Positions 1-64,000 of a DNA stretch of 64,000 nt are shown piece by piece. The stretch is from Eledone cirrhosa (lineage: Eukaryota). Numbering within the stretch: position 1 is the first letter of the stretch; every line of letters starts with the position of its first letter. Below the pieces are notes generated by a model. It had not been told where the DNA came from, ran no database searches, and worked only from the letters and a program-made list of their open reading frames with translations. Both the position numbers and the translations under genes were made by a program. The DNA is taken from NCBI GenBank assembly GCA_964016885.1, contig OZ024743.1, forward strand, positions 272,490,001 to 272,554,000, written 5' to 3'.

Positions 1-254
1 TTCCACATAGTTATCATCTACCAAATTCCACACCCAATTCTAAAATATTAAGTCGACTAAAAGAAATTATAGACGAAATTTATCCAAAGTACTGCACGGT
101 GGGATCGAAATTGACCTCACATAATTCCCAAGCAAATTTGTTATTTACAAAGAGCTGTAGGGGCGCTGTAATGAAATACGACGTATCTGGGGCATTTTAA
201 GCCTGATTGGGCCCATCCTCTTTCCAGGTATTAACACAGCCTATATATAAAAAT

Positions 255-415
255 GTACCAGTCCGGTACTGGAGTTATTTCTTCCTCCATATTTCTTTAT
301 TTCTACCCTCGCCCACCCACCCCCTCTCTCTCTATATATATATAGAGAGAGAGATGTGATGGGGGAGAAATAAAGAAATATGGAGGAAGAAATGACTCCA
401 GTACCGGACTGGTAC
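255..415. repeat. Inverted duplication: about 50-bp arms 255-304 / 366-415 with a palindromic (CT)n(TA)n(GA)n tract in the spacer
   Basis: GTACCAGTCCGGTACTGGAGTTATTTCTTCCTCCATATTTCTTTATTTCT is reverse-complementary (1 mismatch) to 366-415; the right arm runs into a degenerate SINE. Confidence 0.9.
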
Positions 416-535
416 TTTTTTTATCGACATCGGAGGGATGAAAGGTGACCTCGGCACGATTTGAATTCAGATTTACGAATACCTCAAATCATTCTATCCG
501 ATGTTCTATCAATTCATGTTCGGCCAATTTATCAG
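400..535 (-). mobile_element. Degenerate copy of the main tRNA-derived SINE family
   Basis: CTGGTACTTTTTTTATCGAC..GGATGAAAGG..CCTCGGCACGATTTGAATTCAGA matches the reverse complement of the SINE core seen many times in the window. Confidence 0.7.
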
Positions 536-617
536 CTTCAATTTTATTAATACAGCGGACTCCAAACCCCACAGTGGTGCCTAGCTAGACAACAATAGCC
601 TGCGCATTGGCGTTTCC

Positions 618-1256
618 TTGAGGCTCGGCCTCCGGATCTGCAAGCCACACCAATGTCGCTGCGGATCCACCCTGGACTCTTTCGGCCTCCACGCGCTTTC
701 CTATCGCCACAGTGCCGGCCACCTTCCACGCCATGCTGCCCTCAACGAGATCATAAAGCATGGCTTGGACGCTGCGGTCTTCCCTTCCCAGCTCGAACGG
801 GTGCGGCTGGACCGAGAGGACAGCAAAAGGCCAGATGGCATGACCATCTTCCCGTTCCGCGGTTGCAAACCCCTTGTTTGGGATGCTACTTGCACCAACA
901 CTTTCTGTAGCCGCTACCTGGGGCAGTCTGCGACTAACCCAGGTTCTGATGCACGTCGGGCTGAGGAGGCCAAGCTCCTCAAATACCGGTCGCTCTCCGA
1001 CAGGTTTGCGGTTGTACCCTTGGCAGTGGAGACTTCTGGTGTCCTCGGCTTTAGGGCTACCTCCCTACTCACCACCATAGGTGCTGAGCTGGCCAGCCGC
1101 AGGTGTGAACCCCGCGAGTTGGAGTGGCTTTTCCAGCGCGTCTCCCTTACCGTCCTCCGGGGGAACGCCTTCTCCATCCTGTACGCCGAGGCTGTGTGTG
1201 TGTGTGTGGTGGTGTGTGCCTTTGTGTGTGTGTGTGTGGGGGGGGGCATCGCGTAA
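618..1256 (+). mobile_element. CRE-like non-LTR retrotransposon 3' fragment (zinc knuckle plus restriction-like endonuclease), ending in (TG)n
   Basis: ORF has CxCG..HAL, RH..LN, RPDG..WDATC, AE..K..KY, PLAVETSG and WLFQR..RGNA motifs typical of CRE-clade C-termini; GC-rich island; 5' truncated. Confidence 0.85.
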
Positions 1257-2944
1257 CATTCCATATTTAGGTATCTGTGTTCTCACATATAGACGCACGT
1301 CCTTTACCATAGTGTTGTGTCCCTAAACGAAGTTTATTTCCTTTAATAGTTCCAATGTAATTTGTCTGCAGTATGTATCCAATGAGATATGATTAAGATG
1401 TAGACGTTGTAATGTTTCCCAGACAGCAACAATGACAACACAAGAGTACAACAACAACAACAACAACAACAACACCATACAACTAGTTTCCTTTTTATTA
1501 TTGAAATAAAAGTGTTTTATTATAGACAACAAAATCAAAGTAAAAACAAACCCGCCCAAAACACCAACAACAAGGTAAGTCAAAGGCCTATATAACGATA
1601 AAAACAATATTTCAAAGTATATATATTTTGATAACTAAATAAACATTTTGCTTCTATCGTATAAAGTATTAAAACCAAATTTGTTTTGATCTTTGGTGAG
1701 AAATGGAAAATTATATTTCTTCATTTCAGAAGCCAAACATTTAATGTTTTAATTTAATTATATACAACACATTATTAAAGGAAATTAAACAACTATACTA
1801 GCGCTGTTTAAGAGGCCTCTTGGAAGAAAATGTGCAGAGTTGAAGAACGTTACATTGATTCAATATGATTTAATAAAACTATAGATGAGTTGAAAACTAC
1901 AATTGCTGGTAATGAGATAATGGGTATGGTGATTATTCATATGATGGTAATAATAATGCATTACTTTCAACAAATGATAATTTATATCTAATAGAAACGA
2001 AGAAATTATCCAAAGATCAATATCTGGAAATAAAGATATCCAGAACGTAAGATCTGAAAACAAACAATTCCTATAAGGTAACTCCCAAGACTCGATTAAT
2101 TGCAAATTTAATTCTTAACTTTGAATCACAGAAAACGAAATGATAAAGAAGCGCATATGGATCTCACTGTAAAGATGTTAATCCCCAAACATTTTCAATT
2201 AGAGTTTTAATAGTACAAGACAAGTCAACATAATATTTAAAACAACGCACTACATTTAATAAATTTAGTAGCATCAACGTTATCTAAAAGAAATACAAAA
2301 CAAATTTATCAAACACGAATCAACAAGAGAGACTTCACACGTTTACTTGACTTGTTCGAAATACCATTTACATCTCTCTCAAACCGTACACCACCGTCAT
2401 AAGAAAGAACAGTATAAAGTTATGATGAATGCAATCTTAACTATAATAAAGAAAGGAGTGCGGAACTGCGTCCAGCATATATTTCTTTATCCCGTTTATA
2501 AAATAAATTGGATTATTTTGAAATAAGGAATGAATATTACATAATTTATCTACTAAATTTCGTAACTCTTACTTAAATATATTTTATTGCTTATTTAAAG
2601 ATTCACTTCTTTAAACTTTTCAAATGTCAACACTTCCGGTTAGCGATCGCTTAAATAAATATTCATATATTTCTGTCACTAATTTTCTCCTAATGCAGTT
2701 TATATATAATATCGTCTTTTTTGAATGTATCATGGATTACGGTACTGATTACATAAGACAGTGTAACACAGTCTTCGTTCAATTTCTGTGTATATTGTCA
2801 CTTACGATGTTATTTGATGTATCATATCTACATGCATATATATTTACGTATAATATCAATATGCACACAACACATGCCAGCAGAAAAGCACCCGAAAGGT
2901 GGTTTTTCTGCTCATATGTCTTAAAGAAAAGTCTAAAGTCTAAA

Positions 2945-3110
2945 GTCTGTCTTGAGCCCTGAAGCTCAACAGGCCGGTGCTTATCTCGGTTTCCGCAGCA
3001 TGAAGCGACTAAGAGTACAAGACTCACCTCTGGGCAGGTTGCCAGTCCATCGCAGAGTTAAACCCTCAACTATTGCTATACTCATTTTCAGTTGAGTATA
3101 CTGGAGCATT
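2945..3110 (-). mobile_element. V-domain-like SINE fragment
   Basis: Reverse strand reads GCGATGGACTGGCAACCTGCCCAGAGG...GTCGCTTCATGCTGCGGAAACCGAGATAAGC, resembling the V-SINE central domain as recalled. Confidence 0.55.
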
Positions 3111-3133
3111 AAGGTTCATTTACTGTCGAGGAA

Positions 3134-3230
3134 GGTGGCCTAGTGGTTAGGGTGTTGGACTTACCATCATAATGTGGATTCGATTCTTGAACTGGGTTGT
3201 CTGTTGTGTTTTTGAGCAAATCTTCATTTC
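3134..3230 (+). mobile_element. tRNA-headed CORE-like SINE 5' fragment
   Basis: A box GGTGGCCTAGTGGTTAGG, B-box-like GGATTCGATTC, then TTGTGTTTTTGAGCAAA; related to the reverse complement of 45070-45180. Confidence 0.6.
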
Positions 3231-3765
3231 TTAAAGAAAAGTTAGAATGTGTCGCTTGATCATAAATCTGCTCAATCAGGACTTACCTGGGGATAAATAA
3301 CAACAACAGTATTAACTTTGCACGTCTATAATGGATTTTTCAGTGGACCACTTCAACTGCTAGAAATAGTAGTCAATTCTCTCTTAAATTTATTTGAAGA
3401 AAAACACAAAATGAGATGGCTTCGACTGGAATATCTTTAATCATCTCCTTGTTCACTGAATCAATACCAAGTGGGGTGGGGAATAAACAAGAACATAATG
3501 TATAATCTAACAACGAATTCAATTCGCTGCCGTTTGACCTCCTAGAAATAACAGCCAAATCTATCTCAAATCACATCCTACTATCTTGAATAAATGAGGC
3601 GTTAGACAAAGTGTTCGGAGTATACGTACAAAATGACAGTATACTCAAGGGTGAAACACTACTGGTCACCTGCTTAGTCAGGGCTGCACTTCAGCTAAAC
3701 AAAAACAACGTCAACAACGTTACATAACACAAACACACATTTTCATTGCTTAACCTCGGCGGGGT

Positions 3766-3883
3766 CTGAGTTCAAATCCCACCGAGGTTAACTTTGCCTT
3801 TCATCCTTACGGAGTCGATAAAATAAAGTACCAGTAACACACTGGAGAAATTGCTGGCCTTGTGCCAAAAGTAGAAACAATTA
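3766..3883 (+). mobile_element. Main SINE family, 5'-truncated copy
   Basis: TCTGAGTTCAAATCCCACCGAGGTTAACTTTGCCTTTCATCCTTACGGAGTCGATAAAATAAAGTACCAG...GGCCTTGTGCCAAAAGTAGAAAC. Confidence 0.9.
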
Positions 3884-4192
3884 TATTTTCTTTGCTTCCT
3901 CATATTTTCAAAACATAACGTTGTATGACGTCATAGAATGTCTTCAAAACATTCCGATTACATATGACAGTGAATTCACATTTTGGATATATCATTTATA
4001 AATTCAGAAAAAAATGTATCAAAATATACGGATATTTTTATTAATTGATTATATTCAAAATTAATATAATCAAAACCTTCTTATTCTTCTAATTATTTTC
4101 TATATTTTAATCGTTCTCTCATCGATTTTGTCTTTAGATATTAGTTTGTTTCTTTCACTCTATTTTTCGACGCGCGTGTGCACACGAACACA

Positions 4193-4559
<367 letters not shown>

Positions 4560-4572
4560 AATAAATAAATAA

Positions 4573-4619
<47 letters not shown>

Positions 4620-4641
4620 GAATTGGTGCTCTGAAATAGCG

Positions 4642-5037
4642 ATATATATATATGAATGTATATATAGTGTATTTTGCAATACACTGTATGCTTAATTAAA
4701 AGCATTTCGAAGACCTTACGCTATTGTTTTAGAGTAGTGACAGTCTCACTTACTTTACTTCTCTGCAAACAGGGGAGATAAAGCTGACAGAGCTCTGTTT
4801 CGCACGTTTTGGTGCTTATCAAAGCTAAGTACTCCGGCTGTTTGCTGAAAATCATGAATGTTTGATTCTTATAGAATTCTAGTAATAATCAGGTACTTTA
4901 TCTCCTCTGTTTGCCGAGAATTAAAGTAAGTGAGACTGTCACTACTCTAAAACAATAGCGTAAGGTCTTCGAAATGCTTTTAATTAAGCATACAGTGTAT
5001 TGCAAAATACACTATATATACATTCATATATATATAT
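4642..5037. repeat. Inverted duplication, about 140-bp arms (4642-4783 / 4896-5037), (TA)n on both sides
   Basis: Direct reverse-complement match with about 3 mismatches. Confidence 0.95.
4782..4826 (-). ncRNA. Type-I hammerhead ribozyme with U3-A8 variant core
   Basis: Minus strand: AGCT-TTGATAA-GCAC caaaac GTGC-GAAA-CAG agct CTG-TC-AGCT; all three stems pair, GUC cleavage triplet. Confidence 0.8.
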
Positions 5038-6125
5038 ATATATATATACATACATATATATATATATATAAATATGTATGTATGTATGTGTGTTTGTGTG
5101 TGTATACACCGTAAAGATACCCCACACAGACAAATACATCTTTATATCTTGAGTCAATTTGCTGGCAGCTCAGTTCCACGCCTTAAGCTGGTAATGCATT
5201 TATAATGCCAGTTTATTCGACGGAACAGATTCCGTTCTGCTGTTGTAACGCGTGTGAGACGATAACACAACAAAGCATAGACCAGAAAAGAATTATAGGT
5301 GCCTTTCAATCAAAGGGGATATATACGTAAAAATTTACAACTAAAATTGAATGGAAAAGAGATTGTGAAAGACGCCAGAAACAAGGAAAAGATGACTTTG
5401 TCGATGAAATATGGAGCGAAAGATATTAAGAGCGCTGCCTATCAGTGATACCGGCGTAAAGGCCAAATCAATGGTCTGACGATAGGAAATAGCAGCAGTA
5501 GCGAGCCAGAGACAGTGAGGAGAGCGTGTCATTTAACGTTTTGTGTAAAGTGTAGAAAATAGTGTATTACTTGAAAGATACCACAATGTGAACTGGAAGA
5601 TAAAAGTTAAAAATATAACAATAATTGTTTCTACTTTTGGCACAAGGCCAGCAATTATCCCAGTGCATTACTGATGTTTTATTTTATCGACCCCATAGGG
5701 ATGAAAAGGGTGTTAGCATGCCTTGCTCTTGTTATGCAGCAAAGCTACGTTACTTAGATTTCCCCATGCCTCAGACAAGGGAAAATAACTGGCAACAGAC
5801 AACTTGACTCGCTCAACTGAATGTCAATTCGAATGCCCTCCTCTCTCCAGGCGCTAACCTTTCATCGGAGGGAGTAGGTGTCCCTGAATCGGTTACGCAA
5901 AAATGTCGCCCAATTCAATGCAACCGGGCACCGCTGGAGTCTGTGTCCATCAGCAGTTTACCAGTGTGTCGCCAGTAAAGACTGCTCCCCGTAATTCCAC
6001 CCATCTGAGTATATGGACCTCATTTACCGTCATCAGGTTACAACATCTAAGGGAGTTCATATAATGGTAGCTGTCTCACACGCAAGAAGACACACATAGA
6101 CGCACACACACACACCCACACACAC

Positions 6126-6193
<68 letters not shown>

Positions 6194-6629
6194 ATATATA
6201 TAAGAGAGAAAAATAGAGAATGAAAGTAGAGTGATCTAGATACGTATATATTTACATACAAAGGTATTATATATAGTTAAGTTGTATATATGAAAAGTGG
6301 CATAAAAGATTTGATGAATATATTTTTGTATCTACCTATGTATATCTCAACATTTGTATCCAACTACTTTTTCAGTCATATGTATGATTTTCTCTTAGAA
6401 ATTCTTCGCAGAATTCAAACTGATTGACAACAAAGTGACAAGTCTCCGTTGTTTGAATCAATACAGGCGACGGGGTTTGTGAATATGTAAGTCTAAGTTA
6501 ATGTATGTAAATACGCGAGTGTAAATGTGTTTGGTTGTTATTTTTCTTTTTTGACTATTTGAAGAATCCATGCAGCGAAGACTGAGACGCGTCTTCTCCA
6601 GGAAGCTTGTACACTGCACATTGCACGTG

Positions 6630-6992
6630 AGTGGAGCTTCATTGAAGCAGGTGGAGAAATTTGGGGCCATGTTAACAAGGGATGGAAGGCAGGAGGCTGA
6701 ATTAATTGCAAGAATTTCAGGAGTTGGTGCAGTAATGCGCCCGATTCACCATTTGCTTATCAGAAGAAGGGAGGTAGGTGTAAAATCCAAACTCGCTGTC
6801 TTCAATTCGCTATTCGTGCCAACTCATGAATCTTAGATAATAACCGAAAGAATGCGATTGCGACTACAAGCGACCGAAATGGGGTTTCTCCGAAAGGTCT
6901 TTGGAGTAACTTTCTTCGCTAGAGCGCGTAGTTCGGAGATCAAAGAGACGCTCCAGGTAGAGCCGTTATTTGTTCGAATTGAGAAATTACAG
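6630..6992 (+). mobile_element. RTE-clade LINE fragment (region C-terminal to RT), decayed
   Basis: LKQVEKF..LTRDG..E...RI..KSKLAVFNSLFVPT.HES then RLQATEMGFLRKVFGVT..RSSEIKETLQVEP, with a stop in between. Confidence 0.75.
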
Positions 6993-7015
6993 AATAAGAA
7001 GAAGCTGAACTAATA

Positions 7016-7577
7016 CTAGTAGAGCAGCCCGTCGTTGCCGGGCAATTTTCACAACAGAATACCTTTCCATTTTGTCTTTTATTTCATGCCAGACTATTTT
7101 CCTTCCATGCCTCAACTCGCGTTACCTATTCCTCGAGCCCCATCCTCGTGAATGGTGAAACGTCTCCAAGGACGCTTTGGAACTGTATGTTGACGTGGTA
7201 TCAATGGCTTTTTGTGTACTTTTGAGTGAGCCCCTTCTCGTAAACATCGAGTGACCCCCGAGGTCACTCTCTTCCTCATTGTGAAAACAATACCCCCTGC
7301 TGACGACATGAATGGACTGAATAATAAGGTCACGTTGAAGGAATGCTTGAGAAAATTAATAAAACCCAGACTACTTAAATTGTCACAATAACGATGATTG
7401 ATTGTATTAGTATTTTCTACTTTATTTTAATTTTATTTTTTTTAGGAATTAAGAAACACCATGTACTCCACAACCTTCTCCTTGGGATGCAGATTTTGAA
7501 AATAAAATCCGTTTTTCTTTATGATGCACCGTTTTGGAGCTTTACATACACACATACACTCTCAAACATATAGTAGA
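7016..7577 (-). mobile_element. Non-autonomous Helitron-like element
   Basis: Minus strand begins A|TC at 7577 and ends CTAG|T at 7016, preceded by the GC hairpin GCCCGgcaacgaCGGGC; no TSD of its own. Confidence 0.7.
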
Positions 7578-7586
7578 TAATATAAT

Positions 7587-7733
7587 TGGTTCTACTTTAG
7601 GCACAAGGCCAGCAATTACCCAGTGCATTACTGGTACTTTATTTTATCGACCCCGTAAGGATGAAAGGCAAAGTCAACCTCGGCGGGATTTGAACTCAGA
7701 TCCGACCCTCTACCGATACAGCCAATCCACCGC
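7587..7733 (-). mobile_element. Main SINE family, internally deleted copy with 20-bp target-site duplication
   Basis: SINE core; CATATAGTAGATAATATAAT at 7567-7586 and 7734-7753. Confidence 0.9.
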
Positions 7734-7761
7734 CATATAGTAGATAATATAATATAATATA

Positions 7762-7942
7762 CTATGTCTCTACTTTTGACACTAGAGCAGCAATTATTAC
7801 AGTGCATTACTAGTGCTTTATTTTATCAGATGATAGGATGAAAGGCAAAGTTAATCTCGGCAGGATTTGAAATCAGACCGCAAAGGCCCGTAACTCTATG
7901 CTGCAAAGCATGACGTCCGACCCTCTACCGATAATGCCAATA
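7762..7942 (-). mobile_element. Main SINE family copy
   Basis: Reverse complement of the SINE consensus (GGATGAAAGGCAAAGTTAATCTCGGCAGGATTTGAA...CCCTCTACCGATA). Confidence 0.85.
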
Positions 7943-7944
7943 TG

Positions 7945-8140
7945 ATATATAATATAATATATTATAATATAATATAGTATATTATATAAAATATAGTATA
8001 GTATATAATATAATATATAATATATAATATAATATAACACAACATAACATAACATAACATAATATAATATAATATAACATAACATAAAATAACATAATAT
8101 AATATATAATATAATATAATATAATATAATATAATATTAC
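7945..8140. repeat. (ATAAT/ATAAC)n pentanucleotide microsatellite
   Basis: Visible 5-mer tandem array. Confidence 0.9.
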
Positions 8141-9561
8141 TCACGCATATATACATGTGTGTTAATATTTCAAACAAAGCACTTCAATTTTCCTATCAAT
8201 CATGGGTTAATCTAATTCCCCTTTGATAATTCCATATCTTTATTACTATTATATGTCAAATCAGAGAATTGGTGTAAGTTTGAAACCTTTAAGTAAAATG
8301 ACCACATGAGACATTATTAAATAATTATCTTTAATGAAACGACTCTCACTAATATATAATTATATACTAATTGCCTTTTCCTTAGTCGCTTTTGTTGTGT
8401 GAAATATAATGGATTAATTCATATTTATACATTCAAAGACATGATCAATCCAAACCAGTTTTCTTTTTGTAACAGTTCTGGTGTTACCAAATGTGTAGAA
8501 TGGAATAAACCAGCGATCTTCATGATAATTTAATGTTTTTTGTTTGTTTCTAAATCAAGCGGTTTTGATGTCAGCCATTGCTAACCTTACATAATTGATG
8601 TCATGTGTAGATAATTGTTATGATCCAAGGTTAAAATGAGAATAAAAGGCTGATATTTTATTGATGGATTACGAATATCAGTTGCAAGTCAGTCATTTAA
8701 ATAACTGTAAAGATATTCTACAAATCCAATACTAATTTCTCTACGTATTTCTGTTTGATTCATTTCATATTTGTCGAGGTAGCAACGAAATTTGAGCTAA
8801 TTGCTCGAATTAAAATTTCAGTTTAAACTAAAACTCGCTCCAGTTTTGTTGGAGATATAATATAATAATCAACCGTAACAACTTATTAGCGATTTTGTAT
8901 GTAAGTACCTGTTATATCGACATTAGAATTTGGAATCACTTATAAAAGCATTACGACTCAGAACATTATAAAAGCAGTATAGTATGTATGGCAATAAGGA
9001 AGCATGAAAGAAACAGAAGAAAAGAATAAGAAAAAACTAATGTATTTAGAGAGTTAGGAAATCGTGACTTAGAGTCAGAGTAGCTATAGTGTGGTGTTAC
9101 TGAAACCGGTGGAAAGAGATGAATATTGAATAGAGTGGATTCTACATCTTCGCTGAGAGGATCTTGAAGAGTGAAGTTAGAGTAAAAAGTGTGACCTCGA
9201 CAGCAGATATGGAAACTGATAAGGATTCACAGAACCCTCTCTCGGGGAGGAATGAATTGCTTAGTTTGCGTATAAGTAGGAGGTGATGTTTGAGACATAT
9301 TTTAGATCGAACCCCAAAGATTTTAGAGAAAAAGAATATCAATGGATTTAGCATCCAAGGAAATGTAGAGATTGTCAATGTTCAATGATATCACGAAAAT
9401 GCCTGCTAGCAGCTTGGTCCTAGTACTTGCAAAAGCGCAAAATATGCTAAAGGCAACCAGGATAATGCTAGCATGTGATTTATGGCCCTTTATGGGGCAT
9501 CAATTGATAAGGTATATGTTGGGAAGGGGAAATTATTTCTACGTTCCAACTCTATTTCATT

Positions 9562-9748
9562 GTGGATTGGCAGTATCGGTAGAGGCTCGGACGCCATGCT
9601 TTGACACATGGAGTTACGGCCTTGCCATTCTGAGTTCAAATCCCGCCAAGGTTAACTTTGCCTGTCATCCTTACGGGGCCGATAAAATAAAGTACCAGTA
9701 ATGCACTGGGTAATTGCTGGCCTTGTGACAAAAAGTAGAAACAATTAT
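9562..9748 (+). mobile_element. Main SINE family, near full length
   Basis: GTGGATTGGCAGTATCGGTAGAG (A box), GAGTTCAAATCCC (B box), central CATCCTTACGGGGCCGATAAAATAAAGTACCAG. Confidence 0.92.
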
Positions 9749-10731
9749 TTCTTCTTCGATAAGTCAACAATGGGACTGACCGAAATTTATAAAGTCTTAG
9801 AATGAACATGTTCTATTTCGTAAACTTTTGTCAGCTCAAACTACCGCATGTTTATTCGTCTTAATGGCTTAGAGCGGGATGTGCGGTGTCTATTTCAACG
9901 TTTTCATTTTTGATAGTTATGGAGAGAGTAATCCTCAAACGGGAAACAAGGCTCAAATGATTAAAACAAAATAGACTCACAGAAAAGCATCAAAGAGCCA
10001 AATGGTTTATGTTTAAATAGATGATAGGCTACAATTACAAAAATGTCTCAAGATATATTAAAAACATACAAAAACTGAAACAAATCTGGGTTATTGGAGG
10101 TGTATGTATGTTAGGAGATTTAAGTCACAATTTAGTAATGTTCTATAATTGAGCAGTAATGTTAGTTGTATTTCTTGTTGTAGAATAGCACTATCAGCTC
10201 TACTCGAGCAAATCCATGGCAGATGTACAGATGATTGTGTCCCCCCCATTTCCCTGTATTTGCAGAAATAGACATTGTCATTCTATTAAGAAAACAAAAC
10301 CTGTGTGCAAAGAATTTCATATTGTGCATCACGTTAAAAATATGATTCGGCATCGTTTCATTTCATTCAAGAGAATTCAGCATTTCCATCAACCTGTTTT
10401 ACTATGAAAAAAAAACGTATATAAGCTTTTTAACAATGTTTACATATACTCTCATAACCGACTATTTATATTTATCATCAATTAAAGCATCACACTACAT
10501 GTTTTTAATGTCCTTAGAAAAGGTAAGAAGGTAGTAATTTTTTCCCACTCTAGAAGCTAACAAGACAGTGGAAAGAAATAACGTTAACATTTTTAATACA
10601 CATACGTCATACATAAGATGTGATGTTATATAAAATTACAATAAGTACTTAAGCATGTCCACGTTCTCTAATGTTACAGTCAAAATCAAATATACTAATC
10701 GTACAGATGTCTCCAAAACGAATTCAACGCA

Positions 10732-12084
10732 TTATTGTGATGTTAACTTAGCTGCAGAAATCGGTTTATAAAGTAGATGTCCTGATTCTGACATTCTGTC
10801 GAATTGTAATGGTGCATCTTTCGTTCCCAAAAACGGGACCGGGCATACAACTGGCTCTTTGTATGTGTATTCGGCTCTATACATTGTCCCGTCGTCAAAT
10901 GGTTCAGTTCCTGTCTTTAATGTATCTTCCGGTCGGAAACCACTTCTGTTCTGTAGGGGAAATTGCACATAATCTGCTTTGTTTGATGAAATACAAGTAA
11001 AAGGCACATCACTGCTTATATATTTACACTCCCTTTTTATGGGGCCGCGTGTTATTTCCCATGGTGTATAATCTGTTTTGTAAATAGTAGTCCCAGAAAA
11101 TACATTGGGAAATAGTCTTACAGTCTTTGGTCGGAAGCTCTGGGTGCGCATCAGCGGCATTTTGCGATAAGCATGATTGTGACTTGTGACAAAGTCGATT
11201 TTAGTTTCAGGTACTTTGTACTTCGGGTTCTCACGGAATTTTGGTCTGATTGTGGGCCATTCTAGATAATCGTCTCTGAATGTAGTTCTTCCATCAAAGG
11301 GTATTGCACTTTGAATAGCAATTTTATTAGGAGCATAGTTTTTGGGACGGCACGTTTCCTTTCCTTGGTAATCTCGCATGGTAACAGTCAGTGAATCTAT
11401 TGGGACATCAGGTTTCTTGTATTTATTACTTTCTCTTTTGTACACTGGAGGTAATGGATGTTCAACGTAAATATCACGATAATTTGTCAAAGTAGTAAGT
11501 GGATCCTTTAACTTCACAGGAGGTATGGGTCTATAACTGATCGCAGGTTTTCCGTCCCTATATATATAATCTTTCATCACAGTTGTTTCGCCAGCCATTT
11601 TCTCCGTTGGTTTTTGCCACGGCTCAGATTTGCTTTTACGCCGAGGGATGAGATCCCATTCCTTATAATCTGATTTATAAGTCGGAACACCTATGAATTT
11701 CCCGCTTGGAATCGGTTGACTAACTTGCCTTATCAGAGCTGAAGGTTGAACATCTTTTGGTGTATAATCTTTTGTGTAGGAAGTAAGATGTGATAGAACT
11801 CCAGGAGGTTTTTCCCAAGGTTTATGGATGTGTCTCCAGGGTTTTTCCATGAAATGAGGCTGGAAATCAATATTATGGATAGTTTTGTGATCCATGTTTC
11901 CTTCGGGCAAAGGAGTAGGTTTTGGTTTGAAAGACTTAACTCGATCTGGTTCATGTTCGGTATATTGTGTCGCGTACTCCGTTATGTTGCCTAGCAAATT
12001 CCCAGCGCACGGGAAAATACATGACCTTATCTTACAGTGATGCTTTCCACAAGTACATATATTACAAATACATTGTGAACGCAT
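10732..12084 (-). CDS. SAXO1: Stabilizer of axonemal microtubules (SAXO1/2, FAM154-like), 450 aa, single coding exon
   Basis: Intact ORF from ATG at 12084; N-terminal CICNICTCGKHHC, about 12 repeats of T..(K/R).D(Y/F)..W/H Mn-type motifs, C-terminal CP..GH..Y; SAXO1 versus SAXO2 orthology cannot be resolved by eye. Confidence 0.9.
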   Translation of the reverse strand: MRSQCICNICTCGKHHCKIRSCIFPCAGNLLGNITEYATQYTEHEPDRVKSFKPKPTPLPEGNMDHKTIHNIDFQPHFMEKPWRHIHKPWEKPPGVLSHLTSYTKDYTPKDVQPSALIRQVSQPIPSGKFIGVPTYKSDYKEWDLIPRRKSKSEPWQKPTEKMAGETTVMKDYIYRDGKPAISYRPIPPVKLKDPLTTLTNYRDIYVEHPLPPVYKRESNKYKKPDVPIDSLTVTMRDYQGKETCRPKNYAPNKIAIQSAIPFDGRTTFRDDYLEWPTIRPKFRENPKYKVPETKIDFVTSHNHAYRKMPLMRTQSFRPKTVRLFPNVFSGTTIYKTDYTPWEITRGPIKRECKYISSDVPFTCISSNKADYVQFPLQNRSGFRPEDTLKTGTEPFDDGTMYRAEYTYKEPVVCPVPFLGTKDAPLQFDRMSESGHLLYKPISAAKLTSQ

Positions 12085-12100
12085 TTTTTTATAATATAAA

Positions 12101-12118
12101 CTGCAAAGAGTCAATATA
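12101..12118 (-). promoter_or_regulatory. Putative splice acceptor of a 5'-UTR intron of the SAXO-like gene
   Basis: Minus strand TATATTGACTCTTTGCAG|TTTATATTATAAAAAAATG, 16 nt upstream of the ATG. Confidence 0.5.
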
Positions 12119-14367
12119 AGATTTTTTATGCATTCACTTTTACGCCTTCATTTAATGAACAACAAAAATTTCGTTTTAGTGAGCATTACGTCATAGAATA
12201 ACTACGTGGGAACAAATATTTAAATTAACATGGCGTTTGGAAATTCTCGTGAAATCCCATTTAAAATAAACATAGAAAATATCATAAAGAAAAAAATAAA
12301 TTATCAGCTATATAATATAGCAATAACTTAAATTTCAATTTTAATATTTCTGCATTTACCTGTGCCAGGACGGTCCGGTGAATAAAAATGATAATGAGAA
12401 ATAACTATACAAGTGGTCATATATGGGTTTGTAGTTGATAAAAGCAAGGATGGGGTCTGGTAGATTGGATATTCTATCACTAGAACTTCGGCGAGCCAGC
12501 AGTAAAGACGATTAATTCTCAATACCTTATTCCACATGGCCCTGAATAGATACTGAAGTGTTTTTGTTGCTTAGAAGTAGGCCAGCCTTGGTCGAGTACA
12601 CCTATGATTAAAGGTGCTTTAAACACGGCCATCCTTAGTAGTGTTCTCATCAGAGATGGTTTATCAATAACCCTGTTCTCTCAGACACAAACAGGGAAAT
12701 ATATTTTTGGGATGTGTCACATGGGTATTTGAATCGATCTAATTAATCAATTGATTTCTGGAAGCATCAAAATGAGAGCACAAATGATTATAACAATCTC
12801 AATACGCGACCAGTACTTTCATTATCTATTTCATACACTAAGATATTTTGTTCACAGTTCTTTTGCTTTGACCATCTATTTCTATCACCTTATTTAATTA
12901 TTGATATATAACTTGTCACCGATTCCCACAGTTTTATATTTACCCTGAGGTATACTATTAAATGTTGGTCTTAGCGGATTTTAAAGTGGAAAGACATAGA
13001 CTAAATTCCGCTCTTTACGAGGTCCTCGCTCGAACACTAATTTTGATTTTTGATTAGAACTATTTCCCATTACTTACGTCATTAAAACCTTTAAAAGAAC
13101 ATTTTATGTCATAATTTGCACTTTACGTTTCCTTAAGTGTCTCACTCCCTTCCTCCCTATGCTGCACTACTCCATAATATTTGTTTTGCCTTGCAGCATT
13201 CTTTTTCTTTCAATATATAATGACTATTTCTGGCAATATATAACGATGCTGTCTATCCTTTTCCTTTTTGGTTTTATCTCTTATAACTTCTTATTCATCT
13301 ATATAACTCTCTATATATGCTAATATGCTTTATCTCGCTCCCTCCCTCTGGTACCATTCTACTCACGTCTGTTTCTTTAATATTACCACTCACACGAATC
13401 ACAATATAATGTATTTTACTTCACATTTCTCAGTATGTAACTAATTATTTAGACCCATTGTTTATACCCATCTCCTTCACACAGGCACACATATATACTG
13501 GCAGACAATAACAAACACATGAATACAGGCAGATATATTAAGAAACACACGTTAACATCCACTCACCTTAAATTACATTGCAGATTCTTCTAGTATTCAA
13601 GAAGAATTAGAAATGACACTAAAAGCTCCACCAGTATTATCATCCTCCACGATGTCTATCATCATTACCATCTTCAGATGCACAAAACCCCAAAGTACCA
13701 TATCAAATCTACTAAAATATTGTTCTACAATAATTATGCTTTTAAGTTCAAAATTTTACCTTATTTTGTTAAGCAACAATAACTTTTGATATAGAAATTT
13801 AAATTTAAATGACAAATACATAGGCGAAATAAAAGCGATATAAATCCTAAAAGACATTAAATATACATTTGAAATATTTTCGGTAGAATTTAAAAAAATG
13901 TTTTTTCTTATTTCTTTTTCTAAACAATGAAAATAATTGTTAATATTTTTGTGCAAGCGTCGAACATTTCATGTCATGATATATATTATAAACTTACTGC
14001 AGATGCTACTGTAGGCGAACGCACACATAAACACATAAATGTCGAGACACAAAGTGAGTCCTAATAAGGCCGCCCGACCTACTACAGAGAGAAGCGACAT
14101 TCCTATAAATCATGACATACTCTCTTGAACTAGAACGTTAGGAAATCGTAGGCTGATTCGATAAGACTCCATTTGGAGCTAAAAAAAAAAAAAATAAATA
14201 CACCACGCACTCATGCGTATTCTAGAATGTTTAGCCTCATGCAGAAGGCCTACACATACAAAATAAAATACTCGGTTCTTCAATACACACACATACAAAC
14301 ACACACTCACATATATATTTATGTGCATGTGTGTACGTGTGTATATATATATATATATATATAATAT

Positions 14368-14543
14368 AATCGTTTCTGCTTTTTGGCACAAGGCCAGCAA
14401 TTAACCAGTGCATTACTGGTACTTTATTTTATCGACCCCGTAAGGATGAAAGGCAAAGTTAACCTTGGCGGGATTTGAACTCAGAATGGCAAGGGCCGTA
14501 ACTCTATGCGTCATGGCGTTCGACCCTCTACCGATACTGCCAA
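14368..14543 (-). mobile_element. Main SINE family copy
   Basis: Near-perfect reverse complement of 18042-18228. Confidence 0.92.
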
Positions 14544-15605
14544 TAATATAATATATAGAAATAAACACAGAAAAATGTGTTTTTAGAGTTACAAGGGCTG
14601 AAAAACCACTTTGGTACGATGTATATAATCTATGAAACAAACGGAAAATATATAATAACCGGAAAAAGTTGATTTAAAATGTACTAACTGTTTCAATAAC
14701 TATTGAAATCCTGTACAAACTCCAGATATAGTTTGTTTCGCCGTAAAATGTGTGTCTGTAACAGATAATCCTATGACTTCTCAGTAAGAGTTAGAATTAT
14801 ATGCAACAGTACACCTAGAGATAATTTAGGTAACTAAATGTCACACGAGGTTTGTATATTGAGGGAAGATAAAACCTCGTGCGACAGGCAGTACATAATG
14901 GCATGAGTGGATTGTAAAACGGCTAGAAATGGCAGCCTAAATCCACTCAACTTCTAAGCTCGATAAACAAGGAGCCGAATTCAAATAAAAAGCAGAGTTA
15001 AATACTCTTATTAATACTATGCAATTAATAAGCTCAAAGTATAAAATAACAGGAAATAACAGGAAAAAGGTGAATTATAATGTACTGAAGATATATATGT
15101 ATGTGTTCATATTTATATATATATGGGGAAGGGGGAGGATACGTGTACTAGCAGTAGCACTAAAATAGCGTGGTTCATAATAATGATGTATATGAAATGA
15201 TGTAAGATATGTTTAAGTACAATAAATATGTTTATCATGGCACAGATATCGTAGTAATCGTGCGAGATCACGAGACCCTGGCGTTTCATCGGTGATGTTC
15301 AATCACACGGTATTGAAACAAGAATAAGCTATAGCTCATATAAAGTTTTCGCATAAAATAATTTAGCTGAGAGCAATATCTACGTTTTTGTAGACAAATA
15401 TCCGCCACAGCACCAATAAGGTATTCTGTGGTCTTTTCTTGAAAGATCTCAGAATCTAACCGGCCAGTCATCTGCACTTTCCCTCAATTTTGGAGCTATA
15501 TAAATGAAATAACGCATCATTCACTATGTCAGTTTCCAAAGCACGTACTGATTTTGGGCTCAGAAATTTGTCCCTCCTGGTCGAGAATGACTTTATTATA
15601 TATAT

Positions 15606-15698
<93 letters not shown>

Positions 15699-15789
15699 AG
15701 TGTGTGTGTGTTAAAGGTAAACAGAAATAACAACACAATCGGTACAGTATATGGAAGGGATATATTAGGTTAACGCTTGATATAGCAGG

Positions 15790-16053
15790 ATATAGTGTTT
15801 CGGACGCTAGTCCTTCATGAGAAAAAAGAATGAGAAATAAGATAGATTGAGGGGACGGGCAGGTTTGAATTGGAAAAGATGTCTTTAGATAAAAATAACA
15901 GGTCCATTCATGTTGACATCTCTTGCAAAACTGTTGATGTATGATTTGTGTATGATTTATTTTTTAGAAAAATGGATGATGGAGCGCGTCTACCTGAAAT
16001 GGAAAAAAAAAACGTTTTGTAAAAAAAGAGGTATACTTGTGCATGTGCGTAAG

Positions 16054-16118
<65 letters not shown>

Positions 16119-17035
16119 ATACGTCCGTACGAAGCTAAGAAATGTGTGTGTATATGTGAGTAAAAGAGTGTGTGTGCATGTAAGTACGAAGCTATGTTAA
16201 TATAAGGGTGTGTATGTGTGTATACAGAGCAGTAAAGGGAAAAGTGGAGTGAGCATATATAGTAGGCCTGTATTAGGTGTAAGAGAAGATGTTAATGATC
16301 AAGAGAAAGCGATAGAAATCTAGGAGTGTGATAATGGACGAGGTATTAGAGAAATTGGGGAGTTGAGTTAAGTCCAAGAGGGGAATAGGACCCAAGGCGG
16401 TGAATCAGACTTTGTTCAGTCTTGTGCGCGAGGCCTGTGATTCATGATTCAGACCCAGGACTGAAACATGTAGGGAAGAATGACCAGAAGAACAGAAATG
16501 AGGGGCAACAGGAGTATCCAAACCGAGTCGTATATCCCTCGAATGCTCAGCAAAACGGTCCGCCGTACGGCAACGTGAACACCGGAGGGCATAGACAACG
16601 TTGATGGATGTGCAGATGAAAGAGTGGCGGATACGGAAAGACCCGTTAGGGCCTGTAGGAGTGGGAGGGTGGAAATGAAGGGACAAGTGTTGCATCGGGA
16701 ACGGGAACAAGGATGAAAGCCGGGTGGAGTCATGGGAGAGGACGAGAAGGAACTGCGAACCAGGAGGTCGCGAAGGTTGCGGGCGCGCTTAAAAGCAGTA
16801 ATGGGTGGGTTTGGAAAAAAGCGAGAAGTGACGGGGGTCAGAAGAGAGGATACGGTAGGAACGGAGGATATATCACCGGAGTGGTAGGGTCATAGGGTGG
16901 TAGGTGAGAGGGAAAGAAACGCGGGTGTTGGGAGGGCGGGGGTGAGGTGAGAGGGCTGTGGTGTGGTCTGTTTCACGGGCGCGGGTGAGAGCAGCTTCGA
17001 TCAGGGTGGGGGGATATTCACGCTGGATGAAGCAG
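15790..17035 (-). mobile_element. Penelope-like element 3' remnant (GIY-YIG region) with relic hammerhead at 15790-15821
   Basis: REYPPTLIEAALTRA..LTYHP, PCSRSRCNTCP, FICTSINVVYALRCSRC, RFAEH..PVAPHF..H across frameshifts; relic CTCATGA-aGGAC tagc GTCC-GAAA. Confidence 0.8.
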
Positions 17036-18041
17036 ATATTTGTGTGTGTGTCTGAATGTGCGTGCGTGTGTGAATATCTACAAATGTGTGTTTGTATGGA
17101 TAAATTTAGCATGCATGTGTTGTGCTTCTATTGTGCTATCAGTGATGTAATCCAGTAAAAAGAAATCATATTATAAGTGGTTGATGAATACCTCTTTCAT
17201 ACTATTAACACCATTAGCATTTGATAATCTCACGATATTTCTAGACGAACTTCGAATATGTATGGGCGTACCATGAATTCCTATGCATCGGATATTGCAG
17301 CTAACATAGCATTATTTCTCGAAAGCTTATCGCAAGAAAATGTGAGATTAAACTCATCAAATTTTAATCTAAATTCATCGTTGTAGAATTAAATGTCAAC
17401 AGATTTTGTGATATTCAACTTGTTATTTCCATTGTGGCCTAAGTCACAAGATGACATGCTAGAAAAGTCTTAATTGATTCCCAGTTGGATTTGACTTAAC
17501 TATTGTCCCCAAAACAAAGCGGGGAAATATTGTATAATCCTATGTGACTGCACAACACATCAAACCATAACTCAACACATCTTTAAACTCCATTCTTCGG
17601 TATCTACTCATACATAATATTGAATGTCACCTTAAGAAACAACACAAAACGCTGGCTAGTTAATTAGATGTAAGGCCAGTAGGCCTATGGAATGTACAAA
17701 TACAAAGCCTCTTATTAGCAAAACTATAGAATATCAAATACAAGCAGCCACCACCACCACAAGAAAAATGTGCATAAAACAAGAAGTGAAAAATAATAAG
17801 AATTATATCAACAACTCAGTAATATTTACAACAAACAGGTGGTATAGAACAGAAAGCAAAATGATACAAACATAGTTAGAACAAAAAGAGCTATCCCTTT
17901 TGGCTAGTAGAAACAAAAATCGATAGTGTACAAACGAAATATTTGATCCATCATGGAATATAGCAGTGCTGCCTTGTTTCAATTTTTTTCACATAAAACC
18001 ACAATAAAAGGACATAAAACACTACATTAAGCATTATATGA

Positions 18042-18228
18042 GGGCGGTGGATTGGCAGTATCGGTAGAGGGTCGAACGCCATGCTTTGACGCATAGAGTT
18101 ACGGCCCTTGCCATTCTGAGTTCAAATCCCGCCAAGGTTAACTTTGCCTTTCATCCTTACGGGGTCGATAAAATAAAATACCAGTAATGCACTGGATAAT
18201 TGCTGGCTTTGTGCCTAACGTAGAAACA
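18042..18228 (+). mobile_element. Main SINE family, full length with ATTATATGAG target-site duplication
   Basis: GGCGGTGGATTGGCAG...GTAGAAACA flanked by ATTATATGAG on both sides. Confidence 0.93.
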
Positions 18229-20148
18229 ATTATATGAGTACACTCACGGACTAACTACCTAGCGAAATGTAATACTAAAAATCTAAGAAGGGCACATTTT
18301 GTGGCCGCAGATTGCCTCACCTCCAACAGTCCCCTTATTTCACGAAAAGTCATCTCCAAGAATCCAGGCATATATACAACGAATTTGACTAACACTACAC
18401 CATGCTAAAACGCAATCGCTTTCAAACAGCCCGGGCAAGGATAAAGAATACTCAGACATAAGCATAAAGAACACATAGACACAAGACGGGCACAAAAATA
18501 ACTATAACATAAATAGCATCGCTGGTCTCTAACTCTATTCCGGTTTGCACACCACCATCAATATGTACAGAGCAGCAGCAACTGTCACGCGCATGTCTAG
18601 TCTACCTGACTCTACTCTGAACTCCATTAATATTTCTTTTACCATTTAGACAGGGCAGGAAAGTCTACGTACATGAAAGTTTTCAGCATCTCTATGACTA
18701 GACACTGGAAAGTACACAATGTGTCCAAAGTCTTACGCTACACCACATACGATCAGCAATGCATGTAGGAGTGATTATTGTGGTCCTCCACTTGACCGAA
18801 GCAGGGTATAACTGATAAAAATGACAAGTGAATGAGGCGTCATCGTGCCGATGTTATTCTACATGCCATATAACTGCTCAATTAGGGCTGACAGGGAGCA
18901 ACATACAATAATAACAAGGACTGATTCTGAACAACAACAACGAATTCAATAATAACAAGGACTGACTCATCGCCTCATAGATAAAGATGCCAAAACACAT
19001 TTGCACCAACCAACCTGGTTGAAAGGGAAGTATTAACGGATTATCTCTATAAAGTGTTCTAGTGCATTAAATGATGGATTCATCATGTAGCGCCTCACTG
19101 TTTACGGTTTTCACAGCAGAATTTTACCCACAGCAAGGAAGAGAATATAAACAGACTATACAGTGAAAGGCCGAAGCAGTTAGAATCGATGAATATTGCT
19201 GTTGTTATGGTGAAGAAGTTATTATCGTAACCAGATAGCTTTGAATCCAATAGCACAACACGATATCTACGGAAATTGTTTACTATAGGGGAAGTTTGTG
19301 GTATATAAACGGAAATGTGTATGCGAATGCGTGTGTATATGTGTGTGACGTTCGCTTATATATATAGTAATGGGAAAGCAAAACAAGAAAGATATTGGGC
19401 CTTTATGAATGAACATCCATGTGGTATTTATTCTACGTTAATTATAAGCGCTCTTGTCACTCACGCTGTGAGAATTACAATGAAACAGCGATTGGTCTGT
19501 TGGAAACCTGTAAACAACGATGTATGTTTCACAAATTGCGATATAAAATAAATGAATAAACAAGTATTGTTTTACTATATTTATCACAAATGTGACGACA
19601 GCGATGACTAATGTCAACGATGTCAATGACTTACCATCCCAAACATCGATATTTTAGTAATTTTAGTGCTTCATTGTCGATGATATTTCCGTTGAACGTA
19701 TTAATTTTCTCGCTAAACTGTTTCCATTTCAATTGGATTATGGGATTGATATTCAAGCGTGACTTGTTTCATACTCAAAATGGTTGCCTCAAGTTGTGAC
19801 CGTATAATCAGCATAACTGTCTTTAATCATAGCGTTTGTCAAGAAAGAGGACGAGAAAAATAGAATGTATCGTATCGGTAAGCATTCTAAGATGAACTTT
19901 GAATCAACAGTACTAAGGTAGAAATATCAATTGTAAAAAGGTCAAGATGCAGGAGAGAATGTCACCAAACACACAGAGTGTTTATTAGACCAAAGGGGAA
20001 AATTATTCAAATATCTATAACGGGTGGTAAACATTTCACATGGCTATCAGGAACATTTCGGAAAGTATTTGAATGACGTCATTAATATATTTGTGTATAA
20101 CGTTGAAATCTATACTGTAATACCAATGAAAATATGATTTTTATTTAT

Positions 20149-20333
20149 CGGTGGATTGGCAGTATCGGTAGAGAGTCGGACAACATTCTTTGCAGCATAG
20201 TTACGGTCCTTTATGATCTGAGTTCAAATCCCGCCGAGGTTAACTTTACCTTTCATCCTTACGGGGTCGATAAAATAAAGTACCAGTAATGCACTGGGTA
20301 ATTGCTGGTCTTGTGCCAAAAGTAGAAATAATT
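20149..20333 (+). mobile_element. Main SINE family copy
   Basis: Same A box, B box, core and tail. Confidence 0.92.
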
Positions 20334-20454
20334 ATTTATTTATAGGGTTATTGTGCAGTTTTCTACATTTGAATATTTTCTAAAGGGGATAATATATTGT
20401 TAAGCAAAACGACTTTGTAGATTTTTTTTATTATATGATATAACTGTTAAGTAG

Positions 20455-20639
20455 TTCACTTCGTAGCGACGTGGCTCTCGATCTAATACTGTTGCTTGGC
20501 TTTTGGGCAAGTGTCTTCTACTCTGGCTTCTGGTTGACGTATGCCTTGTGAGTAGGATTCGGTAGAAAACGCTCGTCGCATATGTGAGTATGTGTGTAGT
20601 GTGTGTGTGTAGTGTGTGTAGTGTGTGTAGTGTGTGTGT

Positions 20640-20675
<36 letters not shown>

Positions 20676-20870
20676 CGTCCCCGACCGTGCTTATGTGTAC
20701 AATTGTGTCAGTGTTTATGACAGTAAATTGGCAGGATGACAAATAGAGATCAATAAATGTGATGTGGTCGATGTGAGAAAACATATGAAATAGATAATTT
20801 TAAAAATACTTCAAGGCGATACCACAGCATGGCCGCAATTTAAAGATGGAAATCAATAAAAGAATAAAAT
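20455..20870 (+). mobile_element. Second SINE family with internal (TG)n; degenerate minus copies at about 1-135 and 30700-30795
   Basis: TTGGGCAAGTGTCTTCTAC...GCCTTGTGAGTAGGATTCGGTAG, internal microsatellite, tail CAGCATGGCCGCA...AATAAAAGAATAAAA. Confidence 0.6.
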
Positions 20871-21477
20871 AATATATCGGAGAGGGGAATTTAGTGGGCC
20901 TAAACATATATATGCTTCCGTATATAATAGCGTAAGATTAAAAAAATTGGGTGTTAAATAATCCTGCTCGAGTTATGTCCCTTTGCCATAACGTCGACTT
21001 ACTTCTTATCACATAGGTGAACGATAAAATTAGTAACCCTCCAAAACACATAAGACGATAAAATCGATGCCCTAGCACGGCCGCGGCCAAAATGGAGAAT
21101 CAAGAACGTTAGAGAGCTGAATAAATTAATGTCCTGTAGTACATAGTTACGTTCTTTTATTCAGTGTGTTCCATAGTATCCATGATCAATTTTGCCTTTT
21201 GCTTCCACCAGAATCGATATAATAACTACATGTCGCGTCCTGTTCCAGGTTCAATTGATTATGTCTTTTTCCTAAATATTTGTGATATTATAGCAATGTA
21301 ATAAATCATATTTAATGATAAAAGCTACACTGTTATTCTCCATTGAAGACCATTCGTTATTTAAAGTACTCCAAAGTAAACAACTAGAGCAGAATAAACA
21401 TTTTACTTATATATACGTTTGCAAAGTACTGCATACATGTGAGATATACCCGCTATACATACATTATATATATATAT

Positions 21478-23578
21478 ATATTGTTATACTTTGGGAGGGT
21501 CATGTTGCCAATAAGAAACACATGCACCCGATGCTTTCACTCCAATTTATTATAAATTAAAAAAAAAAAAAAAAAATTTATAAATTTCCGGTTGCTTGGT
21601 TGGTTCCACAACCAGACGGTTGTTCATATATTGTCAAAGTTCTTTCGTCACACATTCTGTGACCTCTTCAGTGACTTGGGATTCTTTTCTTTGTTTTGTG
21701 CCTCTCCTTTGTTCTGTCCTACGCCATCCTGTTTGTGTGTGTGTTGTGGGCTTAGTTTGCGCATGTGTTACATCCGGGTGTCTGTGTGTGTTTTTATTTG
21801 TTTATTTATTTGTTTATTTAGATGTTACTGGTTGGTTGTTTGTTCTATGTGTGTGTGTGTTTTCATTTTGTCCTTAATTGTAAGTTGTGATGTTGTTGTT
21901 CCACTCATGTTTTCTATTTAATTTTGGTTGGAGTTCATTTATGTTTATTGCCTCTGTGATTTGTCTAAACATTGCGTCTTTTTTGTGTGTAGATTTTATT
22001 TTTATTTCTATGTTCTCTAATTTGCCCTTATGTTCTATTTTAGCATGTTGGTGGAGTACTGATGATTCTTTTCTATCTTGAAGGTCTCGTCAGTGTTCAT
22101 TTAACCGTTCTCCTATTCTATGAGCTGTCTCACCTATGTACACTATATTCTTATCTTTACATTGTCCTTCAGTACATCTTATGCTATATACTACGTTTCT
22201 AGTTTTACAGTTAATATGGAGGCTTAGTTTGCAGATTATGCATTTCTTATCTATACAGGGAGGTCCTTGAAAAGGGTATGTATTACTAATAAGTGTTTTT
22301 ACGGAGGTACCTGGTCTTTCTACTATCTTAATATTAAGTTTAAGTTTATCTAGGGCCCTTCTAAATTTGTAAGCTAATTCACCCCTAGGGGTTGTATTGA
22401 TGAACATTACACTCTGGTATTTATTGCTATCATACCATGAGTTTATTCTATTAACCTTATTCCTAGTTCTTTCTATTCTATTCCAAAATTTGCTCCTATA
22501 CAAGGGGCAGGTCCCATTTGTATCATTATTTACCATTTTTTCCCATTTGGTTCTGGCTCCTCTATATACTCTGATTTTATCTCTCTGATTGTAACCAGAG
22601 AACTGCATACGGTGGATGACATGTTGTATGTGTCTCTCTAGTTCTTTGGGGTTGCACATGCGGGACACGTTTTCATCACCCGTACTAAATCCGCAATCAG
22701 TATGTTGATTTTGGTGTGATCCGAAACAGCTGAGTTTCGGTGGATCAGATATTTGGAAGTCATGGGTTTGGCATAATGGGAATGGAGGATTTGTTTTTTG
22801 TTATTAATGGTTTCTAATCAGAGCTCTGTGTCTAGTACAGGTAATCGATGGTTGGGGTGTTTGCTTGGGTAGTCTATAGTAACTCTAATACTCTGGTGGA
22901 TGGAGATAGCTATTTGCTGGATGCTTTCCATGGTGTTTTTTCTCTAATTCCTGACTGTTCTCTAGTGGGGGGTGTTTTTACTACGATGTTTATATCATCA
23001 ACGTAGCGAGAGTACATTATCAGGGTTAAGAGGTTGCTGTCTTCTAATTGTTCTTTAAGTTTATTGTCCCACCATACCCTGAATAGGTTAGCTATGTCAC
23101 CTGAAATGCTAACACCAATGGCTGCTCCCTCCTCTTGGGCATATGTTTTTCCATTAAATTTGAACATATGTTCCTTAAGGGTTAGTTTTATACTGGCCCC
23201 CAGTGCAATCATTTTCTTTAGTTAATCGTGGTTTTCGGGGGTCCGTATGGCTCTGGTCCACCCGTTCCATCTTTCTCTGTGGGTTTTCTTGGCCATTGAG
23301 GTAATGGTAGGTGCCTCTTGCTGGTCTTGTGGGGCAGAGGTTGCTAAGGTCATACGTATTTAGATAATCATTACTATAAGTAAGTTTAAGTAGGAGTCCC
23401 AGCTCACTGGTATCAATCCAACGGAATTCAACATTGCTCTCAACAACCGAAAATTTATAAATATTTTTATTCTTTTTAATTTTTAAAAAGATTTTTTAAT
23501 TTATAATAAATTGGAGTGAAAGCAACTGGTGCGTGTGTTTCTTATTGGCAACATGACCCTCACAAATTATAACAATAT
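21478..23578 (-). mobile_element. Penelope-like retroelement, 5'-truncated pseudogene (RT plus GIY-YIG) with an inverted copy of its 3' tail
   Basis: RT: FKFNGKTYAQEEGAAIG, YSRYVDDI; EN: NVVYSIRC..VYIGET..GERLNEH; inverted arms 21478-21594 / 23442-23578; (TA)n at the 3' end. Confidence 0.92.
21633..21675 (-). ncRNA. Minimal type-I hammerhead ribozyme in the PLE 3' region
   Basis: Minus strand: GTCA-CTGAAGA-g-GTCACA gaatg TGTGAC-GAAA-GaaC-TT-TGAC. Confidence 0.75.
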
Positions 23579-23787
23579 CGGTTTCAACACACGTTTTCAG
23601 ATAAAGAATCTTGCTAAACAAATTCAGAAAAGAAATATATATATATATAAGCAAAAGGGATATTCAATTTGTTGGTAATTCAACAAATATAAATGTTTAT
23701 AACTGATTCAGAGCACTCGACAAGTTTTCTGGAGTATAATATTCAATGATATTAAATAAATGGAAACTATATTTATAAAACCATATT

Positions 23788-23848
23788 TATTCTATTATAT
23801 ATATTTCAAGGGTACCAAAACTTTGGTACGCTTTCATCAGATAAAATA
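23788..23848 (-). ncRNA. Minimal type-I hammerhead ribozyme (inverted copy)
   Basis: Minus strand: TATTTTAT-CTGATGA-AAGCGTACCAA agtt TTGGTACCCTT-GAAA-TATATA-TA-ATAGAATA. Confidence 0.8.
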
Positions 23849-25102
23849 CAAAGTTTGTTTTATAAATTTTGACATAACCAAGAAAAAGATACCTTACCGA
23901 TTCACGTTTTCCTTGGATAGTGAAGGGATAAAAGAGGAAAAGTCAGATATTTTTAAGATGAGTATGCAAATGAGGTTGAGGTATAGGTCTGAAAAGAACG
24001 TTATTTTAGACGCTATGTAGAATTTAAATAATTAGGATATAATCTTTAATTGACATTCTGAAAATTTATCCTCTTTACGATAGTTCTTCGAAATGCACAT
24101 TACGTTTTTCCTCTCCTTTTGATCTTCAAACTTTCACACATCTTTCGACTAAAATAGTTAATTTCACACGAGATAATATATAATTGTTTCTATATAAACG
24201 GAAAAAATGAAACGAAATTTCATTTCTCACTCTTAGGACGGCTATGTGTGTACGTATACATACTTATATTTCTCTATATATTTTCTGAGTAAATCATTCA
24301 TCAAATTTAACGGTTAACAAACAAGATTGGAGTTATCTCTCCATGTTCAATCGTGCAAACATAAACATTATAATATAATATGTACGATAAACTATATAAC
24401 TTCGCTAAATTAACAACATTCTGAAAACATTTTCAATGTTAGAACAAAATATTCGAATCTACCAATTGTTCTCCTCTTACAACTTGAACCACCTGTTGTT
24501 TATGTAAAATGCAAAATTATATTTATGTATGAGTAGGAAGAAGAAAAAAAGGAAGAAGAGCTTGTATTTACGTTAATTTAAAAGGAATTAACAATATGAT
24601 TCCTTCGTAACTCATATTAGAAATGTAAACAACTAATAATTGTAAATTATTTCTATTTCTATAATACACAATTATTAATCTATATAGATATTTATATACT
24701 TATAACCTATTGTAATGTAATAATATATAATATACTTACAACCATAATTCTTCATATAATCTAATGGATTATATATACAATATTATAACTCATAATATAG
24801 CTAAATAAATTTAAATTCTGGAATCATATTGTTAATTCCTTTTAAATTAACGTAAATACAAGCTCTTCTTACTTTTTTTCTTCTTCCTACTCATACATAA
24901 ATATATCCCAATTATTTAAATTCAGCATAGCGTCTAAAATAAAGTTTTTTTTCAGCCCTATACCTCAACCTCATTTGCATACTCATCTTAATAATTTGAA
25001 ATATCTGACTTCTTTTCTCTTATCCCTTCACTATCCAAGGAAAATTTGAACCGTTAAGGTATCCTTTTCTTGGTTATGTCAAAATTTATAAAACAAACTT
25101 TG

Positions 25103-25163
25103 TATTTTATCTGATGAAAGCGTACCAAGGATTTGGTACCCTTGAAATATATATAATAGAATA
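25103..25163 (+). ncRNA. Minimal type-I hammerhead ribozyme
   Basis: TATTTTAT-CTGATGA-AAGCGTACCAA ggat TTGGTACCCTT-GAAA-TATATA-TA-ATAGAATA; palindromic stem III region. Confidence 0.85.
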
Positions 25164-25206
25164 AATATGGTTTTATAAATATAGTTCCCATTTATTTAAT
25201 ATCATA

Positions 25207-25253
<47 letters not shown>

Positions 25254-25262
<9 letters not shown>

Positions 25263-25625
25263 GTACATACACATATGTATACAGACGTACAGTAGTATGC
25301 ATATATATATACATACATGCACACATATATATATATATGCACGTATGGTTTCACCGAACATTTATTATAATGCTCGGTGTGTTTGTAAACAAACATCCCG
25401 TATTAAGCCGGATACGGCTTAATACGGGATGTTTGTTTACAAACACACCGAGCATTATAATAAATGTTCGGTGAAACCATACGTGCATATATATATATGT
25501 GTGCATGTATGTATATATGCATACTACTGTACGTCTGTATACATATGTGTATGTACGTGTACATACTTATATTTAAGTAACAGCCGTACTAAGAGTGGGA
25601 AATGAAATTTCGTTTCATTTTTTCC

Positions 25626-25628
<3 letters not shown>
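25254..25628. repeat. Near-perfect palindrome (arms about 25254-25410 / 25415-25565, 4-nt loop GATA) made of the ribozyme-tail family, between two (TA)n tracts
   Basis: ...CATCCCGTATTAAGCCG gata CGGCTTAATACGGGATG...; sequence homologous to 36728-36945. Confidence 0.95.
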
Positions 25629-25666
<38 letters not shown>

Positions 25667-26330
25667 TATGTTCAAGTAAGAAATATTTCCCTCATAAAGT
25701 TTCAATCTAGTCATCAATCGACCAATAACGTTGCGGCTACTTTCGGACTGACAAGCTACCAAACTTAGCACGGTTATCTTTGTATCGATCGGAGCTGTAC
25801 TTGACGATGTTGACACACGCATTGGCTTTTTCTTGTGTCTTAGTATCCGTGTGTGAGCCACATAAATGTCGGTACACAAATTTGGATTGCCCTGCTCTTT
25901 TGCCTTCACACTATGGAGTATTTTCGTCACCACACTACGCTGGAAGACGTCGTTACATGCAGCCTTAGCGCTTATGATTGGCCGTCACCACTACTAGTGG
26001 GATTCTGGATACTATTAATGGGAACTTGAATAAATAAATATAAAGATATCAATATGAAATGATGCAATATATTGATTGATAATTTAACGCATACAATCAC
26101 ATAGAAACAAGCAATCGCCCGAACGCATACGCACATACATACACGCTGCCTCACATATATAATAATTAAGTATATATTTCTGTTTTAACATATTTTGATC
26201 AGATTCTAGGTTACCAGATTTTACTTCTATATATTTTTGAGGGTGTTGATGCAATCGAAGGTTGATATTTCAATCAAAGATGAACCCGTTTTGTAACAAT
26301 TTGCTGTACAAATAAAAACAGCGATATATT

Positions 26331-26497
26331 ATATTTTCGCATAGATATCACCTCTAAAATACGTATTTTCGCATAGATATTACATCTAAAATACGTATTT
26401 TTGCATAGATATCACCTATAAAATACGTATTTTCGCATAGATATCACATCTAAAATACGTGTTTTTGCATGGATATCACCTGTAAAATGCGTGTTTG
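26331..26497. repeat. 32-bp minisatellite, about 5 copies
   Basis: Unit GTATTTTCGCATAGATATCACCTCTAAAATAC with variants. Confidence 0.9.
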
Positions 26498-27099
26498 AAA
26501 TTCCAGGTTTCTAAATCCCATTTTTCAAAATTCCTAGAATTGTAGTAATATCAGCAACTATCGACTTATGCAGCTTAGGGAATTAGATAAGCGCACCGAT
26601 TATGATTGATTTGTCTGAAATTATCCGAAGCAAAACTGGTTGCCTAGGATACCAGAACAGATTAATGTGTTAAGATATAATGGAAGTATGAAGTGGTAAT
26701 TTCCATTAGTTTTCTCTTGTTTCGTGTGTTCAGTGATAAACTGCTCACTTATTTAAGTTGTATGAAGAAAAAATACACAACTATAACTAAGTTGAATCTA
26801 CAGCCTCTTCTGACATCGACTGAAGTATCGAAGTTTCGTACCCGAGCATTGATACTATATAGTTTCAATTGCTGTGTCACTTAACCAAGGTTCTATCTAT
26901 CTAGCTGAAGATACACTGTATCAGTCACAGTTATACATATGTAAGCAGTATAGTTATATAAGCACACACTATCAAGAATATTAGAATGTATGTAGAATTG
27001 TGAAGCATTTCTAATGTTTTAGCTTTGATTTTTATGTATTTTTTGCTTTGATTTTGATGTATTTTTCTCTTTTAAAATCTAATTCCCGACGAAATTACC

Positions 27100-27455
27100 C
27101 TCTTCCAATTTGAAAGAGGTAGATCCCTCCTCTGGGACGCCACATGTTGCGACACATTCTCCGCCTCCAACTTAGTCACTTCAGCCACAATACCCGGGAC
27201 TGCGGTCCACACAGCAGAGGAAAGGAAGACCAACAAATACCGGGGATTTTCCGGCCGCTTCCTTTTCGTACCAGTCGCCGTCAAGATCCCAGGTGTACTG
27301 TGACTCCGTACTGCCGAGCTCCTCCGCAAGATTGGAACGTCAGCAGCCTGTCTGTGGAAGGAGCCCCGCGAGGTGGAGTGGATGTTTCAGCAGGTGTCGT
27401 TGTTCATTGTCTGCGGAAATGCTTTTGCGGTCTTGTCCGTGGAGCGTAGCCCCAA
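27100..27455 (+). mobile_element. Second CRE-like endonuclease fragment, decayed
   Basis: Translates FERGRSLLWDATCCDTFS..AEERKTNKY..FVPVAV..G..EPREVEWMFQQVSL..GNAFAVL, colinear with 850-1180; contains an in-frame stop. Confidence 0.8.
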
Positions 27456-30125
27456 CAACACCGCGTCCTAGGCCTAGAACCCATCACCCTCTTTCTTCCC
27501 TCTCCCATTCCTCTCTGACCCCAGAGCCTTTTCGCTTCCCTTCATTTCCCGTTTTCAAATATCTGTAGTGTCGTTGTTATTTGAAATAGATTTGTTTATG
27601 ATTTTCTTGATTTTATAACTGTAAATGTCTTAGAAGAAAAATTGATTGTGACATCTATCTGTATGGCTGTCTGTCTGAATTTCAAGATATATTTATTGTC
27701 TGATTAAATAAAAACACATGTTTTGTATAAAAAAAGAATATCAATAGATATAAATAAATTCGAATACTTTTGATTTTCAAATGAATTATTTTCAATCTTA
27801 AAGATAAAGTAGACTACCCTGAAAGTAGTCAACAGCTAGGTGTTTGTCTTAAACAGGGTGGCATTTTCAGTTTACCACCCAAATAGGATACCATAATATT
27901 CGAACTAAGAATACGAATAGATGGAACAAATGCCACAAGGCATCCTATATCCGAAAGTCTAAGAACTCCACCAGTCCATCACCACTGTCTGGTAATTTAT
28001 TGACACTGAAAAGAGGAAAGGCAAAGTTGACCTCAGTGTAATTTGAACTCAGAACACAATGAGCCGAATATATATTTTGCCGAAGCCCTAATACTTTTGA
28101 AAATGCTCTGTTTATTTGTGACATGTCATGTTTACCCATTACTTTGTTTTCAGAAATTCACTTAACTTTGTTCTATCATTAGATCAGCCATACAATACAT
28201 CACGTCTTACTTGTTATTTATTCTTTTCAATTTCATTACGTATACTCTTCATAGATCCGCATTAGTAACCATCTTGTTTAAGTTTGACTCTTAAAATTAT
28301 ATTTTGTATTTGACAAAAGAGGTGGGATTTGAATTCAGAATGCAAGTTGCTGAATCAGATGCCGCAAATTATTCCACCCAACTCTTCAACAATTCCACCA
28401 ATCCACCGCTTCTGGGTTGATATTTTATTAATCGATCCTCAAGCAATTAGAGATAATGGGGCTCTCAGCGGGATTTTAACTTAGACTGGGGAAAATACCG
28501 AGGCATTTAATCCGATGCCACAATGACTCAGCTAATTCGCCATATTATCGGATGGTAATATGCATTGTAATATTCCTGCCCCCCACATTAACTGAATTTA
28601 CAGCTAATAGGGATTATCTACAGGGCCGCTCTCTCTAATATGGTAGCATAGAAATTTCCTACAAATGACATCTTACAGAAAGACATTTGATAATGTAATC
28701 AATTATCAATAAGATAATACAGGAGACCGTCACAAATAGTGTCTTTTGATCATAACTCTGCCTGAATACAACTTATCTCCTACAGCAATAGCGGTATTAG
28801 AAACAGTAAATGTTTCAAATGTATTCTAAAGCTTTGGCGGTAGCGTACTATATCAAATTATGATTTTACTCACGTACATCACTTAATTCACTTTCTAGAA
28901 GATGCTTTCCGCTGGTATAAACACCAATGTTTAATCTTAAGGTTTCTTGTACAAACAGTAATTAAGCGGCAGTTCTCCAATAAAAAACAAACTACTTCGT
29001 TATTCTACAGAGCGACAAGGTATATTCGTTGTATTTATATGTGTATACAGACCCATGCACGCGCATGTATGTACGTTCATTACAATAGCAACGTTGTTAT
29101 GGAACAGCAAACTAATTAGCTCTCACCATTGAAATTCTTGCAGCGAGGAAACTTTTTGATAATTAGTTCACGAACGTTTAATATATCTAAATAATGAGCA
29201 CACGTACAAAAGTATATGCACAGCATGAATTTTAATTTCACATACATACATACATACATACATACATACATACATACATACATACATACATACATACATA
29301 CATACATACATACATACATACATACATGCATGCATGGCAACCAGCCCAATCTGAGGAGTATGTGGTGTGTTAATGTATTTGTATGACAGCATATATGTGA
29401 ACTAGTGGATGGAGTGTGTGTGTGTGTGTGGGAAATTCCAATAATTCAATTGTGCTTTGCCTTCATGGGTGCGCTTGTGCGATCTCAGACCAGTGTGAGA
29501 TATGCATACTTTTGTGCATAATGAACATTTAAAAAAGAAAGAGAATCACTCCCAAAGCCTTTGCTATTAATCACATTTTTTAAATGAACTTTTCCTATCG
29601 TTTCAGTATGCTCAATTCTGTCTTTAACATCGTTTCAAATCGTAGCTCACCGTGCTTCCCTATCTGTCGCAGGTGGCTCAAGACTTTTCTAACATTTCAA
29701 ATTTGATTTAAAAGAGTGTATCTTTATTTTGGTTTATGGTTTATCATTTTTTTCTCTTTCTGCATGAACTAACCATAACATATCTGCTTTCGAATGCGCT
29801 CACCATCCATACAGATGAAGTAGCCTGTACATGAAAGTTGATTTCTAATAAGCAAAGCTTGGATTGATGGGATCTTAGCTTCAGTGAGAACCTCAGTGTC
29901 AGGAAAGAGAGGATCATCTTATTCTGAATATGCGACAGAGGCATTTCTGGTGAAATCTTTCCAACATTTTTACATGATTTTTTTTCATGACGCGGGCCAT
30001 ATACCATGAACAGTGTCAAATTTGATATGTCACAGTGAGTAGATTTTAGATTCTAGGCTATCGAAGACCAGAGCTTATAAAAATTGGGTAAAGACTATTA
30101 AATACGGAAAAAAGGATACCAGCCA

Positions 30126-30198
30126 CCGCTACGAAGAACCGAACTCCCTATCACCAAGATACCGTCTTGGCACTCTAATCGATGAGCTAAGGGACCCC
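30126..30198 (-). pseudogene. tRNA-like relic (tRNA pseudogene or SINE head)
   Basis: Minus strand: GGGGTCCCTTAGCTCATCGATTAGAGTG (A box/D arm), CCAAG acggtat CTTGG anticodon arm, GAGTTCGGTTC B-box-like; acceptor stem does not pair. Confidence 0.6.
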
Positions 30199-33053
30199 TA
30201 TCAGGTATTTATGTTGTAATCTATTATAACATTTTAGTTTTATCTATTATATATTTATAGATGTTTGTATGTCTCACTCGTAATGCATCTTCCCCTGCTC
30301 ATCACCACACTTTCATCTGTCCTCCGTCTTTATTGTGCATGTGGCAATCGTCCTCTTATTCTTGTATGTAGCTATTACCAACCTCTACACTACCACCATA
30401 GTCTTGTTTTACTACTCTAACCCTTATAGACATTAATTTCAATACAATCTCTTCCATTTACAGCCTCCACTGCCTTTTATTTTGTATCTTTTCCTCTCAA
30501 TTTCTATTACTGCCTCAACCTCCTACTTTTCAGTTCATATATTACTATATTCCGCAATCCTCCCCCGCTCATAAATATATATATGCATAGATATATACAC
30601 ACACACATACATACATTCATGCATACATACATACATACATACATACATACATACATACATGCATACATACATACTTACATACATACACTCACACACATAA
30701 TCACTTTGTTGAGCCGGGGCTATAGTAAAATACATTTTCCCAAGGAGCTGCTTTTTAGGGTTGAAATCGGAACCACGTGGATGCTGAGAGATGTTAATTA
30801 ATATGAGGCTATGTCTGTACAAAAATTGGTTGGGGAATATGTTAGGAGATCTAGGAAAAGCGAATTACCCATTCCAACATAAAAGTTTGTAAGGCGGCTT
30901 CGATTAATTTCTGATGATTTAGTTAGAAGCGAATAAGAAATATATTCTTTCAGAATTGATCGAATATGTTGATTCCTTTTACAATAGCTCACTAAATAAA
31001 CAAAAGTCCATTTCACAGGAATTCTTCGTTTATTACACAAGCGGAAGAGGTTTTTAGAGCAAAGAATTTTTAAGGTGGTGATGGAGATGGTTGAAAATAC
31101 TTTACAGCTTGCCATTTCTTCTTCCTTTGTTTTTGAGTTTAACAAAGTAGGATCCTTAGGTTATCGGAATGTTATAAATTGTAGACCAGTGTATGATGCG
31201 TTTTTTAAAGAATATTTCAGTAAGACAAAAAAGAAAAGAAAATGTGAGTGTGTGTATGTGTGTGTGGTGATGGTAGTGATGGAAGAGAATTGGTTCAATT
31301 GCCTAAATGCAAAGGAATAAGTAATATCATACAAACATATAAAAATGTTTTAGTTGGGTGGAAACGGTATATGACAATACCACATCTATCTTCACCGGTT
31401 TCTGTGGCGGGCGGGGTTTCTCAACAAATGTTGCACACAGCCTCCTTCTCAGTCCGAATCATTAAAATATATAGCAAAATGCACGAATTTAATCATTCTA
31501 GCGTGTATGATAAAGTATAATCAGCGTGTAATTTGAATTTTATTAGTCCAGGGTGGATAGAAGGATACAAAAATATACCGATTCCAGTCCAACCGACAGT
31601 ACCATCTCTCTTGTAAATATTAATTCTATCTCAAGTCGAAAGAGATTGATAGTTCAACGATATTGGAAAAGCAACTCTAATCCATCTCTACTCGTAAATA
31701 GCATTATTCCCCCAAGACATATTTCTAAACAAATTTTAAAGAACAATGACATCACTTCTTTTATTAAGTATTCTGCGCCAAAGGATAAAAAGGGGGGTAA
31801 TTTCCTTGTTGTGGTAATTGTTATTAAAATTTATTTTCTTTTTCCAACGGAACACGTTTGTGTTTTATAATTTTGTATGTTTTTAAACAAGCTTCTCTGC
31901 TTCCTTTTAAAAATCGTAATGTCATCCATATTACAATTTTCATTTAATCCATTCCATTTTTCGATATTTGGAAATAGCATATTTTACTCGTATAAATAAA
32001 TAATATTTTAATTCACAAATTTGAAGATTCAGTTATTGAGTTATGTCAGCACTAAAATATTTAGCGCTATAAACCGTGATCTAGAGACAAGTGGGTGTCT
32101 TGATATGGTTATGGACTGCTAGCCAGTGTTTATAGCCAATACACTTCATACACAAAGTCCCAGAACACAGGATTAAAATAACCGGATGATTGTTTCATGT
32201 TTCCTACAGCATATGTTTGTTACAGTATATATTTTAAATTGTTTGTTCGTAATGGGCAAACAGATGGAAGAATTACCTAGTATGAAATTTGAATTAAAAC
32301 ACGAATGCAGGGATATTATTGCATTAGATAAAAAAGGAAAAATCTACGAAGTTGTTATGTTCATGCGTATAAATTTCTATTCATAACTTGAATGTGGTGA
32401 AAATATTCCTGCAAAGAGCTGATTTTAGTGTGTTGACTCTATTCACTGTTTGATTACCCTTTACTTGCCGCTGTAGTCACAATGACCTGGAAATATCGAT
32501 TTCTTGCACAAGCATTAAAGCTAAATTAAAGACACCATTTGAAAATAATAATATAACTACTGCCGAATAAAACACTCGAACTGTAGGAATTCATGTCAAA
32601 CGTTATAAAATCATATAACCATTAGAAGGTACCAGAAACTCTTATATCACGTAAATAAAATGTCACAAGTCCCAAGATTTTAGTAATAAATGAAGCAATG
32701 AAATAAAAGGCAACATTTGAGGTTTTTAGTCTTAATATAAATCAGACATTCTTTTAAAGCAAACCAGCAATGGAATCTCTATGTGCTCATTTGGCATGCG
32801 ATAAATAAGAGCTAAATTTCGATTATGCCATATAAAAACAGTCTTAAAACTGAGACGTGAAACTACATTAGATAATAATTCATTCGATACATGTTGCCTG
32901 AAATTTAAAAGAATTATAGGATGGCCATGGTTGGAATGCATTTGATGATAAGTCTGCTTAATCGGGGCCAATCTAGAGTTAAATAACAAAACTCCAATAT
33001 AATGCGATTATTGGATGTCCATTTTTCTCAACAATGTTATTGATAATAATAAT

Positions 33054-33269
33054 GCTTTCTGATATAGGCACAAGGCCAGTAATTTGGGGGAGGGGGAAGT
33101 CGATTAAATCGACCCCAGTATGTCACTGGTACTTTATTTTATCGACCCCGGGAGGATGAAAGGCAAAGATAACCTCGGCGGGATTTGAACTCAGACCGTA
33201 TAGAACCGTAACTCTATGCTGCAAAGCATGGTGTCCGACTCTCTACCGATACTGCCAATCCACCGCCCT
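33054..33269 (-). mobile_element. Main SINE family, longer variant, with TTATTGATAATAATAAT target-site duplication
   Basis: Full SINE plus extra GTCGATTAAATCGAC hairpin segment; duplicated flanks at about 33037-33053 and 33270-33286. Confidence 0.92.
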
Positions 33270-34159
33270 TTATTGATAATAATAATAATACTAAATATTT
33301 ATTACAAGAAATTGAAAGTGGATTAGAAATTCGAAACGATTAGGGAATCTATAACACTCAATGCCCTCGGATTTACATTTATGGCTGAATTAGATTACAT
33401 CAAGTTATGAAGGTTAGCGAAATTGCTGGAAACGAGATTTCAAATTAGTCTGAGATCTTGTTTGGGAAGAAATATAAAGCTAATCGACATCATTCGCTAT
33501 AGAAATGATAGTAAAGGCTCACTATTAGTTAAGGGAAGAGGGAAATTTATTCTAAGAGTGTCAGGTAAATGTCTAGCGCTATTCGTTCCGATTAAGTAAC
33601 TCCCCGTGTTAAATTCCGCCGAGTCTACTTTAATTTCATCCTTTCGGGTTCAACAAATTACCAGTTCAATACAGTGGAATGATATAATTCTTCGAGGATA
33701 GCTTTAATTATCACGTCTTCGAAGTCCCGCTGGTTCATGGATGGGGTGACTAGAGGATAACTAGATGTCTGCTCATGTGTACATAGACACTCAAAACCCA
33801 AAGGAAAAGAATTATTGGGATCTTAATGTCTTTTACAACAATATCATTGGTTTCTAATTCAGGTACTAGGCTAGCAATTTAGGGTTAGGGAAAATTATTT
33901 AAATTGATGCGACTAACCTAATTCAGTGATACTTTATTTTATCGACACCGTAAGGATGAAAATAAATTTTAACCTTGGTGGCTTTTGAAATGGGAACTCA
34001 CAGGGCATGAACAAATACCGCAAAATATATTGTTCGACGCTCTAATGGTTCTGCCAATCCACAGCCCCAGCTATTAATGAAGAAAGTGAAGTAGGAAAAA
34101 TATGATATGGTACCCGACTTTCGTGAAAACTGTATCTTAACTCTTAGCGCTTATAATAT

Positions 34160-34385
34160 TAGTTAAGCAAAATATTGATTACCTTTGGTAAGAATTCCTG
34201 CTAAACATATATTTGTAAATGGACGTAGTAATCCAGCAGTGATTCCTAGTTGAAGGTACTACGTGAAATTAAATGGCTAAGAGTAGTACCTTCAACTAGG
34301 AATCACTTCTGGATTACTACGTCCATTTACAAATATATGTTTAGCAGGAATTCTTACCAAAGGTAATCAATATTTTGCTTAACTA
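34160..34385. repeat. Inverted duplication, 103-bp arms, 20-nt spacer, followed by (TA)n
   Basis: 34160-34262 is the reverse complement of 34283-34385 with one mismatch. Confidence 0.95.
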
Positions 34386-34404
34386 TATATATATATATAG
34401 ATAT

Positions 34405-35190
34405 ATAAAACAACCCGGTCGAGAGCTTACTTCGATTTGTGCAGTTTTTTGCAATTTTTTGCAATTCCTTTACACATATTGAATGCACCCGGGGTTACCT
34501 CCCTTGCAGAGTTACCATTGAGCGCTTGCCGGCTTATCTCGAAGATTGCGTTCCGTTTTGTTTTGGCCACCGCCGAAATACGATCTCGCTGAAATTATAT
34601 TTGTATTAATCTCCTGGGCCTAGCAATTAATTAGTTAATTCAATTAGACAATTCTATTGACTGATTAATTGCTTAAGTTTATTTAAAAACAACCCGGTCG
34701 AGAGCTTAGTTCGATTTGTGCAGTTTTTTGTAATTTCTGAATGCACCCAACAAAAACCGGGCTTACCTCCCTTGCAGAGTAATCACGTGAGGAAAGTAAC
34801 TTTACTAATGCTTCATTTGAACCCGGTAGACAGTTGAAAACAAAAACCAGTTGATAAAGTGACTACCTTGTTCGATCTTTATACCAAAAGCTTACAACGA
34901 AAGCAGACAGTATACTTGATTTAGTAGTCACAGAAACCTACCATTGGTTTTTACCACCACTTTCCGGGAAGGTCCAGGTAATTATTTGATAACCTGTTTA
35001 GCTTGTTCGTTTTTTCGGCTGCCTGGCTTGTCACTTCACAACCACTACTTTCAATTTGTCTGGTCTTTATAACGCATGTTAATTGCTCTGGCTTCTTCCT
35101 AGTCCATTGAGTGCTTGCCGGCAGATCTCGAAGATTGCGTTTCATTTTGTTTTGGCCACCACCGAAATACGATCTTCCTGAAATTATATT
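34405..35190. repeat. Patchwork of direct duplications
   Basis: AAAACAACCCGGTCGAGAGCTTA..GTGCAGTTTTTTG at 34407 and 34687; TTACCTCCCTTGCAGAGT at 34495 and 34763; CCATTGAG..GAAATTATATT at 34515 and 35104. Confidence 0.85.
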
Positions 35191-35204
35191 ATAGTTCACC
35201 ATAC

Positions 35205-35242
35205 CGAGAACAATAGTTTCACCTTAGCTGATCCTCAGCTCG
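35205..35242 (-). ncRNA. Minimal hammerhead ribozyme (PLE tail, left arm; stem II mismatch)
   Basis: Minus strand: CGAG-CTGAGGA-tcagctaaggt-GAAA-CtattG-TT-CTCG. Confidence 0.65.
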
Positions 35243-36598
35243 TAATGGAATGGTTATACGGAACAGGAAGGACAACCGTACGAACGCGCATGCGCAGAAA
35301 TCGGTCACTTCACACTGGCAATACTAAAATGCGTGCGAGAGGTGTAAGGAAGATATCTGCGAAAGTCCGAAAGTTTCTAGTTGATAAGAAAATTATGATG
35401 TTGTAATTCAAACCGGAGCTTTGTAGTTATGCAAGAGGTGTTTCGAGACGTGTGAACAACGTGTGAAGAATTCATTTCTCGTGTTTAGGCAATCACTATT
35501 GCATAATCTCTTTAGAATATTTATTCGTTCCTCAATACATAGTCCACACGACGGATTTCCCCTTGCGTATGGTTTGAACTTAGTGATGGCTTTCCATTGA
35601 ATGGAGTAGTCTATACTTGAGTCCTTGGGGGACCATACGTCGCTCGCGAGTTTCGTGGATGAACGTCTGTCCGGGTACCTAATGTTCGACTGGTGGTTCA
35701 GGAAACGTTCCTTAAATCGGCCCTCCGCCATACCCACATAGGATTTGACCTGTGGTTGATTTGCTCGGTTGGAAGTGACCACAGCTTCATAAATTACAGC
35801 GGGTGTGTTGCATTGCTGTTGAAGGGGACAAGCTTCGGGCTTACGGCAAGAGCACCTTGGTGGGGTGTTGCTTCTAAGGCTGCTGGTGATGTGGGCCTTC
35901 ATGTTCTTAGCACAGAAGTATCCTAGTTTTACTTTGTGTCGGTTAAAGATGGAACGGTATTTATGACCTATGGGAAAGTGTCTATCTAAGAGAGCTACAA
36001 ATATTTTGCCTACATTGGTTTTAACGTTGAGTGAGAAGGAAGAAGAGAACCAGATAGTTTGTCTATTGTTACGCTTTATTTTCTTATTGCTGTTGTTGAT
36101 AGTGGGTATGGCGGAGTGCCGATTTAAGGAACGTTTTCTGAACCACCAGTAGACTTTTAGGTACCCGGACAGACGTTCATCCACGAAACTCGCGAGTCAT
36201 GTATGATCCCTCAAGGACTCAAGTATAGACTACTCCATTCAATGGAAAGCCATCACTAAGTCAAATCCATACGCTAGAGGAAATCCGTCGTGTGGACTAT
36301 GTATTGATGAACGAATAAATATTTTAAAGAGATTATGCAATATTCATTGCCTACACGAGAAATGAATTCTTCACACGTTGTCCACACGTCTCGAAACACC
36401 TCTTCCATAACTACAAAGCTCCGGATTGAATTAAAACAACATCATAATTTTCTTAACAACTAGAAACTTTTCGGACTTTCGCAGTTATCTCCCTTATACT
36501 TCTCACACGCATTTAATATTGCCTGTGTGAAGAGACCGGTTTCTGCGCATGCGCGTTCGTACGGTTGTCCTTCCTGTTCCGTATAACCATGTCCATTA

Positions 36599-36636
36599 CG
36601 AGCTGAGGATCCGCTAAGGTGAAACTATTGTTCTCG
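36599..36636 (+). ncRNA. Minimal hammerhead ribozyme (PLE tail, right arm)
   Basis: CGAG-CTGAGGA-tCCgctaaGGt-GAAA-CtattG-TT-CTCG; stem I can extend via ACCAT/ATGGT. Confidence 0.75.
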
Positions 36637-36665
36637 GTATGGTGAACTAACTGTTGTGTAACCAC

Positions 36666-36727
<62 letters not shown>

Positions 36728-36730
<3 letters not shown>

Positions 36731-37585
36731 GGAAAAAATAAAATTTCATTTCTCACTCTTAGTACGGCTCATACTTACATATAAGCATGTATACGTAATA
36801 CATATATGTATACAGACGTACAGTAGTATGTATATACATACATACATGCACACATATATATATATATATATATATGTACGTATGGGTTTACCGAACATTT
36901 ATTATAATGCTCGGTTTGTTTGTAAACAAACAGCCCGAATTATTAGCCGTACAGTGTCCGGCAACCATCGTTGCCATTTTGTTCAACACTGACAAAGGAA
37001 CGATGAACTAGTTTCTAGCCTATTAGCTGTCATCAGCACCGTATACCTTCCTGTCAGTCAATTGAACGTTTGAAAGTATATACTTTCCTTATGCATATTA
37101 ACGGCTGAGCAGCCTAACTTGCATATCGAGTGAGTTAGACGGCCGGGCGTACCGAAAACGATAAATGTAAAAAATGAAATTTCATTTCTCACTCTTAGTA
37201 CGGCTGATACTTAAATATAAGTATGTATACGTACATGCATATATGTATACAGACGTCAGTAGAATGTATATATATATACATACATGCACACACACATATA
37301 TATACGTATGGGTTTACCGAACATTTATTATAATGCTCGGTTTGTTTGTAAACAGACAGCCCGAATTCGTCTGTATACATATATGTATGTACGTATACAT
37401 ACTTATAATTAAGTATCAGCCGTACTAATAGTGAGAAATGAAATTTTATATTTTCCCTTTATCGTTTTCGGTATATGCACATATATGTACCCATACGTAC
37501 ATATATATATATATATGTGTGTGCATGTATGTATGTATATACATACTAATGTACGTCTGTATACATATATGTATGTACGTATACT
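36728..37585. mobile_element. ORF-less hammerhead-plus-tail element with tandem and inverted tail copies
   Basis: Minus unit 37150->36728 containing a hammerhead; second minus tail 37149-37366; plus tail 37368-37473; partial 37490-37585; homologous tails at 24197, 25254-25628 and 41349. Confidence 0.8.
37000..37042 (-). ncRNA. Minimal type-I hammerhead ribozyme with palindromic stem III
   Basis: Minus strand: ACGGTG-CTGATGA-cAGCtaatagGCTa-GAAA-CtaG-TT-CATCGT; AACTAGTT is self-complementary. Confidence 0.8.
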
Positions 37586-37770
37586 ATAAGCCCCTAGAAC
37601 GGAAAAATGGTGTTGTACTGCTTTACAATGTCTATGGCCAACACACCTATGGCCAATAACTCAAACGGCCAAGACTATTCAGGTATAAACAGATATTATA
37701 AGGCAGTTGAATGATATTTAAAAACTTACTAGTGTAACTCTATAACATTTCTTCCATTCTAGGGGCTTAT
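37586..37770. mobile_element. MITE-like element with about 24-bp terminal inverted repeats
   Basis: ATAAGCCCCTAGAACGGAAAAATG ... CATTTCTTCCATTCTAGGGGCTTAT. Confidence 0.65.
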
Positions 37771-37909
37771 TCGCTTTGTAATTATTAGATTAATTTCTGT
37801 AGTAAATATATACGGCCAAGTTATTATTTCAATTCAATTTTCAAATTCCATCACCGCTTTCTAATCACGCGATGATTACACACACAAGCACACACGCGCA
37901 CACACACGC

Positions 37910-37956
<47 letters not shown>

Positions 37957-39224
37957 CATATGTATATATATATATGTATATATATATACTTACGCATACA
38001 CACACACACAAACACGCATATATATATATATATATATATATAACTTGTCAAAGCTTTCTCTCAAAGGTATGTGGAAAATATTTATATCTGAATGGAATTG
38101 TTGACTTTCTTTACAAATTAAAAAAAAATCAATAATGTTGTTTCTATTTATTGTTAATAAAAGAAAATATATAATAGACAGAGTAACATCTCGGAATATG
38201 TTCTGAAATATATATTTTACCTCATGATAGATATTGTACACCACGATGGGTTGGTATATTAGTAGACTATTTTAACTATTCTTAGGATGCAATATATCTT
38301 TCTTGGATATTCACTCATGTGTCGCATATATTTGTTTCAATATTTTTTATACACAAGTCAGAACAATATCACAATTTTCTCAGCGTGGTTTGACTGATAA
38401 CAAGCGAAGCTATTAAATAATAGGAAAGAGATAATCGACATATATTGATGTCTCTTTTAAGATATAGAATTCAAGTATCGAACTACTGTTATTTTCAATT
38501 CATTCAACTGATTGAAAAATAAAATACTATATAGTGTTACCTGTTCTCTGTCTTTATTGACTTCACTAACGCCATTCATCTATTATTTCTCACAGAGTCG
38601 ATAAATGCATTTACTTTGAGGGGTTGTGAAATAGAATGATGAGATGGTTGTAGTAACCATTGTGAAAAATGATTCAGCCACTTAAGTTTTGGCTATTCAA
38701 ATACCATGTTATTTACCTTTGATTTACCACTATAGAGCAGTGTTTGAAGACATTCCAAGAAATGCAATGTGGATATCGGAGAAAGCAACAAAATGTTAAC
38801 TGATTTATTTGAATATATCTGTTGAACTCTGGCAATGAAGTATGTAGACATTAAACCGGTGGATTACTTTGTTCAATCAGTGTTCAAGTATTCGTCAACG
38901 CGCCATTACTGATCGCATACTATCTCATCGTTTAGGTCAAGAAATAGATGATCCCTACTTCAAAGATTTTAGGCGGGGAGGCATAAAGCGAGTTGATTAC
39001 AATATCAATAAACTTCACAGGAGTTCAGTAATTTGTTCTAAATATATCATTACAGAAACGATTGGATTAATAAACTCGTAATATAATGCGTAATAATAAA
39101 CTCGTAATATAATATATATAATATAATAATAAACTCGTAATATAATACGAAATAGCTATTTCATTCAACCCAATCAGTGAATGAACTTAAATGTTATATA
39201 CACAGAAACTCATTTATTAATAGA

Positions 39225-39445
39225 AAGAAACCTTTCGAAGACTCGATTATCCTGGGATCTTTGTTATCTCTGATGATGTTATTAAGCCATAGGTTTTAAC
39301 GTGTTGTTATATATTCAATTATTGTCACACACTGGACAGCGTGTTCTATGCTACAGATAACTAGGTACCGTATATATATGTCCCGTTCAAATAATCATAA
39401 TGTAACTACAAAGGCCAGTGTTCACAATTTCTGGAGATATAACAA
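39225..39445 (+). pseudogene. Candidate decayed CUB-like exon
   Basis: Across frameshifts: LDYPG ... LTC ... IQLLSHTGQRVL ... QCSQFLEI*, in the order of the CUB motifs SPxYP, C.W.I, G..I.L, C..D.LEI; by-eye only. Confidence 0.35.
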
Positions 39446-41316
39446 CTTCAATTATGTAACATTGCCAAATATGCGCTTCGATTAAATAGTCCACTTTGAA
39501 CTATCTGGGTGGTAGACTAAATCCATCGTCCATGTTAGCATTGCCATGTAGGTCTTGGTTGTATTTAGTGAGGAGCACTATGCTGTAAGCAGTCGGGTCA
39601 AGGTTAGATGGGGGTCCATCTTCCTGTCTCTCACATGTCTCAGAAGCACCGAGAAGGATTATAGGCTCCGTCCTTCCGTTGCTGATTAAACAATGTATAC
39701 AACATCCTAGTGTCAATTAAAGAGAACAAAAAACAAAAAAAGAAGCATGAGATTGACTGAGAAAGATACTTTCACCGAGACTCTCAATCACTACTACTCA
39801 AGCATACTGATTCGTCACTATCTCTTAAACTGATATTATAATGGCTTATACAACTTTCCGAACTACTAAAGTACACACAATTACCTCTAAATCTCATCCG
39901 GTGGGCTTGCCTTTTGTTTTCTTACTGCATCTCTTCACCACCCTAAAACGTACACCAAATATTTTACCCAAGCTTGCCGCTTCATATCTCCAGCTTCCTG
40001 GAATTACATCCCAGCCGACATTTTTCACACAACCATCAACCGAAAGTAGTTAGACATCAACTGCTTTGACACCACCATTTTGAAACAAGCTTCAATGCTC
40101 ACTAGTGCTTCCTCTTTGTACTTCGATTAAGTACGTTTCTTGTTTTATGCTTAGATAAAAATATTCTCAAATCCTTGATAAGCGGAATATTCATTGCAAA
40201 GATGCAGAGATGCTACAAATTTTGTAATGTGAAAGGCACTATTGATTAGACATTGAAGTATCAGAAATATAGTATTATTTTTGTAGATATTCCGGTTTAC
40301 AACTGCCTAGGCTTACAAACTCTGACAATGTTGCAACACATAGGAGATTTCTTGAGTGTTTTGATGTTGAGGGCCTCAAATGTATGAAATATATCAAACA
40401 ATCCCATCAATCCACATCCGTGGACTACTACTTTTTATACCCTGAAAGAATGAAGATAAAAATTGACTTCGGTTGGATATAAAATATATGAACAGATAAC
40501 CAAAACGATACAGCACACTTAATACGATCTAGCTACTTCGCCAATTCGCCGATCAGTAATTTATTTTGATCGATTGAATTGATTATCGCCACTCTGTCTT
40601 TCTCCTTTGTAAGAACCAAATGATAATTCATTTACATACCAGACGCACGTCAAACGCACTCTCACACACGTATTCCCCAATATCTGAATGTGACAGCTAA
40701 TTAGGAGAGAGACAGTCAAGTATATTGACTTTCAGAAAAAAGCTACAAAGAAACACATATAATTACTTTGACTATAGTCAAGTTGAGTATTCAGGTAAGT
40801 GTGAGTTGAAAGAGACGAAACTGCATTGATTGATTTTTAATTAAGGACAAACTTAAGATAGCAGCACAAAACCATTAATATAATTCTTTCGTGCGTGTGA
40901 AAATATGTCACAATTTCTTTCTTACAAAATCTCATCTATCATTATCATTATAATCATTACTATTATTTTTTATCATCCTTGATATTATTATATTCTTTTA
41001 TCTCAGAAGATTCACGAACTTTCACTTTATCTGACGTGTTTTTTCTTTAATCATATATTTACTTATTTATTCATTTATTTATTTATTTTTGCAATTATTG
41101 GCAATCAGTTTATTATTTGTCTTTAAAGTGTGTTGCTGGAAAATACGTTTTCCCTTAGTCTGGTTTAAATTGTATTACGACACATCTGTGAAATATGATA
41201 AATGTAGTATATCCAATAACATAGTGATAGTCTATTATGCACATGTTGAATTCTGATCTCTAAATCATACATTGCTCCCCCCCCCCATATATATATATAT
41301 TGTTTTGGAAATGATA

Positions 41317-41352
<36 letters not shown>

Positions 41353-43002
41353 GGAAAAAATGAAACGAAATTTCATTTCCCACTCTTAGTACGGCTGTTA
41401 CTTAAATATAAGTATGTATATATATATGATATCTCACACATATATATATATATATATATCACCACCCCACTCTCAAGAGCGTGAAACTAATAAACCTTTG
41501 TTCGTACTGCCTCTCTGTTTTGTTCCCGTTCAATTTTTTTACTATATATATATATATATATGCAGGAACACACACACACGCACACACACGCACACACACA
41601 CACACATGTGCACGAGACTGGTATCTTTATCGTTGCTCCTCAGAATTTATGTCATACACATTTTCCCATTAAACGAAGACCGTTCTGAGTTGGACATATT
41701 TAAAATATTCAAGATGGAGTTGCTACGTATCTATTTCATTGCCTATTACAGGTGACTTACCTTTGATACATAGATTTATTAGGAGAACTGCTCACTACAA
41801 TAGCTTGTGCCTTTAAAAGTTATTTTCCTTTTTTGTAAAATTGAAATTTTTATTTCAAGTTTTCATTCCTGTAGTTATAAATTCAAATTTTATTGATTTT
41901 GTATCGAGTTTGCATTTTACTGATATTTCTAGATTGCATTTTCTTTGCAAGCATGATAAAACCTCATCTTCCCAGTTCAGATTCAGTTAGTATTCTAAAC
42001 CTCTCAGTTATAGATAAATTACATTTTCTGCTACGTCGGTTGTATTGTTTAACTTTCTCAGCAGTAGACATTCTACAATTATTTAGATACGATGGGCTCA
42101 GATTCTTCAGTTACGATAAAAACAGAACTAAATAACCACATCCAACTGAATGCCACGGAATTACTATCGCTCCGACGTGACTGAATATGACTGCATAAAG
42201 ACGAATTAAGATCAACAGTTGATGCAGAAAAGGTATATACCAGGTTAACAAGAACCAGCTCAAAATCTGACATACACAGCATTGTATTTCATTAAACATA
42301 AAAGAAAATTCAACTTTATTTCGTAACCACGGTATGTATAGCATCGAAAAGACAGATGTGAAATCTTCTCAATATAATACTGCGAAAGCTAAACTATACA
42401 GCCTACCTCACAATTGATACAATTTATACTAACTGCACCTATCAATAATCTGAGTAGAAGAGACGAAACCTTTTTCTTAGAACGGAAGAAAAATATGTTT
42501 TGAACCTTTTAATAATATCTCTATGCTAGTTTCACTTCACTTAGAAATCAAATGAATGAAGAAAGGTCAAACTGCAAATTTCGTCAAAAACCAATAACAA
42601 ATAAGAATAAATCTTTTTGATGGATATCGAAATAGCCGTAGAATTATTTTCCTGGGGGATTCTAAACAACATATATTACGATAAATTTCCAGTATTGAAT
42701 TCATGTACCGAAGCTATACTAGCGGGCATAGATTTCAGACGTAAACACTCTTCCATGTTTGATGAAATATGTATAATCTAAAACTTAGAATATCAATCTA
42801 AAAAACACCGACCATGTAGGTTAGCTAACTCATATAATCAACTATTGAGTACTGTCTTCTTTTTCGCGAAACAAAATCCTATATATATAGTAATAATAAT
42901 AAATGTGAAGACTAAAATCTAAAGAGTTTCAGAAGATCCCGTTAAGGGTGAAAGCAGCGATTCTTTCCTTAAACTTTAATGTTATTTTAATATATATATA
43001 TT

Positions 43003-44472
43003 AAAAGCAATGAGAATTTTATTCAAAATTAGTAGTAAATTGAGTTCGATGACCTTATTTGGAGTTAGCTGAAGAACAAACCAATCAGATTGTTTTTTCC
43101 CCCATATGATGTTAAGATGAATAAGAAGTCACTTTAGTTGAGGTCATGGCCCTTTGAAAGGAATGGTTGAATGGTGTTAACAATAGAATTGCTATAAAGA
43201 ATCTATGAGGAAAAAGAGGATTGTCATATTGATAGTTGCCGCACACTCTAGTAGTTTTAACAATACTAAACTAGCTAACACCACATTTTTAGCTGAAGCA
43301 GTAAATAACTATAAAAAGAAAAAAATAGATTTCAAAAGGACGATTTATTGAATAAAAGACAGGAACTGATTATAGTTTGTAATCACCGTATACGAAAAAC
43401 ATTTAAATACTATAAACCTAATTAAATATTCTAAATAGCAACTCACTATAATTCTGTGTAGCGTAACATGTGTTAGTTTCCCTTGCCCCTAATTATACGC
43501 ATTCATGCTTATTTCTTACCTTTTAATTCTTTAGCTTCCTTAGGTTTATGTGTTAATGACTAAAGGCATCAAAGTACACAACCACCCGTAATTGCATGAG
43601 TAAATATGTATCTATGTATGTATGATATGAGAATATATATATATATGTGTATATATGTGTATATGCGTGTATATGTGTATGAGTGTTTATGTGTGTGTGT
43701 ACATGTATGTGTATATACACATATATATATATATATATATATGTCTGTATAGGTGTGTATATGTATATATGTATATATATATATATATGTATATAATTGT
43801 GTGCACATGTGTAGATGTATGTATATGTTTACATCTATTTATGCGTATGTATGTTTTTTATTGAGTATCAATATAACTATACCTCTATCTATAATGTGGG
43901 TATATGCACTTTGTGATCTATGAAATTTATGCGTTTTGACAATGTCAACATGCATTTATCTGAGTTTGATTATTTCTACATGGACATACTTGAAAGTATA
44001 TTAAGTTGTATCATACGCTGTATTATACTATGCACAATGTATCACACCGTACTATATTGTGTTATATTATATTATATTATTGTATTACTATATTTCATTA
44101 TCTTATTATAATTTTCATCTTTTAATATACTATCTTTCCTGGTCATGACCATAATTTATATTCACCTAAAAACTCCATACAATACAACTCAATATTTAAT
44201 TTTTACATTCCTTTTAAACTTCACTATACCATATACATTCAACTATCAATATGACAATCCCCTTTTTCCTCAGATTATTTATAGCAATTCTATTGTTAAC
44301 ACCATTCAACCATTCCTTTCAAAGGGTCATGACCTCAACTAAGTGACTTATTTTTCATCTTAACATCAAATGCGGAAAAAAACAATCTGATTGGTTTGTT
44401 CTTCTGCTACCTCCAAATAAGGTCATATAACTCAATTTACTACTAATTTTGAATAAAATTCTCATTACTTTT
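43003..44472. repeat. Inverted duplication, about 235-bp arms (43003-43238 / 44240-44472), 1-kb spacer, (TA)n at the left end
   Basis: Reverse-complement match with scattered mismatches. Confidence 0.92.
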
Positions 44473-44783
44473 GACAACAGTTGGTGATATACATGTAAGT
44501 AAATATTTTCCTTATCTGATATTTTGTAACTAACCTTACATAGATCGATAACGAAATATGTTTTCGATGTATTATCATCACTTAGAATCTATCGTAAAGC
44601 ATTGAAGTATATTTCTAATGACTTGAATTTTTATTTCATTGTTTTAACTTATATCATGACTCTGTTTTCCTTTTAATGTTTTATTGTTTTCCGGGATTTA
44701 TTTTAACCTACAACATTTTCAACATATGGATTACATTGAGTTCTTCATGCAGACTAGACCCGACAACTTACCGTGGATATCTC

Positions 44784-44860
<77 letters not shown>

Positions 44861-44863
<3 letters not shown>

Positions 44864-45180
44864 CCTTTTGGTCATGAATGACCACAGTTTTGAACATGGA
44901 AAGTTCCTCTCCGAAGCACAAGCTTGGGCAAGGTGTGTTTGAGGAAGACCAGTAATCACCCATGCATGCTTGTCGCTCCTCCCCACGCCAATGATGCTGT
45001 CCAAGCGAAAGACAATGGCCGATACAGCCTGGCACCAGTGACGTCACAACTCATTCCTGCTGCTGAGTGAACTGGACAACGTGAAATAAAATGTTTTGCT
45101 CAAAAGCACAACGCACCACCCCGTCCGGGATTCGAACATACAACCTTACGATTGTGAGTTCAACATTCTAACTACTAGTC
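44861..45180 (-). mobile_element. CORE-like tRNA SINE, full length, ending at (TA)n
   Basis: Minus strand: ACTAGTAGTTAGAATG A box, GTTCGAATCC B box, GTTGTGCTTTTGAGCAAAACATTTTATTTCACG core, 3' hairpin GGTCATTCATGACC. Confidence 0.75.
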
Positions 45181-45299
45181 TGATGAACTTGCTCTATCGA
45201 TTTCAGAGTCGGCCGCGAAATGCACGCTACGTGTGAATAAACATAATTATGTTATATTAATACTTCGTTCCTGCCTCTTCTTATTAACACTGTGCAGAA

Positions 45300-45512
45300 C
45301 GGTGGATTGGAAGTATAGATAGAGCGTCGGACAACATGCTTTGCGGAATATAGTTACGGCCCTTGGTGTTCTGATTTCAAATCCCACCAAGGTTAGCTTT
45401 GCCTTTCATCCTTGTGGAGTCGATAAAATAAAGTACCAGTAATGCACTGGGATCGATATAATCGACTTCCCTCCCATTAAATTGTTGGCTTTGTGCCTAA
45501 ATTCGAAACCAT
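45300..45512 (+). mobile_element. Main SINE family, longer variant
   Basis: GGTGGATTGG...GCCTTTCATCCTTGTGGAGTCGATAAAATAAAGTACCAG...GGCTTTGTGCCTAAATTCGAAAC. Confidence 0.9.
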
Positions 45513-46104
45513 TATCAACACTCTTCTGTTTAAGGATAACGATAATGGTGAAGTACCAAACAGAAAATTCCGGGTATCCGGACCCACATATTAGCATTGC
45601 GTTTTCAAACTGGCAACTGAACACAACACACCAATATAATATATATACGTATAATAAGAGCTTACTTTCTATATAATTATTTGAGAAATATTTACTGAAA
45701 ATAAGATACAAACCTCTAAAACTAAACATTACTCATCTATTGTGGCTGTAGCCGACTCTTCCTTTTGAAAACGTAGCAATATTCAAAAGTAAATACCACT
45801 AGTTAAGTTCAGGTTGTTCTAAATCAGTACCATGAACAGTTCCTCTCTTACTCTCTTCTCCTTTCTCTCTAACTCTCTCCCGCTGCTCTCTCACATACAA
45901 TTGCAAAGAGCATAAGTATTATTCAATCAGTGGGTGTTTCTTTAGCTTGCACTAATGTATACTGATATACTGATCTAGTGAATGAAAAGGGGAAGTTGCT
46001 TTAGATGTTTCGGATTTGGACTCTGCTTCTGAATACGAACTAGAGATAATATCTGGCTTGTTACCGATAATCAGTTTTACTGAGACTATTCAACGCCAGT
46101 ATTC

Positions 46105-49100
46105 CATCATCACGACGATGACAACAATCAACAGGACGGCAAGCACGTGGATAACTACGACGACATCAAGCACGAAAACAACCACGACCATCACAACAAC
46201 TAAAAGAAACAGGATCTTCACAACAACTAAAACAACCACAACCATAATAACAACTAAAACAACAAGACCATTACAAGAACTAAAACAACCACGACCATCA
46301 TAACTAAAACAACCACGACCATCACAGCTAAAACAACCACGACTATCACAACAACTAAAACAACAAGACCATCACAACTAAAACAACAACGACCATCACA
46401 ACAATTAAAACAAACACGACCATCACAACTAAAACAACCACGACCATCAGAGCTAAAACAACGTCGATCATCACAACAACTAAAACAACCACGACCATCA
46501 CAACAACTAAAACAACCACGACATCCACAACAACTAAAACAACCACAATCATCACAACAACTAAAACAACCACGACCATCACAACAACTAAAACAACCAC
46601 GGTCTCCACAACAACTAAAACAACCACGACCATTACAACAACTAAAACAACCACGACCATCACAACAACTAAATCAACCACCAACATCAAAACAAATAAA
46701 ACAACTACGACCATCACAACTAAAATAAACACGGCATCACAACAACTAAAACAACACGACCTCCACAACAACTAAAACAACCACGACCATCACAACAACT
46801 AAAACAACCACGACCATCACAACAACTAAAACAACCACGACTATCACAACAACTAAAACAACACGAGCATCACAACTAAAACAACCACGATCATCACAAC
46901 AACTTAAACAACCACGACCATCACAACAACTAAAACAACCTCGACCATCACAAAAACTAAAGCAACCACGACCATCACAACTAAAGCAACCACGACAATT
47001 ACAGTTAAAACAACCACGACCATCACAACAACTAAAACAACCACTACCATCACAACAACTAAAACAACCACGACCATCACAACAACTAAAAGAACAACGA
47101 CCATCACAACAACTAAAACGACCAGGACCATCACGACAACTAAAACAACCACGACCATCACAGCAACTAAAGCAACGACAACCATCACAACAACTAAAAC
47201 AAGCACGACCATCACAACAACTAAAACAATCACGACCATCACAACAACTAAAACAACCACGACCATCACAAATAAAACAACCCGACCATCACAACAACTA
47301 AAACAACCACGACCATCATAACAACTAAAACAACACGACCATCACAACAACTAAAACAACACGACCATCACAACAACTAAAACAACCACGACCATTACAA
47401 CAACTAAAACAACACGAACATCACAACTAAAACAACCACGACCATCACAACAATTAAAACAACCACGACTATCACAATAATTAAACAACACGACCATCAC
47501 AACAACTAAAACCACCACCACCATCACAACCACAAAAACAACCACGACCATCGCAACAACAAGAACAACCACGACCATCACAACTAAAACAACCACGATC
47601 ATCACAACAACTAAAATAACCAGGACCGCCACAACAACCAAAACAACACGACCATCTCAACAACTAAAACAACCACAACCATCACAACACTAAAACAACA
47701 CGACCAACACAAATAAAACAAAATCGACCATCACAACTAAAACAACACGACCATCACAACAACTAAAAGAACCACCACCATCACAACAACTAAAACAACC
47801 ACGACCATCATAACAACTAAAACAACACGACCATCACAACAACTAAAACAACACGACCATCACAACAACTAAAACAACCACGACCATTACAACAACTAAA
47901 ACAAAACGAACATCACAACTAAAACAAACACGACCATCACAGCAATTAAAACAACCACGACCATCACAATAATTAAACAACACGACCATGAACAACAACT
48001 AAAACCACCACCACCATCACAACCACTAAAACAAACACGACCATCGCAACAACTAAAACAACCACGACCATCAAAACTAAAACAACCACGACCACCACAA
48101 CAACTAAAATAACCAGGACCACCACAACAACTAAAACAACACGACCATATCAACAACTAAAACCACCACGACCATCACAACACTAAAACAACACGACCAA
48201 CACAACTAAAACAACCACGACCTTCACAACTAAAACAACACGACCATCACAACAACTAAAACAAGCACGACCATCAAAATAACTAAAACAATCACGACCA
48301 TCACAACAACTAAAACAACCACGACCATCACAACTAAAACAACCACGACCATCACAAATAAAACAACCCGACCATCACAACAACTAAAACAACCACGACC
48401 ATCATAACAACTAAAATAACCAGGACCACCACAACAACTAAAACAACACGACCATCTCAACAACTAAAACAACCACAACCACCACAACAACTAAAACGAA
48501 CAGGACCATCACGACAACTAAAACAACGACGACCATCACAGCAACTAAAACAACGACAAACATCACGACAACTAAAACAAGCACGACCATCACAACAACT
48601 AAAACAATCACGACCATCACAACAACTAAAACAACCACGACCATCACAAATAAAACAACCCGACCTTCACAACTAAAACAACCACGACCTTCACAACTAA
48701 AACAACACGACCATCACAACAACTAAAACGACCAGGACCATCACGACAAATAAAAGAACCACGACCATCACAGCAACTAAAACAAACACGACCATCACAG
48801 CAAATAAAACAACCACGACCATCACAATAACTAAAACAAGCACGACCATCACAACAACTAAAACAATCACGACCATCACAACAACTAAAACAACCACGAC
48901 CATCACAACAACTAAAACAACCACGACCATCACAAATAAAACAACCCGACCATCACAACAACTAAAACAACCACGATCATCATGACAACTAAAACAACAC
49001 GACCATCACAACAATTAAAACAACACGACCATCACAACAACTAAAACAACCACGACCATTACAACAACTAAAACAACACGAACATCACAACTAAAACAAA

Positions 49101-52100
49101 CACGACCATCACAGCAATTAAAACAACCACGACCATCACAATAATTAAACAACACGACCATCACAACAACTAAAACCACCACCACCATCACAACCACTAA
49201 AACAAACACGACCATCGCAAGAACTAAAACAACCACGACCATCACAACTAAAACATCCACGACCACCACAACAACTAAAATAACCATGACCACCACAACA
49301 ACTAAAACAACACGACCATCTCAACAACTAAAACCACCACGACCATCACGACTAAAACAACACGACCATCACAACACTAAAACAACACGACCAACACAAC
49401 TAAAACAACCACGACCTTCACAACTAAAACAACACGACCATCACAACAACTAAAACAACCACGACCATCACGACTAAAACAACACGACCATTACAACAAC
49501 TAAAACAACTACGCCCTCCACAACAATTAAAACAACCACGACCATCACAACAATTAAAAGAACCACGATAATCACAACCATTAAAACAATCACGACCTCC
49601 AAAACAATTAAAACAACCACGACCATCACAGCAACTAAAACAACCACGACCATCAAAACTAAAATAACCACGACCATCACAGCGAAAACAAACACGGCAT
49701 CACAACACCTAAAACAACCACGATCTCCACAACAACTAAAACAACCACGACCATTACAACAACTAAAACAACCACGAACATCACAACAACTAAAACAACC
49801 ACGAATATCACAACAAATAAAACAACTACGACCATCACAACTAAAACAACCACGGCATCACAACAACTAAAACAACACGACCTCCACAACAACTAAAACA
49901 ACCACGACCATCACAACAACTAAAACAACCACGACCATAACAACAACTAAAACAACTACGACTATCACAACTAAAATAACCAGGGCATCACAACAACTAA
50001 AACAACACGACCTCCACAACAACTAAAACAACCACGACCATCACAACAACTAAAAAAACCACGACCATCACAACAACTAAAATAACCAGGACCACCACAA
50101 CAACTAAAACAACACGACCATCTCAACAACTAAAACAACCACAACCACCACAACAACTAAAACGAACAGGACCATCACGACAACTAAAACAACGACGACC
50201 ATCACAGCAACTAAAACAACGACAAACATCACGACAACTAAAACAAGCACGACCATCACAACAACTAAAACAATCACGACCATCACAACAACTAAAACAA
50301 CCACGACCATCACAAATAAAACAACCCGACCTTCACAACTAAAACAACCACGACCTTCACAACTAAAACAACACGACCATCACAACAACTAAAACGACCA
50401 GGACCATCACGACAAATAAAAGAACCACGACCATCACAGCAACTAAAACAAACACGACCATCACAGCAAATAAAACAACCACGACCATCACAATAACTAA
50501 AACAAGCACGACCATCACAACAACTAAAACAATCACGACCATCACAACAACTAAAACAACCACGACCATCACAACAACTAAAACAACCACGACCATCACA
50601 AATAAAACAACCCGACCATCACAACAACTAAAACAACCACGATCATCATAACAACTAAAACAACACGACCATCACAACAATTAAAACAACACGACCATCA
50701 CAACAACTAAAACAACCACGACCATTACAACAACTAAAACAACACGAACATCACAACTAAAACAAACACGACCATCACAGCAATTAAAACAACCACGACC
50801 ATCACAATAATTAAACAACACGACCATCACAACAACTAAAACCACCACCACCATCACAACCACTAAAACAAACACGACCATCGCAAGAACTAAAACAACC
50901 ACGACCATCACAACTAAAACATCCACGACCACCACAACAACTAAAATAACCATGACCACCACAACAACTAAAACAACACGACCATCTCAACAACTAAAAC
51001 CACCACGACCATCACGACTAAAACAACACGACCATCACAACAACTAAAACAACCACGACCATCACGACTAAAACAACACGACCATTACAACAACTAAAAC
51101 AACTACGCCCTCCACAACAATTAAAACAACCACGACCATCACAACAATTAAAAGAACCACGATAATCACAACCATTAAAACAATCACGACCTCCAAAACA
51201 ATTAAAACAACCACGACCATCACAGCAACTAAAACAACCACGACCATCAAAACTAAAATAACCACGACCATCACAGCGAAAACAAACACGGCATCACAAC
51301 ACCTAAAACAACCACGATCTCCACAACAACTAAAACAACCACGACCATTACAACAACTAAAACAACCACGAACATCACAACAACTAAAACAACCACGAAT
51401 AACACAACAAATAAAACAACTACGACCATCACAACTAAAACAACCACGGCATCACAACAACTAAAACAACACGACCTCCACAACAACTAAAACAACCACG
51501 ACCATCACAACAACTAAAACAACCACGACCATAACAACAACTAAAACAACTACGACTATCACAACTAAAATAACCAGGGCATCACAACAACTAAAACAAC
51601 ACGACCTCCACAACAACTAAAACAACCACGACCATCACAACAACTAAAACAACCACGACCATCACAACAACTTAAACAACCACGACCATCACAACAACTA
51701 AAACAACCACGACCATCAAAATTAAAGCAAACTCGACAATCACAGCTAAAACAACCACGACCATCACAACAACTAAAACAACCACGACCATCACAACAAC
51801 TAAAACAACCACGACCTTCACAACAAGTAAAACAACCACGACCATCACAAATAAAACAACCCGACCTTCACAACTAAAACAACCACGACCTTCACAACTA
51901 AAACAACCACGACCATCACGACTAAAAAACACGACCATCACAACCACTAAAAAAGCCACCACGATCACAACCACTAAAACAACCACGACCATCACAACAA
52001 CTAAAACAACCTCGACCATCACAACACCTAAAACAACCACGACCATCACAACTAAAGCAACCACGACAATCACAGCTAAAACAACCACGACCATCACAAC

Positions 52101-55100
52101 AACTAAAACAACCACGACCATCACAACAACTAAAACAACCACGACCATCACAACAACTAAAAGAACAACGACCATCACAACAACTACAACGACCAGGACC
52201 ATCACGACCACTAAAACAACCACGACCATCACAGCAACTAAAACAACGACAACCATCACAACAACTAAAACAAGCACGACCATCACAACAACTAAAACAA
52301 TCACGACCATCACAACAACTAAAACAACCACGACCATCACAAATAAAACAACCCGACCATCACAACAACTAAAACAACCACGACCATCATAACAACTAAA
52401 ACAACACGACCATCACAACAACTAAAACAACACGACCATCACAACAACTAAAACAACCACGACCATTACAACAACTAAAACAACACGAACATCACAACTA
52501 AAACAACCACGACCATCACAACAATTAAAACAACCACGACCATCACAATAATTAAACAACACGACCATCACAACAACTAAAACCACCTCCACCATCACAA
52601 CCACTAAAACAACCACGACCATCGCAACAACTAAAACAACCACGACCATCACAACTAAAACAACCACGACCATCACAATAACTAAAATAACCAGGACCAC
52701 CACAACAACTAAAACAACACGACCATCCCAACAACTAAAACAACCACAACCATCACAACACTAAAACAACACGACCAACACAAATAAAACAACCACGACC
52801 ATCACAACTAAAACAACACGACCATCACAACAACTAAAAGAACCACGACCATCACAACAACTAAAACAACCACGACCATCATAACAACTAAAACAACACG
52901 AGCATCACAACAACTAAAACAACACGATCATCACAACAACTAAAACATCCACGACCATTACAACAACTAAAACAACACGAACATCACAACTAAAACAAAC
53001 ACGACCATCACAGCAATTAAAACAACCACGACCATCACAATAATTAAACAACACGACCATCACAACAACTAAAACCACCACCACCATCACAACCACTTAA
53101 ATAAACACGACCATCGCAACAACTAAAACAACCACGACCATCACAACTAAAACAACCACGACCACCACAACAACTAAAATAACCAGGACCACCACAACAA
53201 CTAAAACAACACGACCATCTCAACAACTAAAACCACCACAACCATCACAACACTAAAACAACACGACCAACACAACTAAAACAACCACGACCTTCACAAC
53301 TAAAACAACATGAACATCACAACAACTAAAACAAGCACGACCATCACAATAACTAAAACAATCACGACCATCACAACAACTAAAACAATAACGACCATCA
53401 CAACTAAAACAACCACGACCATCACAACAACTAAAAGAATCACGACCATCACAGCAACTAAAACAACCACGACCATCACAGCAAATAAAACACCCACGAC
53501 CATCACAACAACTAAAATAACACGACCATCACAACAACTAAAAGAACAACGACCATCACAACAACTAAAACGACCAGGACCATCACGACAACTAAAAGAA
53601 CCACGACCATCCCAGCAACTAAAACAACCACGACCATCACAGCAAATAAAACAAGCACGACCATCACAATAACTAAAACAAGCACGACCATCACAACAAC
53701 TAAAACAATCACGACCATCACAACAACTAAAACAACCACGACCATCACAACAACTAAAACAACCACGATCATCATAACAACTAAAACAACACGACCATCA
53801 CAACAACTAAAACAACACCACCATCACAACAACTAAAACAACCACGACCATTACAACAACTAAAACAACACGAACATCACAACTAAAACAAACACGACCA
53901 TCACAGCAATTAAAACAACCACAACCATCACAATAATTAAACAACACGACCATCACAACAACTAAAACCACCACCACCATCACAACCACTAAAACAAACA
54001 CGACCATCGCAAGAACTAAAACAACCACGACCATCACAACTAAAACAACCACGACCACCACAACAACTAAAATAACCAGGACCACCACAACAACTAAAAC
54101 AACACGACCATCTCAACAACTAAAACCACCACGACCATCACAACACTAAAACAACACGACCAACACAACTAAAACAACCACGACCTTCACAACTAAAACA
54201 ACACGACCATCACAACAACTAAAACAACCACGACCATCACGACTAAAACAACACGACCATCACAACAACTAAAACAACCACGCCCTCCACGACAATTAAA
54301 ACAACCACGACCATCACAACAATTAAAAGAACCACGATAATCACAACCATTAAAACAACCACGACCTCCAAAACAACTAAAACAACCACGACCATCACAG
54401 CAACTAAAAAAACCACGACCATCAAAACAAAAACAACCACGACCATCACAGCGAAAGCAAACACGGCATCACAACACCTAAAACAACCACGATCTCCACA
54501 ACAACTAAAACAACCACGACCATTTCAACAACTAAAACAACCACGAACATCACAAAAACTAAAACAACCACGACCATCACTACAAATAGAACAACTACGA
54601 CCATCACAACTAAAACAACCACGGCATCACAACAACTAGAACAACACGACCTCCACAACAACTAAAACAACCACGACCATCACAACAACTAAAACAACCA
54701 CGACCATCACAACAACTAAAACAACTACGACTATCACAACTAAAATAACCAGGGCATCACAACAACTAAAACAACCACGACCATCACAACAACTAAAACA
54801 ACCACGACCATCACAACAACTAAAACAACCACGACCATCACAACTAAAGCAAACTCGACAATCACAGCTAAAACAACCACGACCATCACAACAACTAAAA
54901 CAACAACGACCATCACAACAACTAACACACCACGACCACCACAACAACTAAAACGACAACAATAATCACAAAAACTAAAACAACCACGACCATCACAACA
55001 ACTAAAACAACCACGACCATCACAACTAAAACAACCACGACCATCACAGCAACTAAAAAAACCACGACCATCAAAACAAAAACAACCACGACCATCACAG

Positions 55101-58100
55101 CGAAAGCAAACACGGCATCACAACACCTAAAACAACCACGATCTCCACAACAACTAAAACAACCACGACCATTTCAACAACTAAAACAACCACGAACATC
55201 ACAACAACTAAAACAACCACGACCATCACTACAAATAGAACAACTACGACCATCACAACTAAAACAACCACGGCATCACAACAACTAGAACAACACGACC
55301 TCCACAACAACTAAAACAACCACGACCATCACAAGAACTAAAACAACTACGACTATCACAACTAAAATAACCAGGGCATCACAACAACTAAAACAACACG
55401 ACCTCCACAACAACTAAAACAACCACGACCATCACAACAACTAAAACAACCACGACCATCACAACAACTAAAACAACCACGACGATCACAACTAAAGCAA
55501 ACTCGACAATCACAGCTAAAACAACCACGACCATCACAACAACTAAAACAACAACGACCATCACAACAACTAAAACAACCACGACCACCACAACAACTAA
55601 AACGACAACAACAATCACAAAAACTAAAACAACCACGACCATCACAACAACTAAAACAACTACGACCATCACAACTAAAACAACCACGACCATCACAACA
55701 ACTAAAACAAAAACGACCATCACAACCACTAAAAAAGCCAAGACGATCACAACCACTAAAACAACCACGACCATCACAACAATTAAAACAACCACGACCA
55801 TCACAACAACTAAAAGAACAACGACAATCACAACAACTAAAACTACCAGGACCATCACGACAACTAAAAGAACCACGACCATCACAGCAACTAAAACAAC
55901 CACGAACATCACAGCAACTAAAACAACCACGACCATCACAACAACTAAAACAACACGACCATCACAACAACTAAAACAACCACGACCATCACAAATAAAA
56001 CAACCCGACCATTACAACAACTAAAACAACCACGACCATCATAACAACTAAAACAACACGACCATCACAACAACTAAAACAACACGACCATCACAACAAC
56101 TAAAACAATCAAGACCATCACAACAACTAAAACAACCACGACCATCACAACAACTAAAACAACCACGACCATCACAACAACTAAAACAACCAAGACCATC
56201 TCAAATAAAACAACCCGACCATCACAACAACTAAAACAACCACGACCATCACAACAACTAAAACAACACGACCATCACAACAACTAAAACAACCTCGACC
56301 ATTACAACATCTAAAACAACATGAACATCACAACTAAAATAACCACGACCATCACAACAACTAAAACAACACGACCATCACAACAACTAAAAGAACAACG
56401 ACCATCACAACAACTAAAACAATCACGACCTCCACAACAAGTAAAACAACCACAACCGTCACAAAAACTAAAACAACCACGACCATCCCAGCAACTAAAA
56501 CAACCACGACCATCACAACAACTAAAACAACCACGACCATCCCAGCAACTAAAACAACCACGACCATCACAGCAAGTAAAACAAGCACGACCATCACAAT
56601 AACTAAAACAAGCACGACCATCACAACAACTAAAACAATCACGACCATCACAACAACTAAAACAACCACGACCATCACAACAACTAAAACAACCACGACC
56701 ATCACAACTAAAACAACACGACCATCACAACAACTAAAACAACACGACCATCACAACAACTAAAACAACCACGACCATTACAACAACTAAAACAACACGA
56801 ACATCACAACTAAAACAAACACGACCATCACAGCAATTAAAACAACCACAACCATCACAATAATTAAACAACACGACCATCACAACAACTAAAACCACCA
56901 CCACCATCACAACCACTAAAACAAACACGACCATCGCAAGAACTAAAACAATCACGACCATCACAACTAAAACAACCACGACCACCACAACAACTAAAAT
57001 AACCAGGACCACCACAACAACTAAAACAACACGACCATCTCAACAACTAAAACCACCACGACCATCACAACACTAAAACAACACGACCAACACAACTAAA
57101 ACAACCACGACCTTCACAACTAAAACAACACGACCATCACAACAACTAAAACAACCACGACCATCACGACTAAAACAACACGACCATCACAACAACTAAA
57201 ACTACCACGCCCTCCACAACAATTAAAACAACCACGACCATCACAACAATTAAAAGAACCACGATAATCACAACCATTAAAACAACCACGACCTCCAAAA
57301 CAACTAAAACAACCACGACCATCACAGCAACTAAAAAAACCACGACCATCAAAACAAAAACAACCACGACCATCACAGAGAAAGCAAACACGACATCACA
57401 ACACCTAAAACAACCACGATCTCCACAACAACTAAAACAACCACGACCATTTCAACAACTAAAACAACCACGAACATCGCAACAACTAAAACAACCACGA
57501 CCATCACTACAAATAGAACAACTACGACCATCACAACTAAAACAACCACGGCATCACAACAACTAGAACAACACGACCTCCACAACAACTAAAACAACCA
57601 CGACCATCACAAGAACTAAAACAACTACGACTATCACAACTAAAATAACCAGGGCATCACAACAACTCAAACAACACGATCTCCACAACAACTAAAACAA
57701 CCACGACCATCACAACAACTAAAACAACCACGACCATCACAACAACTAAAACAACCACGACCATCACAACAACTAAAACAACAACAACCATCACAACAAC
57801 TAAAACAACCACGACCACCACAACAACTAAAACGACAACAACAATCAGAAAAACTAAAACAACCACGACCATCACAACAACTAAAACAACCACGACCATC
57901 ACAACTAAAACAACCACGACCATCACAACAACTAAAACAAAAACGACCATCACAACCACTAAAAAAGCCAAGACGATCACAACCACTAAAACAACCACGA
58001 CCATCACAACAATTAAAACAACCACGACCATCACAACAACTAAAAGAACAACGACAATCACAACAACTAAAACTACCAGGACCATCACGACAACTAAAAG

Positions 58101-61100
58101 AACCACGACCATCACAGCAACTAAAACAACCACGAACATCACAGCAACTAAAACAACCACGACCATCACAACAACTAAAACAACACGACCATCACAACAA
58201 CTAAAAGAACAACGACCATCACAACAACTGAAACGACCAGGACCATCACGACAACTAAAACAACCACGACAATCACAGCAACTAAAACAACCCCGACCAT
58301 CACAACAACTAAAACAAGCACGACCATCACAACAACTAAAACAATCACGACCATCAGAACAACTAAAACAACCACGACCATCACAACAACTAAAACAACC
58401 ACGAATATCACAAATAAAACAACCCGACCATCACAACAACTAAAACAACCACGACCATCATAACAACTAAAACAACACGACCATCACAACAACTAAAACA
58501 ACACGACCATCACAACAACTAAAACAACCTCGACCATTACAACATCTAAAACAACACGAACATCACAACTAAAATAACCACGACCATCACAACAATTAAA
58601 AAACCACGACCATCACAATAATTAAACAACACGACCATCACAACAACTAAAACCACCACCACCATCACTACAACTAAAACAACCACGACCATCACAACAA
58701 CTAAAACAACACGACCATCACAACAACTAAAAGAACAACGACCATCACAACAACTAAAACAATCACGACCTCCACAACAACTAAAACAACCACAACCGTC
58801 ACAAAAACTAAAACAACCACGACCATCACAACAACTAAAACAACCACGACCATCACCTTAACTAAAACAACCACGACCATCACAACTAAAACAACCACGA
58901 CCATCATAACAACTAAAAGAACCACGACCATCACAGCAACTAAAACAACCACGACCATCACAGCAACTAAAACACCCACGACCATCACAACAACTAAAAC
59001 AACACGACCATCACAACAACTAAAAGAACAACGACCATCACAACAACTAAAACGACCTGGACCATCACGACAACTAAAAGAACCACGACCATCACAGCAA
59101 CTACAACAACCACGACCATCACAGCAAATAAAACAACCACGACCATCACAATAACTAAAACAACCACGACCATCACAACAACTAAAACAATCACGACCAT
59201 CACAACAACTAAAACAACCACGACCATCACAACAACTAAAACAACCACGACCATCACAAATAAAACAACCCGACCATCACAACAACTAAAACAACCACGA
59301 CCATCATAACAACTAAAACAACACGACCATCACAACAACTAAAACAACACGACCATCACAACAACTAAAACAACCACGACCATTACAACAACTAAAACAA
59401 CACGAACATCACAACTAAAACAAACACGACCATCACAGCAATTAAAACAACCACGACCATCAAAATAATTAAACAACACGACCATCACAACAACTAAAAC
59501 CACCACCACCATCACAACCACTAAAACAACCACGACCATCGCAACAACTAAAACAACCACGACCATCACAACTAAAACAACTACGACCACCACAACAACT
59601 AAAATAACCAGGACCACCACAACAACTAAAACAACACGACCATCTCAATAACTAAAACCACCACGACCATCACAACACTAAAACAACACGACCAACACAA
59701 CTAAAACAACCACGACCTTCACAACTAAAACACCATGACCATCACAACAACTAAAACAAGCACGACCATCACAATAACTAAAACAATCACGACCATCACA
59801 ACAACTAAAACAATAACGACCATCACAACTAAAACAACAACGACCATCACAACAACTGAAACGACCAGGACCATCACGACAACTAAAACAACCACGACGA
59901 TCACAGCAACTAAAACAACCCCGACCATCACAACAACTAAAACAAGCACGACCATCACAACAACTAAAACAATCACGACCATCACAACAACTAAAACAAC
60001 CACGACCATCACAACAACTAAAACAACCACGACCATCACAAATAAAACAACCCGACCATCACAACAACTAAAACAACCACGACCATCATAACAACTAAAA
60101 CAACACGACCACCACAACAACTAAAACAACACGACCATCACAACAACTACAACAACCTCGACCATTACAACATCTAAAACAACACGAACATCACAACTAA
60201 AATAACCACGACCATCACAACAATTAAAACAACCACGACCATCACAATAATTAAACAACACGACCATCACAACAACTAAAACCACCACCATCATCACAAC
60301 CACTAAAACAACCACGACCATCGCAACAACTAAAACAACGACGACCATCACAACAACTAAAACAACACGACCATCACAACAACTAAAAGAACAACGACCA
60401 TCACAACAACTAAAACAATCACGACCTCCACAACAACTAAAACAACCACAACCGTCACAAAAACTAAAACAACCACGACCATCACAACAACTAAAACAAC
60501 CACGACCATCACAACAACTAAAACAACCACGACCATCACAACTAAAACATCCACGACCATCATAACAATTAAAAGAACCACGACCATCACAGCAAGTAAA
60601 ACAACCACGACCATCACAGCAACTAAAACACCCACGACCATCACAACAACTAAAACAACACGACCATCACAACAACTAAAAGAACAACGACCATCACAAC
60701 AACTAAAACGACCTGGACCATCACGACAACTAAAAGAACCACGACCATCACAGCGACTACAACAACCACGACCATCACAGCAAATAAAACAACCACGACC
60801 ATCACAATAACTAAAACAACCACGACCATCACAACAACTAAAACAATCACGACCATCACAACAACTAAAACAACCACGACCATCACAACAACTAAAACAA
60901 CCACGACCATCACAAATAAAACAACCCGACCATCACAACAACTAAAACAACCACGACCATCATAACAACTAAAACAACAAGACCATCACAACAACTAAAA
61001 CAACACGACCATCACAACAACTAAAACAACCACGACCATTACAACAACTAAAACAACACGAACATCACAGCAATTAAAACAACCACGACCATCAAAATAA

Positions 61101-64000
61101 TTAAACAACACGACCATCACAACAACTAAAACCACCACCATCATCACAACCACTAAAACAACCACGACCATCGCAACAACTAAAACAACCACGACCATCA
61201 CAACTAAATCAACCACGACCACCACAACAACTAAAATAATCAGGACCACCACAACAACTAAAACAACACGACCATCACAACACTAAAACAACACGACCAA
61301 CACAACTAAAACAACCATGACCTTCACAACTAAAACAACATGACCATCACAACAACAAAAACAAGCACGACCATCACAATAACTAAAACAATCACGACCA
61401 TCACAACAACTAAAACAATAACGACCATCACAACTAAAACAACCACGACCACCACAACAACTAAAAGAACCACGACCATCACAGCAACTAAAACAACCAC
61501 GACCATCACAGCAACTAAAACACCCACGACCATCACAACAACTAAAACAACACGACCATCACAACAACTAACAGAACAACGACCATCACAACAACTAAAA
61601 CGACCAGGAACATCACGACAACTAAAAGAACCACGACCATCACAGCAACTAAAACAACCACGACCATCACAGCAAATAAAACAAGCACGACCATCACAAT
61701 AACTAAAACAAGCACGACCATCACAACAACTAAAACAATCACGACCATCACAACAACTAAAACAACCACGACCATCACAACAACTAAAACAACCACGACC
61801 ATCACAAATAAAACAACCCGACCATCACAACAACTAAAACAACCACGATCATCATAACAACTAAAACAACACGTCCATCACAACAACTAAAACAACACGA
61901 CCATCACAACAACTAAAACAACCACGACCATTACAACAACTAAAACAACACAAACATCACAACTAAAACAAACACGACCATCACAGCAATTAAAACAACC
62001 ACGACCATCACAATAATTAAACAACACGACCATCACAACAACTAAAACCACCACCACCATCACAACCACTAAAACAAACACGACCATCGCAAGTACTAAA
62101 ACAACCACGACCATCACAACTAAAACAACCACGACCACCACAACAACTAAAATAACCAGGACCACCACAACAACTAAAACAACACGACCATCTCAACAAC
62201 TAAAACCACCACGACCATCACAACACTAAAACAACACGACCAACACAACTAAAACAACCACGACCTTCACAACTAAAACAACAGGACCATCACAACAACT
62301 AAAACAAACACGACCATCACGACTAAAACAACACGACCATCACAACAACTAAAACAACCACGCCCTCCACAACAATTAAAACAACCACGACCATCACAAC
62401 AATTAAAAGAACCACGATAATCACAACCATTAAAACAACCACGACCTCCAAAACAACTAAAACAACCACGACCATCACAGCAACTAAAAAAACACGACAA
62501 TCAAAACAAAAACAACCACGAACATCACAGCGAAAACAAACACGGCATCACAACACCTAAAACAACCACGATCTCCACAACAACTAAAACAACCACGACC
62601 ATTTCAACAACTAAAACAACCACGAACATCACAACAACTAAAACAACCACGACCATCACTACAAATAGAACAACTACGACCATCACAACTAAAACAACCA
62701 CGGCATCACAACAACTAGAACAACACGACCTCCACAACAACTAAAACAACCACGACCATCACAACAACTAAAACAACCACGACCATCACAACAACTAAAA
62801 CAACTACGACTATCACAACTAAAATAACCAGGGCATCACAACAACTAAAACAACACGACCTCCACAACAACTAAAACAACCACGACCATCACAACAACTA
62901 AAACAACCACGGCCATCACAGCAACTTAAACAACCACGACTATCACAACAACTAAAACAACCACGACCATCACAACTAAAGCAAACTCGACAATCACAGC
63001 TAAAACAACCACGACCATCACAACAACTAAAACAACCACGACCACCACAACAACTAAAACGACAACAACAATCACAAAAACTAAAACAACCACGACCATC
63101 ACAACAACTAAAACAACCACGACCATCACACCTAAAACAACCACGACCATCACAACAACTAAAACAAAAACGACCATCACAACCACTAAAAAAGCCAAGA
63201 CGATCACAACCACTAAAACAACCACGACCATCACAACAATTAAAACAACCACGACCATCACAACAACTAAAAGAACAACGACAATCACAACAACTAAAAC
63301 TACCAGGACCATCACGACAACTAAAAGAACCACGACCATCACAGCAACTAAAACAACCACGAACATCACAGCAACTAAAACAACCACTACCATCACAACA
63401 ACTGAAACGACCAGGACCATCACGACAACTAAAACAACCACGACGATCACAGCAACTAAAACAACCCCGACCATCACAACAACTAAAACAAGAACGACCA
63501 TCACAACAACTAAAACAATCACGACCATCACAACAACTAAAACAACCACGACCATCACAACAACTAAAACAACCACGAGCATCACAAATAAAACAACCCG
63601 ACCATCACAACAACTAAAACAACCACGACCATCATAACAACTAAAACAACACGACCATCACAACAACTAAAACAACACGACCATCACAACAACTAAAACA
63701 ACCACGACCATTACAACATCTAAAACAACACGAACATCACAACTAAAATAACCACGACCATCACAACAATTAAAACAACCACGACCATCACAATAATTAA
63801 ACAACACCACCATCACAACAACTAAAACAACCACGACCATCACAACAACTAAAACAACACGACCATCACAACAACTAAAAGAACAACGACCATCACAACA
63901 ACTAAAACCATCACGACCTCCACAACAACTAAAACAACCACAACCGTCACAAAAACTAAAACAACCACGACCATCACAACAACTAAAACAACCACGACCA
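46105..64000. repeat. A/C-rich satellite, consensus 27-bp ACAACCACGACCATCACAACAACTAAA with 24- and 26-bp variants and higher-order repeats; runs off the window
   Basis: Continuous tandem array; identical ORF-track peptides recur at offsets of 1666 (48438/50104) and 1656 (58994/60650), near-identical ones at 2927 (53807/56734). Confidence 0.98.

Follow-up and report, generated by a model that had tools for sequence, protein, structure and literature searches.

A non-coding, hammerhead-bearing repeat in a 64,000-nt stretch of the Eledone cirrhosa genome (here called the window) is very probably a non-LTR retrozyme, whose copies were likely made from multi-unit or circular RNA and inserted at TA repeats by a Penelope-like reverse transcriptase/endonuclease that the element borrows. 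The family is a non-coding repeat with thousands of copies in the 3.0-Gb genome that hosts the window. Genome-wide counts of exact patterns gave 827 hammerhead cores of one subfamily, 3,588 copies of a 22-mer located just 3' of the predicted cleavage site, 6,900 head-to-tail unit junctions, and 4,752 3' ends at unit position 432 running into (AT)n. These counts are lower bounds, and controls with reversed patterns returned zero.

A preliminary description of the locus had reported a hammerhead followed by a tail of about 270 nt. We find instead that ribozyme and tail form a single 432-nt unit with no separate tail part; the unit is defined in this way because the sequence 5' of the ribozyme is usually the tail again among the 30 best genomic matches. 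The unit has a low GC content (37%), is approximately 88–95% identical to its best 29 genomic relatives, and measures about 420 nt in a sister subfamily. It contains no ORF, as had been stated before: the longest stop-free stretch, in an array of 17 units, amounts to 62 amino acids, and no ORF is shared among the flanks. Arrays of 6, 17 and at least 21 head-to-tail units exist, none of them with an ORF. After 13 of the 221 loci fetched had been removed for overlap, the arms of the insertions were mapped in the remaining 208, which came from four selections (best BLAST hits, exact core, sister-subfamily tail, and post-cleavage anchor) plus three array stretches; 416 of 427 arms consist of one or two unit pieces.

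The copies in the window are listed in Table 1. The segment 36729–37585 is a single insertion composed of a full unit, a partial upstream unit and an inverted arm. The partial upstream unit differs from the main unit at 0 of 6 diagnostic sites and the inverted arm at 0 of 1, and the insertion contains one hammerhead only. All five tail copies listed in the preliminary description are present; two of them (37149–37366 and 37368–37473) are parts of the main insertion and not further copies, and those at 25254–25628 and 24197–24270, taken for single tails, are each a two-armed insertion. On both sides of the copy at 41349–41420 stands a direct repeat some 11 nt long (ATGATATCTCA; window positions 41312–41438), a possible target-site duplication.

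Table 1. Retrozyme copies and associated features in the window.
Feature	Position	Strand	Basis or remark
Complete 432-nt unit, unit position 1 = 37160	36729–37160	-	3' end ...TTCCAT-TATATA at 432
The family's other preferred 3' end (unit 385, ...CATACTTAT), internal to the first by 47 nt	36776	-	
Type I hammerhead	37000–37042	-	C3 at 37036; cut predicted just 3' of 37006 (unit 155/156)
Predicted long hairpin, extends stem I past an internal loop	36981–37067	-	fold, z -2.0 for 116-nt stretch
Predicted stem GAGUGAG/CUCACUC across the unit junction, encloses the 432 end	37128–37194	-	only in tandem or circular RNA
5'-truncated upstream tandem unit (unit 220–432), same insertion	37161–37367	-	shared haplotype, 6/6 diagnostic sites
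Inverted arm, inner piece (unit 343–432, then 14 nt of next unit)	37368–37473	+	
Inverted arm, outer piece (unit 274 to ~375), few bases short of the 385 site	37489–37585	+	
(TA)30 target tract, tail-to-tail with Penelope-like fragment	36669–36728	.	sequence
Two-armed sister-subfamily insertion: minus arm unit ~212–385, plus arm ~210–432, (TA)n on both sides	25244–25631	.	
Very short two-armed insertion: minus arm ends at 432, plus arm at 385	24197–24271	.	
Single short 5'-truncated sister-subfamily arm, ends at 432 in (AT)n	41349–41420	-	

The hammerhead of the window copy matches a strict type I descriptor. Stem I has 6 pairs (ACGGUG/CAUCGU, one of them G-U), stem II has 4 pairs (AGCU/GGCU) with a C-A mismatch at 10.1-11.1, and stem III has 2 pairs within the palindrome AACUAGUU; the core consists of CUGAUGA and GAAA, with U16.1 and with U at 37006 as H17. 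The intact core and the palindromic stem III reported for this site are both present. The helices of 6, 4 and 2 bp with their palindromic loop correspond to the canonical metazoan type I form as given in PMC4209133, and the earlier label "minimal" does not apply. The 11 invariant core bases, U16.1-H17, the three helices and the short palindromic helix III of type I hammerheads are all found, but the G10.1-C11.1 closing pair of the metazoan canonical form is missing, and this loss may weaken the predicted cutting. The strict descriptor finds one site only in positions 1–46100 of the window and none in 300 Markov simulations; if 5 of the 6 pairs of stem I are taken as sufficient, 6 of the 300 give a match. 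Rfam did not score the window hammerhead, and the Rfam matches to microRNAs and snoRNAs, all below their gathering scores, were dismissed as noise from TA/CA repeats. The predicted hammerhead fold of the window copy lies 1 kcal/mol above the minimum free energy (MFE).

Variation in the ribozyme was surveyed with the post-cleavage 22-mer as anchor: its first 100 matches in the genome were fetched, and the pieces counted came from the 68 newly fetched loci. Because the loci were chosen by an anchor downstream of the core, the resulting count of core conservation is free of selection for the core itself. The 11 core bases are fixed in 99–115 of 104–116 pieces (93–100%), and the common variants are restricted to positions tolerant of change. 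Position N7 is C in 70 pieces and T in 35, H17 is A in 71, T in 44, C in 1 and G in none, and positions 10.1/11.1 are U-U or C-A in nearly all copies, with the G10.1-C11.1 pair absent. The wobble pair of stem I occurs as G-U, A-U, U-U and U-G, one base of loop II is also among the common variants, and A-U/G-U variation at unit positions 107/169 touches the predicted long stem I hairpin. Some individual copies have decayed cores. In an independent run that holds the repeat (X22), the contig variants fall at the same places, with 0 in the core. The preliminary description had treated conservation among the copies as decisive for its reading, and that conservation is borne out: the pattern of variation indicates that the hammerhead is under constraint and is kept across subfamilies. 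Retention of the core in different subfamilies makes it likely that cutting has a role at one step or another. The palindrome could pair between two molecules, with a predicted duplex energy of -6.6 kcal/mol; this duplex, together with the description of canonical metazoan type I hammerheads as cutting through dimers (PMC4209133), suggests that the ribozyme of this family may also cleave as a dimer.

The ends of the copies are asymmetric. Excluding 67 internal junctions, the 208 loci contain 354 free 3' ends, with 149 at unit positions 378–391, 135 at 418–432 and 70 elsewhere. The large majority (284 of 354) are therefore located at two preferred sites 47 nt apart, and not at the single fixed end at (TA)n that was first described. 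A run of AT follows 124 of the 149 ends at 378–391, 94 of the 135 at 418–432, and 5 of the 70 elsewhere. Both preferred ends finish in TTAT, with 3–5 nt in common with the (TA)n target. The 5' ends are ragged and spread over the whole unit. Fixed 3' ends running mostly into (AT)n and ragged 5' ends had been proposed as the mark of retrotransposition, and along with the conserved hammerhead and the absence of an upstream ORF they uphold the reading of the repeat as a non-autonomous retroelement copied from its 3' side. Dispersed copies with such signatures of retroposition are also what characterizes retrozymes.

Many insertions have two arms in opposite orientation. A head-to-head junction occurs in 122 of the 208 loci, and the points at which the inverted arms meet are variable. 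Of the two-armed insertions, 94 have free outer ends; in 62 of these both ends fall on preferred sites, and in 32 at least one end lies away from the two sites. In 52 of the 62, an end at 385 is paired with an end at 432, compared with an expectation of 50% (p = 3 × 10−8); the insertion in the window is scored among the 10 unmixed ones, though its outermost right piece ends near 375. The features of Penelope-like element (PLE) insertions all recur in the family, namely partial tandems, an inverted 5' copy, a tail at one end, and a (TA)n target.

The many palindromic copies in TA, for example that at 25244–25631, could also be taken for a MITE or a foldback DNA transposon with the tail as its terminal inverted repeats. 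Elements of this kind have two fixed ends with terminal inverted repeats and a fixed length, and such copies were not found. The inner junctions of the inverted arms are ragged, so that a MITE is in practice ruled out and the earlier proviso that the copies might prove to be one does not hold. Moreover, the two outer ends are offset by 47 nt, an inverted partner is missing for 175 of 420 arms, and head-to-tail multimers with a constrained ribozyme would be unexpected. We regard this interpretation as extremely improbable.

Beside the retrozyme insertion, and tail-to-tail with it across the (TA)30 tract, lies a two-armed, 5'-truncated fragment of an abundant Penelope-like family (35192–36668). 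The fragment includes a C-terminal endonuclease frame at 35408–36196 on the minus strand, which from its motifs we take to be of the GIY-YIG type, and an inverted copy; hammerhead-like motifs are located at 36603 (+) and 35238 (-). Longer members of the family have frames of 539–591 amino acids with motifs that presumably belong to a reverse transcriptase. The reverse transcriptase and GIY-YIG labels are based on such motifs, since sequence searches of Pfam and PDB did not recognise the protein. The family yielded 150 scored matches, 85–92% identical apart from the self-match, and before (TA)n its copies end at one of two fixed sites that are separated by about 65 nt; in one copy (L272) the sequence goes on beyond the second site, with no run of (TA)n. 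It thus appears to be an autonomous family with a putative reverse transcriptase and GIY-YIG endonuclease and with two fixed ends. A BLAST comparison of the retrozyme unit with 30 loci of this family found no sequence similarity, and the hammerheads differ too; the neighbouring PLE is therefore a candidate helper and a control for the insertion footprint only.

The preliminary description had offered a retrozyme-like element or a solo PLE terminal repeat as alternatives, and it is the retrozyme that fits. In the other case the unit would be a solo or truncated pseudo-LTR of an autonomous PLE, and the copies would be the 3' ends of 5'-truncated insertions. The PLE-like anatomy of the insertions (as described in PMC8557442) would follow naturally from this arrangement, and the search for an upstream ORF covered 208 of thousands of loci. 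In these loci, however, tblastn and flank comparison revealed no upstream ORF common to the copies; a PLE ORF upstream of long copies, which the preliminary description had suggested looking for, was not found in register, and no ORF with reverse transcriptase and GIY-YIG domains lies between repeats as in an autonomous PLE with pseudo-LTRs. The 124 free 5' flanks share nothing but the unit itself. The unit runs into itself, as the junction count demonstrates 6,900 times, and arms reach at least 21 units without any copy leading to an ORF. No parent PLE with similarity to the unit was found in the 208 loci, in the 30 loci of the neighbouring PLE (which has a different hammerhead), or in the hammerhead inventory. 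A solo pseudo-LTR is consequently an improbable explanation.

Some copies of the retrozyme are organized in long arrays. Two such arrays (L211 and L212) are located at G000:C4:189896000-189908000, L212 having higher-order periods; a stretch at G000:C1:51772400-51791300 (L254 and L255) holds more than 40 units; and 17 units with 99.6% identity occur at G000:C2:276044100-276051100 (L213). Periodic shared variants in the long arrays L212, L213 and L252 indicate later expansion at the DNA level, pointing to the birth of a satellite from a retrozyme. One could extend this view to the whole family and regard it as satellite DNA spread at the DNA level, either through unequal exchange or as extrachromosomal circles of DNA, the hammerhead being an inherited relic. 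The higher-order periods of these three arrays would agree with such a history, but the polarity of the copies (fixed 3' and ragged 5' ends), the paired ends and the (AT)n junctions would be left unexplained, and nearly all arms are one or two unit pieces. We consider DNA-level spread of the whole family very improbable. In a separate instance, two distinct two-armed insertions at locus L266 (G000:C1:19618500-19625500) both occur twice in a stretch of 7 kb, which is probably the result of a local segmental duplication.

The relationships among units within an insertion bear on the RNA from which a retrozyme of this kind would have been copied. Between tandem units of the same arm, 119 of 1,101 diagnostic sites (10.8%) are mismatched, and between the two arms of one insertion 128 of 1,250 (10.2%); for random pairs between loci the figure is 7,860 of 18,365 (42.8%). 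The units and arms of an insertion thus mostly share a haplotype, as expected if each insertion was copied from one template. Locus L253 has 4 + 5 almost identical units in two arms, which end at 385 and 432, and L259 has 3 and 8 units in its two arms. Out of 100 anchored copies, 57 end at unit positions 1–150 and 43 continue into the upstream unit. There is no pile-up of 5' ends at the cleavage site: none of the 100 copies begins at unit position 156, which argues that cut linear monomers are not the main template.

This leaves a ligated circle or an uncut linear multimer. We lean slightly towards the circle. The uncut template, a linear read-through transcript of tandem copies with the hammerhead taking no part in insertion and no circular intermediates, has a chance somewhat short of even, provided that the retrozyme explanation itself is correct. 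Read-through of the cleavage site fits it equally well, uncut RNA is reported as the main substrate of the Penelope protein in vitro (PMC11167929), and potential donors are present in the form of homogeneous arrays (L213). In addition, unit types are mixed inside single arms of L257 and L258, and about 6% of pairs differ in subfamily, with mismatches at 30% or more of the diagnostic sites (tandem pairs, 5 of 79; arm pairs, 5 of 89); such mixtures and divergent pairs are not expected from a single monomer circle. On the other hand, homogeneous units are the rule in multi-unit arms, while those of the largest array that was measured are mixed (L212, mean identity 91.5%), and the retention of the hammerhead core across subfamilies suggests that cutting is of use at some stage. 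A single master dimer as the source was also considered and rejected: it should produce systematic differences between upstream and downstream units, and none were found beyond CpG sites and a repetitive stretch.

The predicted fold of the RNA offers further information on the start of copying. A stem that exists only across the unit junction encloses the DNA end at 432, which implies that the RNA extends past this end and that priming is internal. The stem covaries in 33 matched junctions, with GAGTGAG/CTCACTC in 25, GAGTGGG/CCCACTC in 7 and a wobble in 1. It is part of the MFE structure both of the window unit folded as a circle and of the natural L253 junction; the MFE structure of the 115-nt linear junction piece from the window does not include it. 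Folded as a circle, the unit has z scores of -7.9 and -7.7 relative to 40 shuffles, values inflated by its TA/CA-rich middle. The fixed DNA ends are thus probably internal start sites of reverse transcription and not the 3' terminus of the RNA.

Two other potential traces of the RNA were examined. Marks of RNA editing seemed to appear at first as an excess of A>G changes (27 of 158 shared variants compared with 113 of 1,480 private ones), but this excess vanished after variants specific to subfamilies were removed (3 of 20 compared with 108 of 1,001, p = 0.47), and editing was rejected for this sample. Seven putative RNA runs of uncertain species origin, taken from 21 runs annotated as RNA or guessed to be RNA (word shares 0.03–0.07), gave 0 matching contigs, which is no proof that the family is silent.

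These observations lead us to propose the following sequence of events. Tandem copies would be transcribed, and the hammerheads would cut as dimers, after which monomers may be ligated into circles. A Penelope-like protein, probably a dimer, would nick both strands of a (TA)n tract, and two cDNAs would begin at the two internal RNA sites, 385 and 432. Each cDNA would run back over unit junctions and the cleavage site, and the two 5' ends of the insertion would then be joined head to head. Some insertions would later expand into satellite arrays by duplication at the DNA level. In its most specific form, to which we give an even chance, the hypothesis sees in the insertions the genomic trace of an RNA circle that the ribozyme has made and that a Penelope-type dimer has reverse-transcribed in rolling-circle fashion. 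This dimer would prime both strands of the cut (TA)n from two fixed internal sites, of which one would lie within a three-way junction formed only where two units meet, and the PLE tail and the PLE inverted repeat would be two faces of one twin-priming event. If this is true, the 420-nt RNA represents a minimal substrate for reconstituting PLE integration.

The family has the sequence features that define non-LTR retrozymes: a type I hammerhead per unit, head-to-tail units with at least two hammerheads, no coding capacity and no LTR. The animal retrozymes described in PMC7229834 and 10.64898/2026.07.22.740005 likewise consist of a non-coding tandem unit with one type I hammerhead, have low GC content, form monomers, dimers and multimers, co-occur with PLEs and reach thousands of copies, and for the axolotl HHR_Amex2 the base of stem II is likewise reported to have a U-U mismatch (PMC7229834). 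The unit of 420–432 nt is slightly longer than the 170–400 nt given in PMC7229834 and lies within the 51–972 bp of 10.64898/2026.07.22.740005. Unlike those retrozymes, the present family consists mostly of dispersed one- to two-unit insertions; transcription, cleavage and circles are shown for the retrozymes of these two papers. Both propose retrozymes as dependants of PLEs, and in both the spread of animal retrozymes as RNA circles copied by Penelope-like enzymes is put forward as a proposal and not as a demonstration. A two-armed anatomy with one start site per arm was not found stated for retrozymes in the sections consulted of these two papers.

For PLEs themselves, tandem copies that are partial, copies in inverted orientation and a tail confined to one end are described in PMC8557442, where the origin of tandem and inverted ends is still called open; in PMC11167929 both strands are reported to be cut and extended from two internal start sites, to which the one-end tail is tied. 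The likeness to endonuclease-positive (EN+) PLEs (PMC8557442, PMC11167929, PMC4209133) is extensive and includes partial tandems, 5' truncation, an inverted 5' copy, an optional one-end tail, two internal start sites, (TA)n targets, and a hammerhead upstream of the 3' ends. The present family differs from EN+ PLEs in having no ORF and in the spacing of its ends, 47 nt compared with tails of 30–40 bp. PLE hammerheads are of the minimal form (PMC4209133), whereas here the helix sizes are canonical, without the G10.1-C11.1 pair. The start site of Poseidon PAc is reported as non-homologous (PMC11167929), in contrast to the 3–5 nt of TA microhomology with the target found here. Non-autonomous elements of the Chlamys clade such as MRC1 (PMC8557442) are also PLE dependants with multicopy head-to-tail insertions, but at the 3' end they are similar to the autonomous partner, and no partner with such similarity was found for the present family; the Chlamys clade moreover mostly lacks hammerheads, whereas this family carries one per unit.

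The element class is already published, and the family is undescribed in the literature searched: no description of this 420–432 nt family was found there, with Repbase, Dfam and subscription papers outside the search. As a discovery it is modest. Its value could lie in the testable numbers that it offers, with two start sites 47 nt apart, one per arm, in a short structured RNA, and in its company with an autonomous PLE with two fixed ends in the same genome.

Other repeats were noticed as well. A second, unrelated hammerhead-like family forms two opposed arms in the window at 23735–24041 and 24902–25217, with CTGATGA at 25111 (+) and 23840 (-), a long stem II and a TA-palindromic stem III; its end sequence adjoins (TA)n in loci L004, L019 and L232. 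At least five further type I hammerhead-like families are present in the fetched loci L242, L161, L225, L229, L068 and L142. Additional long inverted repeats in the window (249–421, 4401–4559, 4575–5095, 24518–24905, 34152–34395 and 43003–44472) are possibly two-armed insertions of other families or MITEs. A dispersed repeat of 130–200 bp, probably SINE-like, has about 10 copies that are 80–94% identical, at 3762–3891, 5612–5706, 7566–7975, 9562–9764, 14342–14555, 18041–18235, 20149–20344, 33045–33269 and 45300–45515. Finally, about 18 kb at 46104–64000 consist of a 27-bp tandem repeat with 9-bp subunits and approximately 85% identity, open to the end of the window, which could be a satellite or a low-complexity coding exon.
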